A stretch of DNA of 63,642 bases, counting the filler, from Nemertoderma westbladi (lineage: Eukaryota; Animalia; Xenacoelomorpha), in NCBI GenBank assembly GCA_032718475.1. It is 3 parts of 3 records of this genome, joined end to end, with 100 filler letters (N's around TTAATTAATTAA, not from the genome) between each part and the next. Parts side by side here need not be neighbours in the genome. Positions count along the whole stretch, not along the records: positions 1 to 25,394 come from JAUCBJ010005939.1; 2 more parts are not named here. One strand, 5' to 3'. Below the pieces are notes generated by a model that saw only the letters and a list, made by a program, of their open reading frames with translations, made no database searches and was not told where the DNA came from. Below are positions 1 to 63,642 of the stretch, one piece after another. The position numbers and the translations under genes are program-made. Position 1 is the stretch's first letter. The number at the start of each line of letters is the position of its first letter.

Positions 1-14
1 CAAAAGCTTTTACA
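1..14 (-). mobile_element. Terminal 14 bp of a further copy of the LTR-like repeat
   Basis: CAAAAGCTTTTACA is identical to the repeat terminus at 30793-30806 and nearly identical to that ending at 56421; sequence diverges immediately after. Confidence 0.55.
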
Positions 15-91
15 GTACTGGTGAGGTACATTGGATTAACTCCAATCAAATAGTATGTGTGGAGAGGGAAATTTGAATTGTCATTTCATAT

Positions 92-451
92 TGTACTGTG
101 TCAATATTTAAACTGTACTGTGTCAACATGAAAACTGAACTGTGTCAATATTATACTGTACTGTGTCAATATTTAAACTGAACTGTGTCAATATTATACT
201 GTACTGTGTCAATATTTAAACTGTACTGTGTCAATATTTAAACTCAACTGTGTCAATATTATACTGTACTGTGTCAATATTTAAACTGTACTGTGTCAAT
301 ATTTAAACTGTACTGTGTCAATATTATATTGTACTGTGTCAATATTATATTGTACTGTGTCAATATTATATTGTACTGTGTCAATATTATATTGTACTGT
401 GTCAATATTATATTGTACTGTGTCAAAATTTAAACTGAACTGTGTCAATAT
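92..451. repeat. Minisatellite, 21-22-bp unit (TGTACTGTGTCAATATTTAAAC / TGTACTGTGTCAATATTATAT), about 17 copies
   Basis: Directly visible tandem units. Confidence 0.95.
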
Positions 452-1035
452 TTTGTAATTTTTTTAAATATTGCAACCCCACTTCAAATATTGAATTTTG
501 AGCCAGATATGATGCCATATTACGTATGGTACCGGTAGCTGACAGACCCTGTTTATACAATTACTACTCTGCTACTGTACTATGATATGGCGAAACTGCT
601 GAACTGGATTGTGATGCCCCTTACTAGCTTATGCCTGTAGAAAATAAAATAAAATAGGCCTAGTTTTGAAAAAGTAAAGTTTTTTGTAAAATTCCCTGAA
701 ATATCAGTGTTTTCCCACGGAGACCGGCTAGTAGGCCTAACTGAATTTTGAAAAAAAAGTCTGAGTCTTTTCCCAGAATCCAGAAAGACCTGTTTTCGAG
801 CAAAAAAATTATATCCACAGGTACGGATTTGTGACATTACCCGCAATACTGCTACTGCTGTACTGCAATACAGCAATAGACTGGCAGGACTGGTAGAGGT
901 ACCGGTACCACTTAGCGGTCTGCTGACTTATTGTAGACTGTAGGTACAATTTTATCTTACAGTAATTCTGTGTGGAGCAGTGTAGTCGATGTCGGTACCG
1001 TATTGAGATGTCAATGCTTGGTCGACAAGGACAGT

Positions 1036-1041
1036 ATGTCG
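1036..1041 (+). CDS. NXT1: Putative first coding micro-exon (Met-Ser) of the NXT gene
   Basis: acagtATGTCG|gtaagt: ATG with -3 A and a perfect phase-0 donor; joining to 2285 gives MSNNFTEVVEQCCLAAEEF, matching the length of the NXT1 N-terminus ([20 protein letters not shown]). An alternative in-frame ATG exists at 2204. Confidence 0.5.
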
Positions 1042-2284
1042 GTAAGTTTTTTTTTATGTTCGGGCTCACTGTCACTGCAGCACTGGCAACTGCTGAACTG
1101 GCTGTACTGCTGTACTGCCAGACTGCAGTAACTCTCTGACTGTGTGTCTAGCTACCGGTACTGTACACTGTCTGACTGTAGGCCTATGCCTGCCTATCAG
1201 TTATAGGCCTAGTTAATTAGTTTAAGTTTATTTAATTAATTAATAATATTTAAAAAATTATATTATTAACAAATTAATAAGTTTAATTAAATAAATGGAT
1301 TTCTTTTTTAATTACGGGTATTACATGAACAATGTAAATTGATATTTACTAGGCCTAAACTCCGCACTCCGGTCTGTGAGTAAAAACATATACTGGTAAA
1401 ATATTCAGATATTAATGTAGCACAGGCTGACAGGGTATCACAGTATCAGTCTCTACCTGTCTACGGTCAGACGGATACGCGGTATCTTCAGCGCTCTGTG
1501 GGGTCTCCTTGAGTTTGTTGATAGCAGCGAGATTTTGTTGACCACTGTTACAGTTGTCCCATTGGTTCCTCCATTGGCTTTGGCTATCATTTCGGTGATT
1601 TCGATTGGTTTCGCCTCTTTCCACATCCAACTAACGATGTGGGTCTGGCTCTGGGTGCTCAAAGAGGCCGCCTGGAGAAGGTCCCGCCGTCGTTAGGATG
1701 GAAGCGGCATTATCTACGAGAATGGCTATACCGGTAGGCCTACCTTTTACCGATTCGTTGTAGAAGGAACCGGTGACTCGCGGTGAGAGCGGGGTTCGTG
1801 GGGAACTCTCTGCAGACGGGAACCAATCTCATGGAGGAAGTTGGAGGTCTCCGGGCCGGGGCGACCCAAGGTTTCAAAGGCCACTGGGACGGGATGGAAG
1901 ATGTGGCCTCACTCATCACCTCGTTGTAGGTGGTATTTTGCCACGTTCTGCTCCCTCCACGGTGCGCCCTCCAGCAATTAGCGTCTGGTGCAAATGGCTT
2001 GGTGCCATAAGTGTAATTAATGAAATAATGGTCAAAATTCCGCTAAATTGCTTAGATTATGATATGAATTAGGGTTCAGGGTGCAATGGTCTGATGGTTA
2101 GGCAGTTAGGGTTAGGGTTACATGACAGTTTTGATTAGGGTTGTGGACTGGGACTCGGGACTGCAGATAACGGTAGGCCTACCGGTATAAAATATATTCA
2201 GAAATGATGAAAAAATTTCAAGTTGGCATGTGTCAAAGTAATTATTCTACCGTTTACTGGTTTATTTGTATTACGTCGTTACAG

Positions 2285-2374
2285 AATAACTTTACGGAGG
2301 TAGTCGAACAATGTTGCCTAGCTGCTGAAGAATTCTCAACGATATTTTATGAAACTTACGATCAACGTCGTCAT
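2285..2374 (+). CDS. NXT1: NTF2-related export protein (NXT/p15), coding exon 2
   Basis: ttacag|...|gtaagt, 90 bp, phase 0; translates NNFTEVVEQCCLAAEEFSTIFYETYDQRRH, resembling NXT1 '[24 protein letters not shown]'. Confidence 0.9.
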
Positions 2375-2595
2375 GTAAGTTAATCTGACTTTATTATGTT
2401 ATTGGTAATGAGTCTAGGGGGTCATTCAGACATTGGAGGCTGAGAGGGTACTGGTAGAGCGACTCCAAATGATGGATTTCTTTCCCAAATTGCTTTTAGG
2501 ATGTTGGGGGTTTCATTGAATTACGGCGACACTATCTGACTATTAAGGGATATTGTGTATCATTATATAATAATTTAGCGCTTTATCCGTTTCAG

Positions 2596-2751
2596 TTGTT
2601 ACACAAGTTTTACACCGCCGACGCTTCGGTTATTTGGTGCGGCAATAAGGTTGCCAACGGTGGATTGAGTAAGTTCCTGGAAGCTCTACCCCCTTCCACA
2701 CACACACTGTTTACGTTGGATGCCCAACCGGTATCCAAAGAGATTACTGAG
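2596..2751 (+). CDS. NXT1: NXT/p15, coding exon 3
   Basis: tttcag|...|gtcagt, 156 bp, phase 0; LLHKFYTADASVIWCGNKVANGGLSKFLEALPPSTHTLFTLDAQPVSKEITE resembles NXT1 'LLSRLY...LVWNGN...FFEMLPSS...DCQPV'. Confidence 0.9.
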
Positions 2752-2926
2752 GTCAGTAACGTGTGATTGTAACCAATTAATATTGTTATTAATTAATTAG
2801 AGCCAGTCAAATAATCTATTCTGTAGAAAATGTTTCATTATTATATTGACCTGTCTAGCGAACGGCTAGATGTATTATATTGACCTTTAATGACCCATAT
2901 TCTTGGTTATGTATTTTACTTACGGA

Positions 2927-5678
2927 CCTACTACACCCACGAACCATCCTACCAGAAGTGTCTCCCTGCTACACCCACGAACCATCCTACCAGAAGTGTC
3001 TCCCTACTACACCCACGAACCATCCTACTACAGTGTCTCCCTACTACACCCACGAACCATCCTACTACAGTGTATCCCTACTACACCCACGAACCATCCT
3101 ACCATAAGTGTCTCCCTACTACACCCACGAACCATCCTACCAGAAGTGTCTCCCTACTACACCCACGAACCATCCTACCATAAGTGTCTCCCTATTACAC
3201 CCACGAACCATCCTACTACAGTGTCTCCCTACTACACCCACGAACCATCCTGCCAGAAGTGTCTCCCTACTACACCCACGAACCATCCTACCATAAGTGT
3301 CTCCCTACTACACCCACGAACCATCCTACTACAGTGTCTCCCTACTACACCCACGAACCATCCTGCCAGAAGTGTCTCCCTACTACACCCACGAACCATC
3401 CTACCATAAGTGTCTCCCTATTACACCCATGAACCATCCTACTACAGTGTCTCCCTACTACACCCACGAACCATCCTGCCAGAAGTGTCTCCCTACTACA
3501 CCCACGAACCATCCTGCCAGAAGTGTCTCCCTACTACACCCACGAACCATCCTACCAGAAGTGTCTCCCTACTACACCCACGAACCATCCTACTACAGTG
3601 TCTCCCTACTACACCCACGAACCATCCTACCATAAGTGTCTCCCTATTACACCCACGAACCATCCTACCAGAAGTGTCTCCCTGCTACACCCACGAACCA
3701 TCCTACCAGAAGTGTCTCCCTGCTACACCCACGAACCATCCTACCATAAGTGTCTCCCTACTACACCCACGAATCATCCTACCATAAGTGTCTCCCTACT
3801 ACACCCACGAACCATCCTGCCAGAACTGTCTCCCTACTACACCCACGAACCATCCTACCATAAGTGTCTCCCTACTACACCCACGAACCATCCTACCAGA
3901 AGTGTCTCCCTACTACACCCACGAACCATCCTACCAGAAGTGTCTCCCTACTACACCCACGAACCATCCTACCATAAGTGTCTCCCTATTACACCCACGA
4001 ACCATCCTACTACAGTGTCTCCCTACTACACCCACGAACCATCCTGCCAGAAGTGTCTCCCTACTACACCCACGAACCATCCTACCATAAGTGTCTCCCT
4101 ACTACACCCACGAACCATCCTACTACATTGTCTCCCTACTACACCCACGAACCATCCTGCCAGAAGTGTCTCCCTACTACACCCACGAACCATCCTACCA
4201 TAAGTGTCTCCCTATTACACCCATGAACCATCCTACTACAGTGTCTCCCTACTACACCTACGAACCATCCTGCCAGAAGTGTCTCCCTACTACACCCACG
4301 AACCATCCTGCCAGAAGTGTCTCCCTACTACACCCACGAACCATCCTACCAGAAGTGTCTCCCTACTACACCCACGAACCATCCTACTACAGTGTCTCCC
4401 TACTACACCCACGAACCGTCCTACCATAAGTGTCTCCCTATTACACCCACGAACCATCCTACCAGAAGTGTCTCCCTGCTACACCCACGAACCATCCTAC
4501 CAGAAGTGTCTCCCTGCTACACCCACGAACCATCCTACCATAAGTGTCTCCCTACTACACCCACGAACCATCCTACCATAAGTGTCTCCCTACTACACCC
4601 ACGAACCATCCTACCATAAGTGTCTCCCTACTACACCCACGAATCATCCTACCATAAGTGTCTCCCTACTACACCCACGAACCATCCTGCCAGAACTGTC
4701 TCCCTACTACACCCACGAACCATCCTACCATAAGTGTCTCCCTACTACACCCACGAACCATCCTACCAGAAGTGTCTCCCTGCTACACCCACGAACCATC
4801 CTACCATAAGTGTCTCCCTACTACACCCACGAACCATCCTACCAGAAGTGTCTCCCTGCTACACCCACGAACCATCCTACCATAAGTGTCTCCCTACTAC
4901 ACCCACGAACCATCCTATCATAAGTGTCTCCCTACTACACCCACGAACCATCCTACCATAAGTGTCTCCCTACTACACCCACGAACCATCCTACCATAAG
5001 TGTCTCCCTACTACACCCACGAACCATCCTACCATAAGTGTCTCCCTACTACACCCACGAACCATCCTACCAGAAGTGTCTCCCTGCTACACCCACGAAC
5101 CATCCTACCAGAAGTGTCTCCCTACTACACCCACGAACCATCCTACTACAGTGTCTCCCTACTACACCCACGAACCATCCTACTACAGTGTCTCCCTACT
5201 ACACCCACGAACCATCCTACCATAAGTGTCTCCCTACTACACCCACGAACCATCCTACCAGAAGTGTCTCCCTACTACACCCACGAACCATCCTACCATA
5301 AGTGTCTCCCTATTACACCCACGAACCATCCTACTACAGTGTCTCCCTACTACACCCACGAACCATCCTACCATAAGTGTCTCCCTACTACACCCACGAA
5401 CCATCCTACTACAGTGTCTCCCTATTACACCCACGAACCATCCTACTACAGTGTCTCCCTACTACACCCACGAGCCATCCTACTACAGTGTCTCCCTACT
5501 ACACCCACGAACCATCCTACCAGAAGTGTCTCCCTATTACACCCTCGAACCATCCTACCAGAAGTGTCTCCCTACTACACCCACGAACCATCCTACCAGA
5601 AGTGTCTCCCTACTACACCCACGAACCATCCTACCAGAACTCCCTACTACACCCACGAACCATCCTACCATAAGTGTC
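2927..5678. repeat. Minisatellite, 37/38-bp unit (CCTACTACACCCACGAACCATCCTACCAGAAGTGTCTC), about 73 copies, in NXT intron 3
   Basis: Visible tandem array; variant pattern recurs at a 794-bp offset (e.g. ORF starts 3184/3978 and 3297/4091). Confidence 0.97.
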
Positions 5679-5684
5679 ATAAGA

Positions 5685-6310
5685 TGCCCAGTCCCCTTCC
5701 GAATCGATGGCGGAAGTCCAGTTCCCTTTCGATTCAAAGGCGGACGTCCGGTTACCTTCTGATCGACGATGGATGTCCAATTCCCTTCCAAATCGATGGT
5801 GGAAGTCCAGTTCCCTTTCGATTCAAAGGCGGACGTCCGGTTACTTTCTGGATCGACGATGGATGTCCAATTCCCTTCCGAATCGACAGCAGACTTCCAA
5901 TTATCTTCCGAGTCGACGACGGGCGTCCGGCTCCCTTCTGAATCATCGGCCAATGTCCAGTTCCCTTCCTCATCGACAGCGGACGTCCGGTTCCCTTCCG
6001 AATCGTCGGCCGATGTCCGGTTCCCTTCTTTATCAACAGCGGAAGTCCGGTTCCCTTCCGAATCGTCTACTGATGTCTGGTTCCCTTCCTTACCGACAGC
6101 GAATGTTCGGCTCCCTTCCGAATTGACTACGGACGTCTGGTACCCTTCTGAATCGACAAAGGACGCCAACTTTCCTTCGGAATCGACAGCGGACTTCCGG
6201 CTCCCTTCAGTATCAATGGCAGACATGCGGTTCCCTTCCAAATCGACGGCAGATGTCCGGTTACCTTCAAAGTCAACGGCAGATGTCCGTTTCCGCCCCA
6301 AATTGATGGA
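5685..6310 (+). repeat. Degenerate 30-bp repeat encoding FPSESTADVR-like decapeptides
   Basis: About 20 diverged units within ORF 5769-6632; the peptide repeat is retained despite nucleotide divergence. Confidence 0.85.
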
Positions 6311-7604
6311 GGATGTCCATTTATCTAAGTTCCCATCACCATCAATGGAAGAAGATGCACTGTTAAATCTATCCAACATTACACCGATTTACAGTTCATC
6401 AAGTAGGTCTCCATATATTCCCCAAGGTCGCACAATAGGTAAGCAGCCACAGAGGAAATGTTCAACCAAAGTCTTAGTTGAAGATCTCAATGAGGAGGGA
6501 AAATGGGTTAAAAGAGCAAATACAACAACCCCTAATGCCAACAGCACCAATAATATTCAAAATGAAGAGGAATACATCCATGTCTACCCTGATATCGGCG
6601 TTATAGGCGGTATATATATATATAGGCGGTAACCTACATATCAGCGGTATGCAATATTTCAATAACACCATTAATTTTATTTCCTGACTGTGATGGGACT
6701 CATTTCGTTCTTCACGTTGCGGATACAACTGAAAGGAGAGTATACACTCTATGCAGTCTAATGCAATCTAAATCAACTACTCCAATAAATTATAAACTGT
6801 GCAGATTATTAAATCTAATTGACAAAATCAATGGCAGTACTCGGGAGAATTGGTGTGTAACAAGTCATACATCGGAATATCCACAACAGAGTACATCAAA
6901 CTACTATGACTGCTGGGCCTATGTTTGTTTGTATGCCCAAGTCCTTAGTGAAGGAGAGCCTGTGCCTCAAATTCATAGTAACAGTTATGAATTGCGGAAG
7001 TGGATCAAATCATGTCTAGAAAATGTAAAGGTAACCAAACTTTCCGATGTTACGAGTAAACCTCAAGTACACAAAAATGAGATTAAACTTATAAGTATTA
7101 AACAACCAGATAATATTAATAAACATGTAAAGAAGGAGTCCTTCGGAACTCCACTAGACTATACAACAATATATGAAGTCATGCAAAGACCAAGGAATGA
7201 GGTAATAACATTAATTTCCACATTGACAGAGAAACAAAGAGAAGCGACAAGTAATGGACTCAATGACAAAATAAAACACCTGATTTCCCCAACACAAGCA
7301 ATGACACTAAAGCTCAGGCAGCGAGGTTCCAAAAATGAATTAGCTATTGATATATATGAACTAATGCGATCAGTCTTTGAAAATTCTTTCACGGAACAAT
7401 GCAGGATGCGGTTCAAATATGAAGAACCATCCACAAACGGAGATGTGGTGTCACAGTTACGATCTGAGGTCTTGAGCTCAATCAGTTGTTTGCAAACAAG
7501 AATTTGTCAACTTGAAACAGATTACAATCTTTTGCAACAGGCCAATGAATTGTTGCATGCAGAGTTAACACGTTCGTGGGGACTTCGCGCAGCACGAGGC
7601 CTAG
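5769..7604 (+). mobile_element. Disrupted ORF with a Ulp1/SENP-like (C48) cysteine protease domain, probably transposon-borne, ending in a Helitron-like terminus
   Basis: The frame of ORF 6761 is open from 6626 and reads PLILFPDCDGTHFVLHVADTTERRVYTLCSL...PQQSTSNYYDCWAYVCLYA (C48 motifs P-x-N/D-x-H[WF] and PQQ-x-DC). TCGTG/CACGA hairpin followed by CTAG|T at 7601-7605. Confidence 0.6.
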
Positions 7605-7831
7605 TTATTATATACAAATTAAAATGCAGCGACTGTATCACAAAATCAGGTTTTGAGAAATTTACCCACACCACCAATCAATCAAAGAAAGGTGGACAGT
7701 ACGTGTTCACCCCTTTTAATCTCCCCCCCCCCCCCCCCCCCACCCTTCCCAACCACCAATACATAACCGCGACATCTACCACCCACGGAAGGGTAGCACG
7801 AACTTATTTCCAATCGCACGTTAAATATGCA

Positions 7832-8115
7832 AAGCCAGGTGGTTTATAGGAATATAATAAACGCAGTACTCGTTTTCATTATAAGCCTCTTTGCGTTCGT
7901 CCTGTTTTGTATTTAAATATATTTCTTAAACGCATGCTAGGACGATCTTTATAATAATAATAACTAGGGATGCGATCAATATGTGAAGCCAGGTGGTTTA
8001 TATAATAATTTAGTCAACGCAGTACTCGTCTACATTATATGCCTCGTTGCGCTCGTCGCTTGTCCTGTTTTGTCATAAAATATTTTTCCTAAACGCAGAC
8101 TGACGATCTTTATAC
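7832..8115. repeat. Diverged tandem duplication, about 155-bp unit
   Basis: AAGCCAGGTGGTTTATA...ACGCAGTACTCGT...GTCCTGTTTTGT...GACGATCTTTATA at about 7832 and 7986. Confidence 0.8.
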
Positions 8116-8854
8116 AGTTATAACTATGCGAAGTTTCGAAACTGTGCGAGTAACTGTTGATACATCTATGTGGAGATGTGTGATATGTGGAGATGTGTGA
8201 TACAACGCCAACGCATCTTATGCCGATGTAGTAATATGGGTATTGAAATAATATTAAATCAATGTACACTCTTAAAGCTGCAGCGAAAAAATGTAGCTAA
8301 TTTCCTAGGTTACATATAAAATAATAATATTATTTTTAAGAACATTAATTTTACTACTTTGCAAAAATTCAATTAAAAAATAACCAGACATATACATTGT
8401 GGAATAAACTATTTCAGAAGCCTACAACAGCCATGCCATGGATTGTATTTATGTTATTATATCTGTCATTTAACTGAGATAGCAATAGTAGTAATAGTCG
8501 AACGGTTATGCGGCCCGTCCAGCCTATAATAAACACAATTCAGTGATTGGGCTGGAATAGCAATACTGGTAGCCTCTATTACAATTCCTCTCAGGTTATT
8601 CTACAGCCACAACTCCCAGCAGCTAGCTCCACACCAGCAGAGACTTGACCAATAATGGGAAGGATTAAATTTGTACTCAATAATTGTGCGGTTTAATTAC
8701 GTTTAGATCAATTAAAGAGACATTTATTAAAGCAAATCACTTAAACTAATTAAAAACTATAATAGAATGGCGTATGGGGATTATATCTGTATAATTTTTA
8801 AGTATAATTATTTAAATCTTATACTGTAAAACAATTAATTTCCTTTAAAAGGCA

Positions 8855-9110
8855 GGTTGAAAATGGCGTTTTCACCGCAATCAACTTAATTAACTAATTA
8901 ACTGCTATTATCTTAGCTTCTCGAAGGCCACACGGAAATTCTACTTGGAAAATTTCTAAACTTTTGCCAAACAACATGTGTACCAAGTTTGGATAGATTT
9001 CATCAAAGATTGGCCGAGTTATTAACGTTTAAAATTGAACACGACAGAACGACAGGTTGATTAATGGTACCACTACGCTAAGGCTCACTCACTTCGTGGC
9101 TCGCCCCACA
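8855..9110 (+). mobile_element. Possible non-autonomous Helentron/HINE-like fragment
   Basis: TGTACCAAGTTT motif, GACAG-type microrepeat and a GC-rich terminal segment (CTCACTTCGTGGCTCGCCCC); pattern recognition only. Confidence 0.3.
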
Positions 9111-9119
9111 CATGAACGA

Positions 9120-10607
9120 CATATTCGAATGATTATACAAGAAGACATATCTGCAAATTAATAAAACCAATTTAGGAATCGAAAATAGAAAAAGTACCAA
9201 GGTACAAGGCTCTACTCCACCACAGGCACGCAGTGCTCAACAATCTACAACAATTAAGGAAGTCACAACAGATATTGGCAACGAAGACAACTATTTAATA
9301 TTGGAAGAAACAACAATGTCAGACTCATCATTGGATTTAAACTCCAAATTTAGAATACAATCAAAAAGGGTTAGAAATAAAAATAGAAAGAAACATAATA
9401 CGAGGGCCTCGGCACGCCCCTGGCCGAGGCCTGGGTGGCCTGGTAGACCTGGCCTCGGTGGCCCCTGGGTCCACACAAATTCCCACACTTCACGAGTGGC
9501 TACAGGTAACAGGTTCAAAGTATTGGAAACGGCAAATGTAAATGAAATGGAGAACGATGGTAACACATTGAATACTAATTTAAAATCTCAAAACATTAAA
9601 GAATCGCATAAAGATATTGAAGGACAGGAAAATAATCAAGAACAAAAGATGCAATGGATGCCAAAAAATGAAATTCCAACTGATACAAAGGAATGGAAAA
9701 CTAAAATGATAGGAAACTCTATAGATGAAGTAAGTTTGATAACATTGGAGCAAACATTGTGTTCATCGTTCAAAACAGAATTAGATAGCTGTAATATAAA
9801 ACCAAATGTTCCTAATGAAGGGAAAACCCTAAAGAGGCCAGCCAAACAACAAGAATATCAATACCCTCAAAAGTATAATACTAACATAAAGAAGCAACAA
9901 GGATCAATGAACCCTATAACATAGTGCGGACTCACATAGATATGAGGCAACCCTTATAAAGGGGATACATAGGAAGTACAGTGAGGAGGACATTGTTGAT
10001 CACCTCCATAGAAATGGAATTCCAGTGTATAGAATTACCACTAGAATATATAATGACGCTAAAAACATGAAAGTTGTGGTTCGGAATAAATTTTCTGATA
10101 GTCTATTGAAGAAAAATCTCTTTGGAGATGGGATTGGAGTGGAGCGCTGGGATTATAAATACAACCATAAGCGCTCGAATGTAAGGCCACATTCCTAACA
10201 TTGAAGTAGCCCAAAAGGAGCCCAGAACAGAAAATCTAACAGAAACGGGCAATTGTAATACGAAATCAACTACTACAAATAAATCAACAAAAAAATCATT
10301 AAGGATTGGTACATTTAACTGTCATGGAATTATTGGAAATATGGAATACTTTAGAACGGTTTTAGGGAATCTGTATTTATTCGCAATTCAGAAACATTGG
10401 TTAGATGAACAAGAAAATTTTCACAGTGTATCCAAAAATATAGTGGACGACTTTCAAAGCATTTATACAGTGAGCGATAAGATGAGCTTAAGGAGGGGAG
10501 TAGGTGGTACAGCGCTCTTCTACAGGAATGGAATCTTTGGCAGTATAGTGGATGTTAAATCGGGAGATGACATATCAGGAATACGTACAACATACGGAAT
10601 ATTTTAA
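9120..10607 (+). mobile_element. 5' part of a CR1/L2-group LINE: ORF1 (frameshifted near 9920) plus start of ORF2 APE endonuclease, 3'-truncated
   Basis: ORF1 motif TGNRFKVL; RRM-like segment 9941-10198 (LIKGIHRKYSEEDIVDHLHRNGI...MKVVV...GIGVERW); APE start SLRIGTFNCHG...IQKHWL...GVGGTALFY. Confidence 0.75.
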
Positions 10608-11173
10608 CATCAATTAAATATTTTTTATTAATATCTGTTTGTTTTATATTGTACCGTCATTTTTAATTTGGACTTTTATTCTATTGATAAATAAATGCCA
10701 GTGCAACTGGTTTGCGCTCCTGTGCGCGAGTAAAAAAATATACCATATTTTTTTTGATTTTCATTGTTATAGCTGAAATATTTAACAAAATGTGTAAATT
10801 TTTGGCCAAAAATGGCAAAATCTGTTAAAATTTGGCCAAAAAATCAGTTTTTTTAAAAATAATTTCTGAACACAAACATTTATCAAAATTCTGGTAGTAG
10901 GATCGATTTACGATGTCATTGTGCACATATGATGAATTTAATAGTCCCCCCCCCCCCCCCCCCCCCCCATTAAAACGAGCTATAATATCAATAGAAATAT
11001 TTCAGCATGGCAAAAATCATTTTAAAACGATCAATAAATATAACTCGTATTATATTATTGAATATTGATACAAAATGTGTGCCATAGTTAGTTATGTAGC
11101 TCATTACAGCTCTATTTGGCTCTTCTCCTAGTAAAGCTAGTTTAATCGGTTTCGAATTCTTTATTTTATTTAG

Positions 11174-11332
11174 GGAGTTTCAACAATATTTGTAACTTGT
11201 GGCGGAAGTGCTAATTACCAAGGTCATCCGGTCACTGAGTTCAACGAGACATTCATTCTCACGAAGATCGATAACGTTTGGAAGATAATGAACGATTGTA
11301 TGCGACTGAGGAACATTCCTTCCTTGTCGTGA
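11174..11332 (+). CDS. NXT1: NXT/p15, terminal coding exon (complete protein about 136 aa)
   Basis: ttttatttag| phase 0; GVSTIFVTCGGSANYQGHPVTEFNETFILTKIDNVWKIMNDCMRLRNIPSLS* resembles NXT1 'TVLVVICGSVKF...FNQNFILT...VWKIASDCFR'. Confidence 0.9.
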   Translation, partial: GVSTIFVTCGGSANYQGHPVTEFNETFILTKIDNVWKIMNDCMRLRNIPSLS

Positions 11333-11338
11333 GTCGAT

Positions 11339-14029
11339 ATGTATTTGGTGTCCTGTAAAGGCCACCCCGGGGCCCTCAAGGTTCTAATAGCGGCCGAGTT
11401 GGCCAACCAGTCGGTTCAAGTTGATTGGCTAGAAGGTCCCGGTCACCGTGGCAACCTGAAACTCCGGGTGGATGGCGAGGTAATCTCCAGTAGCAACGCG
11501 GCTGTTCGGCTGTTACTGTCCGCGACTGGTGACGTCATTACCGACGACCTGCTGGAATGGGAGGCGGTTAATCTGTCGCCGGCAGTCCATCATTACGTCA
11601 CGGAATCATCGACCGCTAGAGGCGTATGTGCTGATACGGAGTCCCGACTTACTAACCTACTGACCGAGTTAGACTGTAGACTGTCCGCGTCCGGCCCCCT
11701 AGGTGTCCCTCTACCGGCCGCCACCGCGGTTCTCTGGCCGACTTTATTACCTCTGATCCATACGCCCTCTAGCGTTATCAACTGGAACGACTTCCCCGCC
11801 GTGTTGCCATGGTTTCGTTCTGTAGAAGCGAACGCGGCGATTAGCCGCGCCGTTTCTATGGTAACCGACGGTAACTCGGACGTAGTAACGCGGTGGTTGC
11901 TAATGGCGACGCCCAATCGGCTTCCCCCCATCGTGGCGGGGGTCGGTTCCCTAGCGACAGCCAATGAGCGCCGCGCCGCCGCGTTATCGGCGTGGGACTC
12001 CCCCGTAGCGCCCCCCAGCGACGGCCCCGCGCATCCCATCCTCCCGCGCCCAGACACTCGTAACGTCCTCGTCACCAGCGCGCTTCCCTACGTTAACAAC
12101 ATCCCGCACCTCGGCAACATAATCGGCTGCGTGCTGAGCGCGGACGCGTTCGCGCGGTACGCGCGGCTGCGCGGCTACACCACGCTCTACGTGTGCGGCA
12201 CCGACGAGTACGGGACGGCGACCGAGACCCGCGCCATCGCCGAGGGTCTCACCCCCGAGGCCGTCTGCCGGAAGTACGGCGCGCTGCACCGCGAGGTCTA
12301 CCGCTGGTTCCGGATCGCCTTCGACCACTTCGGTCGGACCTCCACGGCCTCCCAGACGGCCATCTCGCAGGGGATCTTCTGGAAGCTGCGGTCCCGCGGG
12401 TTCGTTACCGAGGCGGCCGTGGAGCAGCTGCGGTGCGGCGGCTGTCGGCGGTTCCTCGCGGACCGATTCGTCGAGGGCGTCTGTCCCAACTGCGGCTACC
12501 CGGACGCCCGGGGCGACCAGTGCGACAAGTGCGGCCGACTCATAAACGCGGTCGAGTTGAAGCAGCCGCGCTGCAAGTTGTGTTCTAGAACGCCGACGGT
12601 TGAGTCGTCGGACCATCTGTTTATCGATCTGAGTTCGTTGGAGGGTCGACTCGTGGACTGGTTCGAGGGCTCCTCGTCCCGCGGGATGTGGAGCAACAAC
12701 GCGAAGATGATAACGCGATCGTGGCTGAGTGAGGGGCTGAAACCGCGGTGCATCACTCGGGATCTCGTGTGGGGGACTCCGTGTCCGCTGCCCGGATACA
12801 CCGAGAAGGTGTTCTACGTGTGGTTCGACGCTCCCATCGGGTACATCTCCATCACGGCGGAGTACACGGAGGAGTGGCGACGGTGGTGGATGAACCCCGA
12901 GCAGGTCGAACTGTTTAACTTTATGGCCAAGGATAACGTCCCGTTCCATTCGGTTGTCTTCCCTTCCTGTCTCCTCGGCACCGGGGATTCCTACACCCTC
13001 GTCAACCATCTAGTCGCTACCGAATACCTCAACTACGAGGACGGGAAGTTCTCGAAGAGTCGAGGTGTCGGCGTCTTCGGTACCGATGCGATGGACACCG
13101 GGATCCCCGCCGACATCTACCGGTTCTATTTACTCGCGATTCGGCCCGAGAAACAGGATTCCTCCTTCAGTTGGGAGGATTTAGCGGCGAAAAACAACAC
13201 GGAACTTCTAAACAATCTCGGGAACTTCATTAATCGGAGTCTCTCGTTCCTCTATAACTCGTTCTCGGCGACTCTCGACGACGTTGAACTCGTCGAGGAA
13301 GATATCGATTTTATCGTCGGAGTGAACGCGGAACTGGCGGTTTATTTGGAGCTGATGGAGCGAGTTAAACTGCGGGATGGGTTGAGGGTCGTTCTCAGTG
13401 TGTCGAAGCTCGGCAACCAGTACCTACAGTCGGTACAGCCCTGGAAGTTAATGAAGTCGGAAACGGAGCGCGGGCGGGCGCGGTCCGCTGTCAGTCTGTC
13501 GGTCCATCTCGTCTATCTTCTGTCCGTTATGGTGAGTCCGTTCATGCCGGACACTTCGGATGAGATACAACGACAGCTGAACGCGACCGCGATGAGCGAC
13601 AGACTGCCGACTATGTTCCAGAAGGTTCTCCCGACGGGACATCGAATCGGTAAACCGAGGCCGTTGTTCGATAAGATTGAGGATGAGGATGTTGGGAGGT
13701 TGACGGGACGGTTCGGGGGTGCGGGAGAGCCGGAGGGGAAGGAGGTTGGTGTAACTCCGGTTAACCAAGTCGCTAACGTCGATATAGAGTCGCTAACTCT
13801 CGGAGATACACTGGAGGAACTTACCGACCGCGTTACGGGCCAGGGAAATAAAGTTCGGGAGATGAAAGCGAATAAATCGTCTAAGGAAGATGTAGACGCG
13901 GAGGTCGTTGTACTGAAGGCGCTTAAAGAACGTCTAGCGGCTCTGAAACCGCCAACGACGACAGATAATCCGGTTGAAGGGGTTGGGGGAGGAAAGAGTA
14001 AGAAAAAACACAAGAAGCATAAAAAGTAG
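11339..14029 (+). CDS. MARS1: Cytoplasmic methionyl-tRNA synthetase, intronless (GST-like N-terminus, class I core, anticodon-binding domain, WHEP, Lys-rich tail)
   Basis: 896-aa ORF with TSALPYVNNIPHLGN (HIGH), zinc-knuckle CxxC pairs, YVWFDAPIGY, KFSKS (KMSKS), NNLGNFINR and a C-terminal WHEP (QGNKVREMKA...AEV..LKALK). Confidence 0.98.
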   Translation: MYLVSCKGHPGALKVLIAAELANQSVQVDWLEGPGHRGNLKLRVDGEVISSSNAAVRLLLSATGDVITDDLLEWEAVNLSPAVHHYVTESSTARGVCADTESRLTNLLTELDCRLSASGPLGVPLPAATAVLWPTLLPLIHTPSSVINWNDFPAVLPWFRSVEANAAISRAVSMVTDGNSDVVTRWLLMATPNRLPPIVAGVGSLATANERRAAALSAWDSPVAPPSDGPAHPILPRPDTRNVLVTSALPYVNNIPHLGNIIGCVLSADAFARYARLRGYTTLYVCGTDEYGTATETRAIAEGLTPEAVCRKYGALHREVYRWFRIAFDHFGRTSTASQTAISQGIFWKLRSRGFVTEAAVEQLRCGGCRRFLADRFVEGVCPNCGYPDARGDQCDKCGRLINAVELKQPRCKLCSRTPTVESSDHLFIDLSSLEGRLVDWFEGSSSRGMWSNNAKMITRSWLSEGLKPRCITRDLVWGTPCPLPGYTEKVFYVWFDAPIGYISITAEYTEEWRRWWMNPEQVELFNFMAKDNVPFHSVVFPSCLLGTGDSYTLVNHLVATEYLNYEDGKFSKSRGVGVFGTDAMDTGIPADIYRFYLLAIRPEKQDSSFSWEDLAAKNNTELLNNLGNFINRSLSFLYNSFSATLDDVELVEEDIDFIVGVNAELAVYLELMERVKLRDGLRVVLSVSKLGNQYLQSVQPWKLMKSETERGRARSAVSLSVHLVYLLSVMVSPFMPDTSDEIQRQLNATAMSDRLPTMFQKVLPTGHRIGKPRPLFDKIEDEDVGRLTGRFGGAGEPEGKEVGVTPVNQVANVDIESLTLGDTLEELTDRVTGQGNKVREMKANKSSKEDVDAEVVVLKALKERLAALKPPTTTDNPVEGVGGGKSKKKHKKHKK

Positions 14030-14161
14030 CAGTTTATTCATTTAGCCGTCGCCGTTGTTTTATTGTGTTTTAGGTTGAACAATATTTCTTGTGTAACAGT
14101 TTTTCCTCCATTTGGTGTGAATTGTGTGTATCACTTGGTATTGATATTGTTATGAATTATT

Positions 14162-14167
14162 AATAAA
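14162..14167 (+). promoter_or_regulatory. Candidate polyadenylation signal for the MARS1 (and NXT) transcript
   Basis: AATAAA about 130 nt after the MetRS stop, followed by T/GT-rich sequence. Confidence 0.55.
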
Positions 14168-14348
14168 TATTTTGCAATGTTACTAAAGTTTTAAACCATA
14201 TTGTTTATTGTTCGGTCTCGCGGTTACAACTTATCCCAAATATAATATATTAACTTTCCGTTTGGTTTTCCAATGCTATTTATTATTAATATTAAAGTTA
14301 ATTAATTATTTATTAACTAAACACTAGCTACGCTATTACGCTCAAGTA

Positions 14349-15256
14349 AACAACGAGTTGGAATCCCGCCGGATCTCCTTGTTCTACTTATACGGTGGGG
14401 TCCTATAGGGTTTCTGGAATCCCGCCGGGTCTCCTTGTTCTACTTATACGGTGGGGTCCTATAGGGTTTCTGGAATCCCGCCGGGTCTCCTTGTTCTACT
14501 TATACGGTGGGGTCCTATAGGGTTTCTGGAATCCCGCCGGGTCTCCTTGTTCTACTTATACGGTGGGGTCCTATAGGGTTTCTGGAATCCCGCCGGGTCT
14601 CCTTGTTCTACTTATACGGTGGGGTCCTATAGGGTTTCTGGAATCCCGCCGGGTCTCCTTGTTCTACTTATACGGTGGGGTCCTATAGGGTTTCTGGAAT
14701 CCCGCCGGGTCTCCTTGTTCTACTTATACGGTGGGGTCCTATAGGGTTTCTGGAATCCCGCCGGGTCTCCTTGTTCTACTTATACGGTGGGGTCCTATAA
14801 CAACGAGTTGGAATCCCGCCGGATCTCCTTGTTCTACTTATACGGTGGGGTCCTATAGGGTTTCTGGAATCCCGCCGGGTCTCCTTGTTCTACTTATACG
14901 GTGGGGTCCTATAGGGTTTCTGGAATCCCGCCGGGTCTCCTTGTTCTACTTATACGGTGGGGTCCTATAGGGTTTCTGGAATCCCGCCGGGTCTCCTTGT
15001 TCTACTTATACGGTGGGGTCCTATAGGGTTTCTGGAATCCCGCCGGGTCTCCTTGTTCTACTTATACGGTGGGGTCCTATAGGGTTTCTGGAATCCCGCC
15101 GGGTCTCCTTGTTCTACTTATACGGTGGGGTCCTATAGGGTTTCTGGAATCCCGCCGGGTCTCCTTGTTCTACTTATACGGTGGGGTCCTATAGGGTTTC
15201 TGGAATCCCGCCGGGTCTCCTTGTTCTACTTATACGGTGGGGTCCTATAGGGTTTC
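14349..15256. repeat. Homogeneous minisatellite, 56-bp unit (GGAATCCCGCCGGGTCTCCTTGTTCTACTTATACGGTGGGGTCCTATAGGGTTTCT), about 16 copies
   Basis: Near-identical units in two blocks, each opened by AACAACGAGTT (14349 and 14799). Confidence 0.97.
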
Positions 15257-15591
15257 GTTGAATTCGAAGACACTGAAGTTCCCGTTAATTATATACAGTT
15301 AATGATGGAAAATAAAGAATATTATTGAATTTTATCTCTGAAATATAATAATTATACTGATTTAACTGTAATGAATTGGATGTCTCGGGATGTAATTATT
15401 TATTTGTCGCAAAAAAATAAGAATATTTTTTTGCTTTAGGCGATTGTCAACCAGTTTATATTTGAAGCGGCTAACCAATTGGAGCATCAATCTGTTTTTT
15501 GTTCCAAGTAATCTTACATTTCTGAAGGTTTAAATATAAATATAATTATATAGCATCGCTCAGATGTAAAAACTTTTATATATAATATCTC

Positions 15592-15842
15592 CAGATAGGG
15601 GGGGTTGGGGGGGGGGGGGGGGGGGGGCCTGGACGCAATAAAAATTCATCCCTCTCCAGGGGAAATTGGACGCAAATAACAACTGATTACTCTCAAAAAT
15701 AAAACTGTAACCTGTTCTATTGTGTTTAGTTTATTGTTTTGGTTAAAATACTGTAACCTGTTCCTTTCCCTGAATTGAGAATATAACATTGAGGCGGGAT
15801 ATTAATTCGCCAAGATGGGATTTGTGTCCAGTTCCCCCCTGT
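15592..15842 (+). mobile_element. MITE family A, copy 1 (TIR about CAGGGGG-AACTGGACGCAAAT)
   Basis: Imperfect terminal inverted repeats; homologous to 24572-24755 (reverse) and 46304-46530. Confidence 0.8.
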
Positions 15843-16234
15843 TTCAATATCCCAGGACCCATGTTACATAAATATTCAGTTATTTATTTAACAACGCAAT
15901 TCTAATATCTTTAGGAGGCTCTATTTTTCTATTTAAATCGTTTCCAAAACAGCAAACCGTTTTTCAACAATTTAAACAATATTTACCCCGACTGGGGGTG
16001 TATCTTAAAAAAAAAACAATTTAAAGTCTTAGAAGAATAATAATAGCCGGGGATATGGCTGTTGATGATGGATTCATGATTCTAGTTGTCCAAGGAGTTA
16101 CAAGAGACTTGAAAGCGAAAATAAAATAACAATTCGTAATGAAACTATAATAATATGGCAATTAATTGCTTTATTAGTTTACCGAAAAAATTCAAGTAAA
16201 ACTTTTTTGAAAATGTAAATATTTCCAAAGATTT

Positions 16235-16316
16235 TGTTCCAGTGTAGGCCCAGTTTGTTCCAGTGTAGGCCCAGTTTGTTCCAGTGTAGGCCCAGTTTGT
16301 TCCAGTGTAGGCCCAG
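16235..16316. repeat. 21-bp tandem repeat x4 (TTGTTCCAGTGTAGGCCCAGT)
   Basis: Visible units. Confidence 0.9.
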
Positions 16317-17107
16317 GTATTTCTATTTCATTTACACAATATTACTTGTAGTTTTTCTACTGATGTAGTTTTTCTACTGATTAGGTTATTCCTCCAACGC
16401 ATTATTGAAGTAACACATGGTGTTGGCATTACAATATAAATTAACGAATTATAGCTTAATGTGTCTACATACATACGTACATTGTATTATAAGTTCATAA
16501 TTTAATATAAATTGTTAATTAATCTTAATTAATTAGAATTCAGAAAGTTGCTAGTTAGCCATATTATATCTGAATCATATTGTGCATCGCATTACTAGCG
16601 TTAAAAAAACCTCGTTTACCCCAAACTGAACCTCACATTTTTGTGTCTCTGGACCCTAAAATTGGGTGAAAATTATTTTTTGTGTTTCTAAACATCGTCT
16701 GGACTGAATGAGAATAACCAAACCAAATATTTTTAAAAATTGGCCCCAAAATGGCTCAGCAATGACCAAAAGTGCCTTTTTATATGCCAAGGGCTATTTC
16801 TCTACCGATATTTGTTGAAATTTGTCAAAATTTGGTATAATATAAGTTCAGAAGAACCCTGCATCCAATTCTTCTGAACAAATTTTGCCTCAAATGCTCA
16901 GGAGCCTTTTTAGAACAAAAAAGCACAAAAAAGAGCTTTTTGATATAAAAAGGCTCCAGGGCATTTCCAACCAAATTTGTTCAGAAGAAGTATGGAGAAA
17001 GGTATTCTTAACAAGTGTACCAAATTTCAACTCATTTCAGTTAATATTGGCGGAGAAATAGCCTTTTTCATGAAAAAACGTCATTCTGAGATAAGGGTGT
17101 TTAAAGT

Positions 17108-18075
17108 TTAACCCTATTAAAAACCCGGGGGGGGGGGGTGGAGTCAATATGAACCCCCGTGGTTATTTTATTATAATTCTGAAACAAACGCAGTTGGGAA
17201 TCTGAAATTTGATGACTTTTCCTAAAAATCCTTTGTCTTCCTAGAAATGAAAACCGTTTTCAAAAATATTGGGTAATTTATGAGTTATAGCACCATTTGT
17301 TAACCCTACTTTTGACACTTTTTTTTGAGAATTACGTTTTCTGAAAATTACATTTCATTAAATATGAATTGTAACATCTCTATTTTTGATTTACACCGGT
17401 TTTTTGGTGTTAGCAATTGGATGGAATATAAATTGGTTTAGAAATTTCAAACTTGTTTTTTTGGGCGGTTGCCAAATTTTGGTGCCAGCACCAAATTTTG
17501 AAATATGTCAATTTTGTAAATTGATTGTTTGAAACTTGTTTTGTACGCAATTGGGCTTTTTTTGGCTTCTGGTTTCGATGAAATATATACGAGTTGCACC
17601 AAGCGTATCAAACTTGTATTTTGCTGTATGCAAATTTTGGTGCTAGCACGAAATTTTGAAAATCCATTCAATAGATAAAATTGCTTGTGACAATTTATTT
17701 CTTGCGTTTTAGAGGTTTATGGCTGTTCTGAATTCAATGGAATATATAATTATCGAACTAGACATCTCAAACTTGTATTTTTCGGAAGTGGGTGCAAAAG
17801 TGGTGCTAGCACCAAATTTTGAAAACCATCAAATATATCAATAGATTGTGTCACCTTGTTTTTTGCGTTATACGGGTTTTTGAGGGTTCTGAATTCAATG
17901 GAATCAGTAAAAATTTCATAAGAGTTTTCAAACTTGTATTTTTCGCCGGTGGGTGAAAATTATTGTGCCAGCACCAAATTTTGGAAAATAAGCAAATTGA
18001 TCAGGAGATAGTTTCATCTTGTTTCTTGCGTTATACGGGTTTATGATGGTCCTGAATACAATGGAATCAATAAAA
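17108..18075. mobile_element. Probable non-autonomous DNA transposon remnant with internal ~160-bp diverged tandem units
   Basis: Starts TTAACCCT...poly-G (a similar start lies near 48223); units at about 17446, 17607, 17766 and 17926 each carry TCAAACTTGT and a GGTGCYAGCACC-type inverted motif. Confidence 0.5.
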
Positions 18076-18083
18076 ACTTTTGT

Positions 18084-21000
18084 AATACTTTTTTCTTTGA
18101 TCCAGTTAGCTATCGGTTATTGTTTGTATTACATTTTTCTTTGATCCAGTTAGCTGTATGTTATTGTTTGTATTACTTTTTTTTTGATCCAGTTAGCTGT
18201 CTGTTATTGTTTGTATTACTTTTTCTTTGATCCAGTTAGCTGTCTGTTATTGTTTGTATTACTTTTTTTTTGATCCAGTTAGCTGTCTGTTATTGTTTGT
18301 ATTACTTTTTCTTTGATCCAGTTAGCTGTCTGTTATTGTTTGTATTACTTTTTCTTTGATCCAGTTAGCTGTCTGTTATTGTTTGTATTACTTTTTTTTT
18401 GATCCAGTTAGCTGTATGTTATTGTTTGTATTACTTTTTTTTTGATCCAGTTAGCTGTCTATTATTGTTTGTATTACTTTTTCTTTGATCCAGTTAGCTG
18501 TCTGTTATTGTTTGTATTACTTTTTCTTTGATCCAGTTAGCTGTCTGTTATTGTTTGTATTACTTTTTCTTTGATCCAGTTAGCTGTCTGTTATTGTTTG
18601 TATTACTTTTTCTTTGATCCAGTTAGCTGTCTGTTATGGTTTGTATTTACTGTTTTTTGATCCAGTTAGCTATCTGTTATTGTTTGTATTACTTTTTCTT
18701 TGATCCAGTTAGCTGTCTGTTATTGTTTGTATTACTTTTTATTTGATCCAGTTAGCTATCTGTTATTGTTTGTATTACTTTTTTATTTGATCCAGTTAGC
18801 TATCAGTTATTGTTTGTATTACTTTTTATTTGATCCAGTTAGCTATCTGTTATTGTTTGTATTACTTTTTTATTTGATCCAGTTAGCTATCAGTTATTGT
18901 TTGTATTACTTTTTCTTTGATCCAGTTAGCTATCGGTTATTGTTTGTATTACTTTTTTTTTGATCCAGTTAGCTGTATGTTATTGTTTGTATTACTTTTT
19001 TTTTGATCCAGTTAGCTGTCTATTATTGTTTGTATTACTTTTTCTTTGATCCAGTTAGCTGTCTGTTATTGTTTGTATTACTTTTTCTTTGATCCAGTTA
19101 GCTGTCTGTTATTGTTTGTATTACTTTTTCTTTGATCCAGTTAGCTGTCTGTTATTGTTTGTATTACTTTTTCTTTGATCCAGTTAGCTATCTGTAATGG
19201 TTTGTATTTACTGTTTTTTGATCCAGTTAGCTATCTGTTATTGTTTGTATTACTTTTTCTTTGATCCAGTTAGCTGTCTGTTATTGTTTGTATTACTTTT
19301 TCTTTGATCCAGTTAGCTGTCTGTTATGGTTTGTATTTACTGTTTTTTGATCCAGTTAGCTATCTGTTATTGTTTGTATTACTTTTTCTTTGATCCAGTT
19401 AGCTGTCTGTTATTGTTTGTATTACTTTTTATTTGATCCAGTTAGCTATCTGTTATTGTTTGTATTACTTTTTTATTTGATCCAGTTAGCTATCAGTTAT
19501 TGTTTGTATTACTTTTTCTTTGATCCAGTTAGCTATCGGTTATTGTTTGTATTACTTTTTCTTTGATCCAGTTAGCTGTCTGTTATTGTTTGTATTACTT
19601 TTTCTTTGATCCAGTTAGCTGTCTGTTATTGTTTGTATTACTTTTTTTTTGATCCAGTTAGCTATCTGTTATTGTTTGTATTACTTTTTCTTTGATCCAG
19701 TTAGCTGTCTGTTATTGTTTGTATTACTTTTTATTTGATCCAGTTAGCTATCTGTTATTGTTTGTATTACTTTTTTATTTGATCCAGTTAGCTGTCTGTT
19801 ATTGTTTGTATTACTTTTTCTTTGATCCAGTTAGCTGTCGGTTATTGTTTGTATTACTTTTTCTTTGATCCAGTTAGCTGTCTGTTATTGTTTGTATTAC
19901 TTTTTCTTTGATCCAGTTAGCTGTCTGTTATTGTTTGTATTACTTTTTTTTTGATCCAGTTAGCTGTCTGTTATTGTTTGTATTACTTTTTCTTTGATCC
20001 AGTTAGCTGTCTGTTATTGTTTGTATTACTTTTTCTTTGATCCAGTTAGCTGTCTGTTATTGTTTGTATTACTTTTTCTTTGATCCAGTTAGCTGTCTGT
20101 TATTGTTTGTATTACTTTTTCTTTGATCCAGTTAGCTGTCTGTTATTGTTTGTATTACTTTTTCTTTGATCCAGTTAGCTATCTGTTATGGTTTGTATTT
20201 ACTGTTTTTTGATCCAGTTAGCTATCTGTTATTGTTTGTATTACTTTTTCTTTGATCCAGTTAGCTGTCTGTTATTGTTTGTATTACTTTTTCTTTGATC
20301 CAGTTAGCTGTCTGTTATGGTTTGTATTTACTGTTTTTTGATCCAGTTAGCTGTCTGTTATTGTTTGTATTACTTTTTCTTTGATCCAGTTAGCTGTCTG
20401 TTATTGTTTGTATTACTTTTTCTTTGATCCAGTTAGCTATCTGTTATTGTTTCTATTACTTTTTTATTTGATCCAGTTAGCTATCAGTTATTGTTTGTAT
20501 TACTTTTTCTTTGATCCAGTTAGCTGTCTGTTATTGTTTGTATTACTTTTTCTTTGATCCAGTTAGCTGTCTGTTATGGTTTGTATTTACTGTTTTTTGA
20601 TCCAGTTAGCTGTCTGTTATTGTTTGTATTACTTTTTCTTTGATCCAGTTAGCTGTCTGTTATTGTTTGTATTACTTTTTCTTTGATCCAGTTAGCTGTC
20701 TGTTATTGTTTGTATTACTTTTTCTTTGATCCAGTTAGCTGTCTGTTATGGTTTGTATTTACTGTTTTTTGATCCAGTTAGCTGTCTGTTATTGTTTGTA
20801 TTACTTTTTCTTTGATCCAGTTAGCTGTCTGTTATGGTTTGTATTTACTGTTTTTTGATCCAGTTAGCTGTCTGTTATTGTTTGTATTACTTTTTCTTTG
20901 ATCCAGTTAGCTGTCTGTTATTGTTTGTATTACTTTTTCTTTGATCCAGTTAGCTGTCTGTTATGGTTTGTATTTACTGTTTTTTGATCCAGTTAGCTGT

Positions 21001-21096
21001 CTGTTATTGTTTGTATTACTTTTTCTTTGATCCAGTTAGCTGTCTGTTATTGTTTGTATTACTTTTTCTTTGATCCAGTTAGCTGTCTGTTATGGT
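18084..21096. repeat. Minisatellite, 43-bp unit (TTGATCCAGTTAGCTGTCTGTTATTGTTTGTATTACTTTTTCT), about 70 copies
   Basis: Visible tandem array ending immediately before the GNAT exon. Confidence 0.97.
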
Positions 21097-21139
21097 TTTT
21101 ATTAGTGATCATATCATATTCATTGCGTTCTGGAATACA

Positions 21140-21994
21140 ATGGATATAAAATATCGAGTAGCAACAATGAACGATGTTGAAGAGATTTTAGAGTTAATGA
21201 AGAATTCATTTGTTACAGAAGAGCCATTGTGTCGCAGTGTAGGTACTGAATTATTTATTGTATTATATAAGTGCGCCCTCAAGCGATACGAAAACGCACA
21301 ATTAAAAACATGACAACAATTGTGCTTCCCTTAGTTATATAAAACTAAGTATTAATTGTTATTGTCTAATTATCTGTGTAGTGATATCTCATCGAATGAT
21401 TTCTATTATGCTATAAATAATTTATATATTTTTAAATTATTATTTGTTTAAGATTTTACCATGGAAACCACCGATGAATTCGAGCCAATCAGGAGGACTA
21501 CTGAGGATTCAGTGCTAAGCAACTTATCACTGGTTGCCATAGACACGGATAAAAATAAAATAATTGGTTTCCGATTGTCGGGTTCGGTGGAGAAGAATGA
21601 AAAGAAATCTGAAGACGACGGTCCTCCTATACCGGATAACTTGGCGCAAATCTACGAATTATTCGCGTTTATGCGGAAAGATATCAACTTCTTCGAGCGA
21701 TTCGGGGTCGATAAAATATTAACTTTCTTTGCGTTGAACGTCGATTCAGGTTACTCTGGGAGGGGGGTGGGGACCTCGTTGTCTAGTAAGTCTATGGAGT
21801 TGGGGAGGGAGGCTGGGTGTGGCGCCGTAACTGTCGAGGCGTCTGGAATCGGCTCCCAAAGGATTTACGAGAAACTGGAATTCGAAGTTTTTAAGGAAGT
21901 TGTATATGAAGATTATAGAGGGGCGGACGGGGAGGTCATATTTGGGAAAACTGGGGAGAATTTGGTGTGGAAATTATTGGGGAAACGTTTGTGA
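21140..21994 (+). CDS. GNAT-family arylalkylamine/dopamine N-acetyltransferase-like protein, exons 21140-21242 and 21453-21994, about 214 aa
   Basis: G|gtactg...tttaag|AT phase-1 intron joins ORFs 21092 and 21461 in frame; F-x-x-EEPL motif, acetyl-CoA motif A (LNVDSGYSGRGVG) and motif B (SQRIYEKLEFE), as in invertebrate AANAT-like enzymes. Confidence 0.9.
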
Positions 21995-22152
21995 ATGTTG
22001 GTAACTGGAAATATATTTGTATTGAGAGGCGAACAATATTTCATGGGTGGGATGTAGAGAAGGTGGATAAGTTGTAGAGAATTTATAGACCCCCCCCCCC
22101 CCCCCCCCTTCTCATGCGACAGTACCACTATACAAGTTGAGGGCCACGTTCA

Positions 22153-23665
22153 TGCATTATGCATGCATTGTACTAACATTGCTCTGCATTATACATGCAT
22201 ACTAACATTGCCTTGCATTATACGCATTGTACTAATATTGCCCTGCATTATACATGCATACTAACATTGCCTTGCATTATACGCATTGTACTAACATTGC
22301 CTTGCATTATACGCATTGTACTAACATTGCCCTGCATTATATATGCATACTAACATTGCCTTGCATTATACGCATTGTACTAACATTGCCCTGCATTATA
22401 CATGCATACTAACATTGCCTTGCATTTGCATTATACACATTGTACTAACATTGCCTTGCATTATACGCATTGCACTAAAATTGCCCTGCATTATATATGC
22501 ATACTAACATTGCCTTGCATTATACGCATTGTACTAACATTGCCCTGCATTATATATGCATACTAACATTGCCTTGCATTATACATGCATACTAACATTG
22601 CCTTGCATTATACGCATTGTACTAACATTGCCCTGCATTATATATGCATACTAACATTGCCTTGCATTATACGCATTGTACTAACATTGCCCTGCATTAT
22701 ATATGCATACTAACATTGCCTTGCATTATACGCATTGTACTAACATTGCCCTGCATTATATATGCATACTAACATTGCCTTGCATTATACGCATTGTACT
22801 AACATTGCCCTGCATTATATATGCATACTAACATTGCCTTGCATTATACATGCATACTAACATTGCCTTGCATTATACGCATTGTACTAACATTGCCCTG
22901 CATTATATATGCATACTAACATTGCCTTGCATTATACGTATTGTACTAACATTGCCCTGCATTATACATGCATACTAACATTGCCTTGCATTATACGCAT
23001 TGTACTAACATTGCCTTGCATTATACATGCATACTAACATTGCCTTGCATTATACGCATTGTACTAACATTGCCCTGCATTATATATGCATACTAACATT
23101 GCCTTGCATTATACGCATTGTACTAACATTGCCCTGCATTATATATGCATACTAACATTGCCTTGCATTATACGCATTGTACTAACATTGCCCTGCATTA
23201 TATATGCATACTAACATTGCCTTGCATTATACATGCATACTAACATTGCCTTGCATTATACGCATTGTACTAACATTGCCCTGCATTATATATGCATACT
23301 AACATTGCCTTGCATTATACGTATTGTACTAACATTGCCCTGCATTATACATGCATACTAACATTGCCTTGCATTATACGCATTGTACTAACATTGCCCT
23401 GCATTATATATGCATACTAACATTGCCTTGCATTATACGCATTGTACTAACATTGCCCTGCATTATACATGCATACTAACATTGCCTTGCATTTGCATTA
23501 TACACATTGTACTAACATTGCCTTGCATTATACGCATTGCACTAAAATTGCCCTGCATTATACATGCATACTAACATTGCCTTGCATTATACATACATAC
23601 TAACATTGCCCTGCATTATACATATATGCATTGTACTGACTGATATTGCTCTGCATTATACATCT
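22153..23665. repeat. Minisatellite of alternating 29/30-bp units (ACTAACATTGCCCTGCATTATATATGCAT / ACTAACATTGCCTTGCATTATACGCATTGT)
   Basis: Visible 59-bp dimer periodicity. Confidence 0.96.
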
Positions 23666-23818
23666 GCATCATAAATGCATTGCACTTGCATAATTGTACA
23701 TATATGGCATGTGCACTATCTAATTTTAGTCTGCCACCTAATGTATTTCCCCTCTTTCTCTTATATTTAATATGGAATACTAGCGATCACACCTCCCTCC
23801 CCCTTCTCACGATATATA

Positions 23819-23949
23819 CCTCGCTCTGGACTACTGTACCGGTCGGTACTACTGTAGGGAGATGTAACAGCGGGTGACACTGCCCTCGCTCTGGACTACT
23901 GTACCGGTCGGTACTACTGTAGGGAGATGTAACAGCGGGTGACACTGCC
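23819..23949. repeat. Perfect 65-bp tandem duplication
   Basis: CCTCGCTCTGGACTACTGTACCGGTCGG...GGGTGACACTGC at 23819 and 23884. Confidence 0.9.
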
Positions 23950-24571
23950 TTCTTATCCCATGTAAATCACTCTCAGGCAATGCGAGATTGCGTCTCTAGC
24001 CGAATGAATCAATCGCCTTTCCTACTACACCCCGCCCAAGTACGTATTATTCTGTTGCATATCCCAACAACCTGCCTCCCTAGGCCGACATGCTAACTCC
24101 GCATAATTTAAAGCCAGTCCGATAGAATAGCCGCTAGCAATATATCAATCATTGATAAAACCTATGAATTGTTAATAAAGTGCATAGCTTTACTGCTGTC
24201 ATATCATACATGAAGTATTTATTTTGACAATATTATATTTAAATTTATATTATAAGTGTGTAGGAAGGAGTCTACTATGTGCTAAGTAAATAATTCTCAT
24301 TATGTTAACATTCTGCTAATATTTAAAACCATTATTAGGATTACAATAAAAATTGAAAATTAATGTAATTTTCCAGTATAAATATTGCATTGTGAATTTT
24401 TCCGTTGAAATGTGAAGTAATTTTAAACTCAAACATTATAATTATATTAATAATAATGTACCCACCCTCCTGTGGTAAATTGTAACTGTATATATAATTA
24501 TGTATAGTTATATAAGATAACAAATATATAAATTCATTTATTATTGCCGGAGTGGGGCTGAAAAAGTAGAG

Positions 24572-24755
24572 ACAGGGGGGAAACTGGACGCAAATCCCGC
24601 CTTGGCGAATTAATATCCCGCCTCAATGTAAATTCTCAATTTAGGAAGGAGCACGTTACAGTGCCACGTTATTTTAACCAAAACAATAAACTAAACAATA
24701 TAACAGGTTACAGTTTTATTTTTGAGAGTAATCAGCTGTTATTTGCGTCCAATTT
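24572..24755 (-). mobile_element. MITE family A, copy 2 (reverse orientation, truncated)
   Basis: Reverse-complement match to about 15660-15842. Confidence 0.8.
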
Positions 24756-25033
24756 CTAATGGCATTGTAGAGGGTGTCGCAGCGGTAAGCGCAGTAACTG
24801 CATACACACTGTGGTGTGTGTAGGGAAAGGCTGGCGGTTGAAGCATAATTTATAATGTAACCCATGGGCCGTTGTACTCATTATCCTATTAGAGGGGCTG
24901 AGCACAGTGACTGCATTGGTATTGGCGGTTTGGAGGTCCGGATGATGTAAATTGCGGACATCAGGTAGTATATCCAGGTCTTTTACTTGAGTCGATAGCG
25001 GCTAGTTTACAGCATCAGGTGTGACGGGATCTT

Positions 25034-25254
25034 GGTTGGCGTGGAATCCCGACCGGGTTGGCGGGAATCCCGACCGGGTTGGCGGGAATCCCGACCGGGT
25101 TGGCGTGGAATCCCGACCGGGTTGGCGGGAATCCCGACCGGGTTGGCGTGGAATCCCGACCGGGTTGGCGTGGAATCCCGACCGGGTTGGCGTGGAATCC
25201 CGACCGGGTTGGCGTGGAATCCCGACCGGGTTGGCGTGGAATCCCGACCAGGTT
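25034..25254. repeat. Minisatellite, 21/22-bp unit (GGTTGGCGTGGAATCCCGACCG), about 10 copies
   Basis: Visible units. Confidence 0.95.
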
Positions 25255-25394
25255 GACCATCACTTAATTAATTGCCAACTGAGTAAGAATGCACGTGAAC
25301 GTTAATATATATGTAAAAGGGAGAAAATACATTGCCCTTAGGCTAACACGTTTTATTGGCCTTCAATCGGCAATTCATACACTCCCAACCTGCC

Positions 25395-25494
25395 NNNNNN
25401 NNNNNNNNNNNNNNNNNNNNNNNNNNNNNNNNNNNNNNTTAATTAATTAANNNNNNNNNNNNNNNNNNNNNNNNNNNNNNNNNNNNNNNNNNNN
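25395..25494. other. Artificial assembly linker N44-TTAATTAATTAA-N44
   Basis: Exactly 100 bp with a six-frame-stop 12-mer; identical to 55309-55408. Confidence 0.97.
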
Positions 25495-27411
25495 CACCCA
25501 TTCGACCGCCGAAGCGGGAGTCGCCAACGTTGTAGCGGGCGGACGAGGGACAACGGGCGACAAATCCGGAATATTTCGCTCGGGGTCCAGGACCTGAACT
25601 GTCGCCTGGGCAGTTCTACTGGGCACAGGTAGCTTAGTGCTATGTAGAGGGAATTTAGAAGTAGCTTCAGGGAGCACAGGTGTGTCTATCACCGAAGGGG
25701 TGATTTCAAGAACAGGCCTAATTATTTCAGGCTCATCTACTATAGTAGGGAGTCTTTCTATTGTAATTATTTGGTCTGTGGGCTCTGTACTACCTAAGTT
25801 GGTGTTATTTAGTTGCCTTCTAACAGCTGGAGGCAAATCAGGCAATTTCTGACGGTGGAATGTTCTTTTACGTCTGCTTAGGCGAGGTCGATTTCCTCCG
25901 CCTTCAGTGTCGGTGGTATCGCCTTCCTCAGATGATGTATACCCCTGTCTCTTGGGAGTAGATCGACTCATCATCTGCATATTGCTCGCTGTTAACTGTT
26001 TATTGAAGTTGTCTTGCTTCTCTTGAAGAATTTCCAACTCTAGTTGGGTTGCCTCTTCAGATGCCCTCCGTTCTGCTTCTACCACTGCCTCTGCTGTTGC
26101 CAGTGCCGCCTTTCTTTCTGCTTCGGCCGCTGCCTTTGCTGCTGCTACTGCCGCTTTTGCCTCTGCCGCTGCCACTGCCGCTGCCGCTTTTGTTTCTGCT
26201 TCTGCAGCTGCCACTGCTGCTGCTACTGCCGCTGCCTTTCTGTCTTCTATACGTTTTTTCTTTACTTGTTCTTCCTGGACCTTAACGACGCGGAGTTGTT
26301 CATCGAATTTAGCTTGATTAGCCGCTAACCTATCCACGTCGATGGCGTCAAGCACACGCTGTGCTCCTTCACTATTAGGGCTAAGTCCCTCTAGTCTTCT
26401 CCGCAACTCTTCATCACCTACAAAACGTTGATAGTCTGACAGATAGATGTCAATGGCATCCTTCTTATGCGGTTTCGCTGCCGTCGCTTCACTTTCCACT
26501 TGGGAAAAAGTAGCGTCTGTTGATTCTCCATGGGTTGAGCGCTCCTCCAACTGAGCTTTCCACTGAGCTGCTCCTTGAACCTGGCGACTCACCCGTTGAA
26601 ACCAAGTCTTTACGGCAACTTGCAACGACGTGTCTTGTTTTCTTTTAGAAGCCTCCTCAAAGGCGGATAAGATTAGCCTAATCCGCAGAACTCTTTCTCT
26701 AACTTGATAAAGCAGCTGTCCCTGCTCTTGAGGTCCTTGAGGTTGTTTAAACAGTTGTTTTTCTACTCGCTCCATAGAGCTGAAGAATCCCTGTGCGTAT
26801 CCGGCTGCGGACCTCTTCCACACAGCTGGATCGATGGTTTCCTTGGCTACTCCCATCCGGTGTATGTCTTCCCAGGCAGCTTCTGATAAATCAAACGGGA
26901 GTCCGGGTCCGGGGAAGTTCCATTGCGACTCGACAATAGACTTCAATTCTTCCCTCGTGTATCCCGCATAACTATCTCTAGTTGACCGTTGACTTCTCGC
27001 CCAATCGATCTGGTGTTCTTCCACCGCGATCAATAACCCAGCGAGCACGGCTGCAGGAAGGATGAGAAGGGGATCCGTATAAACCGCATCCGTCATCTCT
27101 GCTCCGCGCTCGGGTGTCAGCTCTACAGTATCCTCACTACTGGAGCTGCTGGGCCGCTGAGGAATAAGTTATTGACTAGCGGGTTGTTGCTGTTCCGCTG
27201 CCTTTTGGTCCCGCTTGACCTGAGCTCGAGTGCCTATGATAGACCTACGATGTTGGACCAGCCTAGGTTCTGTTATTACTACTGGAGGGATGACCTTCCT
27301 CACAGTGGGAGGTGAACTGGATTTACGACCAGACGGTTGTACGTCTCTGTCTGAGTCGCAGATAGTTACATCTAATAAACTGTCTGACAGGTTCTGCTTA
27401 GTATCAGACAT
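25495..27411 (-). CDS. Gag/ORF1-like protein of an LTR-like element, unknown family; one in-frame TAA at 27171-27169; truncated by the gap
   Basis: ORFs 27411-27169 and 27096-25495 are in the same frame, separated by one TAA plus 24 sense codons; Ala/Glu/Lys coiled coil then Pro/Thr-rich region; lies downstream of the LTR-like repeat. Confidence 0.55.
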
Positions 27412-28717
27412 GACTATGTATACCGTTGAATGTCTACTGCTGTATTACAGTCTGAGTAAGTCTAATAACTCAGTATTAACTGCTAGCCTAGTAATTAATT
27501 ACCGGTACTGCTACTCAGTGTAGCGTGATATATAATATATTAGAATACCGGTATGCTTATAGTATATATAACTATTATTACAGACTAGGTTTATCACAGA
27601 ATACCGGTATAATTTTAGCACAAATATATATAAATATATAATAGGCCTATCGGAATACCGGTATACGGCTTACTGTTTGTAGTATATATAATTCTAGAAT
27701 AGAATTAATTACAAGTACCGGTATAATTTCAGCCTAGATTTATAGAAATAAGATAATAGGCCTATCGTAAATACCGGTATATCAATTATTTTAGAATAAT
27801 TGAATTTCTGAACTTTAGAGTTACTTGGTTACTTTAACTTACTTTATTACCGTTATTTAAGCAGTAATCCAACTGATATTGAGACCTAATGGTTTTATGG
27901 TAGGCCTACTATTTATAAATCGTTAGATTTGATTTATAATGTATTTATACCCGTTTTAATGGGTTTAGTCAATGTTTGAAATAAATGTTATTATTTCTGG
28001 GGTAATCACTACACAAAGCGGTGCGCTTTTAGTGAAGTGTTACGTATAGGACACTAAAACAAATAATTCTAATTTACCTAAGTTACTTAATACTACAAAT
28101 TACGTACAATTCGGGTGAGATTACAATCTCTAAATAAACACAAAAATTTACAAAAAACACAAAACACGAATTTTTAGGGTAATTTTACAAGAAGTCTACA
28201 AACCAGCCTAACAAAGGGTTAGATAACCGGTTATTACAACGGACAGGGTACTACGGTATTTGAAATAATAAGTAGTAGTAAATACACTGCGTTGTCTAGA
28301 TAGGAAAATACCACCGCCTGACGACCTATAGCCGTATCGCTATAGGTTCTACGTTATGTATCACGGAGTGTTCCTACCTAGAAGTTAATAGAGCTAATCG
28401 AATGTGCCTATCAACCACTTTACAACACAGATATAATGTCTACAATAATTACTTCGGAAAGTACTGTACACTAAACCCTAAATTAGGTACGAGTACTTGT
28501 ACAACAGATAATCAGTAGTTAAATATACTTGAACAGCTAAAAGAACCACGGCATCTGCTGGAGTGACCGATGCACAAAATCACCAGTCTTTACCTACGCC
28601 GAGCAGCCCGTGTAGTACCGGGGTTAATTTAACTATAGCGGTATGTATAACAAACACAATTACTGTAGGAACAAACTTGGGGAATGAATGTTGCGGATAA
28701 TCGCATAAACTCTGAAT

Positions 28718-29292
28718 AATAAATATTACGCTACGCGTACAAACTACTCAAACAAAATACAGACTGAACACTGACAGACTACTATCAAGCCTAAACAAAC
28801 TACGGTATATGCAGACTCCGAAATGATTAGGGAGTATGCGCTCTAACCCAGTAGTGCGACTTATTCTTTAGTTGGGGGTTTACCTTACAGCGTTCGCTGC
28901 CCCTACTTCCTAACCGTACTTAATCAGACAAATGATCTACACACACTGCAATCCGTTCAGACCTAACAACAGCCGGACAACTATCCAGCCTACAAATTAT
29001 CTAAATAAAATTATACGCTACCCGTACAGACTTACACAAACAAAGTGCAGACTAAACGATGGCAGACTACTCTCAAGCCTAAATAAACTACAGGACATGC
29101 AGACTCCGAAATGATTAGGGAGTATGCGCTCTAACCCAGTAGTGCGACTTATTCTTTAGTTGGGGGTTTACCTTACAGCGTTCGCTGCCCCTACTTCCTA
29201 ACCGTACTTAATCGGACAGGTGATCTACACACACTGCAATCCGTTCAGACTTAACAGCAATCAGACAACAGCTCAGCCTACAAATTGTCTGT
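28718..29292. repeat. Tandem duplication of about 288 bp in the element leader
   Basis: Core GCAGACTCCGAAATG...CCGTACTTAATC at about 28811 and 29099 is identical; flanks are diverged. Confidence 0.92.
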
Positions 29293-29619
29293 ACAATCTG
29301 ATCAGGCTTACACGCCTTCTGTTCAATACTGGCCTACAAACAAATAAAACTTGACAGAAATAAGTAAAAATCTCAATAAAAAACCAGGGCGGGCCCTCCC
29401 TGATTAATTATTAAGGCCTACCGGTATATAATTATCAAAATCGAATAATACTGCTGTACCTGTACTGCTGTAGGTACCGGTCCGGATGATCAGGCAGTCA
29501 GGCCTACTGGTTACCGGTCGACCGGTACTTTCGACTTTATTGCTTACTGCAATAAAGAAGCGATATCCTTTAATGTTCGCGCTTTCAGACTTTTGGCAGT
29601 TTAACCCACCAAATTAAGA

Positions 29620-30806
29620 TGTCTTCTAGATATTAAATCAGTTTTTAGTCTATGACAAGTATTTGATTCACTACACTAGTCGAAACCAATCCGTGCGCGA
29701 CCATTCACCCGCTGGAGATTCCCGGGAGATTGGGTTCGACGGTTTAATTTTATTGCTATGTAAGCCTAATGTATTATTCGACTGACAGTATTATATAATC
29801 TCTGACAATATTATTCACCTTCGGGAATATTAACAGTTCCTTTAGGACGTGGCGCTTTATCTATATAAACAGAGTTATGACTTAAACTACTCACAACGAT
29901 ATGGCTTAATTATAATTCACATATATGGCGCATTCTTTAGGAATTGCTTCTTTAACAGACTCACTCATACACAATGCTGCACAATACTGCACACTAATCT
30001 GCCAATCTTCACTGATTTTAGTCACATATAAAAGGAACACAGACTGACTCATGTAGGGTCTATCAAATAACATTAGATTCACTTCAAACCACTTTAACAT
30101 AAGTCACAATCGTTATTGGTAACCTTTCTCTCTTACCTTCGGTATATCAAGAATATTGGGTTTTCGGGGTTATTTCTCGTTATTCCAATATAATAATTCA
30201 TCAACCAATATAATGAATAACCGACAACAAATAGCAGTACACAGTATCGATTGAGCAGGTAATTTTAGCAGTTTCAGCAGTTATTAAAAACCGTGTGTCA
30301 GCAGTCAGTGTATTCCCAGATCAGTGATTCCATGAGTTTGATCGGTATGTCAGTTAAAGGATATATGCCCTTATAATTAAACCTACTAGTGTAAGACTAA
30401 AAACTGAAAACACGGAGGTGCCAAAAGCCGGTTCTTAGGCTCTGGGCAAAAAACATAACACTGAACTACTGAGTTTCTGTATATACCTCCAACACAGAGA
30501 CAACAAACGCTCTGATTGGTCAACCTGAACAACGAGAGAACAAAGAAACAAAGAAACGTCGACGTGGCAATATCAGCTGCTAGCCGTCGTCATGGTAGCG
30601 ACACTGTTTCAAAGTATCCAGCTATTGCGTCACGAGATTGTGGATTATGTCCTCTAAAGTACAAATACAGTACAAATACATAAGAAATGACTTTTATGTC
30701 CTCTAAAACACCAGTACAGCAAGGACACGGCCTTTTTATGCCTGGCAAACCAACTACAGAGTACTTTAAGGGAAAATAACCGGCTAATTACGCAAAAGCT
30801 TTTACA
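29620..30806 (-). mobile_element. LTR-like terminal repeat, about 1.05-1.2 kb (left boundary uncertain, 29620-29760)
   Basis: Minus strand begins TGTAAAAGC; CCAAT (about 30515), TATATA (about 29873) and AATAAA (about 29750) occur in LTR order; highly similar second copy at 55409-56421. Confidence 0.75.
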
Positions 30807-33800
30807 CCGGGGACTACTGTTGGGGTTGCTGTTTTCAGGGGGTGTACTGCCTGGTTGGCTGTTGTCCGGGGTTCTACTATCTGGGTGGCTGTTGTCCGGG
30901 GGTCTAATGTCTGGGTGGCTGTTGTCCGGGGGTCTAATGTCTGGTTGGCTGTTGTCCGGGGGTCTAATGTCTGGTTGGCTGTTGTCCGGGGGTCTAATGT
31001 CTGGTTGGCTGTTGTCCGGGGGTGTACTGTCTTGTTGGCTGTTGTCCGCAGGTCTAATGTCTGGTTGGCTGTTGTCTGGTGGTCTAATGTCTGGTTGGCT
31101 GTTGTCCGGGGGTCTACTTTCTGGGTGGCTGTTGTCCGGGGGTCAACTGTCTGGGTGGCTGTTGTCCGCAGGTCTAATGTCTGGTTGGCTGTTGTCTGGT
31201 GGTCTAATGTCTGGTTGGCTGTTGTCCGGGGGTCTACTTTCTGGGTGGCTGTTGTCCGGGGGTCAACTGTCTGGTTGGCTGTTGTCCGGGTCTACTATCT
31301 GGGTGGCTGTTGTCTCAGGGGGTCTAATGTCTGGTTGGCTGTTGTCCGGGGGTCTAATGTCTGGTTGGCTGTTGTCGGGGGGTCTAATGTCTCGTTGGCT
31401 GTTGTCCGGGAGTCTACTTTCTGGGTGGCTGTTGTCCGGGGGTCTACTGTCTGGGTGGCTGTTGTCCGGGGGTCTAATGTCTGGTTGGCTGTTGTCGGTT
31501 GGTCTAATGTCTGGTAGGCTGTTGTCCGGGGGTCTACTGTCTGGGTGGCTGTTGTCCGGGGGTCTAATGTCTGGTTGGCTGTTGTACGGGTCTACTATCT
31601 GGGTGGCTGTTGTCTCAGGGGGTCTAATGTCTGGTTGGCTGTTGTCCGGGGGTCTAATGTCTGGTTGGCTGTTGTAGGGGGGTCTAATGTCTCGTTGGCT
31701 GTTGTCCGGGAGTCTACTGTCTGGGTGGCTGTTGTCCGGGGGTCTACAGTCTGGGTGGCTGTTGTCCGGGGGTCTACTGTCTGGGTGGCTGTTGTCCGGG
31801 GGTATAATGTCTGGTTGGCTGTTGTCCGGGGGTCTAATGTCTGGTTAGCTGTTGTCAGGGGGTCTAATGTCTGGTTGGCTGTTGTTCGGGGGTGTAATGT
31901 CTGGTTGGCTGTTGTCTGGCGGTCTACTGTCTGAATGGCTGTTGTCCGGGGTTCTACTGTCTGGGTGGCTGTTGTCCGGGGGTCTACTGTCTGGGTGGCT
32001 GTTGTCCGGGGTCTACTGTCTGGGTGGCTGTTGTCCGGGGGTCTAATGTCTGGGTGGCTGTTATCCGGGGGTTTTTCTGTCTGGTTGGCTGTTGTCCGGG
32101 GGTCTAATGTCTGGTTGGCTGTTGTCCGGGGGTCTACTGTCTGGGTGGCTGTTGTCCGTGGGTCTAATGTCTGGTTGGCTGTTGTTCGGGGGTCTACTGT
32201 GGGGGTGGCTCTTTTCCGCTGGTCTACTGTCTGGGTGGCTGTTGTCCGGGGGTCTAATGTCTGGTTGGCTGTTGTCCGGGGGTCTACTGTCTGGGTGGCT
32301 GTTGTCCGTGGGTCTAATGTCTGGTTGGCTGTTGTTCGGGGGTCTACTGTGGGGGTGGCTCTTTTCCGCAGGTCTACTGTCTGGGTGGCTGTTGTCCGGG
32401 GGTCTAATGTCTGGTTGGCTGCTGTCCGGTTTTCTACTGTCTGGTTGGCTTTTGTCCGGGTGTCTAATGTCTGGTTGGCTGTTTTCCGGGGGTCTACTGT
32501 CTGGGTGTCTGTTGTCCGGGGGTCTAATGTCTGGTTGGCTGTTATCCGGTGGTCTACTGTCTGGGTAGCTGTTGTCCGGTGGTCTAATGTCTGGTTGGCT
32601 GTTGTCCGGGGGTCTAACATCTGGTTGGCTATTGTCCGGGGTCTATTGTCTGATTGGCAGCTGTCCGGGGGTCTAATGTCTGGTTGGCTGTTGTCCGGGG
32701 GTCTACTGTCTGGGTGGCTGTTGTCCGGGGGTCTACTGTCTGGGTGGCTGTTGTCCGAGGGTCTACTGTCTGGGTGGATGTTGTCCGGGGGTCTAATGTC
32801 TGGTTGGCTATTGTCCGGGACTCTACTGTCTGGGTGGCTTTTGTCCAGGGGTCTAATGTCTGGTTGGCTGTTGTCCGGGGGTCTACTGTCTGGGTGGCTG
32901 TTGTCTTGGGGTCTACTGTCTGGGTGGCTGTTGTCCGGGGGTCTAATGTCTGGTTGGCTGTTATCCGGAGATCTAATGTCTGGTTGGCTGTTGTCCGGGG
33001 GTCTAATGTCTGGTTGGCTGTTTTCCGGGGGTCACTGTCTGGTTGGCTGTTGTCCGGGGGTCTACTGTCTGGGTGGCTGTTGTCCGGGGGGGGGGGGGTC
33101 TAATGTCTGGTTGGCTGTGGTCCGGTGGTCTATTGTCTGGGTGGCTGTTGTCCGGGGGTCTAATGTCTGGTTGGCTGTTGTCCGGGGGTCTAATATCTGG
33201 TTGGCTGTTGTCCGGGGTCTAATTTCTGGTTGGCTGTTGTCCGGGGGTCTAATGTCTGGTTGACTGTTGTCCGGGGGTATACTGTCTGGGTGGCTGTTGT
33301 CCGGGGGTCTTCTGTCTGGGTGGCTGTTGTCCGGGGGTCTACTGTCTGGGTGGCTGTTGTCCGGGGGTATAATGTCTGGTTGGCTGTTGTTCGGGGGTCT
33401 AATGTCTGGTTGGCTGTTGTCTGGGGGTCTACTGTCTGGGTGGCTGTTGTCCGGGGGTCTACTGTCTGGGTGGCTGTTGTCCGGGGGTCTACTGTCTGGG
33501 TGGCTGTTGTCCGGGGGTCTACTGTATGGGTGGCTGTTATCCGAGGGTGTACTGTCTGGTTGGCTGTTGTCTTGGGGTCTAATGTCTGGTTGGCTGTTGT
33601 CCAGGTGGCTGTTGTTCATGGGTTAATGTCTGGTTGGCTGTTGTCCGGGGGTCTAGTGTATGGATGGCTGTTGTCCGGGGGTCTACTGTCTGGTTGGCTG
33701 TTGTCCGGGGGTCTACTGTCTGAGTGGCTGTTGTCAGGGGGTCTAATGTCTGGTTGGCTGTTGTCCGGGGGTCTACTGTCTGGGTGGCTTTTGTCCGGGG

Positions 33801-36800
33801 GTATAATGTCTGGTTGGCTGTTGTCCGGGGGTCTACAGTCTGGGTGGCTGTTGTCCTGGGGTGGACTGTTTGCGTGGTTGTTGTCCGGGGGTCTAATATC
33901 TGGTTGGCTGTTGTCCGGTGGTCTACTGTCTGGGTGGCTGTGGTCCGGGGGTCTAATGTCTGGTTGGCTGTTTTCCGGGGGTCTACTGTCTGGGTGGCTG
34001 TTGTCCGGGGGTCTGATGTCTGGGTGGCTGTTGTCCGGGGTCTACTGTCTGGGTGGTTGTTGTCCGGGGGTCTACTGTCTGGTTGGCTTTTGTCTGGGGG
34101 TCTACTGTCTGGGCTGCTGTTGTTCGGGGGTCTACTGTCTGGGTGACTGTTGTCCGGGGACTACTGTTGGGGTTGCTGTTTTCAGGGGGTGTACTGTCTG
34201 GTTGGCTGTTGTCCGGGGTTCTACTATCTGGGTGGCTGTTGTCCGGGGGTCTAATGTCTGGGTGGCTGTTGTCCGGGGGTCTAATGTCTGGTTGGCTGTT
34301 GTCCGGGGGTCTAATGTCTGGTTGGCTGTTGTCCGGGGGTCTAATATCTGGTTGGCTGTTGTCCGGGGGTGTACTGTCTTGTTGGCTGTTGTCCGCAGGT
34401 CTAATGTCTGGTTGGCTGTTGTCTGGTGGTCTAATGTCTGGTTGGCTGTTGTCCGGGGGTCTACTTTCTGGGTGGCTGTTGTCCGGGGGTCAACTGTCTG
34501 GGTGGCTGTTGTCCGCAGGTCTAATGTCTGGTTGGCTGTTGTCTGGTGGTCTAATGTCTGGTTGGCTGTTGTCCGGGGGTCTACTTTCTGGGTGGCTGTT
34601 GTCCGGGGGTCAACTGTCTGGTTGGCTGTTGTCCGGGTCTACTATCTGGGTGGCTGTTGTCTCAGGGGGTCTAATGTCTGGTTGGCTGTTGTCCGGGGGT
34701 CTAATGTCTGGTTGGCTGTTGTCGGGGGGTCTAATGTCTCGTTGGATATTGTCCGGGAGTCTACTTTCTGGGTGGCTGTTGTCCGGGGGTCTACTGTCTG
34801 GGTGGCTGTTGTCCGGGGGTCTAATGTCTGGTTGGCTGTTGTCGGTTGGTCTAATGTCTGGTAGGCTGTTGTCCGGGGGTCTACTGTCTGGGTGGCTGTT
34901 GTCCGGGGGTCTAATGTCTGGTTGGCTGTTGTACGGGTCTACTATCTGGGTGGCTGTTGTCTCAGGGGGTCTAATGTCTGGTTGGCTGTTGTCCGGGGGT
35001 CTAATGTCTGGTTGGCTGTTGTCGGGGGGTCTAATGTCTCGTTGGCTGTTGTCCGGGAGTCTACTGTCTGGGTGGCTGTTGTCCGGGGGTCTACAGTCTG
35101 GGTGGCTGTTGTCCGGGGGTCTACTGTCTGGGTGGCTGTTGTCCGGGGGTATAATGTCTGGTTGGCTGTTGTCCGGGGGTCTAATGTCTGGTTAGCTGTT
35201 GTCAGGGGGTCTAATGTCTGGTTGGCTGTTGTTCGGGGGTGTAATGTCTGGTTGGCTGTTGTCTGGCGGTCTACTGTCTGAATGGCTGTTGTCCGGGGTT
35301 CTACTGTCTGGGTGGCTGTTGTCCGGGGGTCTACTGTCTGGGTGGCTGTTGTCCGGGGTCTACTGTCTGGGTGGCTGTTGTCCGGGGGTCTAATGTCTGG
35401 GTGGCTGTTATCCGGGGGTTTTTCTGTCTGGTTGGCTGTTGTCCGGGGGTCTAATGTCTGGTTGGCTGTTGTCCGGGGGTCTACTGTCTGGGTGGCTGTT
35501 GTCCGTGGGTCTAATGTCTGGTTGGCTGTTGTTCGGGGGTCTACTGTGGGGGTGGCTCTTTTCCGCTGGTCTACTGTCTGGGTGGCTGTTGTCCGGGGGT
35601 CTAATGTCTGGTTGGCTGTTGTCCGGGGGTCTACTGTCTGGGTGGCTGTTGTCCGTGGGTCTAATGTCTGGTTGGCTGTTGTTCGGGGGTCTACTGTGGG
35701 GGTGGCTCTTTTCCGCAGGTCTACTGTCTGGGTGGCTGTTGTCCGGGGGTCTAATGTCTGGTTGGCTGCTGTCCGGTTTTCTACTGTCTGGTTGGCTTTT
35801 GTCCGGGTGTCTAATGTCTGGTTGGCTGTTTTCCGGGGGTCTACTGTCTGGGTGTCTGTTGTCCGGGGGTCTAATGTCTGGTTGGCTGTTATCCGGTGGT
35901 CTACTGTCTGGGTAGCTGTTGTCCGGGGGTCTAACATCTGGTTGGCTATTGTCCGGGGTCTATTGTCTGATTGGCAGTTGTCCGGGGGTCTAATGTCTGG
36001 TTGGCTGTTGTCCGGGGGTCTACTGTCTGGGTGGCTGTTGTCCGGGGGTCTACTGTCTGGGTGGCTGTTGTCCGAGGGTCTACTGTCTGGGTGGATGTTG
36101 TCCGGGGGTCTAATGTCTGGTTGGCTATTGTCCGGGACTCTACTGTCTGGGTGGCTTTTGTCCAGGGGTCTAATGTCTGGTTGGCTGTTGTCCGGGGGTC
36201 TACTGTTTGGGTGGCTGTTGTCTTGGGGTCTACTGTCTGGGTGGCTGTTGTCCGGGGGTCTAATGTCTGGTTGACTGTTGTCCAGGGGTCTACTATCTGG
36301 GTGGCTGTTATCCGGAGATCTAATGTCTGGTTGGCTGTTGTCCGGGGGTCTAATGTCTGGTTGGCTGTTTTCCGGGGGTCTACTGTCTGGTTGGCTGTTG
36401 TCCGGGGGTCTACTGTCTGGGTGGCTGTTGTCCGGGGGTCTAATGTCTGGTTGGCTGTGGTCCGGTGGTCTATTGTCTGGGTGGCTGTTGTCCGGGGGTC
36501 TAATGTCTGGTTGGCTGTTGTCCGGGGGTCTAATATCTGGTTGGCTGTTGTCCGGGGTCTAATTTCTGGTTGGCTGTTGTCCGGGGGTCTAATGTCTGGT
36601 TGACTGTTGTCCGGGGGTATACTGTCTGGGTGGCTGTTGTCCGGGGGTCTACTGTCTGGGTGGCTGTTGTCCGGGGGTCTACTGTCTGGGTGGCTGTTGT
36701 CCGGGGGTATAATGTCTGGTTGGCTGTTTTTCGGGGGTCTAATGTCTGGTTGGCTGTTGTCTGGGGGTCTACTGTCTGGGTGGCTGTTGTTCGGGGGTCT

Positions 36801-37450
36801 ACTGTCTGGGTGGCTGTTGTCCGGGGGTCTACTGTCTGGGTGGCTGTTGTCCGGGGGTCTACTGTATGGGTGGCTGTTATCCGGGGGTGTACTGTCTGGT
36901 TGGCTGTTGTCTTGGGGTCTAATGTCTGGTTGGCTGTTGTCCGGGTGGCTGTTGTTCGGGGGTTAATGTCTGGTTGGCTGTTGTCCGGGGGTCTAGTGTC
37001 TGGATGGCTGTTGTCCGGGGGTCTACTGTCTGGTTGGCTGTTGTCCGGGGGTCTACTGTCTGAGTGGCTGTTGTCAGGGGGTCTAATGTCTGGTTGGCTG
37101 TTGTCCGGGAGTCTACTGTCTGGGTGGCTTTTGTCCGGGGGTATAATGTCTGGTTGGCTGTTGTCCGGGGGTCTACAGTCTGGGTGGCTGTTGTCCTGGG
37201 GTCGACTGTTTGCGTGGTTGTTGTCCGGGGGTCTAATATCTGGTTGGCTGTTGTCCGGGGGTCTACTGTCTGGGTGGCTGTGGTCCGGGGGTCTAATGTC
37301 TGGTTGGCTGTTTTCCGGGGGTCTACTGTCTGGGTGGCTGTTGTCCGGGGGTCTGATGTCTGGGTGGCTGTTGTCCGGGGTCTACTGTCTGGGTGGTTGT
37401 TGTCCGGGGGTCTACTGTCTGGTTGGCTTTTGTCCGGGGGTCTACTGTCT
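30807..37450. repeat. G/T-rich minisatellite, 30-bp unit (GGTCTAMTGTCTGGKTGGCTGTTGTCCGGG), about 220 copies, as a duplicated ~3.35-kb block
   Basis: Variant units recur at a 3347-bp offset (e.g. 31545/34892, 31935/35282). Confidence 0.97.
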
Positions 37451-37737
37451 GTCTACTATGGAATTCTCCACGTTCCATTATAATTGTCAATTAAGCTTCT
37501 TGCATATATAATTGGACAATTAATTATATTATCTGAAATCTAGGCATAGGATTCTTACTCATTGCTGGACCACCCAGTTATGATCAGCAAAATATTATTA
37601 TTGCACATATTAAAGTATAAAATAGGTAAATATGAACTGCATTAATCGGCCTCTATTTGTTTATTCGGCCGACGATTTTATTTTAATTTTGCTAAATAAA
37701 TAGATATCTATATCTATATGTTATTACCAAGAAAAAT

Positions 37738-37830
37738 AGATCAGGTATAACCTCTTGTTTAATTCTCCAGCAGTGCCCACTGAATCTTAATCTGCGCTCA
37801 CGGAGGGTGGTTGATACAGGTGGTATTGTG
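37738..37830 (-). mobile_element. Small fragment of an RTE LINE C-terminus
   Basis: IPPVSTTLRERRLRFSGHCWR, same motif as RLRFAGHCFR in the element at 40997-43186. Confidence 0.7.
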
Positions 37831-40144
37831 TATGTGTACCAATAATTTAATGTAGGGCCTACCCATAATACATTTGTGAAACTGTAAAATAGGGATACAA
37901 CAAGTGTAGTGTTTGTACCTTTTATTTTAATAATTTGTAATTTAAAATAATTGAATGACATCTTGTTGTTCTTATGCATTTTTTCAAATTTAAGTCACAA
38001 TGTTAATTTCTTACTTAAATAATAGCGGACAATTACTGCTGAGTGGCAGATGGGAGATCAGTTGGGCATTCTGCACACAGTGATCACCTTTACCCTCTTC
38101 CATATTTACATACTGAACATGTTCCTTCTTGTTTATATTTGAACAAGGAATACTGCAACCATTACTCAGTCTTTCTTTCTAACATATTTATTCAAATAAA
38201 ATACATTCGGACGCAATAAAAACACGTTCATGAAAATATATTTTGTAATCCGTCCCATTCATCCTTACTCGTCGCATCAAAGAAACCCAAACCATCATCC
38301 GCGAATACAACTAAAGATTGCCGTTGAGTAATTTGGACATACTGAGTGGCACATGGTGTAATATATATCTGGCTCAAAGTTTATAGCTCTGGCTCTAACT
38401 CATATTGAATGGATCACTTAGGAGTAAAATATGTAATCCCAGTGAATCAATTATTTGTCTTGCTCTGTATATAAGTGGATCTATTGTATTCATGTTATCA
38501 CTGCTATAAGAGAGCTGTAAATGCCGGTACTTTAGTAGGCCTACACAGTAAAACCTCGTATTAATTTACTGAAAGTAAACATCATTTTACACCGTCCGCC
38601 GACCCAGAACAACACAAGTGGCAAAAACAAAATTGTTTAGGGATGAAGATTTTTAGTTTAAAATGATATTGATATTAATTATTGTCTATAATAATTAATA
38701 ATTAACCTGACCCCGGCACAAATGTTCTAAAGGGACTAACCGAGCGCTTATTTCTTCTGATCTTCTTGCCTTGTATACTTAAATGGTAGTTAAATGAGTA
38801 CCAATTTCCTCTGTGAGGTATAATTATGGGGGACCGCACTGGAAAGAAGTCAACAGACTTTGTGTGTAATCCCTGACAGAAGAAAACTTTACCGAATTTA
38901 TACGCTACGAATGCAATTTTGAGCATATGAATATCAGTATATCGATTACGTATCTATTACCTTTGTGTACCGGTATTGAATGTAAGAAGCAAACACTATT
39001 GTTAAGGTGATCACGTGAGCATTGGCTTGAGATACTCGGAAAGATGTCCTATGGATTAGTCAGTAGAATAACCGTAGCTCGATTCGGTCCTAAAGAATAA
39101 CCGGTGTCCTAGTTTCTATTGAATCCCCCTAAAAAAAGACTCCCCTGATTGGGGGTTCATTCCAACTGGTTGAAATGATTTTCCTTCGAAGGTTGGGCAG
39201 TAGTTTGTAATGAATCCCATAAAAAATGACTCCCAAATCATTTAAACCTATGTGAATCCCCATTCATTCCAACCTATAGGTTTAAATTAATCCCCATTTA
39301 TTTCAACCTATAGGTTTAAATGAATCCATTGATCAACGGGATTCAATACAAACTACACTCTTAGAAAACATTGAAACAATATTGGCAAAATTGTAAACTA
39401 TATTGCCATTCCGCACAAATTTGGTACACCGATCTCGACTTCCTATTTGGCTAGCCATCAAAGCAATATAAAATAGCCGTTGCATTTTGGTAATATAATT
39501 TGTCAAATATCTTGCACATTTGGCAATATACTTTATTACGACATTCGTTTATATTGCCACAAATGCAAACTATTTTCAGCCAATTAAATTGCCAAATTGT
39601 CTATATGTGATAATTAGGCGTAGCTGGCCAAAACGACAATAGGATAATAATCCGTACCATTTAGAAAGTATGTTTTTGGGAAGTGGCATGTGTCGGGGTC
39701 GCTAAAGAGAATCCAAAACAATAGACGATTGCCAATAGATCAGGTTACTGACTGTTATATTTGTTATCTTATACAGCTGTTATTTGGGTCAATTATCCGG
39801 AGAGGGTTGGATTTTCGTGTCAAGAATACACCAAGCCCCCCGCCCGCCCCGTCCCTGCTGCCCACCCAACAATATATCTGGGGGGATATTAAGTAAAAGG
39901 GTGTTTGATAAGATACAAAATTGCAAAATAAAATAGTTGGTAATATTTAAATGATTGATTATTATTGCTATGTATAAAACAATTACAAAACAAATCAAAT
40001 TCAATAAAAAAAAACACTAAACTATAAAATAGTTAAGTTCTATATTTCCAAATTCGAACATTTTATTAACACCGTTGATACTAACGACGGACCCACAACA
40101 CGAGCTAAACTGTTTACAGTGGTGAATCCGAATGCCAACGTGTT

Positions 40145-40320
40145 TCACAGTTTAGGTGCGGTGTCCAAAGAAACGGCCGTCATCTCTACCTTGGACGCAA
40201 TCCGCATGCACGAGATAATCCCATGGTTGTAGAGATGAACATAGTGCATAGTTGGGGAGTTCTCTGCTGTGAGAACGACACCGAGGTAGCAGAAACTGTT
40301 TACGAACTCTCTGGGATGAA
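40145..40320 (-). mobile_element. Degraded LINE RT C-terminal fragment
   Basis: VNSFCYLGVVL resembles the F-x-YLG thumb motif; GC-richer than flanks. Confidence 0.4.
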
Positions 40321-40954
40321 AAAGGCATGACATCTTTAGTGAAGTCGACTTTTATTATGTAACCTTGTAACCTGTAACTTTTATTTGAAAAAAGCAAGGT
40401 AACTAACTACATTTCCAGTCTGCTAGTACAATAGTGGCACACCAACAACTAGAATTACTGTATTACTATTGTTACAGTACTGTTGTATTACTTGTTGTAT
40501 TACTAGAAATTATACAATATGACAATTGTACTTATAGACCAACCTGGCCAACTGATAGACCTTTCCTGGTTGCTGATTTTATTTCTCAGGTCAGTTTTCA
40601 TTTTTAATGAAATCTAGTTAGTCTGTGTGTCTGTCTGTCGGTCGGTCTTTCTGACTTTCCGACAATCTGTCAGTCAAATATAGGAAAAGGTCACACCATC
40701 TAGCTAAAAGTTTAGTTATAGGGGCTTTCCTGGTTGCCGAATCGATTTCGAGTGTCAGAATTAACATTTGATGACTTCCAAATTGTCTGTTTGGCTGTCA
40801 GTTATATTTTGACGGACAGACTGACAGGCTTACAGATAGGAACGACGACGCCAAATTTAAATACTGATATTAGGAATGAAATCACGCACCAAGAAACCCC
40901 ATATTGGAAATTTTTTTAGACAGATAGTATGAATTCCATTGTTTTGGAGACATA

Positions 40955-43900
40955 ATACTACTACTAGGTTCGGCATGCTGCATTGCAGCTGCATTTTTAA
41001 GAATGCTGTGCCGGCTTGTCGACAAAATTGCGCCGCCACAACTCCCTATCACCCATGACATTTGCAAGGTCTTCCGCATCTTCCAGGCCAGTGTCCTTTA
41101 AGATGCGTCTCAAGAAAGTCATGGGCTGTCCACCATGCTTATTCACTCCATGAGGCTGCCAAAGTACAAGATTATGCACTGGCTGGTCCTCACGGCGAAA
41201 GCAATGTCCTGCAAAGCGGAGGCGATTTTGTTCTAGTGTCAAGCTTGGGGGAACCAATGAGACACCTCCAATGTTATATAGTGTCTGGTTGGAGATGTGT
41301 GCATTGTACTTGACACAATGAACCCGGCGTAGCATTCTTGTGAATGTGCCATCCAGAGATTTGGTGTCCTCAGCAGTTAGAGCCCAGCATGGACTTCCAT
41401 AGAGGAGTACTGGAACTACTGCTGCTCTAAATAACCGGACCTTAAGTTTTCGATTAATTCTCGGTGACTTCCAAATCCTGGAAAGCCTATTCAAGGCTGC
41501 CCATGCCTTTCCCTTACGTATTCGAAGGTCCTCACCTGCTTTCCGGATCCATGATCCCAGGTAACAGAAGTCATCCACATGCTCAAGCATACCATATTTT
41601 GAGCTTATGCTCATCCGATCAGAGACTTGCTGAGGACTTTCAAAGTTAAGTGTCAAAATTTTAGTCTTTCTGGAGTTAATAAAAAGACCAACACTAGAAG
41701 CAGCATGTTCTAATGAGCTGAGGAGCCGTTGGGCTCCCTCTAGTGATTCTGAGAGTTCTCCTAAGTCATCAGCAATGTCTAGATCAGTTAGGTACTTGGC
41801 AGGATTTCCTCGACTTCTGAAGCCAGAAGGTGGAGTTATCATCACCCCATCATCATTATGATGATCTAAGGACATGCGTAGAACATAGTCAACAACAATT
41901 ATGAACAAGAATGGTGCAAGTGTGTCTCCCTGGAGGACGCCCCATAACACTTCAAATGGTTCTGTGTCACCGTCAACAGTAGACACAAATGTTGTCGAAC
42001 CATCGTATACTGATCTGATTGCTGCAATAATTTCATCAGGAATCCCATATAATGAAAGTATGCTGAACATACGTGAGCGAGAGACTGAATCAAAGGCCTT
42101 GGAGAAGTCAACAAAGATAACAGCCAGATGCCTGTCTTTCTTTTTTGATAACTCTTCAATTATCCTTCTAAGTGCCAAAATGGGCTCCATGGTCCCACGA
42201 CCTTTACGGAACCCATTCTGATTTCCACGGAGCAGTCTCTCAATGGGATCCCTGATGCGATTTAATAGAATTCTATTGTATAGCTTTGCAGCAAACGAGA
42301 TCAATGAGATTCCCCGAAAAGAACCATAGAGTGTTAGGTTGCCCTTCTTGGGAACTGGTACCAACTTATTTGTTTTCATTTCTTGTGGGACTCTTGTTGT
42401 ACGGTACATGGCTACTATGATGGGATAGATGAGCTTTAAACACTCAGGTATTTTAAAGACCTCAGGGGGAACACCATCTACTCCACTGGCACGATTGGTC
42501 TTAATGCTCTTTGCAGCAGCCTTCACTTCTGCAAAGGAGATATCACCAATGGGAATATCTGGGAGTACAGACACAGACACTTTTACTTCTATAAAGTTAT
42601 CAGGCAATACCCTGTCATTATTGAGGAGCTTTTCAAAGTGGGCCTTCCAACCATTGAGGCGATCGGCTGGTGATTCAGCCTTAACCTTGGTGGTTGGTTG
42701 GCTTTTTCGACCAGCAAGCAAGTTGATCGATCTCCATGCCTGGGATGATTGCCTGCTGTCGTCAGCATCATTGATAGCATCAACCTGTTGGTTTATTAGC
42801 TCCTGTAAATTAACAGAGTACTGCCTGTTCAGGGACCTAGATGCAGCCTTAACTGCATTCTTGGCCGCTGTAGTCTGTTTGAGTCGGGACTCTTTCTGCG
42901 CCTTGTAGAGGTCATTTCGGCATTTCTGAATTTGGTTGTCAGTCCAGGGGGCCCGTTTCCTGTTTCGATGGTATACAGGAACTGTTTCTGCAGCTGCTAA
43001 CTTAACTGCCTCTGTGAAGGCAGTATAACCCTCACAGTGATCTGCCGCCTCAGAGGCAAGAACATCATACCTGTTGCTCAGCTGTAGTGTGAAGCTTGGC
43101 TGTTGCAACAGAGAGGACCAGTCATGCCGCGGCAAGGCAGATTTCGTTGTTCTGCTAGCACGCAGACTAAGTCTCACCTTGGCCACAATTAGGCGGTGAT
43201 CACTGGAGAAGGTGTAGAGGATCGTAGTGTAAATGCATTACAATCTTGTATAGAGCTCCTGTATTTCCTACGAAACAGGATATGGTCTATCTGGGACTTG
43301 TGACCACTGGGTCCACTATGAGTCCATAACTTTCCAGTTCGCTTCTTGAACTAGGTTCCCGCCGAAAACAATCCATTTCCAGAGATAAAATCCTGAAGAT
43401 GGACGGAATTTCGGTTAACACTATTGCTATAGACCCAGGGCGATGTAGGTGATTGATGCAGACTTGCATTAAAGTCTCTCAGGAATGTTAAGAATGCATG
43501 CTGATCCACTCCATCAGTAGCTGCTTGTAGATTCTGGTAGAAATTTTCCACCTCCTCTACAGGGGCAACACTAGTTGCAGAGTAGCACACAATCAGAACC
43601 ACCTTAGGAAACTTCTTAGCCAGTCTTCCAGAACATGAGAAGTGGCAACGGATGATGCGGTTAGAGATTTGGTCTATTTTGTCCAATGCTGCATGTGCAG
43701 TTGGATTCATCAATAGACCAATTCCAGCATTGCCACTTTCATCTGCTGAAGCGAGGGCGAGTCGCCAACCGCCCCCCATGCCCTTAATCAAAACCTCATC
43801 AGTCTGTCCAGACTGTCGGTGCTCTTGAACACCCATTGCACTAAGAGATAGCTTATCTGCCAAGGCAGTCAGCTCACCTTGTCGCATTGGGGACCCGAGT

Positions 43901-44370
43901 GTTAGGGCGTTTACTGAGGCTAGTCTAGTGACTTGCCTCAGATTCACCAATGGCTTTGTTGGTCGGGGTGGAACATGAGAGTAGCCTCCAAATCCAGAAT
44001 CCCTCTCCCCCTCACAATCTGGCCTCCCTGGTGACCCAGGGCTTGGGCCAGAAAGGTCATCAGGAAAGGGACTCAAAAAATTGTTTGCCGCTCTCTCTCC
44101 AGTAGGGGGTGAGACAGGCAGCCGGTCAGGAGATAACTGACGCCTGTGAGGCCGATTGTGTCCAGTCATTCCACTGGCCTCTAGTGGCTGGACCTCCGCA
44201 TTACTAATGTAATCCATAGTGGGGGTTGGGGGGTGCTTTTTTTGCCGAGTCAGCTCTCGGGGCAAATACCACACCCTGGTTTGCCATTCCACAGGGTGGG
44301 TGTCGCAGTGGAGTCAGATATGAGGCCCATCACCCATATCTACTCTCGCGCACATGACCCACATGACTCT
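40955..44370 (-). mobile_element. Near full-length RTE-clade LINE (single APE+RT ORF), inactivated
   Basis: APE motifs (VNALTL, GVQEHR, RDFNA, QIDHIL, SDHRL) and RT motifs (QNGFRKGR, FVDFSKAFDS, GVLQGDTLAP, DIADD, FCYLGS); (TAG)n tail at 40955-40966; in-frame TAG at 43353-43351 and a frameshift near 43215-43235. Confidence 0.93.
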
Positions 44371-45739
44371 TTTAAGGGTGAAATTTGGCAAATTTTGCAA
44401 AATTTTAAAGGCCATGAGGCTGGGGTAGATTTATATGAAAATCACAATTTCACATTTTGTGTTTGTTTCCAACCTATTTGACATTAAATATTTGCATCTT
44501 CCTTAACTTTTATAAAAAATACAAAATATCTGGGATATTCAAAACTGGCATTGCCTTCTCAAAATTTTGAAATTTTCAAGTGTCGTGAGGCCCGCTTAGA
44601 ATTTTTCGAAATCAAAAATTTTTTTTTGCAAAGTTAGTTTAGACCGATTTGGCATCAGAAAAATAGTGCTTCCCTTAAAAATATAGAAAAAATTTTTTTC
44701 ACTCCACCCTACTATGCAGCTACAGGTGGCACCTCCTTTATGCTGCATGGTGGTGGCAAGTTTTCTTGATCAATGACCTAGAATAGCTGACCTAAACTAC
44801 CTTAAACTACTTAATTAATGTATAGAACAATTAGCGTGATTTCACTTTCACCTCCGGAAATGGGTCTCGTAAATGGATTTTTGGTGGACACGACTACTTC
44901 AATTTCATTTTTCGAATACTTAAATTTACATTCACGGCAAGTATTATAGCGCATTCGATAGGTAAATAAATTTTCTATTCACTTTTATGAATAACTCAAA
45001 ATCTTCCAGATGGCCAGTTAACCCCTTTTATAGGTGTCACGCCACATATTTTGGATTATTCTGATTATTTGAGGCTATACATTGGATCCTAACGGACCCA
45101 AAGCCCCCCTCACCGGTTTCTCCTTTTCCTCATCCCAGAGGTTTTTCTATGGTGTTACAGTACACTATTTTTATATGCCGCACAAAGGAGCCTCAATATA
45201 CATCTTGGGAAGAACAGAAATCACTGTGTTTTTGCACTATCTTGACAAGCTTTTCCTTATTTCTCAGCAGGTTCCACACAATCATGGTAAAGGATCCAAG
45301 AATTCAACCCATATTGAATTTATCTTAATATCACAACCAATCAGATTACATATGCCCATATCATATTAACGGAATCTAACCAATAGCGACAGAGCGTCCC
45401 CTGGCATTGCCATGTAAAAAGAGTACTTAGTTTATAAATTTACACATAGGTGCTGTATTAACATTCCATTTTAAAGTTTAATTCTAATTAAAGTGATTAT
45501 TTATAGCTGACATTTTAGGATATTTGTTTATAAATATTCTACTTGCAAATATTGGTCATGGGAAAAGTGAAATGTACTTTATATTATAATGTTGAAGGTA
45601 TAAGCGTTAATTCGAATTATTGAAACAGGTTAGATTTAAATTTCCACAATGACAATAGAGATTTTAGGATTTTTATTCCTATAGGAATATTGTAGAAAAA
45701 CGAATTTACTCGAGAATGTAGGGTAGGGTCAGGAGGTAG

Positions 45740-46130
45740 GTGGTGGATTCGGTGGCACCGGGAGTATTGGCTAACCAGAGAGTGGCGTCGTTTGATATCG
45801 CGGTTGTTAAAGCTGACGCCACCTCCTACGCCCAGACAAACCGTTCCACTTACTTTATTCTGAAGCAGCGGTGTCGACTCAAGAAGCTGCACTACCGTAC
45901 TGTTCGCGAGTAACTGAGGAACGGGGGATGGCCTTTACCGCGCTGGTCGGCACCACCGACGGTGGCTGGTGCACCGACGCCCAGATACTAATCAGCAATC
46001 TCGCCGAGACACTTGTGGCTCATCGGGATGGTATGATAGAGAGGGGCCTCGCGTGCGTGATGAGTGGTATTCGCCGGAGGTTGTAATTCGCTGTCCTTCT
46101 GTCCAGCTCTCTCTGTCGCCATGGCGGTCG
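45740..46130 (+). mobile_element. 3' fragment of a CRE-clade-like non-LTR retrotransposon (restriction-like endonuclease region)
   Basis: GVLANQRVASFDIAVVKADATSY...KKLHY, then after a frameshift ERGMAFTALVGTTDGG...LA...IRRRL*FA, matching the CRE pattern AFFDVRV...SY...KK.KY...FTPLV.S.DG...R.RLSFA. Confidence 0.65.
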
Positions 46131-46303
46131 GCGATCGTAGCAAGGATTGGGTTTTGGGGATGGTGCTGGAATCCGTGGAGTTGGACTAGCGCAGCGGCAC
46201 GATACTAAAACGTATAGGCCTACTTCTGTACCCATCAATAAATTGCGAATTAATTTGATTTATTGTTCTATAATTTGAGATATTGCTATATACCATAATT
46301 TAT

Positions 46304-46530
46304 CAGATAGGGGTGAAACTGGACGCAATAAAAATTCATCCCTCTCCAGGTGGAATTCGACGCAAATCACAGCTGATTACTCTCAAAAATAAAACTGTAA
46401 TCTGTTCTATTGTTTTTAGTTTATTGTTTTGGTTAAAATAACGTGCCACTGTCACGTGCTCCATTCCCTAAATTGAGAATTTAACATTGAGGCGGGATAT
46501 AAATTCGCCAAGATGGGATTTGCATCCAGT
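46304..46530 (+). mobile_element. MITE family A, copy 3
   Basis: Colinear with 15592-15832. Confidence 0.8.
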
Positions 46531-47387
46531 GCATCCATCTCTAATTTATATTAATATAATATACTACGAAATATCTGGGGATTATAAGACAAATTTACTC
46601 GAAAATCAACAACCAATTATTTCCTTTCGCCCGAATACAAAAACTGCATTCTAACTTAACAAATTACATTTTTATTTATTTTCTCCGTGCCTAAAACAAT
46701 TCAAATCAAGGTTTATATAAGAGGTGCCCAATAAATAATTATTTGTACGATTGTATTATAGTATTACATCAATTGTAGAGATAATATATAAGAGGTAGTT
46801 TTAGAGGTTTGAGCTTGTACTTGGAGAGGAGGTAGCGTGCTGTTGTTGGGCCCAGTTTCTTGAGGGGCGCGTCCCGATTATATATTTGCACAATTTTTGT
46901 GCGGATTTTTGTGGTTTTCAATTTAGTTTGCAAGTTAATAACCCAAGTTTCATTTCCTAATTGTATATATTCTTTCATATAACTACTTCACGGTTCACAC
47001 ATAAACATTCAACTTTCAACTCATGAAAATAATTCTGCATATTGAAAGTTTAAAATTGACTGTTTATGTGCGAACGTCCCCATAAGCTACTGTACAGTGT
47101 GTTCTACCTTTTAGTTGAAAATAGAGAGCTCATGAATAACCCAGGCCTTCCTTAGTAACACTGTGTATAAGTTGTTGCGTTGTTGAGGTAAATATCTTCA
47201 AGTATATCCATCCTTTTTCAATTTCATGATAATTTAATTACAAATCTGGGAATGGGGACTGGGCTATAACTGCTGAGGACACCAAATCTTTTACGAAGAG
47301 CTTACGAAGACTAGTAACGAATAATTTTTCATTTTCATATATTCGCCTTTTATGGTTTTTAAGCACAGCTTAGCAAAGTGGGTGTTG

Positions 47388-47460
47388 ACATCCAGGTGGG
47401 ATCGAACTAATGACCTCCGGGTTGGAAGTCTGGCGCTCAAGGTCTAGCTATTCCCATCCC
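47388..47460 (-). pseudogene. tRNA-derived SINE head or tRNA pseudogene (TCC anticodon-like loop)
   Basis: Minus strand TAGCT..GAGCG-CCAGA-CTTCCAA-CCCGG-AGGTC...GTTCGATCC; stems are broken, so not a functional tRNA. Confidence 0.5.
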
Positions 47461-48872
47461 ACCTACCTATAACGTCCTCATGGCCTCCCATCTGTTCTCT
47501 CAATATTATAATTATATATATTATATTTCGCCTTGTGACAGACTTGGTTGTGTCAGACTGGATAATTGCAGACCGATCGGCATCATAACTAATAAATAGA
47601 TAATGGTCTAGTGCATATCCGACAAATTTCAGTTTGAATTTGAACTGATTAAAAACAAAGAAATTGAAAGATGTTTGTTTGACATTTGGCTCTCTAGCAA
47701 GAGACTGTTGAACTCCCGATATCTGTCAAAATTATAAGTTTTTATTATTGATGTCTACAAATTTTAACTCGACAGCTCTAATTGACTCACAACTATATGA
47801 CACCCTTACTATGTCGCTTGTCCACCACTTCTGCTATTGCTTACTACATACACATGGATGCCTTTCTATTCAATGCTACAGTATGTTGTACAATGCCATG
47901 GTTATTACCTCCCCACATCATGAGGTGCCAGTATACAGACAGTGTTCTTCAGGGAGGGATATTAATCCCAATTTCTGTATTGTGATGGACTATATGTTCT
48001 TCAGACTTACTCAAACATCCATAGTTTAGATGGGGTCGAGATTGGGATATAATAGGTTATAATTTAATAAACGGGATGGGATATTCTAAACAAAACAGTA
48101 AACAAAAAAGTTGCGAGTTGCGACCACTTTAGTGTTGGAGAGGAACTGGTTGTTATGTTACCCAACACCTTTGTGGCCCTACATACAGTACTTACAAGGC
48201 GAAATGCATGGTGACCAATCGGTTCAACCCTGTTAGTATGGGGCTATAAAATGTACAAATACCGGGGGGGGGGGGGGGTTATATTGACCCCCCCCCCCCC
48301 CCCGCCCTCTAAAATCTATACATTTTAACACAAACGTCTGATTTTTTGTTTGTATGTAGATTTCACTAGTCTGAATCCGATTGACAAAAATTCTAAAAAC
48401 TTTACAAGGGTTGTAATTTTGCAGCACAAAAATTTCAAGTAGTGAACAATTTTCACAAAATTTGAAAGTTTCAATTTTCATATAATATTTTTTCAATACT
48501 GGTTTTCCGGTACGTAACATCCATTGGAAAATATTTATAAATGATCTGATTACTATAAAGGGCAATTTTAGTTGTCTGCATATGAAAAAACGGAAACAAA
48601 CAAGCAACCAGCACTTATAGTGATTAACCCCTGTACAATGGATTAACAATATAATATAATACGTTTACTGTATGCAATAGTAGAGAATTTGAAAATTAGA
48701 GAACGTGATCTTGCCTTTGTTTGGTCACGAGGCTCTATTGCTACCTTGACTTTGTTAGATAGTAATTCCTTATTGGTAGGTGATAATTGATGTCGTTAAA
48801 TGGCTGATGGCTAATAGGGATAATAGTTTCGGAGGAGGTGGCGAAGTGCATATATGGATAATGTTATGATGA

Positions 48873-49102
48873 TTTTGTTCAGAAATGGAAAAAATGAGAA
48901 AGCGTGTCACCGGGGGTTGAACCAGCGCTATACGTACGTTTCAGCCAATCAGGCCGCACCAGTAGGTGGGATAGTGAAAGTCAGGGACAAGTGGGTGAAC
49001 TGGTTAGCGCTACTGATGAGGCATGATAAGCTGAAACGTATGTATAGCGCTGGTTCAACCCCCGGTGACGCGCTTTCTCATTTTTTCCATTTCTGAACAA
49101 AA
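48873..49102. repeat. Fold-back inverted repeat (arms 48873-48965 and 49010-49102)
   Basis: The outer ~73 bp of the arms are near-perfect reverse complements (two mismatches seen); the inner 20 bp are degenerate. Confidence 0.93.
48996..49057 (+). ncRNA. Minimal type I hammerhead ribozyme
   Basis: Stem I TAGCGCTA/TAGCGCTG; CTGATGA 49013-49019; stem II GGC-atgataa-GCT; GAAA 49033-49036; short stem III AC-gtat-GT; GUA cleavage triplet ending at 49044. Confidence 0.8.
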
Positions 49103-51018
49103 CCACAATATTACATCTCAGCTCAACTCAAATTCATTTATAGGGATAATCTCGTAAAACGCCTAATTCAGAAAAAATTCAGAAAAAACGCCTAATTCAG
49201 AAAACACCTATTCGGGGAAAAAAATAAATTACATGTGGCGCCAATCACCCATAGTAAGAATCTCCTATTAATTTGAGGTGAAAGTGATCAAATAATATTG
49301 TGACTTAATTTCTGTTAAGCCGAATGTTGTAAGCTGAAAATTAACATCATTGTTACTTAATAATAGAATAGCTAGCTCAATGAAATATTGAGAATTCTGT
49401 ATGAGACATGTTGACGCCATGTTTATTGGACTACTGCTCTGTGTTTAGGGATACAATATCCTATTTAGTTAAGCGTTACATCAATTTTTATTAAATTACT
49501 CGCTCCTGTAATTGCTCTACATTTGTGTCAGTAGAATTCTAGGATTGGTTTTATTTTAAACGCCTTTCATGCGTTATTGTGTGGCAGATGGCTCTATGTT
49601 TCACCATTGAGCAACCTTCTGGGTGTGTAACCAAATACATGTGTTAAGCAATCGTTCTATTATGTAAGTAATGTAATTGAGGCAATTAGAATGGCATAAA
49701 AAAGGAGCAGTTAGCAATTTTAAAATTATTAATTCCTAGAAATTCAATAACAAAGGATTATATTGTTCGAGGAATATATTCGTTTTTTTCCTCCCATATC
49801 CATTTTTTCGATTTTTATTGCTTTTTGTATTTTGAGTGTGTGATACTCTTTAATTAAATAAAATGAAAATAAAAAAAGCCAGTAACAATGAACTATTATG
49901 AGACACTGCACCCAACCAAGTGAATTTAATGCTGTGTATTTTACTGTAGTAAACAAAATAATACTTGTTAATAAGCAATTATAATAGTAGGAATTCTTCT
50001 CCAGGGCACCACGACCATTTAAAATATAATATCGTTCTCTAATAAAACCACATAAGTCGGTCGTTAAAAAGTTACTGACTACTACTCAACTACAACAGAT
50101 GGAATGTACTCAGCTAATTTCTCTATCAAGAAAGTGTCACACACATAGTTTTAAAGGATTAAAGGCGGGTAGCGGATCTGTGGGTGGTCAAAACTGAGTT
50201 TATTGCCATTATTTCGGCCAAAACGTGAAATTATATTGAAACAAACCGGCCTTTAAAAGAGCAGCTCGGTAAAGCCTAACTACTGAAAAACTAAAACTCT
50301 ATTCAATATAACAACACTACTGGGTAAGGAACTACCTCCTATCTGCACGAATCTGGATCGAACTTAACCGAACTTGATCGAAAAGCGGCGAACTCGTTCC
50401 AGGTGAAAATATATATTGAATTTATATCAGACTTTTCTTACATTTTAAATTTAGTTGCATTTAATAATATTTTATTAAATTACAAAATTAAATTACTTAC
50501 TTCCCATAGAATAACATTGCTTAAACCAGTAAACCGGTCTCCGTATTACGACTATAGATTGCTTGTTTAATAATAAAAGAAATTTATTTTGAAATTGCAC
50601 ATTTAGTTTAAAAAAAATAACAATGTAAATTAAAGTATAAGAATTCAGAGGTGGCAATCTCGGTGGGCGAGGGGTAGATGGCACACGATAAATGCGCGGT
50701 TGAGTCTTATCTGGTCCTCACATGTCATGCAAAGTGAAGGCAATGGGTGGGCATTTCCACCAACGTCCAACACACTGCCGGTGGTTGATCTATCTTTACT
50801 AAACACAAATAATAATATGAGTCCAAAGCAACATTCGTATTGAACTGATTTTGTTGATTGATTTGGTGTATGAAACTTGTATTTTTTATAACATAACAAC
50901 GAGATAAGGATAGATGCAACCACCAGTCATGAAGTGAAATGAAGAGACAAATTATTTACACTGAGTAGTGCTACAAAATTACAATATGCAGTTAGTTCAA
51001 CTCCAACCATAGCATAGC

Positions 51019-54000
51019 TGTGTATAGCACCACAATTCACTTCACAGCTCTGTATAGTACCATCATTCACTCACTGTATAACACCATCATTCACAAACTG
51101 TATAGCACCATCATTCACTCACTGTATAGCACCATCATTCACTCACTGTATAGCACAATCATTCACAAACTGCATGGCACTATCATTCACAAACTGTATA
51201 GCATCATCATCCACTCACTGTATAGCACCATCATTCACAAACTGTATAGCATCATCATTCACAAACTGTATAGCACCATCAATCACAAACTGTATAGCAC
51301 CATCATTCACAAACTGTATAGCAACATCATTCACAAACTGTATAGTATCATCATTCACAAACTGCATATCACCATCATTCACAAACTGTATAGTATCATC
51401 ATTCACAAACTGTATAGCATCATCATCCACTCACTGTATAGTATCATCATTCACAAACTGTATAGCACCATCATTCACAAACTGTATAGCACCATCATTT
51501 ACAAACTGTATGGCACCATCATTCACAAACTGTATAGCACCATCATTCACAAACTGTATAGCAACATCATTCACAAACTGTATAGTATCATCATTCACAA
51601 ACTGCATATCACCATCATTCTTAAACTGTATAGCACCATCATTCACAAACTGTATAGCAACATCATTCACAAACTGTATAGTATCATCATTCACAAACTG
51701 TATAGCACCATCATTCACAAACTGTATAGCACCATCAATCACAAACTGTATAGCACCATCATTCACAAACTGTATAGCACCGTCAATCACAAACTGTATA
51801 GCACCATCATTTACAAACTGTATAGCACCATCATTCACAAACTGTATAGCACCATCAATCACAAACTGTATAGCACCATCATTCACAAACTGTATAGCAC
51901 CGTCAATCACAAACTGTATAGCACCATCATTTACAAACTGTATGGCACCATCATTCACAAACTGTATAGCACCACCATTCACTCACTGTATGGCACCATC
52001 ATTCACAAACTGTATAGCATCATCATCCACTCACTGTATAGTATCATCATTCACAAACTGTATAGCACCATCATTCACAAACTGTATAGCACCATCATTC
52101 ACAAACTGTATAGCAACATCATTCACAAACTGTATAGTATCATCATTCACAAACTGTATAGCACCATCATTCACAAACTGTATAGCACCATCAATCACAA
52201 ACTGTATAGCACCATCATTCACAAACTGTATAGCACCGTCAATCACAAACTGTATAGCACCATCATTTACAAACTGTATGGCACCATCATTCACAAACTG
52301 TATAGCACCACCATTCACTCACTGTATAGCACCATCATTCACAAACTGTATAGCACCGTCAATCACAAACTGTATAGCACCATCATTCACAAACTGTATA
52401 GCACCATCATTTACAAACTGTATAGCACCGTCAATCACAACACTCTATAGCACGTGATTATTATATAACACCATTATTCAGTCACTGTATAGCGCCATCA
52501 TTCACTCAATGTATAGCACCGTCATCCACTTAATGTATAGCACCATCATTCACAAACTATATAGCACCATCATTCACAAACTGTATAGTATCATCATTCA
52601 CAAACTGTATAGCACCATCATTCACAAACTGTATAGCACCATCAATCACAAACTGTATAGCACCATCATTCACAAACTGTATAGCACCGTCAATCACAAA
52701 CTGTATAGCACCATCATTTACAAACTGTATGGCACCATCATTCACAAACTGTATAGCAACATCATTCACAAACTGTATAGTATCATCATTCACAAACTGT
52801 ATAGCACCATCATTCACAAACTGTATAGCACCATCAATCACAAACTGTATAGCACCATCATTCACAAACTGTATAGCACCGTCAATCACAAACTGTATAG
52901 CACCATCATTTACAAACTGTATAGCACCATCATTCACAAACTGTATAGCACCATCAATCACAAACTGTATAGCACCATCATTCACAAACTGTATAGCACC
53001 GTCAATCACAAACTGTATAGCACCATCATTTACAAACTGTATGGCACCATCATTCACAAACTGTATAGCACCACCATTCACTCACTGTATAGCACCATCA
53101 TTCACAAACTGTATAGCACCGTCAATCACAAACTGTATAGCACCATCATTCACAAACTGTATAGCACCATCATTTACAAACTGTATAGCACCGTCAATCA
53201 CAACACTCTATAGCACGTGATTATTATATAACACCATTATTCAGTCACTGTATAGCGCCATCATTCACTCAATGTATAGCACCGTCATCCACTTAATGTA
53301 TAGCACCATCATTCACAAACTATATAGCACCATCATTCACAAACTGTATAGCACCATCATTCACAAACTATATAGCACCGTCATTCACAAACTGTATAAC
53401 ACCATCATTCACTCACTGTATAGCACCATCATCTACTCACTGTATAGCACCATCATTCACAAACTGTATAGCACCATCATTCACAAACTGTATAGCACCA
53501 TCATTCACAAACTGTATAGCACCATCATTCACAAACTGTATAGCACCGTCATTCACAAACTGTATAACACCATCATTCACTCACTGTATAGCACCATCAT
53601 CCACTCACTGTGTAGTATAGCACCATCATTCACAAACTGTATAGCACCATCATTCACAAACTGTATAGCACCGTCATTCACAAACTGTATAGCACCGTCA
53701 ATCACAGCACTCTATAGCACGTGATTATTATATAACACCATCATTCACAAACTGTATAGCACCATCATTCACAAACTGTATAGCCCCATCATTTACAAAC
53801 TGTATATCACCATCATTCACAAACTGTATAGCACCATATTCACAAACTGTATGGCACCATCATTCACAACCTGTATAGCACCATCATTCACAAACAGTAT
53901 AGCACCATCATTCACAAACTGTATAGCACCATCATTCATAAACTGTCACAAAGTGTCATTCACAAACTGTATAGCACCACCATTCACTCACTGTATAGCA

Positions 54001-54177
54001 CCATCATTCACAACCTGTATAGCACCTTCATTCACAAACTGTATAGCACCATCATTCGCAAACTGTATAGCACCATCATTCATAAACTGTCACAAAGTGT
54101 CATTCACAAACTGTATAGCACCATTATTCACAACCTGTATAGCACCATCATTCATAAACTGTATAGCACCATCATTC
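51019..54177. repeat. Minisatellite, 24-bp unit (CTGTATAGCACCATCATTCACAAA), about 130 copies
   Basis: Visible array; the interruption CTCTATAGCACGTGATTATTATATAACACC recurs at about 52443, 53206 and 53710. Confidence 0.97.
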
Positions 54178-55308
54178 TCGGTTCGTGTTGCAGTCAGTAT
54201 TTATGAATTTTAATTTTCTGTATCAACCAATAAATGTTGGTAGTATATATTTTTGTGAAATTTCTTTTAGGTGCGGTGATCACTATTATACACAGGAAAG
54301 AAACCCTTACAAATCTTTGTTTTTAGTTAATTGAACTGAATGCATGAATGGTTCAATTAAAAATGACTTTAAATCAGGGTAATTATACAGAAACGGGAAC
54401 TAGCTAACAAGCTAATCAAACATCTTGGCTGAGTTAACAAAGATTAATCGTTACTGTAAATATATGTTTTATTGATAATTGGGCCATAACATTCCAGACA
54501 CGTTCAAAGTGAATTATACCATATCGGATTTAGTAAATACTTAACCAGCCTTGACAATAAATACTATCTCGCATATATCCAATATCACATCTATTTATAC
54601 AATATCAACATTGTTTTACGTTTTACTTAACTCAAGTAGGTGCGTGTACTTTAGTAGCCTAAACTGGTATTTGTAGTTATAACTGGCAATATTTCAACAT
54701 AAATACAAGGAAGGGCCTTACATGCGATTTATCTTCTAAAGATTTAATTTACAAAGGGTTATCTAATCTAAGCGATATGATTATGATACGAATGGATTTA
54801 ATTTACAGTATCAAACATTTAACTAACATACCGTTAGTTTATAAGCTAGTTAGGTGAGTGTAGTTTACATTTTTGATCTTACATCAGTGGATGATTAATA
54901 CCAAATCATGATCTAATGCGATTAGTCCTGATTATTGACTATACACATTGACAATACACATATACATTGCACTATTTTGTGAGTATTTTGTTGAATATCA
55001 CTAATGCTGTAGGAGTTAAGTCCATTTTACCAGCACCAATATTTGCTAGCAATCGGTGAGTGTTGATTTAAACTAATTCGAGTTGAACCACAATGGATGG
55101 TGCCATAAAGATGATCAATGGTTAATTGTATTCGCAATTGTTGATATTGTTGGTATGGAGACCATTTTTAGAATCTAGAGGTCGTGGTGAGCTAAAAAGT
55201 ACATAATAATTTTATTTATTACATGGGAAAAAAGTATAAATTTATTTCACTATTCTTGAGGCATCTTATTTACCGAGCGTCATCGAGGTTAATAAAGGGT
55301 CGAGACAA

Positions 55309-55408
55309 NNNNNNNNNNNNNNNNNNNNNNNNNNNNNNNNNNNNNNNNNNNNTTAATTAATTAANNNNNNNNNNNNNNNNNNNNNNNNNNNNNNNNNNNN
55401 NNNNNNNN
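55309..55408. other. Artificial assembly linker N44-TTAATTAATTAA-N44
   Basis: Same structure as 25395-25494. Confidence 0.97.
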
Positions 55409-56421
55409 TAATGTATTATTCGACTGACAGTATTATATAATCTCTGACAATATTATTCACCTTCGGGAATATTAACAGTTCCTTTAGGACGTGGCGCTTT
55501 ATCTATATAAACAGAGTTATGACTTAAACTACTCACAACGATATGGCTTAATTATAATTCACATATATGGCACATTCTTTAGGAAATGTTTCTTTAACAG
55601 ACTCACTCATACACAATGCTGCACAATACTGCACACTAATCTGCCAATCTTCACTGATTTTAGTCACATATAAAAGGAACACAGACTGACTCATGTAGGG
55701 TCTATCAAATAACATTAGATTCACTTCGAACCACTTTAACATAAGTCACAATCGTTTATCTGTAACCCTTCTCTCTTACCTTCGGTATATCAAGAATATT
55801 GGGTTTCGGGGTTATTTATCGTTATTCCAAATATAATTATTCATCAACCATATTATGAAGAACTGACGGTAAATAGCAGTATAAAACAACAATGAAAACA
55901 CTGATTGTTATGAGTTTGCAATGTTTCAGCAGTCAGCATGTATGATCAGTCAGCAGTGATTCCATGAGTTAAAGGATATATGCCCTTTATAATTATACCT
56001 ACTAGTGTAAGACTAAAAACTAAAACACGGAGGTGCCAAAGCCGGTTCTTAGGCTCTGGGCAAAAACATAACACTGAACTACTGAGTTTCTGTATATACC
56101 TCCAACACAAAGACAACAAACGCTCTGATTGGTCAACCTGAACAACGAGAGAACAGAGAAACAAAGAAACGTCGACGTGGCAATATCAGCTGCTAGCTGT
56201 CGTCATGGTAGCGACACTGTTTTCAAGAGTATCGAGCTTTTACGTCACGGAATTACGGATTATGTCCTCTAAAGTACAAATACAGAAGAAATAGCTCTTA
56301 TGTCCGCTAAAACACCAGTACAGCAAGGACACGGCCTTTTTATGCCTGGTAAACCAACTACAGAGTACTTTACGGGAAAAATAAGGAAAAATAACCGGAC
56401 AATTCAGTAAAAGCTTTTACA
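55409..56421 (-). mobile_element. Second copy of the LTR-like repeat, cut by the gap
   Basis: Colinear with 29768-30806 and with the same terminus AAAGCTTTTACA. Confidence 0.85.
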
Positions 56422-56444
56422 GGGGGGGGGGGGGGGGGGGTGGG

Positions 56445-57630
56445 AGGTTTATTCTAGATTCAGATAAAAAAGACACATCTATGTGTACCGCATCTTCTAC
56501 ATCAGTCAACCCGACTCATATCTATCCGCAGTAGATTCATATAGTCTGCTGAGCGAAATGATGTGGAGAAAAAATATTAGTTATGAAGATGATTGAAGAT
56601 TAAGAAGATGAAAAGTAATTTTAGGTTTATGTGATTGAAGAAAGTAACTGGTTTTTAAATTTTTTAGTGAAACTAGATTTGGACTTACAATTTTTTATAT
56701 TTAACGGTATGTTGTTCCATATAAGAGGACCTTGAAAGCTCATGGATTGTTGTGACGACGTTAGACGACAAGTTTGTATATAGAAGTCCCCACGGGTAGC
56801 AGAGCGAGTAGGGTATTTATGTACTGTAGACGTTTTCCTAAATAAATCTTGTATTGTAGTAGGTAAATGATTAGTAGTGGAGTTTACGTCGTACATAAGT
56901 AGACCTACTTGATATTTATATAGTAAGTCCAGTGGAAGTATAGATAGAGATTTGTAGATAGGATTAGAAGAGGCCTGGTAGTGATTGAATGTGATACATC
57001 TAACTATTTTATTTATTTTAATTCGTAGAGGTTTCAGAGTACTAGAATGGGTAGAACCCCATAGTGAGATACCGTATGAGAGGTAGGGATGTATAAGTGA
57101 GTAATAGAGCTGTCTGAGAATTCGAAGTGGGAATATGTGGCGTAGCTTATAGAAGATACCAGCAGATTTGGATATCTTAGTTTTAATATAGTCAATATGA
57201 GTTTTCCAATTTAATTTGTTATCCACATATACCCCTAAGAATTTAGTGCTAGCCGTTGTGTTGATTTTATTATTATTTATTTTCAGTGAGGGTAAGCCAG
57301 TAGTATGCTGCAGTATGTTAGAGAATAGAGTAGCTTCTGTTTTTTTTAGATTTAGAGATAGACGGTTGTCTATTAGCCAGTCAGCAATTTTGTCAAGTTC
57401 TAGGTTAATGTTGTTTGTTAGATCAGTTAGGTTACTGCCTGATTGGAATAGAGTAGTATCATCAGCGAATAGCGTAGCTAGTAAGGTAGTAGCGTTAGGC
57501 AGGTCATTAATATACAGTAGGAATAGAAGAGGAGAAAGAACTCCGCCCTGGGGCAAGCCACATACTAGGGGCAGCAGAGATGATGAGCAAGAGTCTATAG
57601 TAACATATTGCTGTCTGTGTGCTAAAAAAC
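56445..57630 (-). mobile_element. 5'-truncated CR1/L2-group LINE (C-terminal half of RT plus 3' UTR)
   Basis: GLPQGGVLSPLLFLLYINDL, LFADDT, KFLGV, LYYSLIHPYLSYG, GPLIWN; frame intact to stop at 56627; AATAAA at the 3' end. Confidence 0.92.
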
Positions 57631-57704
57631 TTTCCTTCGTCGTCGGAGCCCCGGTTCACTTGAATCACCGCGCGCATTTCCCCCCGTCATCTTTGGAGCA
57701 TTTT

Positions 57705-57737
<33 letters not shown>

Positions 57738-57937
57738 CCCGTCATTCCTCACTTCGCCCCCGTGCCCATGTTCTCCGCCAGTCGACATATTAGTTCTATT
57801 CTCCCTGGGTTAATTTCGCCCGCGTTCCTACCTGCGCAACCGCGTGGCCTTGTAGGCCCCCGCTAGCCGCTAGGCGAATTACCTGCTTCCCCACGTTTGT
57901 ATTAATTATACCGCCACTAGCCTCGCCCTGCTGACTT

Positions 57938-58046
57938 ACTATCTCAGGGCCTGAGATAGTATCTCCGGGCCGGACTTAGTATCTCAGGGCCTGAGATAGT
58001 ATCTCCGGGCTTGAGATAGTATCTCCGGGCCGGACTTAGTATCTCC
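57938..58046. repeat. 20-bp palindromic tandem units x5 (ATCTCAGGGCCTGAGATAGT / ATCTCCGGGCCGGACTTAGT)
   Basis: Visible units, each self-complementary. Confidence 0.9.
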
Positions 58047-58373
58047 TCCAATAATAAATGGAAACTTAATTAACCTAAAGGAGCCACCGTAGTTTAACTT
58101 TATATAATTTTGTTAGCGCTTTAGTGATATCCGCGAAACACAAAAAAGTTTAAAGAATCGTTGCGGCCTATAAAACGGATCGCTGCAAAGTAGCCTTATT
58201 AATAACTTAAAACAATAAACTACTAGAACGCCTCTCGAGTATTCTACATCTCCCTAGCGTGGTAACAGCCATTGTATGCTAAGTGTAAAATTGTTTACTA
58301 TACAGTTGTTGTAGTAAATGCATAAAAAATGGCAAAATGAACAATCCCTCTGAATTGAAATAATGCGTATTCA

Positions 58374-60785
58374 TAATACGGAATGTCCGAGATTAGAGCC
58401 AATTAAATTGAATCTAATAATGCGGAATGTCCGAGATTAGAGCCAAATACATTGAATGTAATAATGCGGAATGTCCGAGATTAGAGCCAAATACATTGAA
58501 TATAATAATGCGGAATGTCCGAGATTAGAGCCAAATACATTGAATGTAATAATACGGAATGTCCGAGATTAGAGCCAATTAAATTGAATCTAATAATGCG
58601 GAATGTCCGAGATTAGAGCCAAATACATTGAATGTAATAATGCGGAATGTCCGAGATTAGAGCCAAATACATTGAATATAATAATGCGGAATGTCCGAGA
58701 TTAGAGCCAAATACATTGAATGTAATAATGCGGAATGTCCGAGATTAGAGCCAAATACATTGAATGTAATAATGCGGAATGTCCGAGATTAGAGCCAAAT
58801 ACATTGAATGTAATATTGCGGAATGTCCGAGATTAGAGCCAAATACATTGAATCTAATAATGCGGAATGTCCGAGGTTAGAGCCAAATACATTGAATGTA
58901 ATAATACGGAATGTCCGAGATTAGAGCCAAATACATTGAATGTAATAATGCGGAATGTCCGAGATTAGAGCCAAATACATTGAATGTAATAATGCGGAAG
59001 CTCCGAGATTAGAACCAAATACATTGAATTAATAATGCGGAATGTCCTAGATTAGAGCCAAATACATTGAATGTAATAATGCGGAATGTCCGAGATTAGA
59101 GCCAAATACATTGAATGTAATAATGCGGAATGTCCGAGATTAGAGCCAAATACATTGAATGTAATAATGCGGAATCTCCGAGATTAGAACCAAATACATT
59201 GAATTAATAATGCGGAATGTCCGAGATTAAAGTCAAATACATTGAATGTAATAATGCGGAATGTCCGAGATTAGTGCCAAATACATTGAATGTAATAATG
59301 CGGAATGTCCGAGATTGGAGCTAAATACATTGAATGTAATAATGTGGAATGTCAAAGATTAGAGCCAAATACATTGAATGTAATAATGCGGAATCTCCGA
59401 GATTTGAACCAAATACATTGAATTAATAATGCGGAATGTCCGAGATTAGAGCCAAATACATTGAATGTAATAATGCAGAATGTCCGAGATTAGAGCCAAA
59501 TACATTGAATGTAATAATGCGGAATGTCCGAGATTAGAGCCAAATACATTGAATGTAATAATGCGGAATGTCCGAGATTAGAGCCAAATACATTAAATGT
59601 AATAATGCGGAATGTCCGAGATTAGAGCCAAATACATTGAATGTAATAATGCGTAATGTCCGAGATTAGAGCCAAATACATTGAATTAATAATGCAGAAT
59701 GTCCGAGATTAGAGCTAAATACATTGAATGTAATAATGGGGAATGTCAAAGATTAGAGCCAAATACATTGAATGTAATAATGCGGAATGTCCGAGATTAG
59801 AGCCGAATACATTGAATGTAATAATGCGGAATGTCCGAGATTAGAGCCAAATACATTGAATGTAATAATGCGGAATTTCCGAGATTAGAGCAAATACATT
59901 GAATGTAATAATGCGGAATGTCCGAGATTAGAGCCTAATAGATTGAATGTAATAATGCGGAATGTCCGAGATTAGAGCCAAATACATTGAATGTAATAAT
60001 GCGGAATGTCCGAGATTGGAGCTAAATACATTGAATGTAATAATGTGGAATGTCAAAGATTAGAGCCAAATACATTGAATGTAATAATGCGGAATCTCCG
60101 AGATTTGAACCAAATACATTGAATTAATAATGCGGAATGTCCGAGATTAGAGCCAAATACATTGAATGTAATAATGCAGAATGTCCGAGATTAGAGCCAA
60201 ATACATTGAATGTAATAATGCGGAATGTCCGAGATTAGAGCCAAATACATTGAATGTAATAATGCGGAATGTCCGAGATTAGAGCCAAATACATTAAATG
60301 TAATAATGCGGAATGTCCGAGATTAGAGCCAAATACATTGAATGTAATAATGCGTAATGTCCGAGATTAGAGACAAATACATTGAATTAATAATGCAGAA
60401 TGTCCGAGATTAGAGCTAAATACATTGAATGTAATAAAGGGGAATGTCAAAGATTAGAGCCAAATACATTGAATGTAATAATGCGGAATGTCCGAGATTA
60501 GAGCCGAATACATTGAATGTAATAATGCGGAATGTCCGAGATTAGAGCCAAATACATTGAATGTAATAATGCGGAATGTCCGAGATTAGATCAAATACAT
60601 TGAATGTAATAATGCGGAATGTCCGAGATTAGAGCCTAATAGATTGAATGTAATAATGCGGAATGTCCGAGATTAGAGCCAAATACATTGAATGTAATAA
60701 TGCGGAATGTCCGAGATTAGAGCAAATACATTGAATGTAATAATGCGGAATGTCCGAGGTTAGAGCCAAATACATTGAATGTAAT
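58374..60785. repeat. Minisatellite, 44-bp unit (TAATGCGGAATGTCCGAGATTAGAGCCAAATACATTGAATGTAA), about 55 copies
   Basis: Visible array; variant units recur at a ~701-bp offset (59311/60012). Confidence 0.97.
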
Positions 60786-60815
60786 TCTGTATAAAAACTC
60801 TCTTGTAACTTTCAG

Positions 60816-60914
60816 ATGGATTGGAAACCTTTGAAGGAGTTACGTCAGATGAAGATGCTGAGAATAACCTGGACACGAGCGGGATAGATCCATCAAATCC
60901 AAGATATAACCAAA
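60816..60914 (+). CDS. Probable internal coding exon (99 bp, phase 1-1) of an unidentified gene
   Basis: tcttgtaactttcag|...|gtgagt; open frame xGLETFEGVTSDEDAENNLDTSGIDPSNPRYNQx; unique sequence between two satellites. Confidence 0.6.
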
Positions 60915-62979
60915 GTGAGTAGATATATAACCATAGAGAATAACAAAAGTAAGTCTATATAACAAAATGAGTAACTATAACCTAAATATATTCGTATATA
61001 ATATAAACAAACTGCGTTGATATAACCTAATGGAGTAGATATAACTAAAGGAAGAAGATATGCCTAACGGAGTAGATATAACCAGAGTTAGTAGATATAA
61101 CTAAAGGAAGAAGATATGCCTAACGGAGTATATATAACCAGAGTTAGTAGATATAACTAAAGGAAGAAGATATGCCTAACGGAGTAGATATAACCAGAGT
61201 TAGTAGATATAACCAGAGTTAGTAGATATAACTAAAGGAAGAAGATATGCCTAACGGAGTAGATATAACCAGAGTTAGTAGATATAACCAGAGTTAGTAG
61301 ATATAACTAAAGTAAGAAGATATACCTAAATGGAGTAGATATAACTAAAGGGAGTAGATGTAACCAGAGTTAGTAGATATAACTAAAGGAAGATGATATG
61401 CCTAACGAAGTAGATATAACCAGAGTTAGTAGATATAACTAAAGTAAGAAGACATACTTAAATGGAGTAGATATAACTAAAGGGATTAGATGTAACCAGA
61501 GTAAGTAGATATAACTAAAGGAAGAAGATATGCCTAACGGAGTAGATATAACCAAAGTTAGTAGATATAACTTAAGGAAGAAGATATACCTAAATGAAGT
61601 AGATATAACTAAAGTAAGAAGATACACCTAAATGAAGTAGATATAACTAAAGTAAGAAGATATACCTAAATGAAGTAGATATAACTAAAGTAAGAAGATA
61701 TACCTAAATGAAGTAGATATAACTAAAGTAAGAAGCTATACGTAAATGAAGTTAGTAGATATAACGAAAGGGGGTAGATATAACCAAAGTTTGTAGATAT
61801 AACCAAAGTTAGTAGGTATAACAAAAGTCAGTAGATATAACTAAAGTAAGAAGATATACCTAAATGAAGTAGATATAACTAAAGTAAGAAGATATACCTA
61901 AATGAAGTAGATATAACTAAAGTAAGAAGATATACCTAAATGAAGTAGATATAACTAAAGTAAGAAGATATACGTAAATGAAGTTAGTAGATATAACGAA
62001 AGGGAGTAGATATAACCAAAGTTTGTAGATATAACCAAAGTTAGTAGGTATAACAAAAGTTAGTAGATATAACTAAAGTAAGAAGATATACCTAAATGAA
62101 GTAGATATAACTAAAGTAAGAAGATATACCTAAATGAAGTAGATATAACTAAAGTAAGAAGATATACCTAAATGAAGTAGATATAACTAAAGTAAGAAGA
62201 TATACGTAAATGAAGTTAGTAGATATAACGAAAGGGGGTAGATATAACCAAAGTTAGTAGGTATAACAAAAGTTAGTAGATATAACTAAAGTAAGAAGAT
62301 ATACCTAAATGAAGTAGATATAACTAAAGTAAGAAGATATACCTAAATGAAGTAGATATAACTAAAGTTTTAGTAGATATAACCAAAGTTCGTAGATATA
62401 ACCAAAGTTCGTAGATATAACCAAAGTTCGTAGATATAACCAAAGGAAGAAGATATACCTTAATGGAGTAGATATAACTAAAGGGAGTAGATATAACCAG
62501 AGTTAGTAGATATAACTAAAGGAAGAAGATATGCCTAACGGAGTAGATATAACCAGAGTTAGTAGATATAACCAGAGTTAGTAGATATAACTAAAGGAAG
62601 AAGATATGCCTAACGGAGTAGATATAACCAGAGTTAGTAGATATAACTAAAGGAAGAAGATATACCTAAATGAAGTAGATATAACTAAAGTAAGAAGATA
62701 TACCTAAATGAAGTAGATATAACTAAAGTAAGAAGATATACCTAAATGAAGTAGATATAACTAAAGTTAGTAGATATAACCAAAGTTCGTAGATATAACC
62801 AAAGTTCGTAGATATAACCAAAGTTAGTAGATATAACCAAAGTTAGTAGATATAACTAAAGTAAGAAGATATACCTAAATGAAGTAGATATAACTAAAGT
62901 AAGAAGATATACCTAAATGAAGTAGATATAACTAAAGTAAGAAGATATACCTAAATGAAGTAGATATAACTAAAGTAAG
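60915..62979. repeat. Complex satellite built from AGATATAACYAAAGT(T/A)AG and AGATATACCTAAATGAAGT subunits
   Basis: Visible mosaic of ~18-20-bp subunits. Confidence 0.93.
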
Positions 62980-62991
62980 GTTTTGGATTAA

Positions 62992-63642
62992 CCGGAACGA
63001 CGTTTTACGTGGCGTATTCATAATTACGGGATTAATAAAGGCAAGGCTCTTAAGAAAATTAAAGATGTCTCCTTCCTCAAAGGAGATAAAACCGGTAACA
63101 TTATTCTACTAGATACCGCCGATAAACACTTTGAAATCCTAAGGATCCTCAGCGACACTACAACCTACGAACAACTAACTAAAGATCCAACCGCCCGCTT
63201 CCGTGTCAAATGTCGAGCCCTCCTACGTGAACTGTCGTTACGCAACCCCGAACTCCAAACGCACCTATTTCCCAATACTTTTACCACAGGCCACATTTTT
63301 ATCTCCCTCAAAGATCACAAACCCAAAGAGGAATGGATCCAACACCCAAACGGTAAACTAATCCCTAAAGGCCGACCAATTATATCCAATACTGACGCCT
63401 TTTTCTCACCACTTTCTAAATTGATGCATTTCTACTTACACCCTCTAGTCACTAACTCGTCCAATTATCTTTGTAGTTCATTACATTTAAAACACACAAT
63501 GCCTACCCACCTTAATAACTCATCATGTACTCTCATCACAGTAGATGTAGTCGATATGTTTACTAGTATTCCACACGAGCTCGGGTTACAAGCCACTATG
63601 CAAACACTTACCGAAGACCCATCCCTGCCACACCGGTCTATA
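62992..63642 (+). mobile_element. Penelope-like element reverse transcriptase (5'-truncated, runs off the window)
   Basis: Open frame not in the ORF track: KGDKTGNIILLD (DKG motif), TYEQLTKDPT, LKDHK, GRPIIS, LITVDVVDMFTSIPH. Confidence 0.88.

Follow-up and report, generated by a model that had tools for sequence, protein, structure and literature searches.

A candidate dicistronic unit of NXT and an intronless methionyl-tRNA synthetase, separated by six nucleotides, in Nemertoderma westbladi

FlyBase lists 159 dicistronic gene pairs for Drosophila, several of them with gaps of 1–10 nt or with overlaps, as in CG34314-Rad1 (1 nt), tectonic-CG42730 (2 nt), Gint3-CG42306 (5 nt) and CG33649-DNApol-gamma35 (4-nt overlap), and for most of these loci the translation mechanism is unresolved (PMC4528330). 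For the human pairs RPP14-HsHTD2, CERS1-GDF1 and SNURF-SNRPN leaky scanning or reinitiation is presumed (PMC4705651). That the downstream ORF has no introns is a pattern already described for human bicistronic mRNAs, and in the ‘gene symbiosis’ model, which proposes retroposition, 50% of the downstream ORFs in 14 human transcripts lack introns (PMC13303939). Viral termination-reinitiation has a stop and a start within 20 nt, and reinitiation ORFs are usually out of frame (PMC10275272). In cellular mRNAs reinitiation after long ORFs is described as very rare, with CASQ2 reaching a level about 82-fold below ORF1 (PMC5972666). For cellular dicistronic mRNAs of animals, the way in which ribosomes get to the second ORF is largely unsettled. 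Here we describe a pair formed by NXT and MetRS, which was not found in the literature searched, nor were Nxt1 and MetRS found in the Drosophila polycistronic list. The arrangement is uncommon in animals but its type is already known, and with 159 fly pairs on record, several of them spaced just as tightly, the initial annotation overstated how surprising it is.

The window, i.e. the whole stretch of 63,642 nt analysed from assembly GCA_032718475.1, shows the NXT stop codon TGA (11330–11332) followed after two codons by the MetRS ATG (11339–11341), in frame and inside the last NXT exon, exactly as first annotated. As this phase arises by chance in one of three cases, it carries little weight alone. 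Two genomic contigs of one independent study cross the junction, namely record 14 of X2 (11058–13982) and record 18 of X3 (11058–12505), both derived from the same sample; X1 is a possible source and was set aside as support. Among the contig comparisons no variant is listed in 11330–11341. The junction is genuine, and the misassembly that had been considered at the outset is contradicted by these intact contigs. Folding of a segment picked post hoc (11295–11345) gave a weak hairpin signal (z −2.2, 6 of 200 shuffles), falling to z −0.9 for the wider 11260–11345.

NXT comprises 136 aa from four coding exons, with all introns GT-AG and in phase 0; only three exons had been recognised before, the additional first one being 6 nt long. 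In the leader the ATG at 989 opens a uORF of 5 codons that ends at 1006, and a uORF at the ATGs 1008 and 1014 overlaps the NXT start. Besides these three, the CDS holds five internal ATGs, in agreement with the earlier count of at least five. Intron 3 contains a tandem array of 73 38-bp units (2927–5678), a 30-bp array (5694–6294) and ORF remnants. The exon 4 fragment matched Pfam NTF2 below the cut-off (E 0.004), and the entire product is 45% identical to P0136 over 115 aa (E 9e-36), whose best PDB matches are NXT1/p15 (E 1e-24) as compared to NTF2 (1e-6). Judged indirectly, via P0136, the product is nearer to NXT1/p15 than to NTF2, and with its 136 aa, in the range of about 135–140 aa usual for this type, it is an NXT1/p15.

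The downstream ORF encodes a catalytic domain (243–634) with HLGN, KFSKS and four CxxC, an anticodon-binding domain (653–795) and a WHEP domain (828–870), together with a GST-like N-terminus that matched GST_N_5 below the cut-off (E 0.002). By these domains and motifs it is a cytosolic MetRS (MARS1), and its named top matches are animal cytoplasmic MetRS (55–61%); for the N-terminal 240 aa no homologue was found among 5780 candidates. In 95 of 120 homologues 11–16 residues precede the N-terminal anchor (16 are gapped and 9 longer), compared to 13 in MetRS, so that ATG 11339 is the native start. MetRS evolves under purifying selection, with 13 of 19 variants being synonymous (pN/pS 0.15, P 7e-5) and the one listed indel of 9 nt keeping the frame, although this shows no more than that MetRS is used. 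GC3 changes from 0.47 in NXT to 0.72 in MetRS. When the query and 38 of the 120 matches were placed in a quick tree (39 rows), MetRS formed a long branch of biased composition that could be assigned to no group. The first AATAAA past the NXT stop is indeed the one at 13847 noted previously, followed by those at 13871 and 14162.

Table 1: Features of the NXT-MetRS locus, in window coordinates.
Feature	Position	Strand	Remarks
3' splice acceptor AG no. 1	819..820	+	CAG; X4 contig aligns 821-973
3' splice acceptor AG no. 2 (inferred)	942..943	+	TAG; start of an X4 contig at 944
3' splice acceptor AG no. 3 (inferred, probably main)	961..962	+	444-nt contig begins 963; T-rich tract and CAG
5' leader	963..1035	+	three upstream ATGs: 989, 1008, 1014
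NXT coding exon 1	1036..1041	+	start codon and one codon; joint 1041/2285 in X4
NXT coding exon 2	2285..2374	+	joints 1041/2285 and 2374/2596 in X4
NXT coding exon 3	2596..2751	+	joint 2374/2596 in X4
NXT intron 3	2752..11173	+	8.4 kb; removed by splicing in X4 (matching loose ends)
NXT coding exon 4	11174..11332	+	TGA 11330-11332; exon runs on through MetRS
Possible hairpin	11303..11329	+	ends at NXT stop; weak, segment picked post hoc
Acceptor-like stretch	11311..11333	+	81% pyrimidine; AG 11332-11333 overlaps NXT stop
Inter-ORF spacer	11333..11338	+	6 nt, between NXT TGA and MetRS ATG
MetRS, cytosolic MARS1 type	11339..14029	+	intronless, uninterrupted 896-aa ORF
AATAAA	14162..14167	+	likely poly(A) signal for whole NXT-MetRS unit

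The only RNA-like run is X4, which is labelled ‘DNA?’ and was recognised by its splice joints. Because it shows GT..AG joints between exons 1, 2 and 3 as well as a loose end at 2752 whose letters are those of exon 4, X4 behaves as spliced RNA. Its 444-nt contig extends from 963 to 11292 and represents fully spliced NXT, and the following contig of 1039 nt (11294–12332) runs unbroken from the final 39 nt of NXT, which contain the stop, across the spacer and into the first 994 nt of MetRS; at the single base between the two contigs, 11293, X2 and X3 show a synonymous C/T variant. Both contigs have similar depths (1359 for spliced NXT and 1542 for the junction contig), which is weak evidence according to the warning of the tool, and of the depth of 268.8 in bin 11072–11195 the spliced contig accounts for 263.0. 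Coverage of intron 3 was examined over 2752–2930 and 10700–11173, and X4 coverage up to a point before 14048, short of the 3' end of the unit. X6, X7 and X8 gave no contigs on 560–2930, from which absence cannot be concluded. In having two conserved ORFs that lie on the same strand without overlap, the locus resembles a dicistronic mRNA in the FlyBase sense, and from the contig chain it is likely that both ORFs lie on single mRNA molecules, with the reservation that k-mer contigs of short reads can span two genes without there being one transcript. The one mRNA proposed in the initial annotation is thus supported by X4, in so far as short-read contigs of one run can do so, but the promoter it envisaged in the NXT intron is unlikely, as one unbroken spliced contig joins exon 3 to exon 4 and the X4 depth in the intron just upstream is about nil.

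MARS1 is a multi-exon gene in other animals, and here an intronless MetRS CDS is found inside the intron-bearing NXT unit. MetRS is probably a retrocopy captured in the last NXT exon, the alternative being in-place intron loss following a rearrangement. In the published model, human bicistronic mRNAs arose by retroposition into a unit that was already active (PMC13303939). Neither an A-tract left from a poly(A) tail nor a flanking repeat >7 nt that could be a target-site duplication was found, which counts against a retrocopy but is expected if it is old. NXT was found beside MetRS in none of 80 metagenome MetRS loci (best E 0.97), most of which are non-animal as judged by their lack of the GST-like N-terminus, and the animal-like locus L001 shows no NXT in its 289 nt upstream.

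The best explanation, to which we give an even chance, is a dicistronic mRNA with a MetRS retrocopy in NXT and MetRS made by reinitiation. One spliced mRNA would carry both frames, the intronless MetRS lying in the last NXT exon, and ribosomes would terminate at the NXT stop and restart at the nearby AUG, giving MetRS as a separate protein. These ribosomes could have translated the 136-codon NXT frame, or have started at either of two in-frame AUGs that lie 14 and 10 codons ahead of the stop. Nine AUGs precede the MetRS AUG within 490 nt, four of them with a purine at −3, and the number of out-of-frame AUGs (3 against 5.4 expected, P 0.10) shows no significant depletion. Reinitiation is our best guess given these nine AUGs, the non-leaky stop and the lack of UGGGA, SECIS or a fused homologue. 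The 6 nt fall within the TURBS-type spacing of up to about 20 nt, and in 11174–11420 there is no UGGGA core, the nearest element being a UGGAA at −51. Against reinitiation count the missing UGGGA, that MetRS is in frame, unlike most reinitiation ORFs, and that yields as low as those cited above are hard to reconcile with a housekeeping enzyme. As an essential, abundant enzyme is encoded behind nine AUGs and 6 nt past a stop, any mechanism at work here has to be efficient, and the junction is for this reason well suited as a clean substrate for reporters. It is distinctly unlikely that the animal has no cytosolic MetRS but this one and makes it from NXT mRNA by reinitiating efficiently behind an ORF of 136 codons with no TURBS of the viral type. 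If true, the product of MetRS could tune the synthesis of MetRS, since reinitiation needs Met-tRNAi charged by MetRS, and the locus would be a natural cellular substrate in which to seek a signal for reinitiation after long ORFs; the animal might then also be one whose spliced-leader trans-splicing has gone unreported.

Three X4 contigs upstream of NXT begin at acceptors, which means either a spliced leader or a 5' exon not seen here. The first 30 letters of the contig at 821–973 match nothing on 560–2930, which fits a leader of at least 31 nt but may also be an ordinary upstream exon, there being a donor-like site at about position 20 of the window; the start at 944 fits the merging of two graph paths. 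A further AG behind a pyrimidine-rich tract lies 5 nt before the MetRS ATG, and trans-splicing-resolved operons are known in chaetognaths, tunicates and nematodes, so that a minority of transcripts might be trans-spliced to a leader at this AG and MetRS made from the monocistronic form. We consider this unlikely: the AG ends GAG, whereas the three splice-confirmed and the three upstream acceptors end CAG or TAG, an mRNA of NXT alone would have no poly(A) signal, and use of this AG is not seen in X4. The X4 contig is intact at 11334, although a 22% branch at 13063 broke contigs, and therefore any trans-spliced form probably makes up less than a fifth of the RNA. The unbroken contig speaks against a mainly trans-spliced MetRS mRNA; a minor trans-spliced form may exist. 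Rfam gave no match within the window, and one published xenacoelomorph study makes no mention of operons or trans-splicing.

MetRS could also be reached on the dicistronic mRNA independently of the NXT stop, by leaky scanning, GCN4-like delayed reinitiation after the leader uORFs or internal entry. None of the nine upstream AUGs has a G at +4 and five have a T at −3. Algal bicistronic mRNAs are explained by leaky scanning. GCN4 ribosomes bypass AUGs over 350 nt (PMC10275272), and here about 446 nt separate the end of the 5-codon uORF from the MetRS AUG. All nine AUGs would have to be bypassed, including the NXT start with its A at −3, AUGs are not significantly depleted, unlike in algal loci, and folding before the MetRS AUG (11233–11341) is ordinary (z +0.5), making this route quite unlikely as well. 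Two overlapping transcripts, with a MetRS start site inside NXT exon 4 and an NXT mRNA ending within the MetRS frame, would be chained by k-mer contigs, and could account for the X4 depth going up by about 13% across the junction; monocistronic isoforms exist at many fly dicistronic loci. This is very unlikely, as there is no AATAAA or ATTAAA from the NXT stop to 13847, neither intronic RNA cover nor an alternative first exon at 11174, and even an mRNA that began in exon 4 upstream of 11300 would contain an in-frame AUG whose frame closes at the NXT stop.

The known leaky stop context is UGA-C. Here a G follows the stop, and the remark in the initial annotation that TGA-G is not classically leaky proved sound, with no SECIS by Rfam in the window and no unusual structure downstream (z −1.2). 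Readthrough into an NXT-MetRS fusion of about 1035 aa, which it had also proposed, is thus highly improbable, even if both ORFs share a frame across a two-codon spacer, as one gap in three does by chance: NXT and MetRS both have normal protein ends, and no fused homologue was found, the search for longer NXT relatives yielding, as weak evidence, one match among 7992 scored candidates (392 aa, without a MetRS domain). A misassembly, or a retrocopy that is dead and travels passively with the NXT 3' UTR, as an intronless copy on a repeat-rich scaffold with gaps elsewhere might suggest, has an almost negligible chance and is largely refuted by contigs from two other studies across the junction, an intact ORF with catalytic motifs under selection and an indel that preserves the frame.

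Gene finders and longest-ORF pipelines would drop NXT or merge it with MetRS, and with this locus the retroposition model of bicistronic mRNA origin gains a case from the invertebrates. Compared to known systems, it shares with spliced-leader operons of nematodes, tunicates and Paraspadella gotoi the close same-strand housekeeping genes and the acceptors before the first gene, but bulk NXT-MetRS RNA is not resolved at the second gene and no leader sequence was identified. As in viral TURBS (caliciviruses, influenza B) and cellular CASQ2/GAD the start lies ≤20 nt from the stop of a long ORF, yet there is no UGGGA, the frames are in phase and do not overlap, and coupling is putative. With human STREMI-SLC35A4 it has in common a small upstream and an intronless downstream ORF, although such vertebrate pairs have protein evidence and cross-species conservation whereas NXT-MetRS is known from sequence contigs. 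Like RPP14 (124 aa)-HsHTD2 it places a full-size housekeeping ORF before a second functional ORF on one mRNA, but differs from this pair, CERS1-GDF1 and SNURF-SNRPN in its in-frame gap of 6 nt and in a second ORF that is much the larger of the two. The exclusively dicistronic loci of Drosophila likewise join unrelated genes with a stop-to-start gap of a few bases on one processed mRNA; in the candidate NXT-MetRS unit, by comparison, monocistronic isoforms may exist, and the second ORF is, unlike theirs, an essential enzyme of 896 aa behind nine AUGs.

NXT, a small mRNA-export gene of the NXT1/p15 type, and MetRS, the cytosolic methionyl-tRNA synthetase gene (MARS1 type) directly 3' of it, probably form a dicistronic locus. 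The initial annotation had reported well-supported NXT exons, which stand, although their number rises from three to four; together these coding exons specify a product of 136 aa. This product showed 45% identity over 115 aa (E 9e-36) to the NXT-like homologue P0136, whose nearest solved structures are NXT1/p15 (E 1e-24), NTF2 being weaker (1e-6). The stop, spacer and start of the initial annotation can be read directly: TGA at 11330-11332, six bases, and ATG from 11339. From there MetRS runs as a single 896-aa ORF with catalytic, anticodon and WHEP domains in Pfam, a GST-like N-terminus below threshold, and the motifs HLGN, KFSKS and four CxxC. The relatives listed share 55-61% identity with it, and the named ones are animal and nearly all called cytoplasmic MetRS; in a quick tree it sits on a long, unplaced branch. 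As the N-terminal length before the anchor column is the same in 95 of 120 relatives (16 are gapped, nine longer), ATG 11339 is the native start. The gene is under purifying selection, with 13 of the 19 single-base variants listed being synonymous (pN/pS 0.15, P 7e-5) and one indel, of 9 nt, listed in the ORF. By eye, the C-terminal tail (~13995-14026) is lysine- and histidine-rich and resembles a nuclear localisation signal. The junction is not an artefact: with read set X1 set aside as a possible source of the sequence, genomic contigs of X2 (11058-13982) and X3 (11058-12505), both from one sample of another study, reach from the 3' end of the intron across the junction into MetRS, so that, also given the selection on MetRS, the misassembly once considered as a refutation is hardly conceivable.

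None of the sequencing runs containing this locus is recorded as RNA, but one of them, X4, although labelled 'DNA?', behaves as spliced RNA. One of its k-mer contigs (444 nt) joins 963-1041, 2285-2374, 2596-2751 and 11174-11292 at GT..AG joints, and the following one (11294-12332) takes up the last 39 nt of NXT, its stop included, passes through the spacer and continues over 994 nt of MetRS. A single base separates the two contigs; X2 and X3 show a synonymous C/T variant at this base, so the break probably reflects an allele bubble. Depths were 1359 and 1542 for these contigs and 1487-1959 further 3', which we count as consistent only, as the tool cautions against ranking by depth. Just upstream of exon 4 the spliced contig accounts for 263.0 of the 268.8 reported, and this near-zero intron depth together with the unbroken exon 3/4 joint argues against an alternative first exon and against the promoter within an NXT intron that had been suggested earlier. 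Neither AATAAA nor ATTAAA was found between the NXT stop and 13847, where the first AATAAA had indeed been placed. The proposal of one mRNA with both ORFs thus gains spliced contigs through the junction, but these come from one run and carry neither strand nor ends, and overlapping transcripts could chain likewise.

For the translation of MetRS we give termination-reinitiation an even chance: ribosomes would terminate at the NXT stop and reinitiate at the MetRS AUG 6 nt on. The gap fits this mechanism, since stop and start are described there as no more than 20 nt apart (PMC10275272 section 13). Against it count that no UGGGA motif was found around the NXT stop, that MetRS is in frame with NXT, and that the cellular cases described in PMC5972666 are of low efficiency. 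There is marginal support for a hairpin that ends at the stop, with z -2.2 in a post hoc window and -0.9 in a wider one.

Minor trans-splicing at an AG overlapping the NXT stop is a rather doubtful alternative. Upstream of NXT, X4 contigs start at 821, 944 and 963, each immediately 3' of an AG, and the 30 leading letters of the first match nothing on 560-2930. These three acceptors in 819-963 (within 142 nt) take non-adjacent 5' sequence, with implied X4 shares of ~14, 31 and 54%, and the graph pattern suggests one 5' sequence of at least 31 nt spliced to all three. It could be either an upstream exon, which a donor-like site near position 20 would fit, or a spliced leader. Which of the two it is has a bearing on MetRS: 5 nt upstream of its ATG, a tract with 81% pyrimidine and an AG overlap the stop codon of NXT. 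However, this site ends GAG whereas the six other acceptors of the unit end CAG or TAG, and the X4 contig is unbroken here, yet a 22% allele branch at 13063 broke contigs. Trans-splicing would thus be a minor path at most.

Leaky scanning or internal entry is unlikely as well. The 490 nt between the probable main acceptor and the MetRS AUG hold nine AUGs: the start codon of NXT, three more in the leader before it and five inside the NXT coding sequence (at least five of the latter had been noted before), with a purine at -3 in four and G at +4 in none. Those out of frame (3 vs 5.4 expected, P 0.10) are not significantly depleted, unlike in the algal loci using leaky scanning (PMC11291117). A start of MetRS's own within NXT exon 4 we regard as improbable. 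TGA readthrough to an NXT-MetRS fusion, as raised in the initial annotation, is very improbable: the TGA is followed by G, the downstream structure is ordinary (z -1.2), the window has no Rfam match, both proteins have normal termini, and when NXT relatives of greater length were sought, the sole hit was a 392-aa protein that lacks MetRS domains.

In other animals MARS1 is an intron-rich gene. Here NXT has three coding introns and MetRS none, and GC3 rises from 0.47 to 0.72. The simplest history would be a MetRS retrocopy that landed just 3' of the NXT stop and borrowed the NXT promoter; neither a poly(A) remnant nor a target-site duplication was found at MetRS. RVT_1-bearing non-LTR retrotransposon remnants lie at 40997-44313 (-) and 56627-57655 (-), and elements of this kind could have been the source of retroposition.

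X4 contigs of moderate or high depth, several of which are divergent, also lie within NXT intron 1 (1440-1599 and 1829-2150) and are probably transcribed repeats from elsewhere. ORF remnants in intron 3 (6626-7849, 9133-9924 and 10185-10607, +) have no significant Pfam match (best Ulp1-like, E 0.017) and are probably decayed mobile elements. A two-exon GNAT acetyltransferase ORF (21140-21242 and 21453-21994, +; 214 aa, AAG acceptor, further 5' exon possible) presumably resembles arylalkylamine N-acetyltransferase-like proteins. CpG observed/expected is 1.2-1.3 in the NXT, MetRS and GNAT coding sequences, and this undepleted CpG would suggest little gene-body methylation. At 25395-25494 and 55309-55408, 12 letters stand between two N runs of 44 bases each; these are joins between records, and a 573-aa ORF (25447-27168, -) without Pfam match extends into one.

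Coding exons of NXT and tandem arrays in the window
Feature	Position	Strand	Remarks
NXT coding exon 1	1036-1041	+	phase 0, GT-AG
NXT coding exon 2	2285-2374	+	phase 0, GT-AG
NXT coding exon 3	2596-2751	+	phase 0, GT-AG
NXT coding exon 4	11174-11332	+	phase 0, GT-AG; ends with TGA 11330-11332
Long tandem arrays	88-452, 2927-5678, 14359-15256, ~18080-21100, ~22160-23620		flank and interrupt genes

No report of an NXT-MetRS unit was found in the literature searched, which leaves out most subscription journals, and NXT was beside MetRS in none of 80 metagenome MetRS loci, only seven of which have an animal-like N-terminus. In 11 of the 12 supplementary files of PMC4528330 Nxt1 occurs only in a list other than the polycistronic one, and MetRS has no entry. 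What sets the unit apart is a large essential enzyme in second place, behind nine AUGs, and a possible spliced leader. The pairing, real and probably dicistronic, is a new example of an already known arrangement. In FlyBase 159 pairs are dicistronic, 45 of them exclusively; gap sizes run from -34 to 319 nt, and those in File S1 include 1, 2, 5, 8, 9 and 10 nt as well as short overlaps (PMC4528330). Gaps of a few bases in Drosophila resemble the 6-nt spacer. Further cases, in human, are RPP14-HsHTD2, CERS1-GDF1 and SNURF-SNRPN (PMC4705651), and related literature includes PMC7896298, PMC12460157, PMC2776167 and PMC11521371. Half of the downstream ORFs in the human bicistronic mRNAs of PMC13303939 are intronless, as MetRS is here, and retroposition is their proposed origin.

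Follow-up and report, generated by a model that had tools for sequence, protein, structure and literature searches.

A decayed head-to-head pair of repeat copies in Nemertoderma westbladi, probably inserted by Penelope-like machinery, with a predicted dimer-type hammerhead in a likely tRNA-derived frame

Introduction

The repeated appearance of hammerhead ribozymes in unrelated mobile RNAs, and the identity of what transcribes ribozyme-bearing repeats, are open questions. Both are touched by a locus of Nemertoderma westbladi in which one short stretch of DNA resembles a hammerhead and a tRNA gene at the same time, and lies next to an inverted, mutated version of itself. What is this element, how did the two copies come to face each other, and what does the tRNA likeness represent? 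A first-pass annotation read the locus as a Pol III-driven, ribozyme-bearing SINE or retrozyme family, possibly mobilised by a Penelope reverse transcriptase, with an inverted arm that could silence it. Here, we address these questions in the window (the whole stretch of DNA that was analysed, 63,642 nt in length) and in contigs of four DNA runs (X1-X4), of which 1047, 1257, 1851 and 74, respectively, aligned to the right arm of the locus. Three DNA runs contain at least 64% of the words.

Results

A hammerhead in a high-copy repeat family

Membership in the hammerhead class was judged by a CUGANGA plus GAAA core, an NUH site and helices I-III, and the type I descriptor specified at least 6, 3 and 2 bp for helices I, II and III, respectively. 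The right copy is the sole match to this descriptor in the window, and none of 200 shuffled windows matches (Table 1), which bears out the annotated core with its 2-bp stem III. An Infernal scan had been suggested as a check; the Rfam search returned no hammerhead family here at gathering score or at E<=10. Its miRNA matches at the locus are driven by the hairpin described below, and were rejected.

Table 1. Coordinates, strands and properties of features at the locus, and of the Penelope-like reading frame at the end of the window.
Feature	Position	Strand	Remarks
Type I hammerhead	48996..49057	+	Descriptor match; predicted cut 49044/49045
Helix I, distal	48996-49000/49053-57	+	5 bp
UGGU bulge of helix I	49001-04	+	Between the 8-bp and 5-bp parts
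Helix I, proximal	49005-12/49045-52	+	8 bp
Core CUGAUGA	49013-19	+	
Helix II	49020-32	+	3 bp in the window copy
GAAA	49033-36	+	
Helix III	49036-43	+	2 bp in the window copy; GUA then predicted cleavage after 49044
Stem-loop II plus GAAA	49020..49036	+	In register with tRNA-Asn(GUU) positions 30-44, suggestive only
Segment likely derived from a tRNA D arm (tRNA 8-25)	48992..49010	+	A box 48992-49003; 2/4 D-stem pairs kept
Segment likely derived from a tRNA T arm	49049..49062	+	Exact B box 49052-62; 3/5 T-stem pairs kept
T6 run, candidate Pol III terminator	49081..49086	+	19 nt past the B box
AC-rich 3' end	49096..49118	+	Ragged; clusters 49100-49105 and 49115-49118; outer part in right copy only
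Forward 5'-truncated copy of the high-copy family	48963..49118	+	Runs to about 49115-49118; X4 contig covers 48965-49118
Inverted 5'-truncated second copy	48870..48965	-	Equivalent to 49010-49105; without A box; hammerhead predicted dead in cis
Mutated core CUGGUGC of left copy	48956..48962	-	Family: no change >=4% at equivalent 49016, <0.2% at 49019 in X1-X3
Perfect palindrome ACGTACGT (helix III) of left copy	48932..48939	-	Family-majority state
TAG at inversion junction	48963..48965	.	In both copies; 3-nt microhomology; single-copy; arm identity stops at the equivalent of 49010
Penelope-like RT ORF, N-terminal part, cut by window end	62992..63642	+	1347 relatives

The right copy belongs to an abundant family. 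Summed contig depth peaks at 176,595 in X1 versus 37 in the flank (a peak to single-copy ratio of 4734), and since overlapping contigs inflate depth up to about 31-fold, the copy number is at least ~150 (4734/31) and at most a few thousand. A change at 4% or more in any run occurs at 22 positions, and none of these lies in 49013-18 or 49042-44; positions 49019 and 49035 vary by less than 1% in X1-X3 and by 9% and 6% in X4 (two contigs and one contig, respectively), with the reservation that contigs with core changes may align less readily. The copies in X1-X4 thus keep the CUGAUGA/GAAA core, as the annotation had anticipated. Where variation does occur, it is often of a conservative type: 49032 varies between C and T only (G-C or G.U), keeping the first pair of helix II, and 48999 varies between A and G only, keeping both the A-box purine and a distal helix I pair. 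A third position, 49026, varies between A and T in the helix II loop.

In the family majority, helix II is 4 bp long with a loop of 5 nt and the ACGUACGU palindrome is perfect, a state from which the window copy has drifted. It differs from 98-99% of the family depth at 48995, 49023, 49029 and 49041, except that in X4 the majority is 90% at 49041 and 83% at 49029. Two of these changes break the fourth helix II pair and one introduces G.U pairs in the dimer helix, for which the 8-bp intermolecular helix III duplex has a computed energy of -9.8 kcal/mol in the majority sequence versus -6.2 kcal/mol in the window. Short palindromic helices III in the canonical metazoan type I architecture are described as working as dimers (PMC4209133), and the family-majority ribozyme, as predicted from its sequence, is of this architecture and of the dimer type. 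The palindromic helix III that had been annotated in the left arm is the state of the family majority.

Family depth climbs from 5' to 3'. At 48972-79 the window departs from the sequence of other copies; this clips alignments at 48980 and blurs the 5' ends of most copies. This copy extends at least 22 nt, and others at least 52 nt, upstream of the tRNA +1 position (loose end at 48963, 8 X2 contigs), and copies run ~30 nt beyond the T6 run. Depth steps at the cut site were left out of consideration, as they are distorted by the window mismatches at 49023, 49029 and 49041 and by overlapping contigs. Of 13 joints listed, nine are other opposite-strand joints, with differing breakpoints and low, single-locus depth. 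No head-to-tail joint at high depth is among those listed, although the contigs are short and rare arrays could escape, and the window holds no tandem repeats with a hammerhead in each unit; a tandem retrozyme arrangement, for which a copy search had been proposed, did not emerge. Short go-back joints do occur near 49033-49086 in X1-X3 (for example 49071 to 49033, 49070 to 49033 and 49059 to 49042), at single-locus depth; these mark other loci at which the 3' half is in part repeated in tandem. Exact-pattern scans yielded 0 family copies in metagenome contigs and 0 in viral contigs, and BLAST against phages gave 48 chance-level records, with none on a tRNA among the 30 listed.

The tRNA-like frame

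The boxes were first scanned for with a standard A/B-box pattern. In the family majority, both boxes match it with 0 mismatches, in tRNA order and 49 nt apart; the window has one private mismatch in the A box, where 99% of the depth has C at 48995. The majority boxes also fit the consensus TRGYNNARNNG and GGTTCRANYCY and the spacing of 30-60 nt given in PMC12498455. The T6 run downstream has no substitution at 4% or more, and the chance of a run of at least six T residues in a 25-nt span is about 0.02.

The likeness extends beyond the boxes, as seen with D- and T-arm profiles built from 605 usable of 748 unique viral-contig tRNAs, a set apart from the host's own tRNAs. The best D arm in the profile search lies at 48992 and the best T arm at 49049. 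Together they score 26.2 bits in the majority and 22.5 in the window, where real (viral-contig) tRNAs have a lower quartile of 25.7 and a median of 31.3. On the same reference, the D arm scores 12.5 bits (8.9 in the window; real-tRNA median 11.4) and the T arm 13.7 bits (real-tRNA 5th and 25th percentiles 11.3 and 17.3). Shuffled sequences never reached 26.2 bits (0/2000, maximum 9.2), and a null that keeps the ribozyme and the helix I complementarity also gave 0/2000, with a maximum of 20.8 versus 22.5 and 26.2. The A- and B-box-like segments overlapping stem I, which the annotation had pointed out, belong to a tRNA-like frame that is stronger than it had seen.

This frame is not that of a functional tRNA. 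Its cloverleaf is lost (two of four D-stem and three of five T-stem pairs), four outer pairs remain (48980-83/49066-69), and neither Rfam nor ARAGORN calls a tRNA at the locus. [quoted passage not shown] Judged by its sequence, the tRNA-like frame is genuine and likely descends from a tRNA gene.

Resemblance to tRNA-Asn(GUU)

Which tRNA this may have been was approached with a reference set from phages, giant viruses and prokaryotes, rather than the host's own; 998 of 1035 unique tRNAs were scored, many of them chosen beforehand for matching a D-arm/T-loop pattern taken from the window. Over the whole frame, the four best matches among the 998 are Asn(GUU) genes, found on contigs whose names denote giant-virus MAGs; animal tRNA-Asn presumably has the same arms. 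The unaltered window is colinear with these genes, with two insertions of 7 and 8 nt. Over tRNA 8-25 the identity is 15/19 for the window and 16/19 for the majority, including seven bases outside the A box, and the T arm contains a 10-nt exact match. Among tRNAs matching the D-arm/T-loop pattern, Asn accounts for 5 of 79 unique viral and 2 of 51 prokaryote sequences, and Ile for 46 of the 79 viral ones.

The likeness of the region between the arms is less certain. For the variant with T at 49026 and C at 49032, stem-loop II plus GAAA agrees with tRNA 30-44 at 14 of 15 positions if two inserted bases are allowed for, and its loop is U-GUU-A; this variant is one chosen among five, and its two letters may be unlinked. 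GAAA occurs at 41-44 in 12 of the 1035 tRNAs, five of which are of the Asn(GUU) class, while CUGAUGA has no tRNA counterpart. When stem-loop II was randomised, 22-47 of 3000 sequences reached the score of that variant, 124-266 of 3000 that of the window, and 476-923 of 3000 that of the strict majority, whose best match is Ile(GAU). The helix II-Asn match therefore has p of about 0.01-0.3, depending on the variant, and is not significant when the register is left free (297 and 206 of 2000).

The fold-back and its origin

The locus contains a 101-nt inverted repeat (48865-48965/49010-49110; 90% complementary, 44-nt spacer), and the + strand over it folds into a single hairpin of -167.6 kcal/mol (z = -19). 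The spacer is only apparent: the forward copy begins within it, at 48963, as shown by other family copies that continue at least 30 nt further upstream (loose end, 8 contigs, X2). The left arm is an inverted second copy with core CUGGUGC and a perfect palindrome, just as first annotated. Its 3' end (loose end at 48869) coincides with the common family end cluster at 49100-49105, the first of two; the right copy ends in the second, at 49115-49118. Depth at the inversion junction is that of single-copy DNA (42 at 48947-60 versus 37 in the flanks), compared with up to 176,595 for the family. The flanks have no TSD and the locus no poly(A) tail. An assembly artefact was considered and rejected: there are 7 differences between the arms in 90 positions, X1 contigs agree fully with the window at both flank junctions, and the inversion junction is itself covered by an X2 contig.

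Both ribozymes at the locus have decayed. The left copy fails the type I descriptor through A6G, A9C and a helix I of 3 bp, which is all it retains because it is truncated at the junction. It has four private changes relative to the family majority (the core A6G and A9C, 49028 and 49070), and the right copy has three in the shared span plus the A-box change. The locus is probably a relic, with the left ribozyme truncated and mutated and the right ribozyme and A box weakened. The arm differences are unevenly distributed, five of the seven lying in the innermost 17 of 90 nt (49016-49029 and 48946-48959; P = 0.002), and the outer two being CpG transitions. Across 48947-49050, an X2 contig has 7 differences in 104 letters, versus 9 of 657 in the flank. 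Either hypermutability of the hairpin tip or selection against both ribozymes may lie behind this.

With ribozyme helices enforced, the read-through RNA folds at -111.1 kcal/mol versus -167.6, so in this model such an RNA would bury the ribozyme, while a Pol III RNA starting near 48980-85, downstream of the left arm, would escape burial. The left arm could thus mask the ribozyme in read-through transcripts only, since it lies upstream of the predicted Pol III start. Of the suggestion that the inverted arm could act as a silencer, this much stands; the fold-back is a by-product of insertion at one locus, probably ordinary debris of the Penelope type, and not a module of the family.

The arrangement has the features described for insertions of EN+ Penelope-like elements (PLEs): an inverted copy at the 5' end, 5' truncation, two 3'-end clusters and no TSD, with nine other opposite-strand joints elsewhere. 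PLE insertions are reported to carry an inverted 5'-truncated copy at their 5' end and a tail at one end only (PMC8557442), and PLEs to have dual hammerheads on opposite strands (PMC4209133); the anole PLE protein is reported to nick and extend both strands, and to start at two sites in an AC-rich loop (PMC11167929). Two of the nine other inverted copies begin at 49045, the first base past the cut (p about 0.006 if starts were uniform), a weak hint of in vivo cleavage that helix I fold-back or clipping would also explain.

Surroundings in the window

A Penelope-like RT ORF begins at 62992; among 15 long homologs scanned, 12 have RVT_1 and four a C-terminal GIY-YIG domain. It lies 14 kb away and has no sequence match to the element within the window, and is thus evidence that this genome contains PLEs and of nothing beyond that. 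Accordingly, the Penelope mobilisation proposed at the outset agrees with the insertion pattern and with the nature of this ORF, and lacks a sequence link in the window. No full-length copy or partner ORF was seen in cis, with only 30 nt visible upstream of 48963.

The period-19 array that precedes this ORF (61034-62979) is one of six long minisatellite arrays, the others being at 2927-5678 (period 38), 18079-21104 (43), 30809-37451 (30), 51050-54177 (24) and 58373-60785 (44). Directly left of the element, at 48310-48580, is another repeat of high copy number that is unrelated to it (summed depth up to 2e5, with 80-90% likeness among many copies), and 48247-48327 holds an inverted G-run/C-run pair, 16 nt each and 7-10 nt apart, with weakly complementary AT-rich flanks. 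Two further RT ORFs, both on the - strand and likely LINEs, are found at 40997-43237 (RVT_1 and DUF6451) and 56627-57655 (RVT_1); upstream of the former is a 320-aa ORF without a Pfam match (43351-44313, -). The window also contains a 180-aa open frame with a GNAT acetyltransferase match (21452-21994, +) and an intronless cytoplasmic methionyl-tRNA synthetase ORF (11333-14029, +) with a GST-like N terminus and a WHEP domain, which is GC-rich relative to its surroundings and at most 51% identical to the 120 relatives listed, the named ones all being metazoan.

Discussion

Origin and mobility of the element

Taken together, these results make it probable that two decayed, 5'-truncated copies of an abundant repeat lie head to head here, likely inserted by a PLE, and that the 3' part of the repeat is a predicted dimer-type hammerhead within a likely tRNA-derived frame. 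The insertion could have arisen when each of the two nicked target strands served as a primer for reverse transcription from the AC-rich 3' end (at ~49105 and ~49115-18) and both cDNAs stopped early, to be joined through TAG; alternatively, one cDNA folding back on itself would give the same TAG junction. The annotation had a Pol III transcript as the mobile RNA, which does not agree with copies that run ~30 nt past T6 and in some cases start at least 52 nt before tRNA +1. As copies reach past both ends of the Pol III unit, the mobile RNA would instead be a longer transcript, either the terminal repeat of a PLE or a derivative that is non-autonomous. A PLE enzyme would reverse-transcribe this RNA, beginning at the AC-rich 3' end, and would usually leave the copy truncated. 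The ribozyme may process long precursors, a second copy being needed to form helix III through the palindrome. Intact masters might also yield a ~105-nt Pol III RNA, from the A/B boxes to T6, that folds helices I and II and could act as the partner enabling lone ribozymes to cut.

A more specific history is possible, and we offer it tentatively. The hammerhead may have been built from tRNA-Asn(GUU), with the anticodon stem-loop becoming helix II, the adjacent GAAA the second core box, and the D- and T-arm strands helix I, while CUGAUGA and the palindrome came from ~15 inserted bases. With its Pol III boxes and terminator retained, the RNA would have been taken up by Penelope machinery, and short Pol III copies would serve as dimer partners for lone ribozymes.

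Alternative explanations

Several other readings account for part of these observations. It is unlikely, in our view, that the family is a Pol III SINE/retrozyme of the Sm-alpha kind, in which tandem masters are read through T6 and self-cleaved monomers or circles are the transposition intermediate. The perfect, well-spaced boxes of the family majority would suit such an element, as would a depth ramp at 48980-49012, expected from a common 5' end near tRNA +1, and the two inverted copies that start at 49045; monomers are, moreover, described as common in retrozyme families (bioRxiv 10.64898/2026.07.22.740005). However, no high-depth head-to-tail joint is among those listed, the loose ends on the 3' side vary for the most part (agreement 0.43-0.81), the copied unit includes T6, and the 49045 starts are explicable by helix I fold-back or by clipping beside the window mismatch at 49041. 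Considerably less probable is an ordinary tRNA-derived SINE with an incidental hammerhead, mobilised by a LINE. Two LINE-type RT ORFs are present in the window and 5' truncation occurs with LINEs too, but the element shows neither a TSD at this locus nor a LINE-type A-rich or simple-repeat tail after the terminator, where a ragged AC-rich end lies ~30 nt beyond T6, and none of the LINE 3' regions in the window matches it. Both arms, furthermore, bear the 3' end, an outcome that LINE twin priming on a single RNA is not known to produce, and nine other junctions are likewise tail-out.

Equally improbable is that the tRNA likeness arose by chance, the element being an ordinary hammerhead of a PLE terminal repeat in which the strands of helix I happen to resemble A and B boxes. 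Three A-box positions are fitted by the complement of the B-box core alone, the boxes pair together in the absence of a cloverleaf or a tRNA call, and the finding was chosen out of very many windows. Nonetheless, the null that retains both ribozyme and complementarity never reached the score, and there is the 16/19 identity over tRNA 8-25, with its seven bases outside the A box, together with the 10-nt exact T-arm match. The slimmest prospect of all, and one largely refuted, is that the 240-nt fold-back is itself the unit, as a MITE or a designed antisense ribozyme silencer. Its 101-nt terminal inverted repeats and the energy gap between the read-through hairpin and the enforced ribozyme fold would be in keeping with this, but the junction is single-copy, junctions differ at other loci and there is no TSD; many whole inverted units with TSDs, as a MITE would have, were not found. 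A PLE-inserted pair of truncated copies is thus the reading we retain.

Relationship to known systems

The part of this locus that merits attention is not the fold-back but the ribozyme nested in a tRNA frame, in which one ~100-nt stretch is predicted to act at the DNA level as a Pol III promoter and at the RNA level as a ribozyme scaffold. The element's parent may be an identifiable tRNA, and should a colinear match to the host's tRNA-Asn hold true, this would be a traceable origin of a natural ribozyme from a housekeeping RNA. A natural hammerhead between A and B boxes was not found in a literature search that covered mainly open sources. A preprint proposes that the viroid hammerhead core mimics an anticodon loop (10.1101/2022.01.19.477025); as described there, this concerns a different site, and mimicry rather than descent.

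Among systems that combine a ribozyme or a Pol III promoter with a repeat, schistosome Sm-alpha/Sj-alpha elements likewise unite a tRNA-derived Pol III promoter and a type I hammerhead (PMC6765202, PMC2770079). The annotation had drawn this parallel, which does not extend to the layout: Sm-alpha is described as promoter followed by ribozyme (PMC6765202), whereas here the boxes enclose the ribozyme, their strands make up helix I, and cleavage would part A from B. Sm-alpha is also linked to tRNA-Gln (PMC2770079), while the best match here is Asn(GUU). The TRIMp3 elements Helenus and Cassandra are similar in being non-autonomous retroelements whose terminal repeat contains a Pol III promoter derived from a small RNA, but are described as LTR elements with PBS/PPT and without a ribozyme (PMC10886601).

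The closest relationships are with PLEs and the retrozymes thought to depend on them. The pLTR hammerheads of EN+ PLEs are also of type I, near the 3' end and with a palindromic helix III (PMC4209133), and their insertions show the same 5' truncation, inverted truncated 5' copy, one-end tail, AC-rich 3' end and lack of TSD (PMC8557442, PMC11167929). The PLE ribozyme is of the minimal type, in contrast to the canonical one found here with its 4-bp helix II and long, bulged helix I, which is set inside a tRNA-like A/B frame with no ORF seen in cis. Animal non-LTR retrozymes are, like this element, non-coding and high-copy, have a canonical type I hammerhead of the dimer type, and are proposed to be mobilised by PLEs (PMC7229834; bioRxiv 10.64898/2026.07.22.740005). 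They are defined by tandem repeats and circular RNA, whereas the present element is known from DNA contigs with no tandem joint listed, and tRNA boxes are not among the features reported for them in the same two accounts. Most likely, then, the element works like a PLE terminal repeat or a PLE-dependent retrozyme; its fold-back and PLE-type insertion are of a known kind, and what appears to be new is the nesting of the ribozyme in the tRNA frame.
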